DNA of 64,000 nt, taken from assembly GCA_963663165.1 (NCBI GenBank), contig OY760175.1, positions 4,000,001-4,064,000 on the forward strand, given 5' to 3'. The position numbers and the translations under genes were made by a program. Each line of letters opens with the position of its first letter. The first letter of the stretch is position 1. Below, piece after piece: positions 1-64,000 of this stretch. The stretch comes from an uncultured Desulfospira sp. (GTDB lineage: Bacteria; Desulfobacterota; Desulfobacteria; Desulfobacterales; Desulfobacteraceae). The notes beneath the pieces were generated by a model. That model was not told the origin of the DNA. It saw only the letters and a list, made by a program, of their open reading frames with translations, and searched no databases.

Positions 1-718
1 AAAAATCACTGGATACATGTGTATTCCTCCGGAGGCACCACCTTGAAGCTACTTCACCGAAAGCGAGGCAAGGAGGCGATAGTCGATTTGAATATTATTC
101 CCCGCTATGGCGGGGTAATAATCCACGATTGCTGGGCATCATACCTGTCGTACGATCATTGTGGACATGGACTTTGTGGTTCCCATCTATTGAGGGAACT
201 GACATTTATTGTTGAATCCAATCAGTACAGGTGGGCTGCTAATATGAAAAAGCTTTTACAGGAAACTTGTCATAAAGTAGCAAAGCGGGAAGAAAAGTGT
301 TTGGCAGATAAAGAATACGCTAATTTGCAAAAACGATTCCGTAACATTCTTACACGAGGTGATAAAGAGCTGCCGGAAATCCCGCCAAAACCAAAAGGAA
401 AACGCGGTAAAATGGCCAAATCAGATGCCCATAATTTGTGGGAAAGGCTTAAAAATAATGAAGCGGCCGTTTTGCTGTTTGCCAAGGACCCATATGTTCC
501 ATTCACTAATAATCGGGCAGAACGCGATCTTCGGATGGCAAAGGTAAAACAGAAAATATCAGGTTGTTTTCGATGTCAGCAATATGCTCATGCTTATTGT
601 CGAATTTCAAGCTACCTGCAAACCATGGCAAACAAAGGCGTGAATCCTCTTGTTGCCATTCAGCTTGCTTTGGCAGGTGAAATCCCCGGTGTCGATTTTG
701 ACCGGGGTGAGTAGTTAC
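1..718 (+). mobile_element. IS66-family element, right part (transposase C-terminus, ORF open to 714) and right terminal inverted repeat
   Basis: Protein has IS66 TnpC-like motifs (IIHDCW, HGLCGSHLLREL, VPFTNNRAERDLR, KVKQKISGCFR). The DNA after the ORF ends GTGAGTAGTTAC at 718, whose reverse complement starts GTAA, typical of IS66 ends. Truncated by the window start. Confidence 0.88.
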
Positions 719-772
719 GTTTTTGAAAAAAATTGAGGCATAAGGTAACGCCCTTCAGCCTGCCCCCCTGCC

Positions 773-1798
773 TCAGTGCTGCACAAGCTTTGCAAAGCCG
801 GCGGATTCAAACTCCTCGAACCCGGTATCCGTCTTTTGAATAATCAGGCATTCCACCTGGTCCAGGCTGTTGATCATGGCGATGCCGTCTTTGATATCCA
901 TGACCATCAAGGCCGTGGCCAGGCCGTCGGCCAGGGTACAGTCCGGGGCAATGACCGAGGTTGAGACCACCTGATTTTTTACCGGGTATCCGGTTTTGGG
1001 GTCAATGATGTGGGAATAGGTCTGGTGGTTATTGACCACATAGTTCCGGTAATCCCCGGAGGTGGCAATGGCTTGATTTTTTAAAGTGACGACCCGGTAA
1101 ATCCCCTGGTTCATCTGATTCTTTTCCGGCCGGATAATACCCACGGACCAGGGTTTTCGTTTCTGATTATGGCCGGCTCCGGAAACTTCGCCCCCGATTT
1201 CCACCAAATAATCTTTAATGTCATAAGACCGCAGAAGCCCGGCAACGGCATCCACGCCAAAGCCCTTGGCAATGGAGCCAAGATCCAGGGTGACCCGGCC
1301 TGCTGCGGCCGTAAGGGTCTTTGGGGTCAGTGCCAGCTTGTCAAAACCCACCCGGCTTAAGGCAGAGGCAATCTTATCGGGTTCCGGAACCGCAAATTTT
1401 CCGGACCGGGTCCCGAATCCCCAAAGGTCCACCAGGGGCTTGACCGTCCCGTCCCAGGCCCCGCGGCTCAACTGATATATTCGTCGGGATACGGACAAAA
1501 CCGTTGAAAAATCCGGGCTGATCTCGAAAGGGGTGCCGGCCGGCTGCCGGTTGAAACGTGAAATCTCGCTGTCAGGGTCAAACATGGACAGATTCTTGTT
1601 GATCTGTTTGAGGCGTTTATCGATCCGGTTTTGCCAGGTTTCGGGAAACTCTTTTTTAGCGGTAATCAGCTTGACCGAATAAAAGGTGCCCATGGTTTTT
1701 CCGGTAACCGCGGTCTGGTGCCGGGCGGCAAGGGCGGGGCCACCGGTGAGAAGCAGGCTGGACAGGATCAGTATGGGCAGTAAGATGCGGATTTTCAT
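773..1798 (-). CDS. apbE: FAD:protein FMN transferase (ApbE family)
   Basis: N-terminal signal, TMGT, DLGSIAKGFGVD, EIGGE, ATSGDYRNY, SHIIDP, ADGLATAL motifs. Confidence 0.93.
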   Translation of the reverse strand: MKIRILLPILILSSLLLTGGPALAARHQTAVTGKTMGTFYSVKLITAKKEFPETWQNRIDKRLKQINKNLSMFDPDSEISRFNRQPAGTPFEISPDFSTVLSVSRRIYQLSRGAWDGTVKPLVDLWGFGTRSGKFAVPEPDKIASALSRVGFDKLALTPKTLTAAAGRVTLDLGSIAKGFGVDAVAGLLRSYDIKDYLVEIGGEVSGAGHNQKRKPWSVGIIRPEKNQMNQGIYRVVTLKNQAIATSGDYRNYVVNNHQTYSHIIDPKTGYPVKNQVVSTSVIAPDCTLADGLATALMVMDIKDGIAMINSLDQVECLIIQKTDTGFEEFESAGFAKLVQH

Positions 1799-1817
1799 GG
1801 ATACCCCCCCCTTAAAA

Positions 1818-1845
1818 AGGATGAAGGATGAAGGCTGAAGGATGA
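1818..1845. repeat. Tandem heptamer repeat AGG(A/C)TGA x4
   Basis: aggatga aggatga aggctga aggatga read directly. Confidence 0.8.
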
Positions 1846-2270
1846 AAAGGGCGTTGTCCGGCAGTCTTCATCGAATTTTAAGCGTTAACCAGTACGGGTG
1901 CCAAAACCCGGGCTGTTCAGAATGGTTATATAAGACTGCCGGTGTAATTTCAATATGTTGGGGGCTGTTTTCCTGGGTAACCGCATTTATAATTTAGCAT
2001 GATATTGGGATGTTGCTGGTAAATTTTTTAAATGTAAACGCCTTGCTTTCCATTACCCTGAAAAGGAAATTTTACAGGGCATAATCTTGATTTCTTGCCG
2101 CAAGTATAGAACTTGACCACCCTACCATATGTTGTGGCTGGGGAGCGGGGCAAAAAACGACGGCGAATACCACGATTGTGGTCTGCTAAAAATTGGAATT
2201 GGCAGGAATTGGAAACTCCGTGATACACGTCATATTGCTCGCCGGTTTGATGATTTCAAAAGTGTGGAAG

Positions 2271-2338
2271 TACAGGGATAGTCCGGAGCAGGCTGTCATC
2301 GAAACATTGCGTCTCGTCGTCAATGTAGTCCTCACCTC
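2271..2338 (+). repeat. 68-bp perfect direct repeat, copy 1
   Basis: tacagggatagtccggagc...gtagtcctcacctc identical to 3094-3161. Confidence 0.95.
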
Positions 2339-2493
2339 CCAAAAATTCAGTTTGATCTTGCCAACATATACATAATGCAGAAAAAATGACCAAAAGAACG
2401 CCTGTGAAAAATTAAAATCATAGGGTATATTAAGAATAGGTTTTTTTGCGGTATCATTACCGAAAACGGTTAACATAAAGACAGGACGTTTCA

Positions 2494-2742
2494 ATGCCGG
2501 AAATTACGAGATTTTACGGGATTATTATCAAACTCTTCTTTGGGGATCATCCTCCACCACATTTTCACGCTGTGTATGGTGAATACCTCGCACTTTTCGA
2601 TATTAACTCTTTAAACGTGATTGAAGGGGATCTTCCGCCAAGGGCCAGGAAATTAGTTTTGGAATGGGCTGAAAAATATCAGGCTGAATTAAAGACGATC
2701 TGGGAAACTCAAAAATTTAAAAAATTACCACCTTTGGAGTGA
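2494..2742 (+). CDS. DUF4160 family protein (toxin-like partner of a DUF4160/DUF2442 pair)
   Basis: MPEITRFYGIII...DHPPPHFHAVYGEY...GDLP...LVLEWA...W signature, 82 aa. Confidence 0.9.
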   Translation: MPEITRFYGIIIKLFFGDHPPPHFHAVYGEYLALFDINSLNVIEGDLPPRARKLVLEWAEKYQAELKTIWETQKFKKLPPLE

Positions 2743-2750
2743 TTTGAAAA

Positions 2751-3011
2751 ATGACTGTACCTAAAATAAAAACTGCGGTCGTGGCCGATCAACATACTCT
2801 CGTTATTACATTTGTTAATGGAGAGGTCAAAAAATACAATATCAGCAGGCTGTTAACTAATGAAATGTTCTCACCTCTTAAAAACCAGGCATTTTTCAGA
2901 AACGTTAAAGTGGAGCCAGGCGGATATGCTGTATATTGGGATGATATGATTGATATTAGTGAATATGAATTATGGAAAAACGGAATTTCGGAAAACCCTT
3001 CAAACGCCTAA
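2751..3011 (+). CDS. DUF2442 family protein (putative antitoxin)
   Basis: LVITFVNGEVK...F.PLK...FF..V.V..GGYAVYW.D.IDI...LW pattern; directly downstream of DUF4160. Confidence 0.88.
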   Translation: MTVPKIKTAVVADQHTLVITFVNGEVKKYNISRLLTNEMFSPLKNQAFFRNVKVEPGGYAVYWDDMIDISEYELWKNGISENPSNA

Positions 3012-3093
3012 TTGCTTCTAACAATTAGTTTCCTGAACAGAGAGCCATCAATGGCACAATCAGATTTATAATGTTTTTCAACACACCTGAATT

Positions 3094-3161
3094 TACAGGG
3101 ATAGTCCGGAGCAGGCTGTCATCGAAACATTGCGTCTCGTCGTCAATGTAGTCCTCACCTC
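3094..3161 (+). repeat. 68-bp perfect direct repeat, copy 2
   Basis: Identical to 2271-2338. Confidence 0.95.
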
Positions 3162-3241
3162 ATGTTATCTCGTATATTCTAACAGGACCTCAATAGTTTC
3201 ATTAAAATTTATCCTAAAAAGCCATTTTTAATCAGAGCAAG

Positions 3242-3326
3242 ATTTGCAGTAACGATATTTTTGTAAAATTAAGTTGACAATTGATTGTTCTTGAGTTAAT
3301 TTGCAGTAACGTCATTACGGCAAATT
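3242..3326 (+). promoter_or_regulatory. Putative sigma70 promoter of the RM/defence operon with operator-like boxes
   Basis: TTGACA (3274-3279), 17-nt spacer, TAATTT (3297-3302). ATTTGCAGTAACG occurs twice (3242-3254, 3299-3311); the second copy is the left arm of the imperfect palindrome AATTTGCAGTAAC-GTC-ATTACGGCAAATT. Confidence 0.6.
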
Positions 3327-3332
3327 GGAGAT

Positions 3333-3914
3333 ATGGTGAAAAAAAAATTAAAAGAAATAACATCTGTGCAAATGGGGTACTCGTTCAGGTCCCGTCTCGA
3401 AGCCTCTGAGGGCGGCCAAGTTGCAGTTATTCAGATGAAGGATCTTCTGGATGACAACACGGTCGGCTGTGATGGTTTGGTCAGAATCAATATGGAAGCC
3501 ATGAAAGACCACCACCTTGCGCAAAGAGGTGATCTGGTATTCAGGTCTCGTGGATCTCTAACTACGGCAGCGGTTCTTCTTGAAGATCCGGGCAAGGCTG
3601 TTGTCGCCGCTCCTTTGTTAAGGATAAGGGTAACGAGGAAGGATTTGGTTTTACCCGAATATCTGAACTGGTACATCAGCCAGCGGGATGCGCAAATTTT
3701 TTTGACCAGCCGTGCCAAGGGGACGGTTCAAAAAATGATCAGTAAGCAGGCCATTGAAGATTTGGAAGTGGCGCTGCCAAGTCTGGAAAAACAGAAAAAC
3801 ATCTTAGAGCTGGCCATGCTTATCGCGAGGGAAAAAGCCCTGCTTCATACGATGGCCGATAAGCGGGAACAATACATTTCAACAATACTGATGCAGTTTG
3901 CAAAAGGGGAATAA
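3333..3914 (+). CDS. hsdS: Short single-TRD type I RM specificity subunit (half HsdS)
   Basis: 193 aa with one TRD-like region (GDLVFRSRG, PEYLNWYI, GTVQKMI, LPSLEKQ) and one coiled-coil helix; first gene of the hsdM operon. Confidence 0.82.
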   Translation: MVKKKLKEITSVQMGYSFRSRLEASEGGQVAVIQMKDLLDDNTVGCDGLVRINMEAMKDHHLAQRGDLVFRSRGSLTTAAVLLEDPGKAVVAAPLLRIRVTRKDLVLPEYLNWYISQRDAQIFLTSRAKGTVQKMISKQAIEDLEVALPSLEKQKNILELAMLIAREKALLHTMADKREQYISTILMQFAKGE

Positions 3915-3917
3915 AAC

Positions 3918-5495
3918 ATGAGCAGCCAAATTGACCAAAAAGATATCAACAACGCGGCATGGGCGGCGTGTGACACCTTCCGGGGCGTTGTTGATCCGGC
4001 GCAGTACAAAGACTACATTCTCGTGATGCTGTTTTTGAAATACATCTCTGATGTCTGGCAGGACCATTACGAAGCGTATCAGGCGCAGTATGGCCATGAC
4101 GATGTTCGTATCCGCCGCAAGCTTGAGCGTGAACGTTTTGTTCTCCCGCAGGTGTTACTCACTGAAAAGAATGACGAAACAGGTGAAGAGACTGTTCTGG
4201 ATGAATTTCCCGCCACCTATTACAGCTTGTATGAGCGCCGGTCTGCCGCCAACATCGGTGAGTTGATTAATATTGTACTCGACCATATTGAAGAGAGCAA
4301 CAAGAGCAAGCTCGAAGGGGTGTTCCGTAATATCGACTTCAACAGCGAAGCCAACCTCGGCAAAACCAAGGATAGGAATCGTCGTCTGAAACAACTGCTT
4401 GAGGATTTCCATAAGCCACAGCTCAACATGAAGCCCAGCCTCGTTTCCGAGGATGTCATCGGTAATACCTACATCTACCTGATTGAGCGCTTCGCCTCCG
4501 ACTCCGGAAAGAAGGCAGGAGAGTTCTTTACCCCGCTGAAGGTGACCGAACTGGTGGCCAAGCTGGCAGGTCCCAAACCGGGCGATCGTATCTGTGACCC
4601 GGCCTGCGGATCAGGCGGACTTTTGATTCAGGCTGCTAAACAGGTAGACGGCCGAGATTTTGCCCTCTTCGGACAAGAATCTAACGGGAGCACATGGGCG
4701 CTCTGTCGCATGAACATGTTCCTGCACAGTTTTGACAGCGCCCGGGTTGAGTGGTGCGACACCCTGAACAGTCCGCTGCTGGTGGAAAATGACCGGCTCA
4801 TGAAATTCGACTGCGTGGTGGCCAATCCGCCGTTCTCACTGGATAAGTGGGGGGCCGAAAATGCCGATAGCGACCAGTACAACCGTTTCTGGCGCGGGGT
4901 GCCGCCAAAGAGCAAAGGCGACTGGGCCTTTATCAGCCACATGGTGGAAACCGCCCTTGAAAAGCAGGGCCGGGTTGCCGTGGTGGTACCCCATGGCGTG
5001 CTGTTCCGGGGCGCAGCCGAAGGCCGTATCCGCCGGAAAATGATCGAAGAAAACCTGCTGGATGCGGTCATTGGATTGCCGGGCAATCTGTTCCCGACCA
5101 CCAATATTCCGGTGGCTATATTAGTTTTTCACCGCTCCCGTGAAAAAGGCGGAGCCCGTGAAGAGTGCAAAAACGTCCTCTTTGTGGATGCCAGCCGTGA
5201 GTTTGTCTCCGGCAAAAACCAGAACAGCCTCTCAGATGCGCATATCGGCAAGATCCTGGAGACCTGCGCCAACCGGGTCGAGGTGGAAAAATACGCCCAT
5301 GTGGCCGAGTTTGCCGAGATTAAGGAAAACGACTTCAACCTCAATATCCCCCGCTATGTGGATACCTTTGAAGAGGAAGAGGAGATCGATATCGATGCGG
5401 TGCAGGTGGAAATTGAGGCCATCGAAAAAGAATTGGCTGAAGTCAGGGTACAGATGGCGGAAAAACTTCAGCAAATCAACCGAGGGAATGTATAA
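3918..5495 (+). CDS. hsdM: Type I RM methyltransferase subunit M
   Basis: GEFFTP, DPACGSGG (SAM binding), ANPPF (catalytic motif IV), PHGVLFRG, NLNIPRYV. Confidence 0.97.
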   Translation: MSSQIDQKDINNAAWAACDTFRGVVDPAQYKDYILVMLFLKYISDVWQDHYEAYQAQYGHDDVRIRRKLERERFVLPQVLLTEKNDETGEETVLDEFPATYYSLYERRSAANIGELINIVLDHIEESNKSKLEGVFRNIDFNSEANLGKTKDRNRRLKQLLEDFHKPQLNMKPSLVSEDVIGNTYIYLIERFASDSGKKAGEFFTPLKVTELVAKLAGPKPGDRICDPACGSGGLLIQAAKQVDGRDFALFGQESNGSTWALCRMNMFLHSFDSARVEWCDTLNSPLLVENDRLMKFDCVVANPPFSLDKWGAENADSDQYNRFWRGVPPKSKGDWAFISHMVETALEKQGRVAVVVPHGVLFRGAAEGRIRRKMIEENLLDAVIGLPGNLFPTTNIPVAILVFHRSREKGGAREECKNVLFVDASREFVSGKNQNSLSDAHIGKILETCANRVEVEKYAHVAEFAEIKENDFNLNIPRYVDTFEEEEEIDIDAVQVEIEAIEKELAEVRVQMAEKLQQINRGNV

Positions 5496-6355
5496 TGGAT
5501 CACAAGACAATTACTAAACTGATAAGTTCATTCGACACCCTTGTACACGAAATTCCAGAAGAATCCATCGAGTTTTGGTATGCCAGAGAGATCATGACAG
5601 TTCTCGGGTACGACCGATGGGAAAATTTCAGCAAGGTCATCCACAAAGCGTCCATTGCCTGTGAGACCGCAGGTGGCGTGGCTGCCAACCATTTTCGTGG
5701 CGTCACGAAAATGGTCCCTATCGGTTCCGGGGCAGAAAGACCTGTTGAAGATATCATGCTTACCCGTTATGCCTGTTATCTTATCGCCCAAAACGGTGAT
5801 CCCCGAAAAGAAGCCATCGCTTTTGCCCAGACCTATTTTGCCCTGCAAACCCGCAAGCAGGAACTCATTGAAGAGCGTCTTCGTTTGCAGGAGCGCCTCC
5901 AGGCCCGGCAAAAGCTGACTGAATCGGAAACGGAACTTTCCAGAAACATATACGAACGCGGAGTGGATGAGCGTGGCTTTGGCCGTATCCGTTCCAAAGG
6001 TGATGCGGCTTTGTTTGGTGGCAATACCACGGCAGGAATGAAGGAAAAATTGGGAATGCCTCCCGGCAGACCGCTGGCAGATTTTCTGCCAACAGTAACC
6101 ATCGCCGCCAAGAACCTTGCCGCAGAAATTACCAATTTCAATGTGCGTGAACATGATATGCAGGGGGAGTCCGCCATAACCGGTGAACACGTTCAGAATA
6201 ATACCAGCGTCCGCAATATGCTGGGTGAGCGTGGTATTAAACCGGAAGAGCTGCCGCCGGAAGAGGATATTAAAAAGCTGGAGCGGCGGGTGAAGTCGGC
6301 TGAGAAAAAGTTGATTAGGGGGTGTGAGTTGCCACAGAAGGGGGATGAGGTATAA
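5495..6355 (+). CDS. dinD: DNA damage-inducible protein D-like
   Basis: EFWYARE..LGY.RWENF, LTRYACYLIAQNGDPRKE.IAFAQTYFA.QTR, IRSKGD.ALFGG, LADFLPT motifs. Confidence 0.9.
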   Translation: MDHKTITKLISSFDTLVHEIPEESIEFWYAREIMTVLGYDRWENFSKVIHKASIACETAGGVAANHFRGVTKMVPIGSGAERPVEDIMLTRYACYLIAQNGDPRKEAIAFAQTYFALQTRKQELIEERLRLQERLQARQKLTESETELSRNIYERGVDERGFGRIRSKGDAALFGGNTTAGMKEKLGMPPGRPLADFLPTVTIAAKNLAAEITNFNVREHDMQGESAITGEHVQNNTSVRNMLGERGIKPEELPPEEDIKKLERRVKSAEKKLIRGCELPQKGDEV

Positions 6356-6444
6356 GTGATGAATGATGAATTAAAGAAAAACTCAACATTGAGCAGTTAT
6401 AACTTGCCTCTCGGCCAATCTGCATGGCTCAAGGAGATTCAGCG

Positions 6445-7728
6445 ATGATGCAACTGCGCGATATCCCAGCAGGATGGAAGTACTTAAAACTTAAAAAGTT
6501 ATTAACTCAAGATATTAAGAATGGATATTCGCCAAATTGTCCTGAGGAGCCTAATGGTAGTTGGATTTTAAGCTTAAGAAATCTAACCGGAAATGGCTTT
6601 GATCCTTCTCAGGCAAAACCGGCGCCTAAGGGCGATGTCAGAGTGAAAGATTTTTTGTTAGAGTCTGGCGATTTTTTAATAAGTCGATCCAATACGCTTG
6701 ATAAAGTCGGAAGGACAATGCTGTTTAAAGGTGAAATTGAAAATTGTTCCTATCCGGACTTGCTTATGAAATTTCGTGTCGATGAGACTCAAGTCATAAA
6801 TGAATATTTGGAAGGATATTTAAGAAGTTCAATAGTTCGGAGATACCTCCAAGGCCGCGCCTCTGGTACAAGCCATAGTATGGTGAAAATCAATAAAACA
6901 GTGGTCGGAAAAATACCTGTCATTTTGCCTTCTCATCCAGAACAAAAAGCCATTGCCGATCTGCTGTCCACCTGGGATGAGGCCATCGAGAAAACCGAGC
7001 GGCTGATTCAGGCGAAGGAAAAGCAATTAAGACAGATGTCGAGATGGTTGCTTTTTGGTCACAAAAGATTGGGGAATCAAAATAATGAGTTGGCTGATGC
7101 TCACTTTTTCAAATACCCGTCTGATTGGACATTGGTCAAAATTGAAAAAATTGCAAAGGAAGTCTCCGTACGTAATGATGAGTCCGACGAGACTGTGCTG
7201 TCATGCTCAAAATATGATGGGTTTGTCAATTCACTGGACTACTTCGGAAAACAAGTCTTCAGTAGCGATACATCCAATTACAAAATCGTTAAAAAAGGAC
7301 AGTTCGGCTATCCCTCAAATCATGTCGAAGAGGGTTCAATAGGTCTTCTTAAACACTGTGAAAAAGGCATTGTCAGTCCAATCTACGTTGTGTTTGAAGC
7401 TTCAAAAGAGAAGGTGCATTCACCGTTTTTGTACAAGCTGCTTAAAACAGACATTTATCGGCACATTTTCCAAGTCAGCACGAGCTCATCGGTTGACCGT
7501 CGTGGCAGTCTCCGCTGGGGTGACTTTTCTAAAATTAAGGTGCTGGTTCCGTCGCTTGAGGAACAACAGGAAATCTCGGAGAATCTGGCTTCAGCCCAGC
7601 ACGAAATCGACCTGCTGAAACAGCTCGCAGAAAAATACAAAACCCAAAAACGCGGTCTGATGCAGAAGATGCTCACCGGCGAATGGCGGGTAAAACCGGA
7701 AATCGTTAACCAATACATGGAGGCGTAA
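6445..7728 (+). CDS. hsdS: Type I RM specificity subunit S (two TRDs)
   Basis: Two TRDs, each followed by a conserved helix (LPSHPEQKAIADLLSTWD; PSLEEQQEI...KRGLMQKMLTG). Start placed at the ATG after RBS AAGGAG. Confidence 0.93.
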   Translation: MMQLRDIPAGWKYLKLKKLLTQDIKNGYSPNCPEEPNGSWILSLRNLTGNGFDPSQAKPAPKGDVRVKDFLLESGDFLISRSNTLDKVGRTMLFKGEIENCSYPDLLMKFRVDETQVINEYLEGYLRSSIVRRYLQGRASGTSHSMVKINKTVVGKIPVILPSHPEQKAIADLLSTWDEAIEKTERLIQAKEKQLRQMSRWLLFGHKRLGNQNNELADAHFFKYPSDWTLVKIEKIAKEVSVRNDESDETVLSCSKYDGFVNSLDYFGKQVFSSDTSNYKIVKKGQFGYPSNHVEEGSIGLLKHCEKGIVSPIYVVFEASKEKVHSPFLYKLLKTDIYRHIFQVSTSSSVDRRGSLRWGDFSKIKVLVPSLEEQQEISENLASAQHEIDLLKQLAEKYKTQKRGLMQKMLTGEWRVKPEIVNQYMEA

Positions 7729-7730
7729 TC

Positions 7731-7964
7731 ATGGCTAAAGGTAAAAATCAACACGTTGTAAAGCATCCCGATGGCTGGGCGGTAAAGGGTGAGGGGAACA
7801 GCAAAGCGACCAAGGTGACCCGCACTCAGGCGCAGGCCATTGAAAAGGCAGAGAACATTGCCAGAAACCAGAAATCGGACACCAAAATTCATGGCGTGAA
7901 CGGAAAGATTCGGGCTGGCAACAGCTATGGAAACGACTCGTGTCCTCCTAAAGATAAAAAGTAA
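7731..7964 (+). CDS. DUF2188 family small protein
   Basis: KNQHVV.HPDGWAVKGEG..KAT....TQ..AI..A..IA.NQ....IHG.NGKIR..NSYGND..PP signature. Confidence 0.88.
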   Translation: MAKGKNQHVVKHPDGWAVKGEGNSKATKVTRTQAQAIEKAENIARNQKSDTKIHGVNGKIRAGNSYGNDSCPPKDKK

Positions 7965-8243
7965 GGAGTGATTCAATGCCAATATTTATATCGCATACAA
8001 CCAGAGACGATGAATTAGCCAAAAAGGTGTTTTGGCGGTTTAACCGCATTCACAATATTACCTGTTATATCGATGATATGGATAAGGAGCTTGGAAATAA
8101 TCGGGGAAAATCGAGCCTCACTCCGTTACTGGTCGATAGGTTGCGTAAATGCGACACATTGCTTGCTGTTGTCACAGAACATACAAAAGGATCATGGTGG
8201 GTGCCTTTTGAAATAGGCACTGCACGAGAAATGCCCCGGGTTA

Positions 8244-9623
8244 GGGCCTCAGAAAAATTAATATCCACAATTCCATAGTCTGAATTCTGATTTCTATAGA
8301 CAACATGGAATCGATAGTTTATGGTCAACATGGAAGATTACATAAAAAATACAGGAGGACCATGTTTGATCATTCTAAGCACAATTTACCCAAAACTATA
8401 TCGGAATTAACGCCACCACTAAAGGATTTTCTGAATACCACTCGAAGCAAATTAAAAGGCCATGAACGGCGCCAATTCATGGCACGCGTTGTCTCCCTTA
8501 TGGGGCACGGCGGACAACTAAAGGCTGAAAGAGAACTGGGTTGGGATCGGAAAACAATAATCAAAGGGCGACGGGAAATAGAAAGCGGAGTTACCTGTGT
8601 TGATAATTTTTCCGGACGAGGCCGGAAATCGTGTTTAGAACATTTTCCGAATTTAAAAGAGGACATAACTCGTATTGTAAACCCTATATGTCAGACTGAT
8701 CCTACATTCCGTACCCAGAATTTATATTCCCCAATATCTGCGAATGAAGTATTCCGTCGATTAGTTGACGACATGGGATATGACCCTGAGAATATGCCAA
8801 CAGTACGGACTCTATCCACCATAATGAATAAATTGGGTTTTAAACTGAAGAAGGTCGCCAAAGCCAAGGTAAAAAAAAATTCCTGAAACAGACATCATTT
8901 TTGAATATGTGCATAGGACAAACCAACTAGCCGATGAAACAGATGGCGTTTTACGTATCTCAATGGACGCAAAAGCCACTATTAAAATAGGGCCTTATTC
9001 CCGAGGCGGATATAGTCGTTGCAATCTTAAAGCGGCGGACCATGATTTTAAACCCGATTCCCTTTTGAAACTTTTCGGTATCAACATACCTGCTCTGGAT
9101 GAAAATTATATGTACTTCACTGAAAGCAACATCACCTCTGATTTCATGATTGATGCGCTGGAATCACTCTGGCCTTCTTTGAACGCAAGATTCGCCCCAC
9201 ATACACTGGTGATCAATCTTGATAATGGGCCGGAAAATAGTAGCCGAAGGAGCCAATTCATTAGTCGCCTCGTGGACTTTGCCAAATCAGCATTTGTAAA
9301 TATTAGTTTGGTGTACTATCCCCCGTACCACAGTAAATACAACCCAATAGAGCGAGTTTGGGGTGTTTTGGAAAATCATTGGAAAGGCGAATTGCTGAAC
9401 AAAATTGAAAAGGTTCTCGGTCTATGTCGAACAATGACATGGAAAGGAGAAAATCCTGTCGTCAAATTAATCAAAGGTGTTTACCCGACAGGGGTACGTT
9501 TGGTCAAGTCCGCCGTGAATAATATAGAAAACAAAATTATTCGGATTCCAGGGATTGAAAAATGGGCTGTTGATATTCCATGCTATGAGGAATGAATTGT
9601 GGGTTTTAATTTTACCACATCCC
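8244..9623 (+). mobile_element. ISAzo13-family-like insertion sequence, 1380 bp
   Basis: Imperfect terminal inverted repeats (GGGCCTCAGAAAAATTAATATCCACAATTC vs reverse complement GGGATGTGGTAAAATTAAAACCCACAATTC); 3-bp TTA duplication at 8241-8243 and 9624-9626; transposase in two frames. Confidence 0.88.
8362..9595 (+). CDS. ISAzo13-family transposase, split into 8362-8886 and a second frame ending 9595 at an A9 run (8871-8879)
   Basis: AERELGWDRKTI, QTDPTFRT in frame 1; KKIPETD, RISMDAKA, DNGPENSSRR, YYPPYHSKYNPIERVWG in frame 2; RBS AGGAGG before 8362. Confidence 0.85.
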
Positions 9624-9879
9624 TTATATCGAGCTTTACACCTCTGCCGGATCGATCCTCTTATAGCTGGCAAGAGACCTTGCCGGAATACCTTCTTGAG
9701 TGGCCTCGGCTGCGCTCTGATAGCGATATAGATGTTTTTGCAAGAGAGTACAAAAAACAGTCTCTGCTGCTGGAAAAAAGCATTGGGCTTGAGAACTTCT
9801 CGCAAAGATCGGCTTCGGTGAATAATGCCCGGAACTTTGAATCTACCGTAATGAAATCATTGGGTCAGAGGAGTTATTG

Positions 9880-10500
9880 ATGAGTCTTTACAATTTTTAC
9901 AACACCAATGTAACTCCCAAGCACAAGACGTTTATCAGTTTTCATCATTCAGATGATTACTACAAAAAGCATCTTGAAACCCAATGGGGTCAGCAGTTTG
10001 ATGGATTTGTTTCAAGGTCAGTAGGTGATGGCGATATTAACCCATATTTATCCACAGACCGCATCCGTCAGTTGATTCGTGATGATTTCATTTCTGATGC
10101 CACCGTTACACTTGTGCTTGTCGGACAGGGAACATGGCGCAGAAAGCATGTGGATTGGGAAATAGCTTCGGGCATTCATGACACGAAGAATAATTCAAGA
10201 ACTGGCCTATTGGGCTTGCTGCTCCCGACCTATTCGGCCCAGTTGCCATATGGAATGAAGGCATCGGCTTTGAAGTATACGGAAAATGGCAGCGTCTATA
10301 ACCCATATACAATTCCTCCAAGGTTGAACGACAACGTTGAATGCGGATTCGCCAAAATATATGCCTGGCCGACCTCTTCAAATGATTTGCGTGAATGGAT
10401 TCATGATGCATTTCAGCGACGCAAAACATGTTTACCAACAAACGGTCGAGACAGTTTTTCAAATAATAAAACTGAAGCTCAAACGCACTGGAGGGACTGA
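9880..10500 (+). CDS. TIR-domain protein, Thoeris ThsB-like (TIR-2)
   Basis: KHKTFISFHH, IRDDFISDATVTLVLVG..T..RKHVDWEI (catalytic Glu), GLLGLLLP, IPPRL; ATG overlaps the upstream stop (TGATG). Confidence 0.9.
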   Translation: MSLYNFYNTNVTPKHKTFISFHHSDDYYKKHLETQWGQQFDGFVSRSVGDGDINPYLSTDRIRQLIRDDFISDATVTLVLVGQGTWRRKHVDWEIASGIHDTKNNSRTGLLGLLLPTYSAQLPYGMKASALKYTENGSVYNPYTIPPRLNDNVECGFAKIYAWPTSSNDLREWIHDAFQRRKTCLPTNGRDSFSNNKTEAQTHWRD

Positions 10501-10502
10501 CA

Positions 10503-11054
10503 ATGATATCAAGTACAAATAGAAGGAAGGTTTTTATTTCACATTATAAAGGGGACCGGAATGAGGTTGATGCTTTTATAAAGGATTACTCATCCGTTTT
10601 TATCCCCAAGGTGTTGGGTGCCAATGATAATGATGAATTTATCAACAGCACGAACACCGACTATGTCATGCAGCGCATAAGGGAAAAATACCTTGGTGAC
10701 AGTACCGTGACGATTGTTTTAATAGGAAGGTGTACACATAGTCGACGATATGTTGACTGGGAGATAAAGAGTTCTCTGCGACAGGGCCAATACACACCTA
10801 ATGGCCTAATGGGAATAGTTTTGCCAAGTTGTAAGAATACAGCTTATTTACCACGAAGATTGGAAGCAAACTGGAATAGTGAGCATCATAGTTGCTATTC
10901 AAGATACTGGTCTTATCCCTCTTCTGCTCAACAATTGGCAAACTGGATTGAAGATGCATATCAGGCCCGAACTTCCCGGGCGCATCTGATCCAGAACTCT
11001 CAGGATATGATGAAGTACAATGGCGTGTGTAAAATCTGCGGGGTGACACATTGA
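10503..11054 (+). CDS. TIR-domain protein, Thoeris ThsB-like (TIR-3)
   Basis: RRKVFISHY, IREKYLGDSTVTIVLIG..T.SRRYVDWEI (catalytic Glu), NGLMGIVLP, LPRRL; C-terminal CKICGVTH. Confidence 0.9.
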   Translation: MISSTNRRKVFISHYKGDRNEVDAFIKDYSSVFIPKVLGANDNDEFINSTNTDYVMQRIREKYLGDSTVTIVLIGRCTHSRRYVDWEIKSSLRQGQYTPNGLMGIVLPSCKNTAYLPRRLEANWNSEHHSCYSRYWSYPSSAQQLANWIEDAYQARTSRAHLIQNSQDMMKYNGVCKICGVTH

Positions 11055-13123
11055 TGACAGCAGAATACAAACCACCCTTAGCCATACACTTTATTTGGAA
11101 CCCTGCAGATGAAGAACCTGTAAGTAAGATACTTGATGCTGTCAGGTCCAATTTTGCGCGTGATGTAGACCGGCCGTTTTCTCGTGGCTTAAACATACCG
11201 CTATTTTTCTATAGCTCAGAAAACCCGAATCAGCCCCCGTCACACTCACCTGCACAGCAGGCTGCAAAAGATATTGTATTCGTGTTCGCAAGCGTAAATA
11301 CACTAGGGCGGGACTCATGGAAATCATACATTAATCAACTGTCACTATCGGACACATTTCTGGCGGTTCCAATAGCCATTGATAGAAACGGATTAGGTCA
11401 TGGCAGTGAAGGCAGTCTCAAAAATCTGAATTTCCTTAGGTCTTACGAATGGTCGGGAGATTTAAAAGAGCAGCGGGCTATACTGGCCATGGCTCATGAA
11501 ATATACAGATACGGTTTCGTCGAAATTTGTGAAAATGATCATGGCAAGTGTTCATCAATTAAGATTTTTTTAAGCCATGCAAAAGCTGGAGATACTGGCC
11601 GCCTCCACGCTGAATCAATCTATAAATTCATCGATAGTACCAATATTTCGCGTTTTTTTGATGCGACCGAAATATCGCCGGGCTTCAAATTTGATGAAGA
11701 AATTATTAAGCACATAAAAGAATCCACATTGGTAGCGATAGGAAGTGACGCCTATTCCTCAAGATATTGGTGTCAGAGAGAAATCCTATGTGCTAAACAG
11801 CATCAGCGGCCTATCATCGCAGTTGATTGTCTTCAAGATTTTGAAGACAGGGTGTTTCCTGCAGGATCTAATGTCCCATGTGTGCATGTTTCACCGGACA
11901 CTCCAATTAGTGAGCCTGATATATTGCGTATCCTAATTGCTACCATTCTTGAAACGATACGTCACCTGCATGCGAAAAAATCACTCGAATATTATCAAAG
12001 CCAGGGTTGGATTAATAATGACTGTGCCATCATCTCAAGGCCACCCGAAATCCGTCAGGTGATCGATCTGAAAAATAGTGGGAAACAAAAAATTTGTTAC
12101 CCTGAACCTACGCTCTACTCCGAGGAAGCAGACTGGCTTTCGTATTTTGAAGTGGATGCGTTTACGCCCTTGTGGAACAAGGCTGAAGATGGGGCTTTGG
12201 GTAGTTTCAGAATAGGCATTTCCATCTCTGATAATCCTGTCGGTTATTATTCAGATCACCATTTACATGCTGACCATCTAAAGAGGCTATCCCAAGATCT
12301 GGCAAGGCACCTTCTTGCAAGGACAGGAACAATTATTTATGGAGGAGATCTTCGCAAAGACGGGTTTACACAATTTATTCTCGACGAGGCGATTGCATTA
12401 AAGACCCGTCTCAATACCGATAGCATTCATGTTGAGAATCATCTGGCTTGGCCTCTGTATGTATCAGATTCAGGAATGGTTGCCTGGAGAGCCAGGTACA
12501 ATGGAATTATTAAAACTGTTGAGCATGATATTCCAGATGATATTGCAGAAGGCATCGATAAGGGTGTCTTCATAGCTCCCAGTGGAACGGCTAATAAATA
12601 CATCTGGTCTCGTTGCCTTACATGGATGCGAGAGAAATCTATTGAGCTTTCTCATGCGCGTATATGCGCAGGTGGCAAACTTGCGGGCTATCACGGAAAA
12701 ATTCCGGGAGTTCTTGAAGAGATCATCATTTCAATAGAAAAAAACAAACCAATCTTTTTGCTCGGTGCTTTCGGTGGTGTTGTTGCCGAAGTTTGTAAAA
12801 CAATCACAGACAAGGCTATTGCTGAACCGATAACCGAACACTGGCAGATTACAAATAACGCCGGGTATTTTGAGCTTCAGGAAAAAGCCAAACAAGGAAA
12901 TAAGGATGCTGACTATACGAGAATTAAGACTGTTTTAGAAGGCATATCAGTGGATGATTTGGCACGTTCTTCCGGCCTTAGTTCAGACGATTATCGGCGA
13001 TTAATGGAATCCCCTTTTGTAGATGAGTGCGTGCATCTTGTTTTAAAAGGACTAAAGACATTAGCTTCTGCCAGCATGAGTAAAAAAACGGAGGGGCATG
13101 ATGAGGAACTTTCAGATAAATGA
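11054..13123 (+). CDS. Multidomain protein: degenerate TIR-like N-terminus + TIR + SLOG (putative effector of a Thoeris-like system)
   Basis: TIR from about aa 170 (KIFLSHAK, FFDATEI.PG, SDAYSSRYWCQREI with Glu at about aa 243). SLOG from about aa 386 (IGISIS, IIYGGDLR, ARICAGGK, PGVLEE, KPIFLLGAFGG). TGATG-coupled to TIR-3. Confidence 0.82.
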   Translation: MTAEYKPPLAIHFIWNPADEEPVSKILDAVRSNFARDVDRPFSRGLNIPLFFYSSENPNQPPSHSPAQQAAKDIVFVFASVNTLGRDSWKSYINQLSLSDTFLAVPIAIDRNGLGHGSEGSLKNLNFLRSYEWSGDLKEQRAILAMAHEIYRYGFVEICENDHGKCSSIKIFLSHAKAGDTGRLHAESIYKFIDSTNISRFFDATEISPGFKFDEEIIKHIKESTLVAIGSDAYSSRYWCQREILCAKQHQRPIIAVDCLQDFEDRVFPAGSNVPCVHVSPDTPISEPDILRILIATILETIRHLHAKKSLEYYQSQGWINNDCAIISRPPEIRQVIDLKNSGKQKICYPEPTLYSEEADWLSYFEVDAFTPLWNKAEDGALGSFRIGISISDNPVGYYSDHHLHADHLKRLSQDLARHLLARTGTIIYGGDLRKDGFTQFILDEAIALKTRLNTDSIHVENHLAWPLYVSDSGMVAWRARYNGIIKTVEHDIPDDIAEGIDKGVFIAPSGTANKYIWSRCLTWMREKSIELSHARICAGGKLAGYHGKIPGVLEEIIISIEKNKPIFLLGAFGGVVAEVCKTITDKAIAEPITEHWQITNNAGYFELQEKAKQGNKDADYTRIKTVLEGISVDDLARSSGLSSDDYRRLMESPFVDECVHLVLKGLKTLASASMSKKTEGHDEELSDK

Positions 13124-13271
13124 AAAGCATCTTTCTCAAATCCCGGCTTTGCAGCTTTTGATTGGCTTGGGATTTGAATTTTTGACACCTGCAGAAGCTC
13201 TCCGCGAAAGACAGGATCGGACCTTCAATGTTTTATTGAAGAACATTCTGCCCAATCAGCTTAAGGAGTAA
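13098..13271 (+). pseudogene. Duplicated 5' fragment of hsdR (57-codon ORF)
   Basis: Encodes MMRNFQINEKHLSQIPALQLLIGLGFEFLTPAEALRERQDRTFNVLLKNILPNQLKE*, near-identical to the HsdR N-terminus at 14016 (MNTFQINEKYLSQIPALQLLIGLGFEFLTPAEALRERQNRTSNVLLENILRNQLKE). Confidence 0.9.
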
Positions 13272-13275
13272 ACAA

Positions 13276-14019
13276 ATGAACAAATACCAGAAGCTTGACG
13301 ACTTGAAACAGAAACTTGATTCCTTCTGTCCACTGCCGCCAGAGATTGTTTCGAACCTTCATAAGGATCTGGTGCTTCGCTGGACCTATCACTCAAACGC
13401 TATCGAAGGAAATAGGCTGACGCTGAAAGAAACCAAGGTGGCGCTGGAAGGGATCACCGTTGGCGGGAAAACCATACGGGAGCACTTTGAAGCGATCAAC
13501 CACAGGGAAGCCATTTTTTTAGTTGAAGATCTGGTCAAAAAAAATGAGCCCCTGTCTGAGTGGCAGATTAAATCGATTCACCAATTGATCCTGAAAAATA
13601 TTGATGACAAAAATGCGGGTGTTTATAGAAAAACGAATGTCATCATCTCGGGTGCCGATCATGTTCCGACCGATGCCCTGCATGTAGAAAGCGACATGCA
13701 AAGCTTTATTAACTGGTATCAAACCCAAGGGGCGTCTCTCCATCCGGTAGAGCGGGCGGCCCGTGTTCATTCTGATTTTGTGAAAATCCATCCTTTTGTG
13801 GACGGCAATGGCAGAACATCACGGTTGCTGATGAATCTGGAACTGATGAAAAGCGGGTTCCCAGCGGTTGTTCTGCCTGTGGAAAAGCGCTTGGAATATT
13901 ACGAGACTCTGGATACCGCCCACACAAAAAATGATTATGAGCCATTTTTGACGCTGATTGCAAATATAACGGTATTAGGATTCAAACCCTACTGGCATGC
14001 CTTAGGGGTAACACCATGA
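13276..14019 (+). CDS. Fic-domain protein (class II-like, autoinhibited)
   Basis: Canonical HPFVDGNGRTSR motif; N-terminal SNAIEGN inhibitory motif. Confidence 0.92.
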   Translation: MNKYQKLDDLKQKLDSFCPLPPEIVSNLHKDLVLRWTYHSNAIEGNRLTLKETKVALEGITVGGKTIREHFEAINHREAIFLVEDLVKKNEPLSEWQIKSIHQLILKNIDDKNAGVYRKTNVIISGADHVPTDALHVESDMQSFINWYQTQGASLHPVERAARVHSDFVKIHPFVDGNGRTSRLLMNLELMKSGFPAVVLPVEKRLEYYETLDTAHTKNDYEPFLTLIANITVLGFKPYWHALGVTP

Positions 14020-17000
14020 ACACCTTTCAGATCAATGAAAAGTATCTTTCTCAAATCCCGGCCTTGCAGCTTTTGATTGGCCTGGGGTTTGAATTTTTGA
14101 CACCGGCTGAAGCCCTGCGCGAAAGGCAGAATCGAACATCCAATGTCTTGTTGGAAAATATTCTGCGCAATCAGCTCAAAGAGATAAACCGCATTCGATA
14201 TAAAGGCGGTGAGTATCTCTTCAGCGAGGAGAATGTCCAGTCGGCTATCCAGAAGCTCAAAAACATAAAATATGATGGCTTGCTCAAGACCAACGAGGCC
14301 ATTTACGATCTGATCACTCTCGGAACAGCCATGGAGCAGACCATTGAGGGGGATTCGAAAAGCTTCAATATGAACTATATCGACTGGCCCAAATCCAGGA
14401 ACAGCCCCGGTCGCAACAAGTTTCATGTAACGGTCGAATACAGTGTTGAACGTTCACGGGGACACAGTCCCGTTTTTATGTCAGGCCGTTCACCTTCGTA
14501 TGACGCGTATAAAGCAGGACAAAGCTATTCAGAGAAAAACACCACTGGTGGTGCGGAAACCGCCCGTCCGGATATCGTTCTCTTCGTTAATGGTATTCCA
14601 TTTTGCGTGATTGAGTGTAAAGCCCCGCAGATTGAAGTTGCACAGGCCGTTTCTCAGTCCATCAGAAATCAGAATGATGACTATATCCCAAAGCTCTTCA
14701 TCTACAGCCAGATGGTGCTGGCTCTGAATAAAAACAGCGCTATGTACGCAACAACGGGTACCGCTGCAAAGTTCTGGGGTGTATGGAAAGAGCCTTTGAT
14801 GGATAACGGCGAGCGTGAGTTTGAAAAACTGGCAGCAGTGGTCAACCAACCACTTGCCAAGCCTGTTGCCGCCAAAATTTTTTCTACCTTTGATGTTCAG
14901 CCGGAAGCTTTCACCGGCAACAGGCTGGTGACCGAACAGGATAAGGCTTTGTTCTCCCTTTGCCGTCCGGAAAGGCTCTTGGAATTGGCATGGAAGTTTA
15001 CGGTATTTGACGGGGGGATCAAAAAGATTGCCCGCTATCAACAGTATTTTGTCATCAAGTCTACCCTGAATCGGGTAAAGCACTTTGATAGGGCAGGTTC
15101 GCGTAAAGGCGGTGTGATCTGGCACACGCAAGGGTCAGGAAAGTCACTGACCATGGTGATGCTGGCCCGTAACCTGGCCTTGGATCCCGAAATTTTGAAT
15201 CCGAGAATTGTTCTTGTGACTGACCGTGACGACCTCGATAAGCAGCTTGGGAATACCTTTGCCGCCTGTGGCCTTGGCGCCAACCGGGCAACATCAGGCA
15301 GAAACCTGCTGGAACTGGTCGCTGAAAAGAAGTCAGGAATTATCACAACCCTCATTCACAAATTCGACAAAGCTTACGCGGTAAAAAAATATCAGGATGA
15401 ATCCCCTGATATTTTCATTCTGGTGGATGAGAGCCACCGGTCCCAGTTCGGTTCCTTTTCCGCCCGGATGAGGCAGATGTTTCCCCATGCCTGTTATCTG
15501 GGATTTACCGGCACGCCGCTGTTAAAGAAAGAGAAGAACAACTTCACCAAATTTGGTGAACTGGTGGAGCCCCATTATTCCATCACACAGGCCGTTGAAG
15601 ATGGCGCGGTGGTTCCGCTTCTGTATGAGGGGCGGCATGTGGAGATGACACAAAACACAGAAGCAGTTGATCTGTGGTTTGAGCGGCACACGCAGGGGTT
15701 GACCAGGGATCAGCAGGCAGACCTGAAACGCAAATATGCCCGGGCAGAAATGCTGAACAAGGCCGATCAGGTCATATATATGAGAGCGTTTGACATCAGC
15801 GAGCACTTCCGCGGGAGCTGGCAGGGAACAGGATTCAAGGCCCAGCTGGTGGCCCCGAATAAAGCATCGGCGCTCAAGTACAATGCGTATATGAATGAAA
15901 TCGGCATTGTCAGTTCCCAGGTTGTTATCTCGCCGCCGGATATGCGTGAAGGATATGAAGAGACCGATGATGAAACAACGGATGAGGTTGTAAAATTCTG
16001 GCAAAAAATGATGAAGCGCTATGGCAGTGAAGAAGAATACGTAAAGCAGCTCATCAACCAGTTTAAACACGGAAGCGTTCCTGAAATCCTTATTGTCGTT
16101 GATAAGCTGCTCACGGGTTTTGACGCTCCGCGCAACGCAGTCCTCTATCTATGCAGGGTACTGAGGGAGCACACGCTGCTTCAGGCAATTGCCCGGGTCA
16201 ACCGTCTCCATGAGGACAAGGAGTTCGGCTTTATCGTAGACTATGCAAGCGTCCTCGGTGAACTGGACAAAGCGCTTACCATGTACAGCGCATTTGAAGG
16301 GTTTGATGAATCCGATCTGGTCGGCACTCTGACATCCATTAACAGCGAAATCGAAAAACTGCCCGGCAGGTATTCCGATCTTTGGGATCTATTCAAAACG
16401 GTTAAGCATTCATACGATGAAGAAGCTTATGAAGTGCTGCTTGCCGATGAGAACTTAAGAGAAGAGTTTTACGGCCGTCTGTCGGAGTTCGGAAAAACCC
16501 TTGGCATCGCACTCTCTTCCGAGAATTTCCTGACCAAAACAGATGAGAAGGCTTTATTCAGATACAAGGCAGATCTTCGGAAATTCCAGTCACTCAAAGC
16601 ATCTGTCAAAATCCGGTATGCAGAGGCTATTGACTACCGGGATTATGAGCCAAAAATCAAAAAGTTGCTGGATACACACATTCAAGCCAGCGAAGTTGTT
16701 CAGCTGAATAAGCCGGTCAATATTTTTGATGATGAAGCATTCATGGTGGTGAAAGAAGAACAAGCGGTCTATGGCAGCAAAAAAACAACGGCGTCAAAGG
16801 CTGATACGATTGCACATGCCACGAAGAAAGTCATCACCGAAAAGATGGATGAAGACCCTGCGTTCTACGAAAAATTCTCAAAACTGATCCAGAAGGCAAT
16901 TGAAGATTTCAGGGCTAAGAGGATATCCGATCTGGATTATCTGAATAAAGTCGTGGAGATCCGCAACAAGGTTGTTGGTAAGGTACATGAAGATATACCG

Positions 17001-17333
17001 GATAAGCTTTCCGGGAATGAAGATGCCATGGCCTATTTCGGGGTACTTAAGCCTTTCCTTGAAGCCTATTCTAAGCAAACCGGCGAATTAGGTGAAGAAG
17101 ACCTTGAATCAGCAGCGGCTGATACGGCAATTGCTATTCATGGAATATTGGAAAAACATAAGAAAGTTCACTTCTGGGATGATGAAGACACTCAGAAACA
17201 GGCAGTAAATGAGATTGACGACTATCTCTATGATGAGCTCAAGACGGAAAGGGGGATTGAGCTGTCGCTTGATCAGATGGATGACATCATTGAGAAAGCC
17301 CTGCAGGTGGCAAAGCACAGGAGTTATAAATAA
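14016..17333 (+). CDS. hsdR: Type I RM restriction subunit R
   Basis: RPDIVLFVNGIP..VIECK nuclease motif, WHTQGSGKS (Walker A), DESHR, GFTGTP, KLLTGFDAP, QAIARVNR. Confidence 0.96.
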   Translation: MNTFQINEKYLSQIPALQLLIGLGFEFLTPAEALRERQNRTSNVLLENILRNQLKEINRIRYKGGEYLFSEENVQSAIQKLKNIKYDGLLKTNEAIYDLITLGTAMEQTIEGDSKSFNMNYIDWPKSRNSPGRNKFHVTVEYSVERSRGHSPVFMSGRSPSYDAYKAGQSYSEKNTTGGAETARPDIVLFVNGIPFCVIECKAPQIEVAQAVSQSIRNQNDDYIPKLFIYSQMVLALNKNSAMYATTGTAAKFWGVWKEPLMDNGEREFEKLAAVVNQPLAKPVAAKIFSTFDVQPEAFTGNRLVTEQDKALFSLCRPERLLELAWKFTVFDGGIKKIARYQQYFVIKSTLNRVKHFDRAGSRKGGVIWHTQGSGKSLTMVMLARNLALDPEILNPRIVLVTDRDDLDKQLGNTFAACGLGANRATSGRNLLELVAEKKSGIITTLIHKFDKAYAVKKYQDESPDIFILVDESHRSQFGSFSARMRQMFPHACYLGFTGTPLLKKEKNNFTKFGELVEPHYSITQAVEDGAVVPLLYEGRHVEMTQNTEAVDLWFERHTQGLTRDQQADLKRKYARAEMLNKADQVIYMRAFDISEHFRGSWQGTGFKAQLVAPNKASALKYNAYMNEIGIVSSQVVISPPDMREGYEETDDETTDEVVKFWQKMMKRYGSEEEYVKQLINQFKHGSVPEILIVVDKLLTGFDAPRNAVLYLCRVLREHTLLQAIARVNRLHEDKEFGFIVDYASVLGELDKALTMYSAFEGFDESDLVGTLTSINSEIEKLPGRYSDLWDLFKTVKHSYDEEAYEVLLADENLREEFYGRLSEFGKTLGIALSSENFLTKTDEKALFRYKADLRKFQSLKASVKIRYAEAIDYRDYEPKIKKLLDTHIQASEVVQLNKPVNIFDDEAFMVVKEEQAVYGSKKTTASKADTIAHATKKVITEKMDEDPAFYEKFSKLIQKAIEDFRAKRISDLDYLNKVVEIRNKVVGKVHEDIPDKLSGNEDAMAYFGVLKPFLEAYSKQTGELGEEDLESAAADTAIAIHGILEKHKKVHFWDDEDTQKQAVNEIDDYLYDELKTERGIELSLDQMDDIIEKALQVAKHRSYK

Positions 17334-18058
17334 TGGAGGCATTAATTCATAGCAATAAACACTCGGTTGTTTACGGCCGGAAGACCATCGATTTCAGTCT
17401 TTTGTACTGTGACAGAAAAACGATGGAAATTGCTGTGCATCCTGACAGCACGGTGATTGTCAAAGCGCCCGTGCAATCCGATATCACATTGATAGAACAG
17501 AAAATCATAAAGCGGGCTCGTTGGATTTTCAGACAGCTGAATTATTTCAAGCAGTTTACTCCAAAGACGCCTGATCGATGTTACGTGAACGGCGAGACCC
17601 ACTTGTACCTTGGGAAGCAATTCCGATTGAAATTAGCCAAGGGACAGGAAAACTCAGTAAAATTGTCTCGCGGCTTTTTTCATGTTAATTGCCGGAGCGA
17701 GCCGACTCCAAATTCTGCCAAGATGTTATTAAACCAATGGTATTCGGAAAAAGCACAACTTCAGTTTGCCCAGAGTATGGACCGCTGCTGGCAGAAATTC
17801 AATGGTTTCGGTATTGGTCAGCCAAAACTATCCATTAAGCGAATGCAAAAAAGATGGGGCAGCCTTTCAGACAAGGGCACAGTGACCCTCAATACTGACC
17901 TGGTTAAAGCACCTAAAGAGTGTATCGATTATGTTGTTACCCACGAACTGTGCCACCTGAAATATCATGATCACAGCCCGGATTTTTATAAGCTCTTAGA
18001 CTCTGTCATCCCGGGTTGGGAGAAGATAAAACACAAACTTGAGGTAAGCATGTCATAA
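17333..18058 (+). CDS. M48-like zinc-dependent protein, YgjP/DUF45 family
   Basis: GETHLYLG, KRWGS, IDYVVTHELCHL..HDHS..F; usual gene downstream of hsdR. Confidence 0.88.
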   Translation: MEALIHSNKHSVVYGRKTIDFSLLYCDRKTMEIAVHPDSTVIVKAPVQSDITLIEQKIIKRARWIFRQLNYFKQFTPKTPDRCYVNGETHLYLGKQFRLKLAKGQENSVKLSRGFFHVNCRSEPTPNSAKMLLNQWYSEKAQLQFAQSMDRCWQKFNGFGIGQPKLSIKRMQKRWGSLSDKGTVTLNTDLVKAPKECIDYVVTHELCHLKYHDHSPDFYKLLDSVIPGWEKIKHKLEVSMS

Positions 18059-18414
18059 ATTTAACGATTAAGTTTCGTCAAATCCTTCCTGCTCACCATT
18101 TTTGATATCTTTACTGTGGACTACATCAATATCGAAAAGCTGCCAACCCAGAATTTAAAACCCCGGACTATTATTAATATTCAACACTCAGAGATTGCTT
18201 GTTTATACGGATTTTTGATTTCGGTGATGAGCGACATAAGTCTATGTTGACCGCTTTCTTCAAAGTTTCTTCAGCCACAAAATATGGGGTTGGACCCGCC
18301 TGCTTAGCAGCACGTTTTATACCGGATAAAGTTGACATTCCGGGCAAATCAAGAATTTTGGAACTCTTCGGCGAAATGTAATATTATAACCGGGGTCACC
18401 CTGGGCTGTTTTTC

Positions 18415-18467
18415 TTACCCCATATCAATGCCAAGGGTCTGCATAAGTGAATTTAGGACGGTTTGCG
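18415..18467 (-). other. Displaced original 3' end of the hybrid kinase gene (AQT-VLNSLMQTLGIDMG*)
   Basis: Reading across the element's target duplication continues the kinase frame (...YDFEGAQT) to a TAA at 18415-18417. Confidence 0.75.
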
Positions 18468-18677
18468 CCTATAACCGCAAATGACAGTTGGATTTTTTCA
18501 ACCAACTGATTTTTAATTCAATTAATACAACTTGTTTCAATTTGCAAAGTATATGTTTTAGTCGTTGAATCGAAAAACTCTAAGATTCTGGGCGAAATGG
18601 ATTATTTTTCCTGTTATTGCTTCGTAGTATATGATATTATTTGGCACAAATATCATATACTACGAAGAGAGGTTGTC

Positions 18678-19343
18678 ATGCCTATTATCGACGTTCAAAA
18701 AATTGAATCGGCCAGATCAACGCTTAAAAAACAAAAAATTTTTACCCTCAAAAAGCTTGTTTCAATTCTGGATTGTTCCTCCAGAACTGCCCAAACAAAA
18801 CTTAAACAGTGGAAGACCTACACAAGTTACAATCAAAACGGGAAGTATTATACTTTGCCTGAAATCCCTCAATTTGACGTTTATGGTATATGGCAATTTA
18901 AAAATGCCGCGTTCTCTAAGTATGGTAATCTAAAAAAAACCATTATCCATTTAGTGAACTCCTCATCTGAAGGGCTTACCGGCAGACAACTTGGTGAACT
19001 TCTTGGGTTATCACCACAATCCTTTGTGCATCATTTCCGTAGTTGTCCGGGTATCTGTCGAGAAAAGCACGCTGGTGTCTATGTCTACTTCTCTGACAAC
19101 ATTTCAATATTTAAAAATCAAGTAAAACAAAGGAGTTCCCTTGTCCTCCGTCAAGCGGCTATTTCCATTTCTGACCAGGAAGCAGTCATGATTCTGGTTG
19201 CTATTATCAGGCATCATGGCATATCCGCAGAAGACATTTTGGGCTTGCCGGAGATCAAAAAGAGCAAACTAAAGCCGGCTAATATCCAAGGATTTATGGA
19301 GTCTCATGAGTTGTTAAAAAAAATTCCGGATTCCAAGCATTAA
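18678..19343 (+). CDS. IS OrfA, putative DNA-binding (HTH-like) protein, 221 aa
   Basis: Lies inside the TIRs; basic, HTH-like segments (GLTGRQLGELLGLS); RBS GAGAGG; ends just after an A8 run. Confidence 0.65.
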   Translation: MPIIDVQKIESARSTLKKQKIFTLKKLVSILDCSSRTAQTKLKQWKTYTSYNQNGKYYTLPEIPQFDVYGIWQFKNAAFSKYGNLKKTIIHLVNSSSEGLTGRQLGELLGLSPQSFVHHFRSCPGICREKHAGVYVYFSDNISIFKNQVKQRSSLVLRQAAISISDQEAVMILVAIIRHHGISAEDILGLPEIKKSKLKPANIQGFMESHELLKKIPDSKH

Positions 19344-19393
19344 AACTGCTCAAAAGCTTTATCTCCAAGCTGACTGGGTCCGTCCAAACTAGT

Positions 19394-21148
19394 GTGCTAT
19401 TCTCAGCAAAGCCGACTTTGCATTTTTACCCGGAAATTTTAAAATGCCCTGATTGTAATTCTACACTCCATGTTCAGAAAACCGATACGAAGACCAGGGT
19501 CACCATGGACATCGGTGCCTATTTTGCCAAGGAAACGGTATTGTATTGCCCCCACGGTCACGGAACGTTCAGGTCCGAACAGCTTCGAAACCTTGTACCC
19601 AGGGGCGGCACTTTCGGGTTTGATGTCATTGTGGAGGTGGGGTTTGCACTTTTTGTCCGTTGTCTCAGCAATCAGGAGGTCATGGCTGAATTGGCGATCA
19701 AGAATGTATTCATCTCTGAACGGGAGATCAGCTTTCTGGGCCGTAAGTTTATCATTTATCTTGCCCTGGCTCACCGACAGAGCCGGCCGGCTCTGCGAAA
19801 GTTCTTCACAAGCAGGGGAGGATATATCCTTCATGTGGATGGAACTTGTGAAGGTGATAGCCCCAATCTATTTTGCGGCCTTGACGGACTCTCAGAACTG
19901 GTCCTTGATACGGTAAAAATTTCTTCAGAGAAAAAAGATGAGCTCATCCCATTTTTCCGTAGCATCAAAGAGCAGTATGGTGAACCAAGGGCACTCGTAC
20001 ACGATATGGGTAAAGGGATTGTCAGTGCGGTGGAGGAAGTTTTCCCAGGGACACCCGATTTTATATGTCATTTTCATTTCCTGCGTGACATTGGCAAAGA
20101 CCTGCTAGCTGATGAATATAGTTTTTTGCAGAAACGGTTAAAGAAACTCAAGGTTCGACCTGCATTGAGGAGGCAGGCCAAGTATCTTGAGAAAAAAATT
20201 GATCCGGTCGGCAAGGATATTGATGAAATTATTGAGAGCCTTCAAAGTGGGAATTGGCAGGCAACTGATTTCGATCATATCCCCACGATTATGGCATATG
20301 CTTTAATCCATTGGATATTTGACTATCCAAATCAATCCAACGGATATGGTTTCCCTTTTGACCGTCCATACCTTGATTTTTATCGACGTCTTCAAGATGT
20401 TCTCCGGTTGCTGGAACAAATCATGACCGTGAACCTCAGTGAGGCAGCAAATTTAAACAGAGCCTTTTCCCAATTATATAAAGTAGTCATAAAAGTCGTA
20501 GAAGATAAGCGTCTTAATGATCTTGCCAAAAACATGGAATCAAAGGCAGCCGTATTTGACAAGCTGCGTTGTGCTATGCGAATTGCCCTTCCTGATGGCA
20601 AAAATGGCATTAATGATAATGGCGATTCCATGAACATGAAAAGTATTGAAGAAAAAGTGACTGAATTCAGGAACTGGCTCCTTGAGAATAAACACAGACA
20701 AAAAACCTATGCTAACATGGTGGCACAGATTGACAAATACTGGGAAAAGCTCTTTGCCGACCCGATACCAGTCGTCACATCGGACGGAATTTTTACGGTC
20801 CAACCACAGAGGACGAATAACCTTCTGGAGAGATTTTTCCGGGATGAAAAACGACGAGGTCGGAAAAAAACCGGCATGGGATCGCTGAACAAAATGCTAA
20901 AAGCGGTCCTTGCCGACACGCCGCTGGTGCAAAATTTAAAAAACGACAAGTATATGGAGATTATTCTCAATGGATGTTCCAACCTGGCAGAAAGGTTTTC
21001 ACAAATTGATGCTGATCTGGTACAAAAAGAGCTGACCAAGGCGGCTGAAAACAATTGCAAAATATTCCCGGGGATCAAAAAAATGATAAGGGATACTGAA
21101 TTAACGGTAAAAATCTCAACGCTGTTTTGTCCAGCAGATGCAAAATAA
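19394..21148 (+). CDS. IS OrfB, DDE transposase (Zn-ribbon plus Mutator/IS256-like core); frame is open from 19310
   Basis: CPDC...CPHGH, LHVDGT (D1), LVHDMGKG (D2), CHFH (CxxH), RTNNLLERFFR (E). Confidence 0.82.
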   Translation: MLFSAKPTLHFYPEILKCPDCNSTLHVQKTDTKTRVTMDIGAYFAKETVLYCPHGHGTFRSEQLRNLVPRGGTFGFDVIVEVGFALFVRCLSNQEVMAELAIKNVFISEREISFLGRKFIIYLALAHRQSRPALRKFFTSRGGYILHVDGTCEGDSPNLFCGLDGLSELVLDTVKISSEKKDELIPFFRSIKEQYGEPRALVHDMGKGIVSAVEEVFPGTPDFICHFHFLRDIGKDLLADEYSFLQKRLKKLKVRPALRRQAKYLEKKIDPVGKDIDEIIESLQSGNWQATDFDHIPTIMAYALIHWIFDYPNQSNGYGFPFDRPYLDFYRRLQDVLRLLEQIMTVNLSEAANLNRAFSQLYKVVIKVVEDKRLNDLAKNMESKAAVFDKLRCAMRIALPDGKNGINDNGDSMNMKSIEEKVTEFRNWLLENKHRQKTYANMVAQIDKYWEKLFADPIPVVTSDGIFTVQPQRTNNLLERFFRDEKRRGRKKTGMGSLNKMLKAVLADTPLVQNLKNDKYMEIILNGCSNLAERFSQIDADLVQKELTKAAENNCKIFPGIKKMIRDTELTVKISTLFCPADAK

Positions 21149-21158
21149 ATACCAACCG

Positions 21159-24100
21159 TCATTTGCGGTCATAGGTTTGCGCCCCTTCAAAATCGTATTC
21201 ACTGATTGCTTTTTGAAGCTGGTCCGCCAGGGCCGTGGCGGCATTGTCCTGAATCAGGGCCTTGAGCTGACGAACCATGGTGACGGCCTCGGTATCATTG
21301 TCATCAATCATCTGCTTAAGGGACGCAAGCAGCGGTTTGACCGCTTCAGGGCCAGCAGCCTCTGAGGGCTCAACTGGCTGGTCTGCCGGCGGTTCCAGAT
21401 CCTTTATGCCCTGAACGGCTTCGGCCAGGCGGACGGCAAAGTCCTGAAGAATGTCCCGGATTTTGTGGGGCGTATCTTCTTTCAGGGCCGTATCCAGAAT
21501 CGTTGCCGCTTCAAAAAGCGGTCTGGCCCCGATATTGCCGGCAACCCCTTTAACGGTATGGGCAAGCCTCCGGGCGGTTTCCATATCCTGTACCTTTAAG
21601 GCCTGCTCAATTTTTTCCGGGACATCCCGCTGATTTTCAGCAAATTTTTCCAATAAATCCCGGTACAACACCGCATCCCCGGCCAGGCGCTCCAGTCCGT
21701 CCTCAACGTCGATTCCAGGCAAGGGGCCCAACCGGTCTGCCGTCGCGGTATGGTCTGCCTGCCCCTTAAGACCGGCCTGGGCCAAAGGATGCGGCGGGGT
21801 AATCTGGGGGACTGTGGGCTTAACCCATTTACTCAACACCGTGAGAAGTTCCCTGACATCAATGGGCTTGGCCACATGATCGTTCATCCCGGCGTCCAGG
21901 GCCTTTTCCCGGTCGCCGGTCATGGCGTTGGCGGTCATGGCGATGATGGGCAGGTCCTTGAATTTTGGATTTTTCCGGATCTCCCGGGCCGCGGTATAGC
22001 CGTTCATTTCCGGCATGTTGATATCCATGAGCACGGCGTCATAAGGGGCATTTCCTAAGGCCTCAAGGGCCAGGCGGCCGTTATCGGCCGTCTCCACCAC
22101 CAGGCCGTTGTTCTCCAGAATCCCCCGGGCCACCGCCTGGTTGACCTCGTTATCCTCGGCCACCAGAAGCCTGGCCCCCTGGATGGCCGACACACTGGGA
22201 AAGGTCTCCATCTGCCGGCCATGATGGGAAGGCCGGGAAACGGCCTTGCCGCCCAGAGTGGAAATAATGGAGTCCAGCAGTAAAGACGGAGACACCGGTT
22301 TGATCAGGTAACCGTCCAGGCCAATGCGGTCGGTCTCCTTCATCAACTCTTCCCTGGCATAGGCCGACACCATGATAATGGCAGGGACTTTTTCCCGGGA
22401 TGATGTTTTGATTTTCTCCGATGCATGCAGCCCGTCCATTCCCGGCATTTTCCAGTCCATGAGAACCAGGTCAAAGGGGTCGCCCTGCTGATCGGCCATT
22501 TCCACTTCCGCAAGGCCCGCTTCAGCGCCATGGGCCTGGGTCACCCGCAGGCCCATGGCCTCCAGCATCTTATCCAGAACCGTGCGGCAAACGTAATTGT
22601 CATCCACCACCAGAACCTTTTTCTTCTGAATTCCGGTGCCGGGCAGGTATGATGTAATGGATTGGGTATCTGCGGTTTCTAACCGGACGGTAAAGGAAAA
22701 GGTGGTCCCCTTTCCATATTCGCTTTCCACCCAGATCCGGCCGTTCATCATTTCCACCAGAGACTCGCTGATAAAAAGGCCAAGGCCGGTGCCGCCGTAT
22801 TTGCGGGTGGTGGAGGAATCGGCCTGGGAAAAGGCCTCAAAAAGCTTGGCCAGATGTTCTTTGGTCATCCCGATGCCGGTGTCTTTTACATAAAATTTGA
22901 GTTCCGCTTCGTCTGAGTCCGCCGCCAGCAATGAGCAGCCCAGAACAATTTCCCCTTTTTCCGTAAACTTGACCGCATTATTGGTCAGGTTGATCAAAAC
23001 CTGGCCTAAACGGATGGGGTCGCCGATGAGCATCTGGGGAATAGACGGCTCAATATTGTAAACCACCTCCAGCCCTTTTTCCTGGGCCTTGATCCCCACC
23101 AGGTTGGTCACAGTGTCTAAAACATCCTCCAGGGAAAATTCAATGCTTTCCATATTCAGTTTCCCGGCTTCAATCTTACTGAAATCCAAAATGTCGTTAA
23201 TCACGCCCAGCAGGGCTTTGGAGCCGGTCTGAATTTTCTGGATATAATCAAACTGGAGGGGATCAAGGGCGGTTTGAAGGGCCAGATGGGCAAACCCGAT
23301 AACCGCGTTTAAGGGGGTCCGGATTTCATGGCTCATGTTGGCCAGAAAATCGCTTTTGGCCTTGGTGGCCTCTTCAGCCACCAGCCTTGCTTCCTCAAGG
23401 TCAGCGGTCCGCTCCCTTACCAGTTCCTCAAGGTGATCCCGGTAGTCTTTGAGTTCCTTTTCCACTTTTTTTAACGGGCTGATATCCTTGGACATGGTGG
23501 CAATCCCCATGGGTGCCCCCTTCTCATCCTTAAGCAAAGAAATAGTAAGAAGCGTCGGGATAACCTCACCGTCTTTCCTGGCCCTCATCCATTCAAAATT
23601 CTGAATCACCTCCCCGTTGATACAGCGGAGAATCAACTCCAGTCCGCGGTCATGAACGGCTTTTTCGTTGGGAACAAGAAGGCTTAAGTGCTTCCCGAGA
23701 AGCTCTTCTCTGGTATACCCATAGGCTGGAATTGAGGATTCGTTCATATCAATAATATGAAGGGACAGATCCATTATCAGGATGGGATCGGCACCGTCTT
23801 TAAAAACCTTGGACATGAACCTGAGTTCGCGCTCAGCTTCTTTTTGTTCCGTAATGTCCTTGGTGGCACCGGCAAGGCCAATGATCCGGCCGTTTTTATC
23901 CAATACCGGCTCATAGGCTGCAGAAACCCATACCTCGCGGTTATCTTTATGCCGGACACGCAACTGCACCTCCTGCCGGCCCTGGCCGGAAAGCGCCATG
24001 TCGGCATGCTTTTGAAAAAGGTCCCAGTCCTGTTCATCAATCAGCGGCCTGGGATAGTCCGTCATTGCCATGCACTCTTTGACAGAATAACCGGTGATCC

Positions 24101-25235
24101 GCTCAACCGCCGGGTTCAGCCAGATCAGGTTGCCGTCAAGATCCCGCCAGGACTGCCAGTCATAGGTATGTTCCGATATAACCCGCAGCCGCTCCTCGCT
24201 TTTCCTGAGGTCTTCTTCGGTTCTTTTTTGGATGGCAATCTGTTTTTGCAGCCGCCGGTTGGCGGCCAGAGTCACCAGGATGATGACCAGAACGGCAAGG
24301 GCTGCCGGAACCCCGACAATGAGAATTTTTTCCCAGTCAATCTTTTTTTCAAAATCAATGGAAATCCATTGGTTGTGGATGGCCGCGGTTTCCCGGGGGG
24401 TGAACGAGGCGATCGCCTTATTGAGAATGCCCGTTAATACAGGCCAGTCCTTGCGCACCCCTATCCGCAGCCGTGAATCAAACTCTTCCACTATGCCCAC
24501 AATTTTGAGCTGGGTTAAACTGTGTTTTTGAATAAGATAGGCGGCATCGGCGGCGCTGATGACAAATACGGCTGCCCGGCCCTGGGCCACGGCGCGCATC
24601 CCCTGCAAAGGGGTCTGGACATCCACCAGGGTCAACCCCGGATAGAGCAGGGGCAATTTTTTCCGGATGAAATACGGTTCCACCACCGCCACTTTCTGGC
24701 CGTAATAATCGGTGATCTTTCCTGGAGACGGCTTGTCCTTGTCCCCCACCAGGACCCAGGGAAAATCAAGATATGTCTGGGTAAAATCAAGAAAGGCGTC
24801 CCGCTCCCTGGTCTGCATCAGGCTGGCAATGAACCCGATCTGCTTTTGCCGGGCAGCCGCCATGATCTGGGGCCATAAAAGGGGGGAACCGTCTTCGTTG
24901 TCCAGGGGCTTAAAGGTGACCTCAAGCCGGTTTTCGATCAGTTTAAGGTAATCGGCAACCATTCCCTGGGCCCGGCCCTGGTCATCAATGAATTCAAAGG
25001 GCGGGCGGTTGGCGGCAAACCCGATGCGAATCACCGGATGGGCCTTCAAAAAAGCCTGCTCTTCCAGGGTCAGGCGGTCAAGAAAAGAAGAATTCTTTTC
25101 TTCAGCCGCTGCATGGGCCATGGCAACAAAGGGCATATCACCGAAAGGAACAGCGTTGCCGGACCTGGACAGGCCGGGAACGCCGCCAAAAAACACAAAT
25201 TGGACCGTAAAAGACAAGAGAATTAGAATTCGCAT
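21159..25235 (-). CDS. Hybrid sensor histidine kinase (PBPb-TM-PAS-PAS-HisKA-HATPase-REC-REC-Hpt); last residues supplied by the IS end
   Basis: [36 protein letters not shown], two receivers (LMDWKMP, LMDINMP), Hpt [13 protein letters not shown]. Confidence 0.93.
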
Positions 25236-25531
25236 TATCGTCTCCTGGACACAAAAATATTGAGGGCTTGGTTCGAGAATACGGCAGGGGCTTTTGGTTT
25301 GTCAAGGCAATGTAAAAAACGAAGCCTGAAAGACCGGGGGTTGCGTAAGCCCGGGTTTGCACTTCCGGTATGCGGTCTGCCGGCTTCCGGTCTCCATCCT
25401 CCGGTTTCCGTTCAATTGTATTGGAAACCGCCGCCAAAAATGGTATTCAAAAAACTCAAACGGGCAAAGCCCAACCAAAGGAAAGGGGCTGAAAACGGTT
25501 TGAGCCCAAATACCTGGAATCGAGAGGCGTA

Positions 25532-26599
25532 ATGGAAGATTTTGAACAGAAATTGGTAGACATATTAAATTATGGTTCCCTTAATCTGGCCATCGGCATT
25601 GGATATAAGCATCAAATCTTTGATGTGATGGAAGATCTGGCAAAGCCTGCTTCTGTTTCGGATCTTGCCGAAGCAACGGGTTTAAACCAGCGGTATTTAA
25701 GGGAGTGGCTGGGTATCATGGCCACCGGAAAAATTGTTGAACTTGCCGGCAATCCAGATGAACCCGAATTATATGTGCTGCCCAAGGCCCATGCCGATGT
25801 GCTGACCCGGAAGGCGGGAAACAATAACCTGGGGGTGTATGCCCAGGAGATCCCGCTGCTCACCCTCTCGGCCCTGGAAGGGGTGCAAAAGGGGTTTGTG
25901 ACCGGAGGCGGGGTGCCGTTTTCCGCCTACCCCGACTTTCAGGACTTTATGGCTCAGCTTGCCGATGCAAAGCATGAACAGACCCTGACCCGGGACTTTC
26001 TGCCCTCAGTGGACAATGGGGGCCTGGTCCGGCGGCTGGAAAAGGGCATCCGGGTGTGCGACCTGGGATGCGGCCAGGGTGTGGCCTTAAAACTGATGGC
26101 AAAGGCCTTCCCCAAATCCGAATTTGTGGGGATCGATAATCACAAAGAGGCCATCCGGACGGCCAGGGACGGAATTGACGGCCGGCCCAACCTGGAATTT
26201 GTCATTGAAGATGCGGCCCTGATAAAGGATAAACGCCATTATAAAGCGAGGTTCGACTATGTGACGGCCTTTGACGCCATCCATGACCAGCCCCATCCCT
26301 TCCAGGCCCTTGAAGGGGTCCGCCACATGCTGGCACCGGGCGGGATGTTTTCCATGGTGGATATCAAGGCCGGCTCCCGGCACCGGGATAACATTGATCA
26401 CCCCATGGGCCCCTTTCTTTATACGGTCAGCCTCATGCACTGCATGCCCATCGGCCTTAATGACAATGGTATGGGCTTAGGGATGATGTGGGGCCGGCAA
26501 ACCGCCTGCAAGCTTTTGGAACAGGCCGGATTTGATCAGGTAGAGGTTTTGGATATTCCCAATGATGGATTTAATTTGCATTATTTGTGCAGGATTTAA
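25532..26599 (+). CDS. Class I SAM-dependent methyltransferase with N-terminal winged HTH
   Basis: LAEATGLNQRYLREWL, CDLGCGQG, FDAIHD, LYTVSLMHC. Confidence 0.85.
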   Translation: MEDFEQKLVDILNYGSLNLAIGIGYKHQIFDVMEDLAKPASVSDLAEATGLNQRYLREWLGIMATGKIVELAGNPDEPELYVLPKAHADVLTRKAGNNNLGVYAQEIPLLTLSALEGVQKGFVTGGGVPFSAYPDFQDFMAQLADAKHEQTLTRDFLPSVDNGGLVRRLEKGIRVCDLGCGQGVALKLMAKAFPKSEFVGIDNHKEAIRTARDGIDGRPNLEFVIEDAALIKDKRHYKARFDYVTAFDAIHDQPHPFQALEGVRHMLAPGGMFSMVDIKAGSRHRDNIDHPMGPFLYTVSLMHCMPIGLNDNGMGLGMMWGRQTACKLLEQAGFDQVEVLDIPNDGFNLHYLCRI

Positions 26600-26607
26600 A
26601 AGAACCC

Positions 26608-29025
26608 ATGGATATTTCAATAGATTTTGATGCCATCACCGAACTGCTGATATCGGCAGACCGGGACGGCCGTAACTTTTTATATGAATATGAGGTGTAC
26701 CGCCTTCTTTCAAGATCAGGCGCGGAAACGCCGCCCCAAACCCGGTTGATTCAACGGACCGACCGGCTTTCAGACCAGGATCTGACTGCTTTTGCCGGCA
26801 CCAAAGCCGTCTTAAAGGTGGTTTCGGAAACCATTATCCACAAAACCGAGGCCGGGGGGGTCAAGGTGGTGGATATGGATGCCAATAAAATCCGGTCCGC
26901 CATCCGGCGGATGTTTTACGAAGTCCCGGAAAATTACGTCAACTGGCTTAAAAAGGGCGTGGCATCCATGCCCGAGCGGTATAAGGATCTTTCCGGGGAC
27001 GACCTGACGGCGGCGGTGAGCCGGGACATCAAGGGGATCCTTCAGGTTCAGTTTATGCCGCCGGATTCAGAGGCCTTTGGAAACGAACTGATTGTGGGGC
27101 TGCGCCATACCCGGGAATTTGGCACCATCTTGAGTGCCGGATTAGGGGGAACCGATACCGAGCTTTATGCCAAACGGTTTCGGAAGGGCCAGGCCATTGT
27201 GGCCGCCTCAACCAGAATGATTGACGGGGAAGGCTTTTTTGATATTTTCAAGAAGACCATTTCCTACCGGAAGCTGGCAGGCCTGACCCGGGGGCAGCGG
27301 CGGATTGTCACCGACGAACAGCTCATTGAGTGTTTTGAATCCTTTATCTGCATTGGCAACTACTACTCTCCGTTAAATCCGGACGCCCCCTTTGTCATTG
27401 ATGAACTGGAAATCAACCCCTTTGCCTTTACCGATTACCTCATGGTTCCTTTAGACGGGCTGTGCCGGTTTTCAAAGGTATTTTCCCTGCCGGCCCAACG
27501 GCCGGTCGAAAAAATTGATGCCCTGCTCCACCCTGAAAAAATCGGGATTATCGGGGTGTCTGAAACCCGGAAAAACTTTGGCCGGATTATTCTGGACAAT
27601 ATTCTGGCCCAGGGGTTTGAAAAGAAAAACCTGGTTATTATCAAGGACAAGACCCGGGAAATAGACGGGGTGGCCTGCCTGCCCGGCCTTTCAGAGTTAA
27701 CGGAACCCCTGGATTTGTTTATTGTTGCTGTAGGGGCGGACCATGTACCGGATCTGGTTCAGGAGATTATGGCACTTAATGCCGCCAAAACCGTCATGCT
27801 CATTGCCGGCGGATTAGGGGAAACCCATGACAGCAAAGATAAGGCCGGGCAGGTGGCCTCAAAAATCAACGAAGCCCATTTGAAAGGCGACGGCGGCCCG
27901 GTGTTCCTGGGGGCAAACTGCATGGGCGTTATTTCCAAGCCCGGCCGGTACGATACCTGGTTTATCCCCGAGGAAAAATTGCCCAAAAACCGGCAGGACC
28001 TGGTCCACAGAGCTGCCCTGATCAGCCAGAGCGGGGCATTCATGCTTCACCGCAGCCATCAGTGCCCAAAGCTTTCCCCAGCCTATATGATTTCCATGGG
28101 CAACCAGACCGACTTGACCCTGGGAGACATGGTCCGGTATTTCAAGGATTCGGACCAGGTGGATGTCATTGCGGTGTATGCCGAAGGGTTTAACGACCTG
28201 GACGGGTTATCCTTCTGCCAGGCGGTGAGGCAGGCGGTTCTGGCCGGAAAAGATGTGGTGTTTTACAAGGCCGGGCGGACCCCTGAAGGTAAAGCGGCCA
28301 CCGCAAGCCATACCGCATCCCTGGCCGGGGATTACATGGTCTGTGAAAGCTGCGTGTCCCAGGCCGGTGCCATTGTGGCCAGAAATTTTACGGAATTTCA
28401 GGACATCATGCTGCTGGCGGAAACCTTGAGCCCGAAAGAAATTAACGGAACCCGCCTGGCCGCCGTTTCCGGGGCAGGGTTTGAAGCCGTGGGTATGGCC
28501 GACTCCATCCAGTCCGATGATTTTAACATGAATCTGGCCGTGTTCCAGGACCAGACCCGGGATGAAATTTTGCAGGTCCTCAAAGAAAAAAAGCTGGATA
28601 AGCTGGTGACCCTGTCCAACCCCCTGGACATTAACCCGTCCGCCGATGACGATGCCCATGCCAGGATTGCCGGAATCCTGTCCAAAGACCCGGGGGTGGA
28701 TGCCGTGGTCATCAGCCTGGACCCCATGTCACCTGCCATGAAGACCCTTGATGGAAAAGACGGCTCCATTTATGATATGAACCATGAAAAGGGGATCTTA
28801 AATCTCATGGCCGATCTTGCCAGAAAAAGCCGGACCCCCATTGTCACGGTGGTGGACGGGGGACAGCTTTATGATCCGCTGCGAAATACCCTCATGGGCC
28901 GGGGGGTTCCGGTTTTCAGGGTCTGTGACAAAGCCGTGGCGGCCCTTTCGCTGTATATTCAGGGCCGGATGAGGGCCGAGGCCATAAGGAAAGCGGCCGG
29001 TACGCACCTGTCTTTTAACAATTGA
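26608..29025 (+). CDS. ADP-forming acetate/acyl-CoA ligase (ATP-grasp + CoA-binding + ligase domains)
   Basis: HKTEAGGV, ELEINP, IGIIGVS, GANCMG, SQSGA, SHTASLAG (phospho-His), NPLD. Confidence 0.88.
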   Translation: MDISIDFDAITELLISADRDGRNFLYEYEVYRLLSRSGAETPPQTRLIQRTDRLSDQDLTAFAGTKAVLKVVSETIIHKTEAGGVKVVDMDANKIRSAIRRMFYEVPENYVNWLKKGVASMPERYKDLSGDDLTAAVSRDIKGILQVQFMPPDSEAFGNELIVGLRHTREFGTILSAGLGGTDTELYAKRFRKGQAIVAASTRMIDGEGFFDIFKKTISYRKLAGLTRGQRRIVTDEQLIECFESFICIGNYYSPLNPDAPFVIDELEINPFAFTDYLMVPLDGLCRFSKVFSLPAQRPVEKIDALLHPEKIGIIGVSETRKNFGRIILDNILAQGFEKKNLVIIKDKTREIDGVACLPGLSELTEPLDLFIVAVGADHVPDLVQEIMALNAAKTVMLIAGGLGETHDSKDKAGQVASKINEAHLKGDGGPVFLGANCMGVISKPGRYDTWFIPEEKLPKNRQDLVHRAALISQSGAFMLHRSHQCPKLSPAYMISMGNQTDLTLGDMVRYFKDSDQVDVIAVYAEGFNDLDGLSFCQAVRQAVLAGKDVVFYKAGRTPEGKAATASHTASLAGDYMVCESCVSQAGAIVARNFTEFQDIMLLAETLSPKEINGTRLAAVSGAGFEAVGMADSIQSDDFNMNLAVFQDQTRDEILQVLKEKKLDKLVTLSNPLDINPSADDDAHARIAGILSKDPGVDAVVISLDPMSPAMKTLDGKDGSIYDMNHEKGILNLMADLARKSRTPIVTVVDGGQLYDPLRNTLMGRGVPVFRVCDKAVAALSLYIQGRMRAEAIRKAAGTHLSFNN

Positions 29026-29036
29026 TTTAATGGTTT

Positions 29037-29471
29037 ATGGTTAGCTATTTGAAAAATCTTTTCAGGAAAAAAGAGCCCCGCCGCCAAGGGGAAATTCCCG
29101 CTGACGGACAGGGGCCAATCCAGCCGGACAGGCCTGTGGGGCCCTGGATCGGTGTTGACCTGGACGGGACCCTGGCCGTGTACACCCGGGGCATGGCACT
29201 GAAGGAGATCGGAGAACCGGTGCCGGCCATGGTGGCCCTGGTCCGGAAAATGATCAACAACGGGGTCCGGGTTAAAATTTTTACGGCAAGGGCCGGCGAT
29301 GAAACACAGGTGCCCATTATTCACAAGTGGCTAAAATCAAACGGGCTTCCTGAACTTGAAATCACCAACATAAAAGATTACGATATGCTCAGGCTCTATG
29401 ACGACAGATGCATTCAGGTCGAAGCCAATACCGGCCGGCTGATGGTTGACCAAAAAGGGGGTCCAGGATGA
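29037..29471 (+). CDS. Small HAD-superfamily protein
   Basis: WIGVDLDGTLA (motif I), IFTAR (motif II), LYDDR (motif IV). Confidence 0.7.
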   Translation: MVSYLKNLFRKKEPRRQGEIPADGQGPIQPDRPVGPWIGVDLDGTLAVYTRGMALKEIGEPVPAMVALVRKMINNGVRVKIFTARAGDETQVPIIHKWLKSNGLPELEITNIKDYDMLRLYDDRCIQVEANTGRLMVDQKGGPG

Positions 29472-30196
29472 AATATCTTTACATTATTGCCGGGATTCTG
29501 ATTATCTTTTCCGGGATAGCCGCTTATAACCTAACCCATACCCGGGTGAAGGTCTCAAAACCGTTTCTGGTGGTCAACGACCGGATCATGACCCGGGCTG
29601 AAGTCCAAGCCCTGATCAAAGAACAACCAGGGGACAAATCCATGCCGGCCGGCATCGAGTCTGTCATCACCCATCAGCTTCTGATCCAGGAGGCCTTAAA
29701 ACAGGGGATCAGCAAAGAAGAACCCTTTCGCCGTGCCGTTGAAAAATATTATGAACAATCCCTGGTCAAGTTCCTGGTTGACCGCAAGCTAAAATCCTTT
29801 AAAGCGGACGCGACCAAAGAAGAAATAGACCGCTACCTTTTGTTATGCCAGAAACGGGTGGTGGTATCCAAATTCGAATACCCCTCCATGAAAGAGGCCA
29901 ACTCCGGGAAAAAGACGGATCCCAAGAGAATAGAAGCGGATTTTACCCAGTTGCCCGGTGACATCAAATTATCGCTGCTAACCTTGAAAAAAGGACGGGC
30001 TTCTTTGCCGGCAGAATCGGCAGGCCGCGTCTTTGTCCTGAGGCTCGACGATGTGCAGCCCGTTCAGGGCGATCAGATCGTTTCTATTGATATCAACGAG
30101 GCTAAGGCCTTTATTCTAAAAAAGAAAAAAGAGAATATGATGGCCGCCTGGATCCGAAAATTAAAAAACAATGCCGAAATCTGGAGGGAAAAATGA
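29468..30196 (+). CDS. Membrane-anchored SurA-N/PPIase-like protein
   Basis: N-terminal TM, VVNDRIMT, HQLLIQEALKQGI, C-terminal WIRKLKNNAEI. Confidence 0.55.
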   Translation: MKYLYIIAGILIIFSGIAAYNLTHTRVKVSKPFLVVNDRIMTRAEVQALIKEQPGDKSMPAGIESVITHQLLIQEALKQGISKEEPFRRAVEKYYEQSLVKFLVDRKLKSFKADATKEEIDRYLLLCQKRVVVSKFEYPSMKEANSGKKTDPKRIEADFTQLPGDIKLSLLTLKKGRASLPAESAGRVFVLRLDDVQPVQGDQIVSIDINEAKAFILKKKKENMMAAWIRKLKNNAEIWREK

Positions 30197-30804
30197 GCTA
30201 CGGATCTTTTAAGCGCAGAAAATATTTTATCAATAAAGAACTCCAGGGGAAATTCATTTTCCATTATTTTATTTTTTTAACCCTGGGCAGCCTGATGTTT
30301 GTGGGGATCTTGAGTTTTTTTTCGTCAAACACCCTTTCCATGAGTTATGACAATTATCATCTTCAACTGGGGACCACCCCGGAAATCCTGTTTAAAAATA
30401 TATTGAGCGCGGAATGGAGTTTTATTGTTTTTGGCGGAATTTTGATCTCTTTTATCACCTTGCGGCTGACCCACCGGGTGGCCGGCCCCTTTTTCAGATT
30501 TGAAAAAGCACTCAATGAAATGATCCACGGTAATATTTCCAGAAAAATTATTCTAAGACCCAAGGATGAGGGCAAGGGCCTGGCCAAAAAGATCAACACC
30601 TTTAATGACAGATTGTCGGAAAACCTGGTTCTCATGGAGGAGATGAGTTCAAAAATAGCGATTTCCGCCCGAAACCTCGAATTGGCCATAGAAAAAGGGC
30701 AGACAGACGAAATTGCCGGACTTCTGGATACCATTAAAACCAGCCAGCGGGGTATTGAATCGACGGTTCATGAGTATACCTTCAATGTCAAGCCGGGATT
30801 TTAG
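30193..30804 (+). CDS. Two-TM membrane protein with HAMP-like segment
   Basis: RRKYFI...Q, two hydrophobic helices, THRVAGP..RFE....LR.KDE. Confidence 0.6.
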   Translation: MSYGSFKRRKYFINKELQGKFIFHYFIFLTLGSLMFVGILSFFSSNTLSMSYDNYHLQLGTTPEILFKNILSAEWSFIVFGGILISFITLRLTHRVAGPFFRFEKALNEMIHGNISRKIILRPKDEGKGLAKKINTFNDRLSENLVLMEEMSSKIAISARNLELAIEKGQTDEIAGLLDTIKTSQRGIESTVHEYTFNVKPGF

Positions 30805-30847
30805 ACCGGTCTTTCCGGTTTAAACCGGCCCAAGGCGCCGTCACCGT

Positions 30848-31723
30848 CTATATCAACTCATAACTCATGGAAAGGGGCGGCATGTCCAGCTGATTTAAGA
30901 CCCGTTCCAGCAGGATACCCTCCACGTTGTTGTACTCGTAGCCAAAGGTGGCTTTGACGCCCATACTGGTGAACTGGACGGCCCGGTCAATGGCAATGGG
31001 CAGGCTGTCTCCCTGGAGCAGGGCCCCGGTGACCACGCTGGCAAACGCATCCCCTGTGCCGGGATATTCCGTGGGCAGGTAATTGCAGGCCACCCGCCAG
31101 AACCGGTTATCACTTCTGTGATAGGCGATCACAGCGGTTTCGGCCTGGTCACGGCCGGTCCGGACACTGGTGACAATGACGATTTCAGGCCCCTTGTCTG
31201 CCAGCCGCATGATCCATTCCTTGATCCGGCCGGTTTCAATATATTCGGTATAAGGTTCATCCAGCAGATAGGCGGCCTCGGTCAGATTGGGCGTGATGAC
31301 ATGGGCATGGGTGATCAGGGACTTCATCTCCGTGACGTGGGCCTCACTTAACGGGGCATAGATCCTGCCGTTATCCCCTAATACCGGATCCACAATGATC
31401 TTAATGGCCTCATGCCTGAAATCCTCGATAAACTGCGTAACGATTTCGATCTGCTGATGGGAGCCTAAAAACCCCGAGTAGACCGCGTCGAATTTCAAGT
31501 TCAGCTTTTTCCAATGGTCTATCATGGGGGGCAGGGCATGGGTCAAGTCCACAAAGTGAAAATCACTGAACTTGCTGTGGGTTGACAGCACGGCCGTGGG
31601 AAGGGGACAGACCTGAATGCCCATGCGGGACAAAATAGGGATGATAACGGTTAAAGAGGCCCTTCCAAACCCGGAAAGGTCATGGATGGCGGCTACTTTT
31701 TTGACGGGGTTGGTCAGTTTCAT
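30848..31723 (-). CDS. pdxK: Pyridoxal/pyridoxamine kinase
   Basis: HDLSGFGRASL, LPTAVLSTH, VDPVLGDNG, ITPNLTEA, PGTGDAFAS. Confidence 0.88.
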   Translation of the reverse strand: MKLTNPVKKVAAIHDLSGFGRASLTVIIPILSRMGIQVCPLPTAVLSTHSKFSDFHFVDLTHALPPMIDHWKKLNLKFDAVYSGFLGSHQQIEIVTQFIEDFRHEAIKIIVDPVLGDNGRIYAPLSEAHVTEMKSLITHAHVITPNLTEAAYLLDEPYTEYIETGRIKEWIMRLADKGPEIVIVTSVRTGRDQAETAVIAYHRSDNRFWRVACNYLPTEYPGTGDAFASVVTGALLQGDSLPIAIDRAVQFTSMGVKATFGYEYNNVEGILLERVLNQLDMPPLSMSYELI

Positions 31724-31905
31724 TTTTCTTACATCCGGTTTTTAGTTTGGGTTGTCACGCCTGAACTCAGACCCGTGTCATATACCATATTTCCCCCTGA
31801 ATCTGTCAACATTATCCGGGACGGTCGATCGACGCAGACCAAAAATCCGGGGGCGTCGCCATATCCGATCTCCGGGTATACGATCTCCCCTCTTCCAGCC
31901 TCCCA

Positions 31906-31949
31906 TAAAAAACCGTCCGGAACAGGCAAAGACCTGTTCCGGACGGTTT
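31906..31949 (-). terminator. Rho-independent terminator downstream of the EF-hand gene
   Basis: 17-bp perfect stem aaaccgtccggaacagg / cctgttccggacggttt followed by a U-run on the minus strand. Confidence 0.75.
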
Positions 31950-31982
31950 CATCCAGTTTCTGATGCGGCTTTTTTTAACGGT

Positions 31983-32438
31983 TTAGGATTCCTGGCCGCC
32001 ATGTCCCGGGGGAGGCCCCTGAGGCTTTTCGCCTTCTTCAATGTAGCCATCTCCATCCGAATCCATCTGCTCAAACATTTCAGAGGGACCGGAAAATTCT
32101 TCTTTGGAAATTTTGCCGTCTCCATCCTGGTCGTCATTTTCAAAGGGATTTCCCATGCCTGGCGGGGGGCCGCCCTGGGGGCACTGGGAGGCTTCATCTT
32201 CGCTGATGTACCCGTCACTGTTGGCGTCCATTTTGGTAAAAAGCTCCGAAGACCCCTGGAACTCGTCCTGTGATACCTGGCCGTCTCCATCCTGGTCAAA
32301 ATCCTCAATCAGATTGCCCGGCGGGGGTCCGCCCCCCGGCCCTCCGGGTCCCTGGCCGGCAAAGGCCGGTGCCCCGAAAAGCAGTGCGGATAAAGACAGA
32401 CACATCAGCACCTGTTTAATCTTTTTTTTGTTTTCCAT
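31983..32438 (-). CDS. Secreted EF-hand calcium-binding protein (4 EF-hand loops, Gly/Pro linkers)
   Basis: Signal peptide ending AFA; DQDGDGQVSQDE, DANSDGYISEDE, DQDGDGKISKEE, DSDGDGYIEEGE. Confidence 0.85.
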   Translation of the reverse strand: MENKKKIKQVLMCLSLSALLFGAPAFAGQGPGGPGGGPPPGNLIEDFDQDGDGQVSQDEFQGSSELFTKMDANSDGYISEDEASQCPQGGPPPGMGNPFENDDQDGDGKISKEEFSGPSEMFEQMDSDGDGYIEEGEKPQGPPPGHGGQES

Positions 32439-32762
32439 TCTGGTATTCCTCTATTTTTATATGTCATCAACGCTTCGGTCCTATTGGTCCGATTTATGCC
32501 CTGTATTATATCACTTATCCATCCAAAAAATTGTGAAAACATTATGATTTTGACCGGTTCAAGAATGATTCAATGGTTTTTAAACTGGCCCGGCCACCAT
32601 TTTTAAGATGGCAAATATCATAATTCGAGCGAAACGACCAACAGGCTTCAGTCCAAAATCCTTCAGCCTATAAATTAAAAGATTGAAAATTACTGAAAAA
32701 CCATTAAATTTAAAGGATTGAAGTCAACCCATATCCCCTAAATCCATAGGTTAGGAAATATT

Positions 32763-34301
32763 ATGAAAACAACACAACTCACCGTTACGGAAAAACCCGT
32801 CAAGGATATTGAAACCGACCTGCTGGTTTATTTTGCTGTCCAAATCAAGGATGAGGCCCCCCAATGTGACCCAGGGGTCAAGCCCCGGGTGGACAAGGCC
32901 TTTTCCCTTGGGGATTTTAAGGCCGAGGAAAAAGAAGACCTTTTCTTTTATCCTGAAACCGAGGAGCTGAAGGCCAAACGGGTTCTGGTGGCCGGGCTTG
33001 GGAAACTCGGCCAAAGCCAGGACGACGCCCCTGATGACATTCCCGAAGCCTTAAGAGAGGCCGGGGGCCGCATTGCCAAAGCCTGCAAGCGGGCAAAAGC
33101 AAAAACCCTTACCGTCTGCCTGCCGGATATCCCGGGAACTGAACCGGAAATTACGGCTGACGTTCTGGCCCAGGGCATCCTTTTAGGGGACTACCGGTTT
33201 GACAAATACAAGGAAACGTCCAAAAAAGAAACCGATTACGCCGGGATCAAGAAGGTTAAATTTTCGGCTCAAGCCTCTGTCAAACAGGTGCGCAAAGGGG
33301 CAAAAAAAGGGGTATCTGCGGCCATGGCGACCTGCATGGCAAGGGACATGGCCAATGAACCGGGCAACAACTGGACCTCAAAGGAATTCGCCGACCACGC
33401 CAAAGCCCTGGCCAAAACCCATGGCCTGACCTGCAAAGTTCTGGAAAAAAAGGATCTGGAAAAGCTTTCCATGAACGGTATCCTGGCCGTGAACCAGGGC
33501 TCTGCCGTACCGCCCCGACTGGTCATCTTAGAGTACAAACCCGCCAAAAAATCCCAGACCATCATGCTGGTGGGCAAAGGCATCACCTTTGACTCCGGCG
33601 GCATCAGCCTTAAACCGGCGGCGGGCATGGAAGAGATGAAATATGACATGTGCGGCGGGGCAGCCGTCCTTTGCGCCATGCAGGCCGTGGGTGAGGAAAA
33701 ACCCGATGTGGGGGTGGTGGCCCTGATTCCGGCCACGGACAACATGTCCGGGTCCAAAGCCATCCACCCGGGAGACATTATCCGCCACTTTAACGGGGTG
33801 ACCTCGGAAGTCGTGAATACCGATGCCGAAGGGCGGCTGATCCTGGCCGACGCCCTGGCTTACGGCATTAAAACCTATAAACCGGACTGCGTCATCGACG
33901 CGGCCACCCTGACCGGGGCCGTGATCATTGGGCTGGGGCACCATCACACCGGCATGGTGTCCAATAACGATGCCCTTTCAGGCCTTTTGGAGGCGGCCGG
34001 AAAAAAAGCCGGGGAACCGGTCTGGCGGCTACCCTTGACCAAGCCTTACATGAAGCAGATCGAATCCAAGGTGGCGGACATCAAAAACGTCGGGGGAAGG
34101 CCCGGCGGGACTATCACGGCGGCCGCCTACCTATCCAAATTTGTGGATAAAACCCCCTGGGCCCATCTGGACATTGCCGGAACAGCCTGGGATTTTACCG
34201 AAAAATCTTATATCCCCAAAGGACCGTCCGGCACGGCTGTCCGGACCTTTTTGAACCTGATCCGGGACTGGATTAACCCGGATCTGCAGCCTGAAAAATG
34301 A
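32763..34301 (+). CDS. pepA: Leucyl aminopeptidase (M17)
   Basis: VGKGITFDSGGISLK, MKYDMCG, NTDAEGRLILADAL, ATLTGA, HLDIAG. Confidence 0.95.
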   Translation: MKTTQLTVTEKPVKDIETDLLVYFAVQIKDEAPQCDPGVKPRVDKAFSLGDFKAEEKEDLFFYPETEELKAKRVLVAGLGKLGQSQDDAPDDIPEALREAGGRIAKACKRAKAKTLTVCLPDIPGTEPEITADVLAQGILLGDYRFDKYKETSKKETDYAGIKKVKFSAQASVKQVRKGAKKGVSAAMATCMARDMANEPGNNWTSKEFADHAKALAKTHGLTCKVLEKKDLEKLSMNGILAVNQGSAVPPRLVILEYKPAKKSQTIMLVGKGITFDSGGISLKPAAGMEEMKYDMCGGAAVLCAMQAVGEEKPDVGVVALIPATDNMSGSKAIHPGDIIRHFNGVTSEVVNTDAEGRLILADALAYGIKTYKPDCVIDAATLTGAVIIGLGHHHTGMVSNNDALSGLLEAAGKKAGEPVWRLPLTKPYMKQIESKVADIKNVGGRPGGTITAAAYLSKFVDKTPWAHLDIAGTAWDFTEKSYIPKGPSGTAVRTFLNLIRDWINPDLQPEK

Positions 34302-35095
34302 ATGATCTTTTCCAGAAGCTGAAACGGCAGTTGTCATCCCATGAAACCATGGCCATTGCCTTTTCAGGGGGAACCGACTCCTGCCTTCTGGCGGCCGGGG
34401 CACAACAGGCCTGCAGCCGTGTCCTGGCCGTCACGGTGGACTCTGAGTTCCAATCGGCCCGGGATAAACAAGGGGCCGTTGATATGGCCCGTGCCCTGGG
34501 GCTGGGCCATGTGGTGGTAAAGGTCCGGGTTCTGGAAAACGATCAGATCCGGAAAAACCCTTCAGACCGTTGTTATTATTGCAAAAAACTGATATTTGAA
34601 CAGGTAAAGAACGCTGCGGAACAGGCCGGATTTCACACCCTGGCCCACGGGGCCAACCGGGATGACGTAAATGACTTCAGGCCCGGATTCAAGGCCGCCC
34701 GGGAGGCCGGATTCCTGGCCCCGTTAATAGATGCGGGCCTGTCCAAAGCGGATGTCCGGAATTTGTCCAAAACCCTGGGACTTGAAACCTGGGACCTGCC
34801 GTCCCAGTCCTGCCTGGCCGCGCGGATTCCCTACGATGATCCCATTACCAGGGAAACCCTCGCCCGGATTGAACAGGGGGAGGCCATCCTGTATGAAAAA
34901 GGCTTTCCCGCTGTCCGGGTCCGCTGCCACGGCCGGCTGGCCAGGATCGAACTGCCGGTACAGGACATGGCGCACTTTATGGCAAAGGGGGTGGGCCGGA
35001 AGATTGCCGGTGAATTCCGGAAAATCGGTTTTTTATACACCACCCTGGACCTTGAAGGATATATCACCGGCAGCCTGAACAGGGCACTGGAATAG
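34298..35095 (+). CDS. larE: ATP-dependent sulfur transferase, LarE family
   Basis: PP-loop AFSGGTDS, RCYYCK, DFRPG, SCLAARIPY, RVRCHG..ARIE, LDLEGY..GSLN. Confidence 0.88.
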   Translation: MNDLFQKLKRQLSSHETMAIAFSGGTDSCLLAAGAQQACSRVLAVTVDSEFQSARDKQGAVDMARALGLGHVVVKVRVLENDQIRKNPSDRCYYCKKLIFEQVKNAAEQAGFHTLAHGANRDDVNDFRPGFKAAREAGFLAPLIDAGLSKADVRNLSKTLGLETWDLPSQSCLAARIPYDDPITRETLARIEQGEAILYEKGFPAVRVRCHGRLARIELPVQDMAHFMAKGVGRKIAGEFRKIGFLYTTLDLEGYITGSLNRALE

Positions 35096-35100
35096 GTGAT

Positions 35101-35168
35101 TAGGCTGAAGACTGAAGGTGGTTAGGTTGACGGCAGAGATAACCTTCAGTCTAAATACCTTCAGCCTG
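35101..35168. repeat. Palindromic intergenic element built from (G/A)CTGAAG heptamers
   Basis: aggctgaagactgaagg ... ccttcagtct ... ccttcagcct. Confidence 0.6.
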
Positions 35169-35181
35169 AGACCCTAAAATC

Positions 35182-36105
35182 ATGGATACCAACACCGCCA
35201 AAATAAAAAAAATCACCCTCATGGGGCTGGTGGCCAATGTCCTGCTGTCCCTGGTCAAGCTGGCCATCGGCATCATGGGAAGCAGCCAGGCCGTGGTGGC
35301 CGATGCCATCCACAGTTTTTCAGACACCTCATCGGACCTGGTGATCCTTTTCGGGGTCAAATACTGGTCAGCCCCGCCGGATTCCGAACACCCCTTTGGA
35401 CACGGCAAACTGGAGTCCATGGTCACCATTATCATTGGGTTTCTGCTCATGGGAACCGCCGCGGGCATTGGTTACAACGCCATTGTCTCTTTGGAAAATC
35501 CCCCGCCGGCCCACTTGACCTGGGTGGTGCTGACCGCCCCGGTCCTGTCCATTATCGTTAAGGAGATTCTGTTCAGGATCACCTACAAAACAGGGATACA
35601 AATTCATTCCTCTTCTCTCAAGGCAAATGCCTGGCACCACCGGACCGATGCCCTGTCCTCCATCCCGGTTCTGGCCGCCGTTGCCGGCTGCCTGATCAAC
35701 CCTGCCCTGGCCTTTCTGGACCAGGTGGGCGCCATCCTGGTTTCTGTTTTTATTATCAAAGTCGGGTATGATGTCATGCAGACCGGCGTCAATGAACTGT
35801 TAGACCAGGGCATGACGTCAAAAGAGCTGGTTGATCTAAAGGGCCTTATTAAAAGTACCCCACAAGTCAAAGGGTTTCATAAAATCAGAACCCGGAAATT
35901 AGGGGGCTCTTTTTACGTGGATCTTCACCTGGAAGTCGACCCGGATCTTACTGTAAAAAAAGGGCACGATATCACAGAAGTCGTAAAACAAACCCTGATG
36001 GCGGGTGATGAGCGGATTATTGATGTGATGATCCACCTGGAACCGGACCCGGAAAAATGGAAACCGGAAACCGGAAACGGGAGACCGGACCCTTCGAATC
36101 CTTGA
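35182..36105 (+). CDS. Cation diffusion facilitator family transporter
   Basis: ADAIHSFSD, HPFGHGKLE, AWHHRTD, C-terminal HDI...IHLEP. Confidence 0.92.
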   Translation: MDTNTAKIKKITLMGLVANVLLSLVKLAIGIMGSSQAVVADAIHSFSDTSSDLVILFGVKYWSAPPDSEHPFGHGKLESMVTIIIGFLLMGTAAGIGYNAIVSLENPPPAHLTWVVLTAPVLSIIVKEILFRITYKTGIQIHSSSLKANAWHHRTDALSSIPVLAAVAGCLINPALAFLDQVGAILVSVFIIKVGYDVMQTGVNELLDQGMTSKELVDLKGLIKSTPQVKGFHKIRTRKLGGSFYVDLHLEVDPDLTVKKGHDITEVVKQTLMAGDERIIDVMIHLEPDPEKWKPETGNGRPDPSNP

Positions 36106-36139
36106 GGGCGTCGTCATCCAGTATCCGGCACGCCCCCAA

Positions 36140-36823
36140 TTATTCACTCTTCATTTTTACGTACCATTCCTCGGTGCCGTATAAATGGTCCATACAGTCC
36201 GGACAAAGCCCGTGGCTGAAAGAAACATCGGAATGTTTTTCAATATAAGACTCCAGCTGGTTCCAGTATCCTTTGTCGTCACGGATCTTTTTGCACTTGC
36301 TGCACACGGGGACCAGGCCTGAAAGGACCTTCACTTTTGCCAGGGCGTCTTGGAGTTCCCGGATTAATCTTTCTTTTTCAGCTTCGGCTTTTTTTCGATC
36401 GGTAATATCTGTGAGAAACAGGGTCAAGCCCACAACGTTGCCTGTTTTGCCGACAATGGGATTGTATATATCCTCGTAATACCGGCGTTCTTTTTCAATA
36501 TCCCCGTATTCTTCTTCAATGGTAAAGGACTCTCCGGCCAAAGCGCGGTCAAAGTTTTTCTTGGCTTTTGCCCTGTCCTTTGGGTCTTTAATAAAATCAA
36601 GCATGTTCTTTCCCAGGGCAATATCAACACCCCAGATCTGCTTCATGGTCCGCTTATGGTTGTTATTAAAGGCCAGATACCGGTACCCTGTATCAAGGGC
36701 GAAAATGACAACATTTTTTGGACTTTCAACAATCCCCGACAGGATGGCATGGGCCTTTATCACTGATAATAATAATTCGTCCCTATCATCTATATTTGAA
36801 GGTGATTCTGTTTGACCGACCAT
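36140..36823 (-). CDS. PAS-domain protein with C-terminal CxxCxxIRD...SHGLCPDC module
   Basis: PAS/PAC ending DITDRK, coiled coil, VCSKCKKIRDDKGYW...SHGLCPDC; RBS GGAG before 36823. Confidence 0.8.
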   Translation of the reverse strand: MVGQTESPSNIDDRDELLLSVIKAHAILSGIVESPKNVVIFALDTGYRYLAFNNNHKRTMKQIWGVDIALGKNMLDFIKDPKDRAKAKKNFDRALAGESFTIEEEYGDIEKERRYYEDIYNPIVGKTGNVVGLTLFLTDITDRKKAEAEKERLIRELQDALAKVKVLSGLVPVCSKCKKIRDDKGYWNQLESYIEKHSDVSFSHGLCPDCMDHLYGTEEWYVKMKSE

Positions 36824-37099
36824 CTGCTTATCTCCATGCCCGGGGCTCACCTGAAAATAACACGGCCGGTGCCGCGCAGGTCCCCTGATGTTTTGTAAAA
36901 ATATCGTATGCCGCAAATATTCTCATATTTCATCTTTCAGGACAATTAAAAAAAAGGAGGCCCTAGACCGGAAACGGGAGACCGGACATTGCGAATCCTT
37001 AAGGGTTGCGCATCCGGTCTGCGGTCTTGTGGTCATTTTTTGCGTTCTTCCGGGGGGGCCGGACCGTCTGTTCAAAGGAAGGCCGGATAATCCGGCCCC

Positions 37100-38209
37100 T
37101 TATTCACCCATGCGTTCCCTTAGCGTCCTGCGGTAAATGGCATTGGAAAGGGTCTCGGTTCTGCCGGATGCGCCCAGTTTTTCCGAAGCATTTTTTAAAT
37201 GCTTTTTTACGGTGACTTCGGCAATATTCATGGCAAGGGAAATCTGTCGGTTGGAATAGCCCAAAGAGAGATAGGAAATGGCCTCCACCTCTTTGGAACT
37301 CAGCCCGTCTTTTAAGAGGAGATCAAAGCCATGCCGGCGCTGATGGGGCCGAAGCCAGACGACCAGGGCAATTTTTTGCTGTTTCACTGCTACAGCATGG
37401 GCCTTGATTACCAGATCCATATCCGGAAGACGCCAGCCCCTAATCCAGGGGCCGGTGCCAAGGGCCACCGTTCCCTGTGGTGCCGCCACACCCCGGATCC
37501 ATGCCAGGATCTCTTCGGGTATGGTTTTCCATGGTGTTCTTGTAAAATGCCGTTTTAAAAACACCTCTGTCTCCAGGGGCAGATCGATCATGTTCAATTG
37601 ATTGTCCAGGCTGAAATAAAGGCTTTTCTGACTTTTGCAAAGCGCTTCAAGGGCGGCTCGTTTTAAATCAAACTCTAAGCAAAGGATCATGGTGTGTGAC
37701 AGCGACAGGAGAAAAGGACTTAAATAGCGCATCATCTCGTTTTCGGTCCGTGTAAACTCCAAGTCTTCATCAGCTCTGTAAAAAGCGATGCCTGAATCCA
37801 CCGAGTCTGTTTTGGCACTGTGAAACGCCATAACTTGGGAGGTATCCGTATATTTTTTGCTCACCTCATAGACAAAGGCATCTTCATCACTTCCCTGGTA
37901 ATCTTTTGGAGAGAAAATACAGATGTTTCCCACCGGGCTTTCCAGCGACCGGACCCTGACTTTATCGTAGGGCATGATTTCCCGGTATTTCTCATTCCAG
38001 TCAAAGGGCAGATCCGGGTTGGTCACAATGTGATAGGCATTGCCAGAATTGGTAAAGGTATAAATCCCCATCCAGTCCACATGAAACAATGTCTTTACGG
38101 CTGACTCCAGAATCACCGGAAATTCATGGTAATCATGGATATCAGGCATACTCTGATAAAGGGATCTGAGCGTATCGCTGACTTTCGCCTTAAGGGTATT
38201 TGAAATCAT
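37100..38209 (-). CDS. LuxR-type HTH transcriptional regulator with N-terminal sensor domain
   Basis: C-terminal LSSKEVEAISYLSLGYSNRQISLAMNIAEVTVKKHLKNASEKLG. Confidence 0.8.
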   Translation of the reverse strand: MISNTLKAKVSDTLRSLYQSMPDIHDYHEFPVILESAVKTLFHVDWMGIYTFTNSGNAYHIVTNPDLPFDWNEKYREIMPYDKVRVRSLESPVGNICIFSPKDYQGSDEDAFVYEVSKKYTDTSQVMAFHSAKTDSVDSGIAFYRADEDLEFTRTENEMMRYLSPFLLSLSHTMILCLEFDLKRAALEALCKSQKSLYFSLDNQLNMIDLPLETEVFLKRHFTRTPWKTIPEEILAWIRGVAAPQGTVALGTGPWIRGWRLPDMDLVIKAHAVAVKQQKIALVVWLRPHQRRHGFDLLLKDGLSSKEVEAISYLSLGYSNRQISLAMNIAEVTVKKHLKNASEKLGASGRTETLSNAIYRRTLRERMGE

Positions 38210-38623
38210 GGATAAAAAATTTTTTCCCGGTTTACTCCCAATTTGCCGAAACAGCCCGCTGGCAATTGTCCAGTCGGGACCTTTTCCGCAAAGCATGCCA
38301 ACCGTTGGAGCCTGGGATCGGCTCTAAACCCGCCGCCGGATTCCCCCAAGCCTGACACCCGGTGTTATTATATAAAAAAATTTGACTTTCCGCCGTTTCA
38401 AACTCCCGCAAACCCAAAAAACATATTTTGTTCACATTCTCCCCTGTTCAAACACAGGCAGGGCCTTTGGCGGCTTATCTTTTTTATGCTGCGGTCAGGC
38501 CGGCAAAAAAGGTATCCTTTTGGATACTTTCCAATGGGAATCCCCTAACGGTAACTTGTCTACCGTATAATCGGCATTCAGCCGGTTGTAAAAATAATGG
38601 TTTAATCGTTTTTTAAAGGAGAA

Positions 38624-39391
38624 ATGATCATGAAGCATATTGTTAAAACCGTTTTTGCCGCCGTTTTTCTTATTTTGACCGCAGGCAGTGCCCAGGCGGC
38701 GACAACCGCCTGGGTTGCCGTCTGGTCGGATTACAGGGATTATGAGACAGGGGATGACCGGTATTCCACATCGGTGAGTTGGGATATCACAGGCCTTGGG
38801 GACCTTACCATTGAAAGCATAACGGTAACACTGAGCGGCACCAGTCATGACGGAACGTATAATCTGGATGTGGACGGCGTGTCCGACGGCGTGGTATCCT
38901 ATTTCATCGCTTTGGGAAAAACCAGTCTGTCGTCAGCATATAATATTTCAGAGTGGGCGGGCGACTACGATTTTGAACTGACCTTATCTGACGGAAGCAC
39001 GTTCACCGATACCATTACCCGGGCCACCTCTCAATTAAGCTTTTTAGCCGTTCCGGTGTCAACGGTTTCAGGTGACATCCTCAGCTGGGCGGATGTGGGG
39101 GCAGATTATTATAAGTTAAGGCTGCTGGATGATACCGGTGAAATCATTTATCAATTCAATGTGGCAGGTTCGACAACATCTTATGATCTTACCGGGCTGA
39201 TTGATGAGGTTGATGCCGGAACCTACACCCTTAGGCTTGAAGCCAGGGCAGATGATGATGAGGGCTATCTTCGGACCCGGTCCGCTTATTTCAGTACGAT
39301 CACCGTCGGGGCCGTCCCTGTTCCAGGAACAGCCCTTCTGCTTGGCGCCGGACTCCTTGGGCTGACGGGTCTTCGGTCCAGGAAAAAATAA
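38624..39391 (+). CDS. Secreted protein with PEP-CTERM/VPLPA-CTERM-type sorting tail
   Basis: Signal peptide (AQA), acidic beta-rich body, C-terminal VPVPGTALLLGAGLLGLTGLRSRKK. Confidence 0.85.
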   Translation: MIMKHIVKTVFAAVFLILTAGSAQAATTAWVAVWSDYRDYETGDDRYSTSVSWDITGLGDLTIESITVTLSGTSHDGTYNLDVDGVSDGVVSYFIALGKTSLSSAYNISEWAGDYDFELTLSDGSTFTDTITRATSQLSFLAVPVSTVSGDILSWADVGADYYKLRLLDDTGEIIYQFNVAGSTTSYDLTGLIDEVDAGTYTLRLEARADDDEGYLRTRSAYFSTITVGAVPVPGTALLLGAGLLGLTGLRSRKK

Positions 39392-39425
39392 TTCAAAGCC
39401 CCATAAGCGCCGGAACCAAAACCCT

Positions 39426-39462
39426 GTGTCTGGGCGGCTCGCCGGAGGAGCCGCCCAGACAC
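39426..39462. terminator. Hairpin between convergent genes
   Basis: 15-bp perfect stem gtgtctgggcggctc / gagccgcccagacac. Confidence 0.6.
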
Positions 39463-39529
39463 TGAAGAACGCTGTAGCGACTTTACCGCGACCGGACTGT
39501 AACGCAGCAGATGAGGCACTGCTGGACAG

Positions 39530-40807
39530 TTACAGAAAAATCAGGCTTAAGCCCGGCCAGTAGGTGATGATGATGACCGACAGCAGCAGGACCAGCATAA
39601 AGGGAATGGTGGCCCGGTAAATGTCCATAATGGGCTTGTTGAACCGGTAGCCGGCGATAAACAGGTTCATGCCCACGGGCGGGGTGAAATAGCCGATCTG
39701 CATGTTGGCAAGAAAAATAATCCCTAAGTGAACCGGGTGGATGCCGTATTCCACGGCCACGGGCAGCATCAGGGGGACCATGATGATAATGGCCGAAAAG
39801 ATATCCAGCATGGCCCCTAAGACCAGCAGAAAAATATTAAGCAGCACCAGAAAGAGCAGCTTTCCCTCCACAAAGGTCCGGCAAAGCGCAAACAGCTTCA
39901 TGGGGGCTTCAGCGTCAATCAAAAAATTGGTAAAGGCAAGGGAAACCCCGAGAATCAGCAAAATGCCGCCCACCATGATCATGGACTCCCGGATAATGTC
40001 CATAAGCTTTTGAAGGCCGATTTCCCTGTAAATAAACATCTCCACGATCAGCACATACATGGCGGTGACGGCCGCGGCCTCGGACACGGCAAAATACCCG
40101 GAGTAAATCCCGAAAAACACGAACACGGGCAGGGGGATCTCCCAGATGGATTCCCTGACCGCCGCTTTGATTTTACCCAGGGAAAAAGGGGTCAGGGGAA
40201 CGGGATGTTTCCGGTTGGACCAGACCGACCAGGCCGACAGCATGCCGATCATGAGAAGGGCCGGAAGGATGCCGGCGATAAACAAATCCTCAATCCGGAT
40301 CCGGGCCCCGGTACTCATCTGCTGGGCAATGATTCCGTAAAGAATCAGGGGAAGGGACGGGGGAAGCAAAAGCCCCAGGCTTCCGGAAGTGGTGACCAGC
40401 CCCAGGCTGAAATCATCGCCGTACCCGGTCTGCTTTAAGGCCGGATACAGCAGCGCCCCGATGGCCACAATGGTCACCCCGGACGCCCCGGTAAACGCCG
40501 TAAAAAAAGCGCAGACCACAAAGGCCACAACGGCAAGGCCGCCGGGCATCCAGCCCAGAAAGGCCTGGGTCAGCCGGACCAGCCGCTTTGAGGTGCCGCT
40601 TTCGCCCAGGATATATCCGGCAAACGTGAACAGCGGCAACGCCAGCAGGATGGGGGTATCGGCGATGCGGTAAAGCTCAATGGCCATGACCGATAAATCC
40701 ACATCGCTGAAATAAAAGCCGGTCATGGCGGCTGCGGCAATCACCGTAAACAGCGGCGCCCCTAAAAAGGCGGCCAGAATAATCATTCCTGAAATCAGAT
40801 AGATCAT
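39530..40807 (-). CDS. dctM: TRAP transporter large permease
   Basis: LLALPLFTFAG, GSLGLLLPPS, TPPVGMNLF; highly hydrophobic. Confidence 0.93.
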   Translation of the reverse strand: MIYLISGMIILAAFLGAPLFTVIAAAAMTGFYFSDVDLSVMAIELYRIADTPILLALPLFTFAGYILGESGTSKRLVRLTQAFLGWMPGGLAVVAFVVCAFFTAFTGASGVTIVAIGALLYPALKQTGYGDDFSLGLVTTSGSLGLLLPPSLPLILYGIIAQQMSTGARIRIEDLFIAGILPALLMIGMLSAWSVWSNRKHPVPLTPFSLGKIKAAVRESIWEIPLPVFVFFGIYSGYFAVSEAAAVTAMYVLIVEMFIYREIGLQKLMDIIRESMIMVGGILLILGVSLAFTNFLIDAEAPMKLFALCRTFVEGKLLFLVLLNIFLLVLGAMLDIFSAIIIMVPLMLPVAVEYGIHPVHLGIIFLANMQIGYFTPPVGMNLFIAGYRFNKPIMDIYRATIPFMLVLLLSVIIITYWPGLSLIFL

Positions 40808-41355
40808 GGGCGGTTTGAAAAAAAATAGGTCATCAAATGATCTGCACAAAAGGCCGTGTACCTTAAACACATGACCAGAAATGCAATGGGAATAATGCTT
40901 TCACAGGCCCAGGCCGGAACCCGGCCAAAGGCCATATACCCATCTGCCATTTCCATTCTCACAAAAACGAAGCTGTGCCAGGCCAGCAAAAAAGTTACCC
41001 CTGCGGTAAACAGATGGATAAACAGGGTGGTGAACTGTTTGGCAGCGGACGGCAGATACCGGCTGATCACATCAATGCGGATGTGATTGTCATTGCGTGA
41101 CGCGGCCATGGCCCCGGCCAGGCCGATCCAGAGAACCAGGACCCGGATCAGGGAGTCCCCCCAGAGGATACCGGCATCCATGCCATTCCTTAAAAAAATC
41201 TGCACCACGGCAAGGCCAATCATCCCGATCAGCAGGCTGACCAGAACCGTGTCTTCAATTTTTTTAAAAAAAATGGCGGCCAGGAAAAAAATCCCTTCTT
41301 TTTTTCCGGAAAGATAACGGGTGCCCGGGGGCCGGTTTTTCAGGCTATCAGTCAT
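40804..41355 (-). CDS. dctQ: TRAP transporter small permease
   Basis: Four TMs, HIRID motif; lies between dctP and dctM. Confidence 0.88.
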   Translation of the reverse strand: MTDSLKNRPPGTRYLSGKKEGIFFLAAIFFKKIEDTVLVSLLIGMIGLAVVQIFLRNGMDAGILWGDSLIRVLVLWIGLAGAMAASRNDNHIRIDVISRYLPSAAKQFTTLFIHLFTAGVTFLLAWHSFVFVRMEMADGYMAFGRVPAWACESIIPIAFLVMCLRYTAFCADHLMTYFFSNRP

Positions 41356-42373
41356 TCTCTTTAAATTTGCCGGTGCGGTATTCGGCCAGGAGCCGGTCCA
41401 TTTTATCCACCACATCCTCGGGCAGGACACCGGATTCTTTCATTTTATCCGAGGCTTTATCCGCCGTCTGCTGCCATTCTTCCAGATCTTTCCCGCTGGG
41501 GGAAAGAAACTCTATTCCTCTTTGTTTCAGGACGTCAGACGCATTGATGTCATCTTCCCGGTTCCGGACATCAATTTCTTTGCAGGCCTTTGTCATGATC
41601 CGGGTAACAATCTCCCGGTCCGGCTCATTGATTTTCATAAATTTTTTCTTGTCAATGGCCATTACCCCGTAAAGATAAATCAAAGGGATGTCGGTCAGAT
41701 AACTGACCTGGGTGTGCCACTGAAGCACCACCGCCCCCACAGGAGAGGTGCCCACCGTGTCTATAAGGCCGGACTGAAGTCCGGTTCTCACATCGGACAG
41801 GGGCAGCGGAATCGGGTTGATATGAAAAATTTCAACCACATCCATGGTGAGCTTGTCATTGTCCGGAACCCACACCTTCCGGCCCGCAAGGTCGGACAGG
41901 GTTTTAACCGGCTTTTGGGACATGATATAGGAAAACCCGCCGCCAATAATGCCGAAGGTCACAAACCCGGCATCGTAAAGGCCGTCCACAATGAATTGGT
42001 CCATGTGCTTCCGGACATAATCCACTTCCTTCTGGTTCCGGAATTTCATGGGCTGGGCATAGATCTGGTTGGCCGGAAAGAACTTGGCAAGGCTGCCGCC
42101 CACCACGGCCCCGCCCTGGAGCTGGCCGGCCCTGATTTTCCGAAGCACGGCATTGTCGTTTCCCATGACCCCGCCCGGGTAAAATTTAAAATTCACCCGG
42201 TTTTCGGTTTCTTTGGCTACCATCTTCGCCCCCTGGCGCATCTTTTCCATCCACATGGAACCTTCCGGCGAAAGGGTGGCGATTTTCAGGGTGGTTCCCC
42301 AGGCGGCTGAAACAGTTAAAAACACCAGCCCCCAGAAAGCAACCAGGGGAATTACAACTGATTTGATTCGCAT
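41348..42373 (-). CDS. dctP: TRAP transporter substrate-binding protein (TatP-like)
   Basis: LKIATLSPEGSMW, FYPGGVMG, GLQSGLID. Confidence 0.9.
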   Translation of the reverse strand: MRIKSVVIPLVAFWGLVFLTVSAAWGTTLKIATLSPEGSMWMEKMRQGAKMVAKETENRVNFKFYPGGVMGNDNAVLRKIRAGQLQGGAVVGGSLAKFFPANQIYAQPMKFRNQKEVDYVRKHMDQFIVDGLYDAGFVTFGIIGGGFSYIMSQKPVKTLSDLAGRKVWVPDNDKLTMDVVEIFHINPIPLPLSDVRTGLQSGLIDTVGTSPVGAVVLQWHTQVSYLTDIPLIYLYGVMAIDKKKFMKINEPDREIVTRIMTKACKEIDVRNREDDINASDVLKQRGIEFLSPSGKDLEEWQQTADKASDKMKESGVLPEDVVDKMDRLLAEYRTGKFKEND

Positions 42374-42403
42374 TTTATATCTCCAGATTGAAAAATCCAT
42401 TTT

Positions 42404-43291
42404 TCAGAAATAATCGTCTGCCTGGTCCAGAAGCGCCTTGGCCCGGGTCCGGGCATAGGTATTGACCAGGGTCTGGCCGGGAACCACCGGGTCTGTGTCC
42501 AGGACCTCTTTTAGCAGCCGGTCATGAAGCTCCCGCTCAAACATCATCCGGGCGTAAAATTGGGCATACATGACCTTGGCCATCAGGTTTTTCCCTTTTG
42601 ACAGGGCAATGGCCTTTTCAAAGTACACCTTTCCCTGTTCGGGCTTTCCACCTAAGGCCGGGGGCAGGAAGGTGGCCAGGGTGCCAAGGTACAGGTAGGC
42701 AGCCCCGTCCCGGTAAGTTTCATCCAGCCGGGTCACCTTGACCATGATATCTTCAATGCGGGAGATATCGGCCAGGGCATTGAAATCGCCTTTCCGGGCC
42801 ATGATCCAGCCGGCCCAGGCACTGCCTGCGGCAAACAAAGGCTCAATATCTTTTTGTGTCATGGCCTCAATGTGCGCCCTAAACTCGGGGTATGGGGCGT
42901 CTTTCAGGCCACAGGCGCTTTTCTGAGAAGCGCAGACCGCCCTTAAGGCATAATCCAGGGCCTTGGCCGTAATCTTTTTATGCCGGTCCGGGTCCCGGAC
43001 GAACACATCCCCATAGGCCGTGTACAGCATAGCGGCCGTGGACAGCATGTCTTTGGAATCCGGATCATTGCTGATCAGGCCGTCGATCATGAGCAGGTAA
43101 GCCGGGGCCCCTGTTTCAACCATGGCCAGATCGTCATTGTTGACAATGGCATCGGACAGGCCGGACATCATTTGGGATTTGACGGAACAGCCCTGGATCA
43201 GCAGTGTGCCAACCACCAGGCCAGCCAGAAAAATCTTAGGCAGCAACCAGGAACTTAAAATGTTCCGCTCCCTTTTTTGAATGGCTCTCAT
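42404..43291 (-). CDS. TatT family lipoprotein (TPR partner of TRAP; TPAT system)
   Basis: Lipobox IQGC, GAPAYLLMIDGL, PPALGGKPE, FEKAIALS.G; upstream of dctPQM. Confidence 0.82.
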   Translation of the reverse strand: MRAIQKRERNILSSWLLPKIFLAGLVVGTLLIQGCSVKSQMMSGLSDAIVNNDDLAMVETGAPAYLLMIDGLISNDPDSKDMLSTAAMLYTAYGDVFVRDPDRHKKITAKALDYALRAVCASQKSACGLKDAPYPEFRAHIEAMTQKDIEPLFAAGSAWAGWIMARKGDFNALADISRIEDIMVKVTRLDETYRDGAAYLYLGTLATFLPPALGGKPEQGKVYFEKAIALSKGKNLMAKVMYAQFYARMMFERELHDRLLKEVLDTDPVVPGQTLVNTYARTRAKALLDQADDYF

Positions 43292-43522
43292 AGCCCGAAA
43301 ACTAACCTGTTTACAACAAAATTGCAACCTGGTTTCCCCGGGCCGGACCGTTCCTAGCAAAGATCTAAAAAAGGAAGGAACACTTTTTCTATAAATCAGC
43401 TGGTTTCGTGGTGTAATATTCCTGAAATCAGGGTATAATGCGGCAAACAAAGTAAAATGGCCGCTTTAAAGCAACCGCAGGGTGATGTTTAATTCCGGCA
43501 TGGCTGACAAGGGTGGGTACCA

Positions 43523-44983
43523 ATGAAAAAATTCTGTTGCATGATGCTGATGGTTACCGGGTTCATGTCCCTGGGTGGTGCCTTTTCAGGGACTTTTGGC
43601 AGCCAGCCCATCCACGTCGTTCCCGTGGAAGGCATGGTGGAGCCGGGCATGGCCGCCTTTGTCAAACGAAGCCTTGCCCAGATCCCGGACAAGGAAGATA
43701 CGGTCATTGTATTAAAGATGGACACCTTTGGCGGCCGGGTGGATTCGGCCCTTGAAATCGTGGATGCCATCACCGGCATAACAAAGGGAAAAACCATCTC
43801 TTATGTGGAAAAACGGGCCATCTCTGCCGGCGCCCTCATCTCTCTTGCCGGAAATGTTCTGGTCATGAAAAACCATACCCTGATCGGGGACTGTGCCCCC
43901 ATGTTCCAGACCAATGAAGGCCAGAAAGAGGCCGGGGAAAAGACCCAGACCGTTTTGCGGGCCCAGTTCAGGTCCCTGGCCAAAAGAAACCATTACCCTG
44001 AAATCCTGGCCGAATCCATGGTCACCAAGGACATGGCCGTATATGAAGTGACCCTGGACGGTGAAACAAAATTCATGGACCAGACCCATTGGAACGACCT
44101 GACCGAAGCGCAACAGAAAAAAGCCGTAAAAAAGACCATCGTGGACAAAGGCGAACTGCTCACCATGGATGATACCGAGGCCTTGAACCTTAAGTTTTCC
44201 AGGGCCAGCGTTTCAGACCTGGACCAGGCCCTGGCCATCCTGGGATACGACGATTATGAATTGATCCCCCTGGCAGAATCCTGGTCTGAAAGCCTTGTCA
44301 GAATGCTCCAGCCCATTTTGCCCCTGCTCATGCTGGTGGGCATCGGGGCCATATACACGGAAATCAAAGCCCCGGGATTCGGCCTTCCCGGCATTATCGG
44401 CATTGTCTGTCTGGCCCTGGTATTTTTCAACCAGCACCTGGTGGGCCTGGCCGACTATACCGAGCTTTTGATCTTTCTTTGCGGCTGCCTGCTTTTGGGA
44501 TTTGAAGCCTTTGTTCTCCCGGGGTTTGGCATTGCCGGAATATCCGGAATCATTGTTATTGCCGCAGGCCTGGTCCTGTCCTTCCAGGATTTTGTGATCC
44601 CGAGCCCGGACCTGCCCTGGCAAAAAGCCCTGCTCATGAAAAATCTGGCCCTGGTGTTTGGATCATTTATCGGCGCATTTCTGGTCTCCCTTTTTGTGAT
44701 CCGGTTTATCCTGCCAAAAATTTCCCTGGTGGTAAAAGGACCCTACCTGACGGCGACCTTAAAAGATTCCCATGCCGATTCCGGCGAGGCGGTACAGGTT
44801 AACCCAGGGGATACCGGAGAAGCATTGACACCTTTCAGGCCCGCCGGAAAAATGAAGCTGAACAACAAAAGAATTGATGCCGTCAGCCGGGGGGAATTCA
44901 TTCCCAAAGGCTCCCGGGTGGTGGTGGATGCGGTGGAAAGAAACAAGGTGATTGTGAAACTCAAAGAAGAGGCCCGGGGATGA
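43523..44983 (+). CDS. nfeD: Long NfeD family protein (ClpP-like domain + TMs + OB fold)
   Basis: DTFGGRVDSA, AISAGALI, EIKAPGFG, C-terminal TPFRPAGK...DAVS.GEFI.KG. Confidence 0.88.
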   Translation: MKKFCCMMLMVTGFMSLGGAFSGTFGSQPIHVVPVEGMVEPGMAAFVKRSLAQIPDKEDTVIVLKMDTFGGRVDSALEIVDAITGITKGKTISYVEKRAISAGALISLAGNVLVMKNHTLIGDCAPMFQTNEGQKEAGEKTQTVLRAQFRSLAKRNHYPEILAESMVTKDMAVYEVTLDGETKFMDQTHWNDLTEAQQKKAVKKTIVDKGELLTMDDTEALNLKFSRASVSDLDQALAILGYDDYELIPLAESWSESLVRMLQPILPLLMLVGIGAIYTEIKAPGFGLPGIIGIVCLALVFFNQHLVGLADYTELLIFLCGCLLLGFEAFVLPGFGIAGISGIIVIAAGLVLSFQDFVIPSPDLPWQKALLMKNLALVFGSFIGAFLVSLFVIRFILPKISLVVKGPYLTATLKDSHADSGEAVQVNPGDTGEALTPFRPAGKMKLNNKRIDAVSRGEFIPKGSRVVVDAVERNKVIVKLKEEARG

Positions 44984-45468
44984 ACGCTTATATTTTACCT
45001 GCTGCGTTACAGATTTTGGGAATACTGGTGATTGTCGTTGAAATTTTCGTCCCGTCCATGGGGATTTTGTCCCTTCTGGCGGCAGGGCTGCTGATTTACT
45101 CCCTGGTTATTGTCTTCGGCCAGATTTCCCAGGCCGCCGGAATGGTTTTTTTAGGCGTTGACCTGGTGGCGGTGCCGCTCCTTTTTTATTTTGGGATACG
45201 GGTCCTTGGCGCATCATCCCTGTCCCTTCAAAGCAAACTGTCCAGCCGGGACGGGGTCACCTCCGAGTCTCCGGATTTAAAAACATGGAAAGGCAAGACC
45301 GGAAAAGCCGTTACCACCCTTCGGCCTGCCGGCATGGCCCTGATCGATGAGAAACGGCTGGATGTGGTCACAGAGGGCGAGTATGTGGTATCCGGAACCC
45401 GGGTTAAAGTCGCCGATGTCAGGGGGAACCAGATTATTGTAGAACCGATTGAGGATATGGACATATAA
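44980..45468 (+). CDS. Short NfeD family protein
   Basis: EIFVPSMG, TMs, GKAVTTLRPAG...DVVTEG. Confidence 0.85.
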   Translation: MNAYILPAALQILGILVIVVEIFVPSMGILSLLAAGLLIYSLVIVFGQISQAAGMVFLGVDLVAVPLLFYFGIRVLGASSLSLQSKLSSRDGVTSESPDLKTWKGKTGKAVTTLRPAGMALIDEKRLDVVTEGEYVVSGTRVKVADVRGNQIIVEPIEDMDI

Positions 45469-45531
45469 GGGTTTTTATATGTTGACATAATATAAGTTTA
45501 AGTTTTTAACCAGCGTAAAGGAGAACATTTC

Positions 45532-46515
45532 ATGGATTTAATGGTTATTCTGACAATTATTGCAGGAATTCTTTTCCTGGTGCTGTTTTACTTTATCTTT
45601 TCTTATATCGCCCTCTGGATCCAGGCCCTGGTGTCCGGGGCAAGGGTGGGCCTGATCAACATTATCTTTATGCGGTTTAGAAAAGTGCCCCCCAAACTTA
45701 TCGTGGAATCCAAAATCATGGCCGTTAAAGCCGGTCTGGAGATTCCAACGGACAGCCTGGAATCCCATTTTCTGGCCGGCGGCAATGTGCCCCGGGTGAT
45801 CCAGGCCCTGATCGCTGCGGATAAGGCCAATATTGAACTGTCCTTTAACCGGACCGCCGCCATTGACCTTGCCGGCCGGGATGTCCTGGAAGCGGTTCAG
45901 ATGTCCGTCAACCCCAAGGTAATTGAAACCCCGCTGGTGGCGGCCATGGCCAAGGACGGCATCCAGCTCAAGGCGGTTTCCAGGGTCACGGTCCGGGCCA
46001 ATATTGACCGCCTGGTAGGGGGCGCCGGCGAGGAAACCATCCTGGCAAGGGTCGGGGAAGGCATTGTCACCACCATCGGTTCCGCCCTCACCCATAAGCA
46101 TGTGCTGGAAAATCCGGATATGATCTCCAAAACCGTCCTGAGCAAAGGGCTTGATGCCGGCACGGCCTATGAAATCCTGTCCATTGATATTGCCGATGTG
46201 GATGTGGGCAAGAATATCGGTGCTGAACTTGAAACCGACCGGGCCGAGGCTGACAAGAAAATCGCCCAGGCCAAGGCAGAGGAAAAACGGGCCATGGCCT
46301 TTGCCCAGGAACAGGAGATGAAGGCCAGGGTCCAGGAAATGAAGGCAAAGGTAGTGGAAGCCGAGGCCCAGGTTCCCCTGGCCATGGCTGAAGCCTTCAG
46401 GAGCGGAAACCTGGGGATCATGGATTATTACAGGATGCAGAACATTTCAGCCGATACACGGATGAGGGACCAGATCGCAACGGATGCGCCCCCTGAAATG
46501 CCTGAAAAGGATTAA
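45532..46515 (+). CDS. floA: Flotillin-like protein FloA (YqfA)
   Basis: [63 protein letters not shown]. Confidence 0.93.
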
Positions 46516-46520
46516 ACCCC

Positions 46521-47078
46521 ATGGATTTTGATACCCTTATCAATATTGTTATCCTGGTGTTATTTTTCGTGCTGCCGGCTGTTTTAAACCGGTTCAAGAA
46601 AAAGGCCCGAAAAGCCTCAGCCGCCACCGCCAAAAAGAAAACCGGAAAGCCAAAATCACTTATTTTCGGAAATATTTCAGATCAGATCCAGAAATTCCTC
46701 AAGGATCTGGAGCAGCAGGCCAGGCAACAGGAGCAATCCGCTGATAAAACCGTCTGGGATGAGCTTGCCCGGGAGCCGGGGTATGAAGATGAAGACGTCT
46801 CGGAAGAGGATGTCCGGCTGCCGGAAGGTTGGGATAAGCCGCCGGTTGAAAAAGCACCTGAACCATGGAAACCGGCCCCTTATGCGGCCGCTGAATCTGA
46901 GCGACATGGGCGACAAGCCCGCGTAAAACCCAAACGTTACAGACCCTCGCCGCCGCCATTGGCAGACTGTCAGGCGAAGGCCCGGGCCCGGAACAGGGCC
47001 TGCCGTCTTCGCCGGGCCGTGGTGTGGTCGGAGATACTGGGAAAACCAGTGGCTCTCAAACGGGGGGTCAAACCTTGA
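46521..47078 (+). CDS. Hypothetical membrane-anchored protein (YqfB-like position in the floA operon)
   Basis: N-terminal TM, low-complexity middle, C-terminal LRRAVVWSEILGKP. Confidence 0.65.
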   Translation: MDFDTLINIVILVLFFVLPAVLNRFKKKARKASAATAKKKTGKPKSLIFGNISDQIQKFLKDLEQQARQQEQSADKTVWDELAREPGYEDEDVSEEDVRLPEGWDKPPVEKAPEPWKPAPYAAAESERHGRQARVKPKRYRPSPPPLADCQAKARARNRACRLRRAVVWSEILGKPVALKRGVKP

Positions 47079-47148
47079 TTATAGCATTATACGTCGAAAC
47101 GGATGGATGCTAAAGACCATAATCAAGGTTTGACCCCTTTTTTTTTTT
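47064..47148 (+). repeat. 19-bp perfect inverted repeat with long spacer, followed by a T-run (REP-like and/or terminator)
   Basis: ggggtcaaaccttgattat (47064-47082) / ataatcaaggtttgacccc (47119-47137), then poly-T. Confidence 0.7.
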
Positions 47149-47270
47149 CAGTTTTCTTGACAAAACGCGTTTTCCCGTCCTATATCCTAATTTTCTAATT
47201 TTATTGTAAAAGCAGTTATCGCTTACGATGGTCCGGTTGAGGTGGTTTTCTCAGGAGGGTAAGGGAACAG

Positions 47271-50036
47271 ATGCTTAAATCGCTAAGATCAAGAATATTG
47301 ATAATCGTCATATCCGTCATAATTGTTACCATAACCGGCATCGCATTTTTTGTTCAAAAAGAGGTCACCAAAACCCTGTCGCGGGTTTACGATGAAAGTC
47401 TCAAAAACCTGCTGAATGCCGTGGTTCTAAATGTTGCGAACCAGTACAACAGCCTGGTTTTTCAAAAAGAAGCCTCCCTTGACATCAGAAAAAACGACAG
47501 CAAGTATATTGTTACCGTGGCCCTTGCGGTGATTGACGAAATCTATAAAAAACAGCAGCAGAATTTATTAACCGAACAACAGGCCAAGGAGCTGGCCAAA
47601 ACTTTTCTTAAGGGCATGCGCTATAACAACGGCGTAGGATATCTCTGGATAAACGATATGGGCAGGCCCATCCCCCGAATGATCATGCACGGCGCCATGC
47701 CGGAACTTGACGGCCAGGTGTTCGACGACCCCAAATACAATTGCGCCCTTGGGATTAAAAAAAACCTGCTCCAGGCATTCATGGAAACCTGCCAAAAAGA
47801 CGGGCAGGGGTATGTGGACTACCTGTGGCCCAAGCCCACAAAAGACGGCGTAACCACCTTCCAGCCGAAAATCTCCTATGTTTCCCTGTTCAAACCCTGG
47901 AACTGGGTGGTGGGAACAGGGGTATATGTTGAAGATATTGAGGCGGATTCCCAAAAAAGGCTGGATGCCATTATCCTGGAGTTAAAACAGACCATTGCCG
48001 GTGTTCAGCTGTTTAAAACAGGGTACATGTTTATTTTTAACCATGAAAAACAGATCCTTGTCCACCCGGTTCTTTCCGGTCTCGACGGCAGCGCTTTGGA
48101 AGACCCCCGGAGCCGTTCCTCCCTTCTGGACAACTTGATCACCGCATCAAAAACCCCTGAAACACCCTATGAGTACTTATGGAACAAGCAGCTGCAGAAC
48201 AGAGGCGAATTCAAAGATTTAAAACGGGCCTATGTCCGGTATTTTGAGCCCATGGACTGGTATATTGTATGCTCCGTATATGTGGATGAGGTCCAGGAAG
48301 TATCCCAGTTGCTGGTGGTTTATATTATCAGCCTGTCCGGTTTATTTATTCTGGCCGCTGTCCTTTTTTCGGTTCAGATTTCCAAAACCCTGACAGAACC
48401 TTTGAGAAAACTGATGCTTTCAGCCGAACGGATCGAAAAAGAGGGCCTTTTTTCCGAAAAAATGCCTGTTACCGGGACGGTTGAAACCATGGCGTTAGGA
48501 AATATTTTAAACCAAATGATTGATTCCATCAGCACCTCTGTCACAGAGAAGGAAACCCTGTTAACAAAGCTGCAGGATGCCCATAACGAACTTGAACAGC
48601 GGGTGCTGGATCGCACTAATGATCTTGAAGCGGCGAACCGGGCGCTGACAGAGGCCAAGGAAAAAGCCGAAGTCGCCAATCAGTCCAAGAGCGTGTTTTT
48701 AGCCAATATGTCCCACGAAATCAGAACGCCCATGAACGCCATCCTCGGGCATGCCCAGATCATGGCCAGGGATAAGACCATGACAGCCGGGCAGCAAAAA
48801 GGCGTGGCGTCCATCAACAAAAGCGGGGAACATTTACTCACCCTGATCAACGATGTGCTGGATATGTCCAAAATAGAGGCCGGCAAAATAAAAATTATCC
48901 CCTCGTCCTTTCGGCTCCATGCATTGCTTAACGAAATAGGCGAAATGTTCCGCTTCCGGCTGGATCAGAAAGGCCTGATGTTTAAGACATCTCTTTGCCC
49001 GGATCTGCCGGACCTGATCAAGGCCGATGAAGGCCGGGTCCGCCAGATTATACTTAATCTGGTGGGAAATGCCGTCAAGTTTACGGAAAAAGGCGGCATC
49101 ACCATAACGGCAAATGTGAAAGGCGGCCTCATACAGCTGGTGGTTTCCGATACCGGGCACGGCATCCCCCAAGAAAGCCAAAAAACGATTTTTCAAGCCT
49201 TTGAGCAATCTGAAAAAGGAATGCGGACAGAAGGGGGTACAGGCCTGGGCCTTGCCATCAGCAGACAGATGGCCAGATTGATGGGAGGAGACATTGTTGT
49301 TGAAAGTGTTGTCGGTGAAGGTTCAAGCTTTACCTTCACCTTTGAATTCAAGCCCGGGGATAAAACAGAACTCTCAAGCAAGGTCCCTGAGCGGTATCCC
49401 CAAAAAATTGCCCCCGGCCATGACCCTGTCACCGTTCTTGTGGTTGATGACCGGAAAGAAAACAGGGACGTTGTCAAACTGATGCTTGAACCCATCGGCT
49501 TTCATCTCACCGAAGCGGTCAACGGGAAGGAGGCTGTTGATATATTCGAAAAACAAAAACCCCGGATCATTCTCATGGATGTGGTCATGCCGGTCATGGA
49601 CGGCGTGGAGGCGACAAAACAGATCAAATCCCATGAAGACGGTGCCGATACCTTTATTCTAATACTCAGTGCCAGCGCCCTGGACCAGGAAAGGGAGCAG
49701 GTCATGAAAAACGGCGCGGATGCCTTCATGAAAAAACCCTTTAAAGCCGTGGATCTCCTTGAAAAGATACGCCGCCATGCCGGAATAGAATACGAGTATG
49801 AACAAATAGAATCCCAAAACAAGCCGCCGGATGATGAAACCTTCGATCCAAAACGGATTGAATCGCTGCCCATGGAAATCAGAAGCCAGATCAAGGAGGC
49901 GGCGATCCTGGGAAAAATGGACGAACTTGAGGATTTAGCGGCCCGGCTCCATGACCTGGATACACGTACGGCAGCTCATTTGCAGGGCCTTGTGGATGAT
50001 TTTGAGTTGGATATAATTCAGCGACTTTTCGAGTAG
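47271..50036 (+). CDS. Hybrid histidine kinase (Cache-HAMP-HisKA-HATPase-REC)
   Basis: [23 protein letters not shown] (Cache), [28 protein letters not shown]. Confidence 0.92.
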
Positions 50037-50066
50037 ACACAAACTTACGGCAACGGGGGAAAAAAA

Positions 50067-50540
50067 ATGGAACAGACTGTGGGCGAATTGCTGATTGTTG
50101 ATGACAACCCTGAAAATCTGCGTGTGTTAAGTTTAATGCTAAAGCAGGAAGGATATGGTGTGCGCGCCGCCAAAAATGCCAAACAGGCCCTGGCAAGCAT
50201 TGATAAATCTGAACCGGACCTGATGCTTCTCGACATTCATATGCCGGAAATGGACGGATTTGAACTGTGCCGGCAGATCAAAAAACAACCGCAATTTCAA
50301 ACCCTTCCCATTATTTTTTTAAGCGCACTCAACGACACATTTAACAAAAAACAGGGGTTTGAAGCCGGTGGCGTGGATTACATGACCAAACCCTTTGATG
50401 TCGAGGAAGTAAGGATCAGAATCAAAACCCATCTTAACCTTAAAAAAAGCCTGATGGCCCTGGATCGGCTCAAAGAAAAAATCGCTCAAAAAGATGAACA
50501 GATAAAACAGCTCAAAGCCATGCTGAATAAGGATTCCTGA
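50067..50540 (+). CDS. Response regulator (receiver + coiled coil)
   Basis: LIVDD, LLDIHMPEMDG, DYMTKPF. Confidence 0.9.
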   Translation: MEQTVGELLIVDDNPENLRVLSLMLKQEGYGVRAAKNAKQALASIDKSEPDLMLLDIHMPEMDGFELCRQIKKQPQFQTLPIIFLSALNDTFNKKQGFEAGGVDYMTKPFDVEEVRIRIKTHLNLKKSLMALDRLKEKIAQKDEQIKQLKAMLNKDS

Positions 50541-50605
50541 ATTAATCCCTGACCGGTAAACAAGGCCTAAAAACAAGGCCGGCAATTAAAAAAGGAAAAC
50601 AAATC

Positions 50606-52528
50606 ATGGATTCCATCCTCATCGCAGATGATAATCCGGAAAACCTGAAAGTCCTTTCCAGGCTGTTGAAACAGGAGGGGTATAAAATCAGGGCGGCAAC
50701 CAATGGAAAGCAGGCCCTTGAAAGCTTTCAGGCTCAGCCGCCGGATCTGGTCCTGCTGGATATTCAAATGCCCGGGATGGACGGATATGAGGTCTGCCGG
50801 TTGATCAAACAGCAGACCGGTTACCAGTATATTCCCATCATATTCATCAGCGCCATGGGGGAATCCTTTAACAAGGCAATGGCTTTTGAGGCCGGGGGCA
50901 GCGATTACATCACCAAACCCCTCCAGGCCGAAGAGGTTTTGGCCAGGGTCAGGACCCATCTTAATCTGTATAAATACCAACGGCAGCTCAAAGACAAAAA
51001 TATTGAATTGATGCATCAGTTTAAAGCCACATTTGAACAGGCGGCCGTGGGAATTGCCCATATTGACATCCATACCGGGCAATACCTTAAAGTGAATCAG
51101 CGGTTTGCCGACATCCTGGCCTATTCAAGGGATGAACTGCTCAAAAAAACACTAAAGGACATTACCCATCCGGATTCTTATGAAAAAGATAACTTAAAGG
51201 TCGAGCAGCTGAAAAACAAAGATATTAAATATTTTGTCAAAGAAAAACAATATGTTAAATCTGACGGGTCACCGGTCTGGTGCAAAATAACCGTATCCCT
51301 TGTTGACCCTAAACAGGGAAGTTCCCCCGGCTATCTGCTGTCCATTATCGAAGATATCTCCAAAACCAAGGCCATGGAGGCGGAACAAGAGGAGTATGAA
51401 CGGCTGGTGTTGCAAATGCAGCGAATGGAAGTCATCGGAACCCTTGCCGGCGGCATTGCCCACGATTTCAACAATATCCTTTCGGCCATCATTGGTTTCA
51501 CCGAGCTGGCGCTGGTAGGGGTGCCCAAAGGGACATTGCTTGAAGAACGCCTGCTGGAAATATATTCAGCCGGGAAAAGGGCAACCGACCTGGTGAAGCA
51601 GATCCTGGCCGTTGCCCGCCAGTCCGATGAAAAACGAAGCCTTATTCAACCCGGAGAAATCGCCAATGAAGTTCTCAAGTTTATCCGCTCCACCACCCCA
51701 ACCACCATTGAAATTGTCCGGCAGATCGAAAGTGTCGCCGCGATTATGGGAAACCCGACCCAGGTTCACCAGCTGCTCATGAACCTTTGCACCAATGCGG
51801 TCCAGGCGATGGAGGATTCGGGCGGCGTTTTAACCGTGAGCATAACGGATGTGATTCTTAACCGGGAAAATTTGCAGATGGGCATGAAACCGGGGCTTTA
51901 CATGGAAATCAAGGTGTCGGACACCGGTGTCGGCATCGCCCCTGAATTTATAAAACTGGTTTTTGATCCTTATTTTACCACCAAGGGGCCCGGCGAAGGG
52001 ACTGGTTTGGGGCTTGCCACGGCCCATGGCATCATTAAAAGCTACGAAGGTAAAATAGAAGTTGACAGTCAACTGGGAAAAGGAACCACCTTTACCATCC
52101 ATCTGCCCATCAGCCAAAAAACGGCAGACCGTCATGTCAGCGAACCTGAACCGCTGCCCTTGGGCAAGGGAAATATTTTACTGGTGGATGATGAAATCCC
52201 CATTGCCAAAGTGGAAAGCCAGCTGCTTGAATACCTCGGTTATAGTGTAATCACCAAAACCAGCGGCCTGGACGCCCTGGCGCTGTTCAGGGAAAGGCCG
52301 GAGGATTTCGATCTGGTCTTCACAGATATGACCATGCCCGACATTACCGGGGACAAACTCGCCGTGGAGCTGATAAGAATCAGGCCCGATATTCCGGTTG
52401 TCCTTTGTACCGGATACAGCAAGCATATTTCCAATGAAACCGCCTCAAAAATTGGCATCAAGGCATTTCTCTACAAACCGGCCACAACCGAAGAGCTGGC
52501 CAGAACCATTCAAAAAGCCCTGAGATAG
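50606..52528 (+). CDS. Hybrid kinase (REC-PAS-HisKA-HATPase-REC)
   Basis: LLDIQMP, PAS, GGIAHDFNNIL, NLCTNA, FTTK..GEGTGLGL, TDMTMP. Confidence 0.92.
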   Translation: MDSILIADDNPENLKVLSRLLKQEGYKIRAATNGKQALESFQAQPPDLVLLDIQMPGMDGYEVCRLIKQQTGYQYIPIIFISAMGESFNKAMAFEAGGSDYITKPLQAEEVLARVRTHLNLYKYQRQLKDKNIELMHQFKATFEQAAVGIAHIDIHTGQYLKVNQRFADILAYSRDELLKKTLKDITHPDSYEKDNLKVEQLKNKDIKYFVKEKQYVKSDGSPVWCKITVSLVDPKQGSSPGYLLSIIEDISKTKAMEAEQEEYERLVLQMQRMEVIGTLAGGIAHDFNNILSAIIGFTELALVGVPKGTLLEERLLEIYSAGKRATDLVKQILAVARQSDEKRSLIQPGEIANEVLKFIRSTTPTTIEIVRQIESVAAIMGNPTQVHQLLMNLCTNAVQAMEDSGGVLTVSITDVILNRENLQMGMKPGLYMEIKVSDTGVGIAPEFIKLVFDPYFTTKGPGEGTGLGLATAHGIIKSYEGKIEVDSQLGKGTTFTIHLPISQKTADRHVSEPEPLPLGKGNILLVDDEIPIAKVESQLLEYLGYSVITKTSGLDALALFRERPEDFDLVFTDMTMPDITGDKLAVELIRIRPDIPVVLCTGYSKHISNETASKIGIKAFLYKPATTEELARTIQKALR

Positions 52529-52638
52529 ACAAATTCGGGCCATATCAGCAAAGCCTTGAAGTGTTTGGCAGGCAGTGATACAAGCACAGGAAATCGGGGA
52601 TTTCAAATACTCAACTGCTGAACGCTGACGGGAAACAA

Positions 52639-55038
52639 ATGAATCAAGCTGTACACAACAAAATTGTATCCTTTATCTGGTCCATTGCCGATGACTGTTT
52701 AAGAGACATTTACGTCAGGGGGAAATACCGGGATGTGATTTTGCCCATGGTGGTGCTGCGGCGCCTGGACAGCCTGCTGGAACCGTCCAAGGAGGCCGTG
52801 CTTCAGGAAGTCGCCTTTCAAAAAGAAGAGATGGGGCTGACGGAACTGGACGGCAAGGGCCTTGAAGATGCCGCAGGCTTTGTCTTTTACAACACCAGTA
52901 AATGGACCTTGAAAAAGCTGTTCGATACCGCCGGCAACAACCAGCAGATTTTAAAGGCCAATGTTCAGGAGTATCTTTCAGGATTTTCCGAAAACGTTAA
53001 AGAGATCATTGAAAAATTCAATCTGAAGGCCCAGGTTCGCCATATGGCGGCCAAGGATGTTCTGTATGATGTTTTAGAAAAATTCACATCCCCTTATTTG
53101 AATCTCACCCCCGATGAAAAATTCGACCCGGACGGCAACCCCATGCCGCCGTTAAGCAACCTGGGCATGGGGTATGTGTTTGAAGAGCTGATCCGCAAAT
53201 TCAACGAAGAGAACAATGAAGAGGCCGGAGAGCATTTTACCCCAAGAGAGGTAATTGAGCTGATGACCCGGCTTGTCTTTGAACCGGTAAAGGATAAGAT
53301 GCCCCCGGTGATCACCATCTATGACCCGGCCTGCGGGTCCGGCGGCATGCTCACGGAATCCCAGGCGTTTATTAAGCGGGAGACCGGGCGGCAGGCTGAT
53401 GACGGCTATATCTACCTGTACGGCAAGGAGATCAACGACGAAACCTATGCCATCTGTAAATCAGACATGATGATCAAGGGAAATGATCCGGGCTTTATCC
53501 GTCCTGACTCCACCCTTTCCACAGATGAATTTGCAGGCACCCGTTTTGATTTCATGCTCTCCAATCCGCCCTATGGGAAAAGCTGGGCCAGCGAGCAGAA
53601 ATTTATCAAAGACGGGGCAAACATCATTGATCCCCGGTTCAAGGTGCGCTTGAAAAATTATTGGGGTCAGCCTTTGGACGTGGACGCGGCTCCCCGGTCC
53701 AGCGACGGCCAGCTTTTGTTCTTAATGGAGATGGTCAGCAAAATGAAGACACCGGACCAGAACGTGTTCGGGTCGCGCATCGCCTCGGTTCACAACGGCT
53801 CTTCCCTGTTCACCGGGGATGCGGGAAGCGGGGAGAGCAATATCCGCCGCCACATCATTGAAAACGATCTGCTTGAAGCCGTTATCCAGATGCCCAATAA
53901 CCTGTTTTACAACACCGGCATCACCACTTATATCTGGCTATTGTCCAACAACAAGTGCGATGCCAAAAAAGGAAAGGTGCTGCTGGTTGACGGGTCCAGG
54001 TGTTTCCGAAAACTAAGAAAAAACCTGGGCAACAAAAACTGCGAATTTTCCGCCGACCATATCCGGGAAATTGCTTGGGCTTGCCAGGGCATGCAGCCCA
54101 TTGAGCCGGAGCAGGATGAAAAAGGCGAGGATACCGGTATTGCTGCCAAAGTGTTCTCAAACAGTGACTTTGGGTATTATAAGGTGACCATTGAGCGGCC
54201 GGACAGAAGATCGGCGCAGTTTACAAAAGAGCGCATCGCGCCCCTGAGGTTTGACAAGGCCTTTGCCGTGCCTATGGAATGGATCTACGAACAGTGGGGG
54301 GATGCGGTCTACACCCAGGGGTTTCTTGGGGATCATGAAAAAAAGATCCTGGCCTTCTGCGGGGATAACGGTGTGGCGTTAAATACCAAAAGCCGCAAAA
54401 AATTGTTCAGCCTGAGCCTGTGGGAAAAGCATAAAACCCTGGTTGAGGCGGCCAAAAAGCTGATGGAAGCCATGGGGCAGGACGAAAGCCGGGACTTCAA
54501 CCGGTTTAAGTCCCGGGTGGACCGTACCCTGAAAATCCTGGGCCTGAAACTGTCGGCCCCCCAGAAAAAGGCCATTTTAACGGCTGTGTCCCGGTATGAT
54601 GAAACCGCTAGAAGAGTCGTTAAAAAGAAAGTCAAATTGTCCGGGGAAAAGCTTGACACCCTGCTGGATCATTTAGGGTGCAGTAAGGCGGACCTGCCGG
54701 ACTTTGGATTTTATCCTGGGGCGGGTAAAAAGAACGAGTTTCTGACCTATGAGCCCTGTCCGGACCTTCGGGACCATGAGTCCGTGCCCCTGCAGGGGGA
54801 TATCCATGAATTTTTCAAATCAGAAGTCCTGCCCCATGTGCCCGAAGCCTGGATCAATCTGGATTCGGTGAAGATCGGTTATGAAATCAGTTTCAATAAA
54901 TACTTCTACCGCCATAAGCCTTTGCGGAGCATGGAAGAGGTGGCCCGGGACATCCTGGATCTGGAGCGTGAGGCCGAAGGGCTGATAGCCGATATTCTCG
55001 GCCTTGACGGGGCAGCGGTTTCAGGGGTGAAATCATGA
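52639..55038 (+). CDS. hsdM: Type I RM methyltransferase subunit M (long form)
   Basis: FIWSIADD.LR, GEHFTPRE, YDPACGSGG, SNPPYG, GYEISFNKYFY. Confidence 0.95.
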   Translation: MNQAVHNKIVSFIWSIADDCLRDIYVRGKYRDVILPMVVLRRLDSLLEPSKEAVLQEVAFQKEEMGLTELDGKGLEDAAGFVFYNTSKWTLKKLFDTAGNNQQILKANVQEYLSGFSENVKEIIEKFNLKAQVRHMAAKDVLYDVLEKFTSPYLNLTPDEKFDPDGNPMPPLSNLGMGYVFEELIRKFNEENNEEAGEHFTPREVIELMTRLVFEPVKDKMPPVITIYDPACGSGGMLTESQAFIKRETGRQADDGYIYLYGKEINDETYAICKSDMMIKGNDPGFIRPDSTLSTDEFAGTRFDFMLSNPPYGKSWASEQKFIKDGANIIDPRFKVRLKNYWGQPLDVDAAPRSSDGQLLFLMEMVSKMKTPDQNVFGSRIASVHNGSSLFTGDAGSGESNIRRHIIENDLLEAVIQMPNNLFYNTGITTYIWLLSNNKCDAKKGKVLLVDGSRCFRKLRKNLGNKNCEFSADHIREIAWACQGMQPIEPEQDEKGEDTGIAAKVFSNSDFGYYKVTIERPDRRSAQFTKERIAPLRFDKAFAVPMEWIYEQWGDAVYTQGFLGDHEKKILAFCGDNGVALNTKSRKKLFSLSLWEKHKTLVEAAKKLMEAMGQDESRDFNRFKSRVDRTLKILGLKLSAPQKKAILTAVSRYDETARRVVKKKVKLSGEKLDTLLDHLGCSKADLPDFGFYPGAGKKNEFLTYEPCPDLRDHESVPLQGDIHEFFKSEVLPHVPEAWINLDSVKIGYEISFNKYFYRHKPLRSMEEVARDILDLEREAEGLIADILGLDGAAVSGVKS

Positions 55039-56387
55039 CGGATCTTTTGCCTGTGATCCCTGGATATGAGGCTTATAAGGATTCCGGGGTGGAGTGGATT
55101 GGGGAGATTCCGGAATGTTGGGATGAAAAGCGTTTGAAATTTACATCAAAAATGATTGTAAGCAATGTCGATAAAATTGTGCGTGATTTTGAAACGCCTG
55201 TAAAATTATGCAATTACGTTGATGTTTATAAAAACAGTTATATAACTAATAAAATTTCCTTTATGGAGGTTTCAGCAACAGAAGAAGAAATTATTCGCTA
55301 CAAGATAGAAATTAACGATGTTTTAATAACAAAGGATTCCGAAGATTGGTTGGATATAGGAGTCCCAGCTTTGGTTAAACATGAAGAATCAAAACTTCTA
55401 TGTGGTTATCATCTCGCAATTCTTCGAGCGCAAAAACAAATTATTGGTCGATACTTATTTTGGGCTTTATTAGCTCAATACAATCGCATTCAACTTAGTC
55501 TCCTGGCGAATGGAATCACACGCTATGGAATTTCTCATAGCTCCATTAAAAACATTTGGTTGATATTGCCATGTACTCACGAACAAGTCTCTATAGCCAA
55601 TTTCCTTGACTGTAAAACAGCAAAAATCGACCAGGCCATTGCCATCAAAGAAAAGCAGATCCAGCTTCTCAAAGAGCGCAGGCAGATCTTAATTCAGAAT
55701 GCAGTGACAAAAGGCCTTGATTCCAATGTTCCCATGGCCGATTCAGGTGTGGAATGGATTGGGCAGATACCGGCGCATTGGCAGGTGAAGCGAGCCAAGT
55801 ACCTGTTTGTTGAAGTGGATGAACGCTCGACAACAGGCAAGGAAGAGTTGTTATCAGTTTCACACATGACCGGCGTCACCCCTCGTTCTGAAAAAAATGT
55901 AACCATGTTTATGGCTGAAGACTATACAGGTTCAAAAACCTGCCAAGAAAATGATTTGGTTTTTAACATTATGTGGACGTGGATGGGGGCGTTAGGGGTG
56001 TCTGACAGATCCGGCATAGTCAGCTCTTCCTACGGCATTTTCAGACAGCAAAAAGATGGTCAGTTTAATCCGAATTACCTTGAATTCCTCTTAAAAACAG
56101 GAAAGTATATTGAACATTATAACAAAGTTTCCACCGGCCTTCATTCATCGCGCTTGAGATTTTACGGGCATATGTTTTTAAATATGGAAATAGGCTTTCC
56201 CGACAGAAAAGAACAAGATCATATTGTCGCCCACATCCAGGCCCAGTCCGCCAAAATAGACCAGGCCGTAACCCTGCAGGAGCAGATGATAAAAAAGCTA
56301 AAAGAGTACAAGGCCACCCTGATCAACGCTGCCGTGACCGGAAAAATCAAGGTGCCGGACCCGGCCGCAAACAAATCTGTGGCATGA
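55035..56387 (+). CDS. hsdS: Type I RM specificity subunit S
   Basis: Two DSGVEWIG.IP..W repeats, two TRDs, LIQNAVTKG / LINAAVTGKI. Confidence 0.95.
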   Translation: MTDLLPVIPGYEAYKDSGVEWIGEIPECWDEKRLKFTSKMIVSNVDKIVRDFETPVKLCNYVDVYKNSYITNKISFMEVSATEEEIIRYKIEINDVLITKDSEDWLDIGVPALVKHEESKLLCGYHLAILRAQKQIIGRYLFWALLAQYNRIQLSLLANGITRYGISHSSIKNIWLILPCTHEQVSIANFLDCKTAKIDQAIAIKEKQIQLLKERRQILIQNAVTKGLDSNVPMADSGVEWIGQIPAHWQVKRAKYLFVEVDERSTTGKEELLSVSHMTGVTPRSEKNVTMFMAEDYTGSKTCQENDLVFNIMWTWMGALGVSDRSGIVSSSYGIFRQQKDGQFNPNYLEFLLKTGKYIEHYNKVSTGLHSSRLRFYGHMFLNMEIGFPDRKEQDHIVAHIQAQSAKIDQAVTLQEQMIKKLKEYKATLINAAVTGKIKVPDPAANKSVA

Positions 56388-56406
56388 TGACAAAAGGATA
56401 CACCCA

Positions 56407-57390
56407 ATGACAGATGACAACCGCATTCAAATCTACCAGAGTCTGGACGGGGAGACCTGTGTGGATGTCCGGTTTGAGGAAGATACGGTCTGGCTAACCC
56501 AGGCCCAGATGGTTGAGTTGTTCAAGAGGGATGTGTCTGTTATTTCACGTCATATCAAAAATGCGCTTCGGGAAGGGGAGATCAATGAAAAAAGCAATTT
56601 GCAAAAAATGCAAATTGCTTTGTCCGACAAGCCGGTGACACTTTATGACCTGGATGTGGTCATCTCCGTGGGCTACCGGGTGAAATCCAGGCAGGGTGTG
56701 CAATTTCGCAGGTGGGCCACCCAGCGGTTACGCGAGGTTTTAGTCCAGGGGTATACCCTAAATCAGCAGCGGTTTAAAGAGAATGCCGCAGAACTAAAGC
56801 AGGCCCTGGCTCTGATTCAAAAGGCCGCCCAGTCCCCGGCCCTTGCCACGGATATGGGCCGGGGGCTCATCGACATCATGGGCCGGTATACCCAGACCTT
56901 TCTGTGGCTTCAGCAGTACGACGAAGGCCTGCTCAAAAGTCCGGCCGGTATTTCCGGCGGCACCCTTCCCACACCCGAACAGGCCATGGCATCCATCCAG
57001 GCGCTGAAAAAACAACTGATGGCCAAAGGTGAAGCCTCTGAACTGTTCGCCGGCATGTCCCGGCCCGACAGCATCGGGGCTATTTTTGGCAATCTGGACC
57101 AGACCGTGTTCGGGGAGCCGGCCTATCCCACCGTTGAAAGCAAGGCCGCCCACCTGTTGTATTTTGTGGTGAAAAACCATCCGTTCATTGACGGAAACAA
57201 ACGAAGCGGCGCGTTTTTATTTGTCGATTTTCTTCACCGCAACAACCGCCTGATAAGGGCCAATGGTGCGCCGGTCATCAATGACACAGGACTTGCGGCG
57301 CTGACCCTGCTGGTGGCCGAATCCGATCCAAAGCAAAAAGAGACCCTGATCAAACTGATAATGAATCTGCTGTGCGAACCTGAAATTTAG
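56407..57390 (+). CDS. RhuM-like N-terminus fused to a Fic/Doc domain
   Basis: TVWLTQAQM.ELF, YDLDVVISVGYRVKS..G.QFR.WA (RhuM); HPFIDGNKRSG (Doc-type motif). Confidence 0.88.
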   Translation: MTDDNRIQIYQSLDGETCVDVRFEEDTVWLTQAQMVELFKRDVSVISRHIKNALREGEINEKSNLQKMQIALSDKPVTLYDLDVVISVGYRVKSRQGVQFRRWATQRLREVLVQGYTLNQQRFKENAAELKQALALIQKAAQSPALATDMGRGLIDIMGRYTQTFLWLQQYDEGLLKSPAGISGGTLPTPEQAMASIQALKKQLMAKGEASELFAGMSRPDSIGAIFGNLDQTVFGEPAYPTVESKAAHLLYFVVKNHPFIDGNKRSGAFLFVDFLHRNNRLIRANGAPVINDTGLAALTLLVAESDPKQKETLIKLIMNLLCEPEI

Positions 57391-57417
57391 CATTCCCCCT
57401 AAGGAAAGGAGTGTCCC

Positions 57418-60400
57418 GTGGTCAGCCAAACCAATGAACAGGCCCTGGAAATTGCCATTGAAAAAAAGTTGACCGGCACCTGTCTTGAGGATCTTAAATC
57501 AGGCGACCTCAAAACAGCGGCCCCGCATGATAATCCGGGTAATGATCCGGATAAATTCGAAGTGGCGGAAGTCCAGGTTCCCTTTGAAACCCACCATGGC
57601 TATGAGACCGGGTATCCCCAGCACTTCAACCCAGGGTTTGCCGTTGATGAAGAAAAGTTCTGGGCCTTTCTTGAAAAGACCCAGGAAAAAGAAGTTGAAA
57701 AGCTGAAAAGCAAAAGTGCCGGCACCGATGAATGGCAGCGAAAGATCCTTGAGCGCCTGGACCGGATGATCAGGACAAAGGGGCTTTTACACCTGCTCAA
57801 AAAGGGGTTAAGCATTGATGATGCCCATTTTTCACTCTTTTATCCGGCCCCGCTGGCAAGCTCTGCGGTTCGGGTAACACAGCAGTTTCAAAGCAATGTG
57901 TTCAGCGCCACAAGACAGGTGCATTACTCCCTGGACGACCCCAAAGAATCCATAGACCTTGTGCTGTTTATCAACGGCCTTGCCTTTGCCACCCTGGAAC
58001 TGAAGAACCCCTGGACCGGCCAGACCGCCAGGTTTCACGGCCAGAAACAGTACCGTACCCGACGGGACAATACCCAGCCCCTGCTCCGGTTTGGCCGGTG
58101 CCTGGTCCATATGGCCGTGGATACCGACGAGGTGTATATGACCACCCGGCTTGCCGGTAAATCCACGTTTTTTCTGCCCTTTAACAAGGGGCATGATCTG
58201 GGTGCCGGAAATCCCCCCAATCCAAACGGCCATAAATCCGCCTACCTTTGGGAGGAGGTTTTCAGCAAAGCAAGCATTGCCAACATCCTAGAGCATTTTG
58301 TGCGGCTGGACGGCAAACCCAAAGACCCGCTGAACAAGCGGACCCTGTTTTTCCCCCGGTATCACCAGATGGATGTGGTTCGAAAATTGATCGCCCACGC
58401 TGCTGAAAACGGGGTGGGGCAGACTTATCTGATCCAGCACTCTGCCGGGTCCGGCAAATCCAACTCCATCACCTGGGCCGCCTACCAACTCATCGAGACC
58501 TACCCCCAGCATATTCAGGTACCCGGTGCAAAGGGTCTGGAGCGTCCGCTGTTTGATTCGGTGATCGTGGTCACGGACCGGCGTCTTCTGGATAAGCAGC
58601 TGCGGGAAACCATCAGGGAATTCAGCGAAGTAAAAAATATCATTGCCCCGGCATACCGTTCCGCAGATTTAAAAGCGGCCCTGGAACAGGGAAAAAAGGT
58701 CATCATCACAACCATCCAGAAATTTCCCTTTATCCTGGACGGAATCAGTGACTTGAGCCAAAAAACCTTTGCTGTGATTATCGACGAGGCCCACAGCTCC
58801 CAGAGCGGTTCCGCCCATGACAACATGAACCGGGTCATGGGTACGGCAGCGGACAGCAACAGCGACAATGAGGCCCGAAAAGACAATCAGGATGAAAATC
58901 AGGATGACGCCCAGGACAAGATCCTCAAGGCCATGGCCCAACGAAAAATGCGGGGCAATGCCTCCTATTTTGCCTTTACCGCCACCCCCAAAAATACCAC
59001 CCTTGAAAAATTCGGCGTAAAACAGCCTGACGGACAATTTACGCCCTTCCACCTCTATTCAATGAAACAGGCCATCCAGGAAGGGTTTATCCTGGATGTT
59101 CTGGCCAATTACACCACCTATAAAAGCTATTACGAAATCCAGAAATCCATACAGGATAATCCCCTGTTTAACACCACAAAAGCCCAGAAACGACTTCGGG
59201 CCTATGTGGAGCGCCACCAGCAGACCATCAATATCAAGGCTGAAATTATCCTTGAGCACTTTATCCCCTGTGTGGTGAACGCTAAAAAGCTTAAAGGCAA
59301 AGCCAAGGGCATGGTCATCACCCAGAATATTGAAGCGGCCATCCGGTATTACAGGGCCATTTGCCGGATACTGGATGAAAAGGGCAATCCGTTCAGGGCG
59401 CTGATTGCCTTTTCCGGCCACAAGGAGGTGGACGGCATTGAATATACCGAAAGCCTGATGAATGGATTTAGTGACAGTGAAACCAGGGACCGGTTCGATG
59501 GCGACGACTGCCGCCTGCTGGTGGTGGCCAACAAATATCTGACCGGATTTGACCAGCCCAGACTGTCGGCCATGTACGTGGATAAAAAACTGCAACATGT
59601 TCTGGCGGTCCAGGCCCTGTCCCGGTTAAACCGCTCTGCACAGGCTTTGGGCAAAAAGACCGAAGACCTGTTCATCCTTGATTTTTTTAACAGCGTGGAG
59701 GATATAAAAACGGCTTTTGACAGTTTCTATACGGCTACAAGCCTGTCCCGGGCCACGAATGTCAATGTCCTGCATGAACTTAAAAGCTTTTTAGATGAGC
59801 CCGGCGTGTATGAGTGGCAGGAAGTAGAGCAGTTTGTCTCCCTCTATTTCAACAATGCCGATGCCCAGCAGTTAAGCCCCTTTATTGATGTGGCAGCCCA
59901 TCGCTTTAACAAAGAACTTGAACTTGAAGACCAGGACAAGGCCGACTTTAAGATCAAGGCCAAGCAGTTTGTCAAAATTTACGGGCAGATGGCATCCATC
60001 ATGCCCTTTGAGGTTGTGGAATGGGAAAAACTGTTCTGGTTTTTAAAATTTCTAATTCCAAAATTGGTGGTCAAAGACCCCCAGGCGGATGAAATAGATG
60101 AATTGCTCAACTCGGTTGATCTGTCTTCCTATGGATTGCAGCGGGTAAAACTGAACCAGCAGATCCGCCTGGATGAAGAAGAAACCATTTTGGAACCTCA
60201 GAATCCGAATCCGCGGGGTGCCCATGACGGTGATGAAGAGCATGATCCCTTAGATGACATCATCCGCGATTTCAATGAACGCTGGTTCCAGGGCTGGAGT
60301 GCGACTCCCCAGGAGCAGCGGGTTAAATTTTTGAGTATTGCAGACAGCATCAAGGCCCATCCGGATTTTGACGACAAGTATAAAAAAAATCAGGATACCC

Positions 60401-60549
60401 AGACCCGGATTTTGGCGTTTCAAAAAATATTTGAGGATGTCATGCTCAAAAAGCGGCGCGACGAACTGGAATTGTACAAACTTCTGGCCGGCGATGCCGC
60501 ATTCAAGTCAGCCATGCAGCAGAGTTTAAGACGGATTGTGGACGGATAA
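57418..60549 (+). CDS. hsdR: Type I RM restriction subunit R
   Basis: IDLVLFINGL..ATLELKN, QHSAGSGKS, DEAHSSQ, AFTATP, TGFDQP, QALSRLNR. Confidence 0.95.
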   Translation: MVSQTNEQALEIAIEKKLTGTCLEDLKSGDLKTAAPHDNPGNDPDKFEVAEVQVPFETHHGYETGYPQHFNPGFAVDEEKFWAFLEKTQEKEVEKLKSKSAGTDEWQRKILERLDRMIRTKGLLHLLKKGLSIDDAHFSLFYPAPLASSAVRVTQQFQSNVFSATRQVHYSLDDPKESIDLVLFINGLAFATLELKNPWTGQTARFHGQKQYRTRRDNTQPLLRFGRCLVHMAVDTDEVYMTTRLAGKSTFFLPFNKGHDLGAGNPPNPNGHKSAYLWEEVFSKASIANILEHFVRLDGKPKDPLNKRTLFFPRYHQMDVVRKLIAHAAENGVGQTYLIQHSAGSGKSNSITWAAYQLIETYPQHIQVPGAKGLERPLFDSVIVVTDRRLLDKQLRETIREFSEVKNIIAPAYRSADLKAALEQGKKVIITTIQKFPFILDGISDLSQKTFAVIIDEAHSSQSGSAHDNMNRVMGTAADSNSDNEARKDNQDENQDDAQDKILKAMAQRKMRGNASYFAFTATPKNTTLEKFGVKQPDGQFTPFHLYSMKQAIQEGFILDVLANYTTYKSYYEIQKSIQDNPLFNTTKAQKRLRAYVERHQQTINIKAEIILEHFIPCVVNAKKLKGKAKGMVITQNIEAAIRYYRAICRILDEKGNPFRALIAFSGHKEVDGIEYTESLMNGFSDSETRDRFDGDDCRLLVVANKYLTGFDQPRLSAMYVDKKLQHVLAVQALSRLNRSAQALGKKTEDLFILDFFNSVEDIKTAFDSFYTATSLSRATNVNVLHELKSFLDEPGVYEWQEVEQFVSLYFNNADAQQLSPFIDVAAHRFNKELELEDQDKADFKIKAKQFVKIYGQMASIMPFEVVEWEKLFWFLKFLIPKLVVKDPQADEIDELLNSVDLSSYGLQRVKLNQQIRLDEEETILEPQNPNPRGAHDGDEEHDPLDDIIRDFNERWFQGWSATPQEQRVKFLSIADSIKAHPDFDDKYKKNQDTQTRILAFQKIFEDVMLKKRRDELELYKLLAGDAAFKSAMQQSLRRIVDG

Positions 60550-60567
60550 ACAAAAGGCCCTCAAGTT

Positions 60568-61292
60568 TCACCGTTTTTGGATTCTGTGTTTGATCACCGC
60601 TCCCTCATTTGCCGACGAGGCCAGCCGGGAATAAAGGCTTAAGGACCGCAAATTTTATAAAGTGATCAAAATTACTTGTTCTTTGACTCATCTACTGCGT
60701 TGCATCAAAGGCCCAATAGCCCTACTATTGGGCCTTTGATGCGCCTTGTATATGAGCCAAAGCCCGGCGCAATTTTGACCACTTTATTTCATCTGAGGTC
60801 CTAAGTATCCTTTTTGAATTTTGGGTTCCGGTTTTGTCCATTTTTGCAACCGCCGGGCGATCTCATCATCGGTGAGATGCAGGTGAACAGATCCCACCGC
60901 AGATCGCCTCACCCGACTCTGTTCGGCAAGCCGCAGGCGATCGGCATAGACAGCCGGTATGGCCGCCCCGTCGGTCAGGCTCATCCCTAAGGCCTCGGCT
61001 AGGCAGTGTATAGTTGGGGTTTCTCATGGTAACGGCATCGCACAGCCCGATGGTGCCGAATTCAAACACCGTCCCGCCGGCCCGGTGAATTCCCTTTTTG
61101 ACCTGCTCACTGATCTGATTAAGGGTGAAGTGTCCCGGAATAAAGGTGTTCCAGGTATTGGCAATACCAATCACCGGTCTTTTGGTGGTCAGGTCATCGT
61201 CGGAATAGCCCATGGCCTTGACAACATTTCGCATATCCGCGTTTTCCAGGCCGACAAATGATGCTTGGCTTTTCAGTTTTTTTTTCAGCCAA
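60568..61292 (-). pseudogene. ilvD: Dihydroxy-acid dehydratase pseudogene with large internal deletions, a frameshift and a MITE insertion
   Basis: N-terminal RPVIGIANTW...PGH...CD; mid fragment AIPAVYADRLRLAE; C-terminal EIARRL..W..PEPK..KGYL|SLYSRLASSANEGAV. Only about 0.55 kb of coding DNA remains. Confidence 0.85.
60643..60801. mobile_element. 159-bp fold-back MITE with TAA target duplication
   Basis: Ends GGACC...GGTCC; arms complementary along the whole length around the core gcatcaaaggcccaatag-cccta-ctattgggcctttgatgc; TAA at 60640-60642 and 60802-60804. Confidence 0.8.
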
Positions 61293-61406
61293 TGTTACTC
61301 TTCCTGAACGGTTGGTCATATAAAATCATAATATACCAGAGCGGTTCATCACGGTTTGGATGAAACCGAATCACCGTTTTTTTAATTCGTATATCAATGT
61401 CATCAT

Positions 61407-62021
61407 TTATATTTTGGGGGAAAAGATAACAATCAGGGATCTGGCCACCCCGCCGATCCCCCTGAGGGCGTGGGGAATGCTCGAATCAAAGTAAATACTG
61501 TCCCCTTTTTCCAGGTGGTGGATCTGATCGGCGCTTTTAAACTCCACAATGCCGTCCAGGATAAAATGAAACTCTTCTCCCTGGTGGTCGTTGAAGGTCA
61601 TTTCCTGTTCTTCCAGGGGTTCGATTTCCACCACAAAGGGTTCCATCTGCTTGCCCACCATGGGATAGGCCAGGGATTCCCACCGGTAGCCGATCCGTTT
61701 TTCATCCTTGTGGTGAAAGAGTTTTTTAACGCTGTACCGCTCGTCTTTTCTGACCACAACAATCCGGTCATCCTTGTCATGGTCCCGGAAAAAATGGGAT
61801 ATTTTAACCCCTAAAGCCGTGGATATCTTAATTAAGGTGGCAATGGGGGGCGCTGCAATATTGTTTTCAATCTGGGACAGAAGCGGTTTGGACAGTCCTG
61901 TAATATTGGATACTTCCTGAAGGGTCAACGCCCGCTGCTTTCTTAACTTTCTGATTTTATTGCCCAGGTTCAGGGCCGCAACCTCTTCTTTGACTTTATT
62001 TTCTATGGGGTCGTCGGGCAT
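61407..62021 (-). CDS. XRE-family HTH + cupin transcriptional regulator
   Basis: LGNKIRKLRK..LTLQEVS..TGLS..LLSQIEN; HQGEEF...GDSIYFDS..PH. Confidence 0.92.
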   Translation of the reverse strand: MPDDPIENKVKEEVAALNLGNKIRKLRKQRALTLQEVSNITGLSKPLLSQIENNIAAPPIATLIKISTALGVKISHFFRDHDKDDRIVVVRKDERYSVKKLFHHKDEKRIGYRWESLAYPMVGKQMEPFVVEIEPLEEQEMTFNDHQGEEFHFILDGIVEFKSADQIHHLEKGDSIYFDSSIPHALRGIGGVARSLIVIFSPKI

Positions 62022-62176
62022 AACAGATAGAAGATTCCTTTAAATATTTTTATGATTACTAAAAAAAGTTTAACATGATGAAACTTTTGGATCAATCATA
62101 AATTACATATAGGGATTCAGGCTGAAGGGCGTCAGGCTGAAGGAATATGTCATCCTAATCCCCTGATGATTAAGGC

Positions 62177-62208
62177 AAAAAAAGGGGCTGGATTGCCCAG
62201 CCCCTTTT
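62177..62208 (-). terminator. Rho-independent terminator downstream of the PFOR gene
   Basis: aaaaaaaggggctgg-attgc-ccagcccctttt hairpin with a U-run on the minus strand. Confidence 0.8.
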
Positions 62209-62242
62209 GGTATTCATGGCTTAAGCCTGATTAACCGGTTGG

Positions 62243-64000
<1,758 letters not shown>

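Follow-up and report, generated by a model that had tools for sequence, protein, structure and literature searches.

A fused TIR–SLOG protein encoded with ThsB-like TIR genes on a mobile restriction-modification operon, probably a distant relative of type III Thoeris

A gene cassette of an uncultured Desulfospira sp. encodes a 689-aa protein in which a degenerate TIR-like domain, a catalytic-type TIR domain, a small conserved domain and a SLOG domain are joined in one chain, downstream of a row of ThsB-like TIR genes. Judged from profile comparisons, it is probably a fused, distant relative of type III Thoeris that lies outside the published NCBIfam models. With roughly even confidence, we propose a type III-like Thoeris system with fused core parts, in which an ADP-ribose (ADPR) signal made by the ThsB-like TIRs would bind the SLOG domain and switch on the fused TIR as an NADase. 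The system is not categorically new: published work already covers its parts, the blueprint of type III and the candidacy of DUF2188 as an effector. It does provide a natural TIR and SLOG fusion in which the catalytic Glu is invariant and the pocket has been mapped, turning the question of type III signaling into a biochemical test on a single protein.

A TIR cassette within a type I restriction-modification operon

The cassette lies in a window of 64,000 nt (contig OY760175.1), and all features discussed here are on the + strand. All open reading frames listed between 7731 and 13123 in the original prediction are located where it placed them, and re-reading of the sequence confirms the TGATG overlaps (9878-9882 and 11052-11056). 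A 77-aa DUF2188 protein (7731-7964; Pfam 76.8 bits; PADLOC PDC-S16) is followed by three stand-alone TIR genes: TIR-1 (ThsB-like, TIR_2), now in two parts (7976-8243 and 9624-9880), TIR-2 (9880-10500; 206 aa; PF08937, 60.9 bits) and TIR-3 (10503-11054; 183 aa; PF08937, 59.5 bits), the latter two of the ThsB_TIR family. Next comes the gene of the 689-aa protein (11054-13123), with matches to LD_cluster2 and TIR_2 and a WCQREI motif. None of the SIR2, Macro or caspase families occurs in the 19 proteins scanned (2494-21148), as had been claimed, and these likewise contain neither the Macro-TM nor the caspase effectors of type II and type IV Thoeris. Relative to locus L001, dN/dS ranges from 0.02 to 0.16, with DUF2188 at 0.02; since all cassette genes are thus under purifying selection, the cassette is not a chance assembly.

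A mobile type I restriction-modification (RM) operon carries the cassette as cargo, in the slot between hsdS and hsdR. The front half (3333-7728; Pfam, PADLOC and NCBIfam) consists of a short hsdS (3333-3914), hsdM (3918-5495), dinD/PDC-S13 (5495-6355) and hsdS (6424-7728), and the back half of hsdR (14016-17333) and a YgjP/M48 peptidase gene (17333-18058). An orphan duplicate of the hsdR 5′ end, 56 codons long and followed by fic (together 13101-14019; fic 13276-14019, PF02661), overlaps the stop of the 689-aa gene and is 86% identical to 14024-14189 over 166 nt. Orphan copy and fic are a later insertion, absent from the 11 of 11 related loci compared. Cassette and operon move together, with 84-93% DNA identity across phyla, and a DNA search of E. 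coli genomes gave no match.

This joint movement at similar DNA identity, and the position between hsdS and hsdR (in relatives overlapping the hsdR start), would fit a PrrC-like guard of the restriction complex, in which TIR proteins watch the Hsd subunits and fire upon phage inhibition. However, hsdR is found within 3 kb at only 20 of 72 loci, and type I (L114) and type III (L123) Thoeris also adjoin hsd genes, so the slot is a general cargo space. We consider a guard function very improbable and rejected it as the main reading. The same 20 of 72 loci show that nesting in an RM operon, put forward originally as a distinctive point, is clade-specific cargo.

TIR-1 is cut after codon 89 by a 1380-bp ISAzo13-family insertion sequence (8244-9623; PF07592, inverted ends) that is flanked by a 3-bp target duplication (TTA; 8241-8243 and 9624-9626) and has its transposase split at a poly-A run. 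The 5′ part is 97% identical to residues 1-89 of an intact 173-aa gene in L001, and the 3′ part 95% identical to its C-terminal 83 residues. The genome has sixteen full-length, near-identical copies of the element, all of them flanked by 3-bp duplications, and because of this near-identity the break is taken to be recent. No joint lacking the element was found among the contigs of four sequencing runs, one of which may come from the source sample; RNA runs contained just 5-9% of the sequence words. The catalytic-type Glu motifs predicted for three stand-alone TIR genes are all present (WVPFEIG in the 5′ part of TIR-1, HVDWEI in TIR-2, YVDWEI with Glu87 in TIR-3), as in the ThsB-type TIRs of type I Thoeris, but the interruption, at which the prediction had hinted only in its proposed experiment, leaves just two intact genes.

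The element may be polar on downstream genes in this strain. In the extreme, it would silence them all and the cassette would be a decaying passenger in which nothing works, given that the insertion interrupts the first of the TIR genes, ahead of TIR-2, TIR-3, the large gene and hsdR, and that decay does occur in the family, as the frameshifts of the large gene in L003 and L040-L042 show. Set against this, purifying selection acts on TIR-2, TIR-3 and the large gene, none of which is broken, and the near-identical element copies date the break as recent, making decay highly improbable. Decay in this strain would not bear on the function of the family.

Four domains in one chain

From N- to C-terminus, the 689-aa protein comprises a pseudo-TIR, a TIR, a small conserved domain and a SLOG cluster2 domain, and the four-domain structure is predicted confidently as a whole (pTM 0.89). 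Domain 1 (aa 1-165; 11054-11548) has a TIR-like fold that lacks the catalytic Glu, in line with the degenerate N-terminus originally described. Its top fold match is the TIR 4C6T_B (Z 10.1, rmsd 3.4, 134 aligned), with a score close above other flavodoxin-like folds, and Foldseek returned nothing at E <= 0.001. Its profile matches that of the protein's own TIR over 133 columns, pairing W89 with W239, and 0 of 25 shuffles scored as high. Domain 2 (aa 166-305; 11549-11968) is the intact, catalytic-type TIR (TIR_2 at aa 171-259): Glu243 of the WCQREI motif, F172, S174, D203 and W239 are kept in 128 of 128 aligned relatives, its dN/dS is 0.037, and it matches the MyD88/SARM1 TIR fold (Z 12.4-12.6). 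A search of solved-structure sequences with the family profile retrieved just a plant TIR (E 0.069).

Domain 3 (aa 306-381; 11969-12196) is a small alpha/beta domain with conserved PPE, YP(D/E)P, E358 and TP positions, for which no convincing family or look-alike was found (best atlas match 0.78, uninformative). Its profile matched neither the other domains nor STALD or ThcB4. Domain 4 (aa 382-680; 12197-13093) is a SLOG cluster2 domain (PF18163; LD_cluster2 at aa 382-648, 203.5 bits against a cut-off of 25.3), and its best fold match is the SLOG domain of ThsA (7UXS_A, Z 15.7, rmsd 2.9, 184 aligned). The C-terminal SLOG fold, on which the original prediction hinged, is therefore borne out. 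The closest fold is thus that of type I BcThsA, with matching R/K/E pocket positions: R526, K542 and E556 align to ThsA R371, K388 and E403. S390, R526 and E556 are conserved at 100%, and position 542 is K or R in 85%. As the profile match between the SLOG domain and STALD is weak (12.9% over 69 columns; 0.3% against a single sequence), and global SLOG-STALD alignment and single-sequence comparison failed to match, this residue map is tentative.

A widespread family with changing TIR partners

The 689-aa protein is a typical member of the SLOG cluster2/TIR_2 family (PF18163 and PF13676), a large family that crosses phyla on RM operons and amounts to 715 clusters when partial matches are counted (E <= 1e-30). 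SLOG cluster2 has reportedly been described bioinformatically by Aravind and colleagues; our literature search found no experimental or functional study of the family, which is catalogued as a domain family only. All four domains are in a single chain in 138 of 150 representatives, a figure that is biased because these were picked by full-length profile. The TIR half and the SLOG domain are adjacent genes in L007, L008, L027 and L030, and also in L012, where domain 1 was undetected; whenever the protein is split, domain 3 is encoded together with the TIR half. Frameshifted copies in L003 and L040-L042 were rejected as true split forms.

Neighborhoods support the predicted association with stand-alone TIRs. 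Such a TIR is encoded within 3 kb at 68 of the 72 loci having 1.5 kb upstream, and at least two at 37 of 72, although several loci are near-duplicates and these counts are not independent. Two of the four remaining loci have another TIR_2 gene nearby. At 21 of 72 loci, the sole stand-alone TIR within 3 kb is of an Nmad2-linked type that may be part of another system. The subfamily of the neighboring TIRs changes among loci: TIR-2 belongs to a subfamily of 32 sequences with a conserved DWE, while TIR-3, which can be aligned with ThsB of Bacillus cereus (6LHY) around the catalytic helix (E 0.005), represents one that is usually encoded directly upstream of the large gene. The Thoeris-like reading of the original prediction is upheld as well. 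Viral contigs yielded no relative of ThsA and a single distant one of the large protein.

Relationship to type III Thoeris

Type III Thoeris consists of ThcA and ThcB1-4 in Pseudomonas aeruginosa (van den Berg et al. 2024; NCBIfam NF058525/NF058526) and similarly is reported to combine several TIR genes with a SLOG domain, without SIR2, TM or caspase; its mode of signaling is described as uncharacterized. The link to type III that the original prediction suspected is real at the level of profile homology, yet distant. Both NCBIfam cut-offs were missed. The 689-aa protein has no match to the ThcA model NF058525 (cut-off 110) at E <= 0.1, and three relatives reach 16-23 bits (positive controls, 206 and 249 bits). 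With the ThcB4 model NF058526 (cut-off 220), it scores 25 bits, in the TIR only, and relatives 33-56 bits (positive control, 405 bits); 0 of 401 genomes of one class, three unpublished ones included, exceeded this cut-off.

Profile alignment goes further. Residues 69-308 align with ThcB4 54-279, covering the N-terminal domain, the TIR and the next helix (hhalign, 97% over 217 columns, E 1e-10). On its own, the N-terminal domain reached E 0.016, a score matched by 0 of 25 shuffles. The SLOG domain matches ThcA over 177 columns (74%), better than ThsA (13%, 69 columns). By these comparisons, the protein appears homologous to ThcB4 and ThcA in one chain. Split pairs also exist. The extra N-terminal domain, with a TIR-like counterpart in ThcB4, is not the distinctive point that it was taken for, and we rejected it as a unique feature. 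There are also differences: type III has two chains (ThcB4 and ThcA) where here there is one, the ThcA SLOG is a stand-alone LD_cluster3 domain while here LD_cluster2 is fused, and domain 3 has no match to the ThcB4 C-terminus. A NucS-like effector domain has been reported, second-hand, for type III, whereas domain 3 gave no family hit. Fusions of TIR with cluster3 SLOG exist too. The TIR tree keeps the TIR of the 689-aa protein and that of ThcB4 apart, but the AU test does not reject a common clade (p-AU 0.216).

DUF2188 is likewise no distinctive point. It is present at 13 of 92 loci, always directly before TIR-1 (13 of 13), and DUF2188 next to a TIR gene is already named, in a 2025 preprint, as a putative Thoeris effector or type (Yirmiya et al. 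2025, 10.64898/2025.12.03.692087). The pairing with a TIR gene is shared with that putative type, while here DUF2188 is in an operon with a SLOG system. It was rejected as a core component and is an optional passenger. The family itself may already be among the putative types of the same preprint.

Proposed signaling and competing explanations

In our favored model, stand-alone ThsB-like TIRs of three divergent, swappable subfamilies would each sense a phage cue and convert NAD+ into an ADP-ribose-derived signal. In the 689-aa protein, this signal would enter the pocket of the SLOG cluster2 domain, which, once occupied, would release or assemble the protein's own catalytic TIR, with the pseudo-TIR and domain 3 acting as scaffold or brake. 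The activated TIR would then use up NAD+ and arrest the infected cell, giving protection against phages. In this strain, one of the putative sensors, TIR-1, has lately been lost to the insertion sequence.

New Thoeris types so far tend each to bring their own NAD-derived signal. The family may, tentatively, be a separate and widespread type of Thoeris. A signal made by one TIR, perhaps an ADPR isomer not seen before, would then be read by the cluster2 SLOG and turn on another TIR enzyme within that same polypeptide. This would amount to a TIR-to-TIR relay with a pseudo-TIR scaffold, and to a Thoeris effector that is itself a TIR; if true, it would also serve as a single-chain model of how type III works.

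Instead of draining NAD+, the SLOG-gated TIR could produce another ADPR-type signal, or boost the original one, leaving killing or blocking to a variable neighbor (DUF2188 here; Nmad2, MazG_C or others elsewhere) or to domain 3. DUF2188, the putative effector of that preprint, has the dN/dS and fixed position given above, relatives adjoin TIR-Nmad2, MazG_C and UDG genes, domain 3 residues are near-invariant, and type III is reported to lack abortive infection. No neighbor is constant, however: near the large gene, DUF2188 was counted at 12 of 72 loci, Nmad2 at 39, MazG_C at 22 and hsdR at 20, and L004 and L007 show no further candidate beyond the large gene and TIRs. The pseudo-TIR/TIR/domain 3 unit with SLOG cluster2 is the sole constant across loci, with no other constant candidate effector among the 72. 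As domain 3 also lacks a recognized nuclease-type motif and a ThcB4 C-terminal match, we find such an amplifier rather doubtful.

The SLOG domain could also act as a brake that binds or hydrolyzes TIR products and keeps the fused TIR off, until relieved by infection or by ThsB contact through the pseudo-TIR (cf. MAL/MyD88 nucleation). LOG-type nucleotide hydrolases are among SLOG relatives, SLOG is an antitoxin-like separate gene in split forms, TIR-3 is usually directly upstream, and a Glu-less TIR suits an adaptor role. We nevertheless deem this unlikely, as, among solved structures, the nearest fold is that of the 3′cADPR-bound ThsA receptor, and three unrelated, interchangeable sensor subfamilies are easier to reconcile with a diffusible signal than with a fixed contact.

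The favored model, a signal-gated TIR NADase, has parallels elsewhere. Type I Thoeris shares the ThsB_TIR sensors, but its ThsA has SIR2 and a STALD SLOG; here there is neither (the STALD SLOG model had no match in the source genome, and matched in 2 of 300 others), and a TIR takes the place of the output domain. CBASS, Pycsar and pAgo systems are established examples of TIR NADase effectors fused to a receptor. CBASS TIR-SAVED and TIR-STING, Pycsar TIR and CRISPR Cat1 likewise join a nucleotide receptor to a catalytic TIR, whereas their upstream enzymes are cyclases or Cas10 instead of TIRs, and the protein described here has a SLOG receptor and an extra pseudo-TIR. Cat1 and TIR-STING also appear among the fold matches of its domains.

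Cassette genes and the disrupted TIR-1

The cassette is real, well conserved and mobile, and follows the type III Thoeris blueprint in a fused version whose SLOG is of cluster2. All predicted open reading frames, their motifs and both TGATG overlaps were found where the original prediction had placed them. Pfam assigns the DUF2188 gene (7731-7964) and the three small genes (as TIR_2/ThsB_TIR), and in the 689-aa product of the large gene (11054-13123) it recognizes both the proposed intact TIR (TIR_2, 171-259) and the proposed C-terminal SLOG (LD_cluster2, 382-648, 203.5 bits). As anticipated, no SIR2, Macro or caspase domain was found by Pfam among the 19 proteins scanned (2494-21148). PADLOC 2.0 labels the cassette TIRs ThsB-like and DUF2188 as PDC-S16, and matches the large protein with no model except via its TIR. 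In the whole genome (96.7% complete), the three ThsB_TIR matches and the sole LD_cluster2 match all lie inside the cassette, and no STALD SLOG, the class found in ThsA, was detected.

TIR-1, TIR-2 (9880-10500) and TIR-3 (10503-11054) belong to three subfamilies with less than 40% mutual identity, each retaining the catalytic Glu. In pairwise comparison with the related locus L001, dN/dS lies in the range 0.02-0.16 for every gene; within the large protein, the TIR domain gives 0.037. In TIR-3, C131, C176, C179 and H183 are invariant across 24 aligned members of its ThsB subfamily, a possible zinc site judging by sequence, which would be unusual for ThsB.

All three predicted TIR genes are present, but TIR-1 is not intact: an ISAzo13-family element (8244-9623; 1380 bp, with a TTA duplication) interrupts it after codon 89. 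The element has 27 matches genome-wide, of which 16 are full-length copies, each with a 3-bp duplication; because these 16 are nearly identical, the break is recent. Both halves share 95-97% identity with the intact 173-aa TIR-1 of L001, and no joint skipping the element occurs in contigs of four runs, possibly including the source sample. That the cassette is a dead passenger in this strain, as the broken TIR-1 might suggest but the low dN/dS values speak against, seems highly improbable. The ISAzo13 transposase itself is split at a poly-A run (8870-8879) that has 8, 9 or 10 A across the 16 otherwise near-identical copies, reflecting either slippage control or sequencing error.

Domain structure of the large protein

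The predicted structure of the large protein is confident (pLDDT 85.5, pTM 0.89). In this model, residues 383-672 find their best fold match in the BcThsA SLOG (Z 15.7, rmsd 2.9, 184 aligned), and residues 167-300 fold like the TIRs of MyD88 and SARM1 (Z 12.4-12.6). Domain 1 (1-165) indeed proved to be a degenerate TIR-like N-terminus, with a hydrophobic residue in place of Glu243: when it is folded alone, 6 of its 11 highest-ranking fold matches are TIR domains, the best of them (Z 10.1) only just ahead of vWA and receiver folds, and its profile aligns across 133 columns to the TIR of the same chain, placing W89 on W239, with a score higher than that of any of 25 shuffles. In domain 3 (306-381), PPE, YP(D/E)P, E358 and TP are nearly invariant; the domain matches no recognised family.

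Across 128 rows (the query plus those 127 of 150 representatives that are 620-730 aa long), E243, F172, S174, D203, W239, S390, G431, R526, G552 and E556 are invariant. In a weak, local profile match, R526, K542 and E556 fall on ThsA positions R371, K388 and E403. K388 is a residue of the ThsA pocket. PMC7272460 names R371 and E403 as pocket residues.

Family and neighbourhoods

A profile search with the large protein yields 715 clusters at E <= 1e-30; relaxing the threshold to 1e-10 raises the number to 1927, with partial matches counted. All four domains occur in 138 of the best 150 representatives, while four loci (L007, L008, L027, L030) carry a split form, in which a domain 1-TIR-domain 3 gene is directly followed by a SLOG cluster2 gene; L012 has a split TIR-domain 3/SLOG cluster2 pair in which domain 1 was not detected. 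In P0238 (1569 aa) and P0256 (1849 aa), the four-domain module is fused behind a ParA-like/TIR/nSTAND1 or long TPR region, typical sensor domains. Divergent paralogues of the large gene stand in tandem at L088 (2291-7075), L089 (3274-7879), L090 and L092, with the catalytic Glu in both and an MFS transporter gene adjoining.

The large gene is present in 92 loci, some of them near-duplicates, so that they do not count as independent; 1.5 kb of upstream sequence is available for 72. The expected co-occurrence with stand-alone TIRs is seen within 3 kb in 68 of these 72 (at least two in 37, at least three in 15), and of the four exceptions L009 and L113 do hold other TIR_2 genes, which the labels missed; in 21 of the 72 the sole such TIR belongs to an Nmad2-tied subfamily. 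DUF2188 occurs in 13 of the 92 loci, every time before TIR-1. Neighbours in the 72 loci include Nmad2 (39), MazG_C (22) and hsdR (20). More distant relatives (L053, L058, L067, L072, L109 and others) lie inside a TIR-Nmad2/MazG_C/UDG/thymidylate synthase/HMUDK_hel cluster that PADLOC matches with no system.

Restriction-modification context and mobility

The cassette is embedded in a type I RM operon, with hsdS before it and hsdR behind it, and has a GC content of 43% versus 50% for the genome. The same order, hsdS-DUF2188-TIR1-TIR2-TIR3-large gene-hsdR, recurs in L001, L003 and L005, labelled Proteiniphilum, spirochaete and Loosdrechtia, respectively, although several related records are metagenome bins whose individual organism labels may be wrong. 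L004 (Marinicella) has two TIRs and lacks DUF2188, and in L002 and L006 the cassette region ends at contig ends. When 11 loci are compared at the DNA level, the large gene is 84-93% identical in 10 and 75% identical in the other, with similar values for hsdR, and the gene is present in none of 40 related genomes. The simplest reading of these sequence comparisons is a recent transfer of the cassette together with the RM operon. A role as RM guard, which this nesting might suggest, strikes us as very unlikely, with hsdR nearby in 20 of the 72 loci.

The segment at 13101-14019 is the scar of a recombination that involved two RM operon alleles: it holds an orphan duplicate of the 5' end of hsdR, 86% identical, and behind it a fic gene; a further 723-base joint runs from 13300 back to 13109 in run X4. 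A half-size extra hsdS (3333-3914) precedes hsdM, dinD (5495-6355; PADLOC PDC-S13) lies between hsdM and hsdS, and nearby slots in relatives hold KilA-N (PDC-S22) or four-helix-bundle genes. Just upstream of the operon is a DUF4160/DUF2442 gene pair (2494-3011), likely a toxin-antitoxin. Transposase genes flank the island: a two-gene element with mutator-like matches (18597-21148) and, on the other flank, a transposase-like ORF (19-714).

Relation to type III Thoeris and proposed mechanism

Type III Thoeris is described in 10.64898/2025.12.03.692087 as pairing a SLOG effector with multiple TIR proteins, its signalling being uncharacterised; that preprint treats DUF2188 as a putative, untested effector, and 10.1101/2022.04.27.489752 ties DUF2188 to defence. 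10.64898/2026.01.22.701046 describes type III as acting without abortive infection and hypothesises a NucS domain as its means of action. The accessible parts of PMC13276650, PMC13243611, PMC13069673, PMC13434031, PMC9503650, 10.1101/2024.10.24.620036 and 10.1101/2025.02.20.638879 give no detail on the fused cluster2 family. A literature search whose reach excluded the primary type III and SLOG classification papers returned no study of the cluster2 fusion and no mention of PF18163 or 'SLOG cluster2'.

Membership of type III by family models was rejected: against the ThcB4 model (cut-off 220) the large protein reaches 25 bits, and it does not match ThcA, while true type III genes from two genomes (G801, G460) score 405 on ThcB4 and 206 and 249 on ThcA. 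ThcA of these genomes is LD_cluster3, whereas the SLOG of the large protein is LD_cluster2, and the ThcB4 C-terminus is unmatched by domain 3. However, residues 69-308 align to ThcB4 54-279 with 97% probability, covering the N-domain, the TIR and the next E(T/S)LR helix; taken by themselves, the N-domains give a weak match (E 0.016; none of 25 shuffles as high). The SLOG aligns to ThcA over 177 columns at 74%, versus 13% for ThsA, and proteins of about 600 aa that fuse a TIR to a cluster3 SLOG do occur. Because of these alignments and fusions, we consider the large protein to be built like type III and probably to share its ancestry. Along with the unmatched ThcB4 C-terminus, a TIR tree (51 rows) speaks against this, as a starred branch parts the large-protein and ThcB4 families, though a single clade is not rejected (p-AU 0.216).

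Every functional step of the scheme we favour, at about even odds, is inferred: interchangeable ThsB sensors would make an ADPR-derived signal that binds the SLOG of the large protein, and the signal-bound SLOG would activate the fused catalytic TIR, which would then drain NAD+. A TIR-to-TIR relay is a more tentative proposal. That the large protein instead relays the signal to another effector, DUF2188 being a putative one, appears rather unlikely, and still less likely is that the SLOG acts as a brake, or that the TIRs contact each other directly.
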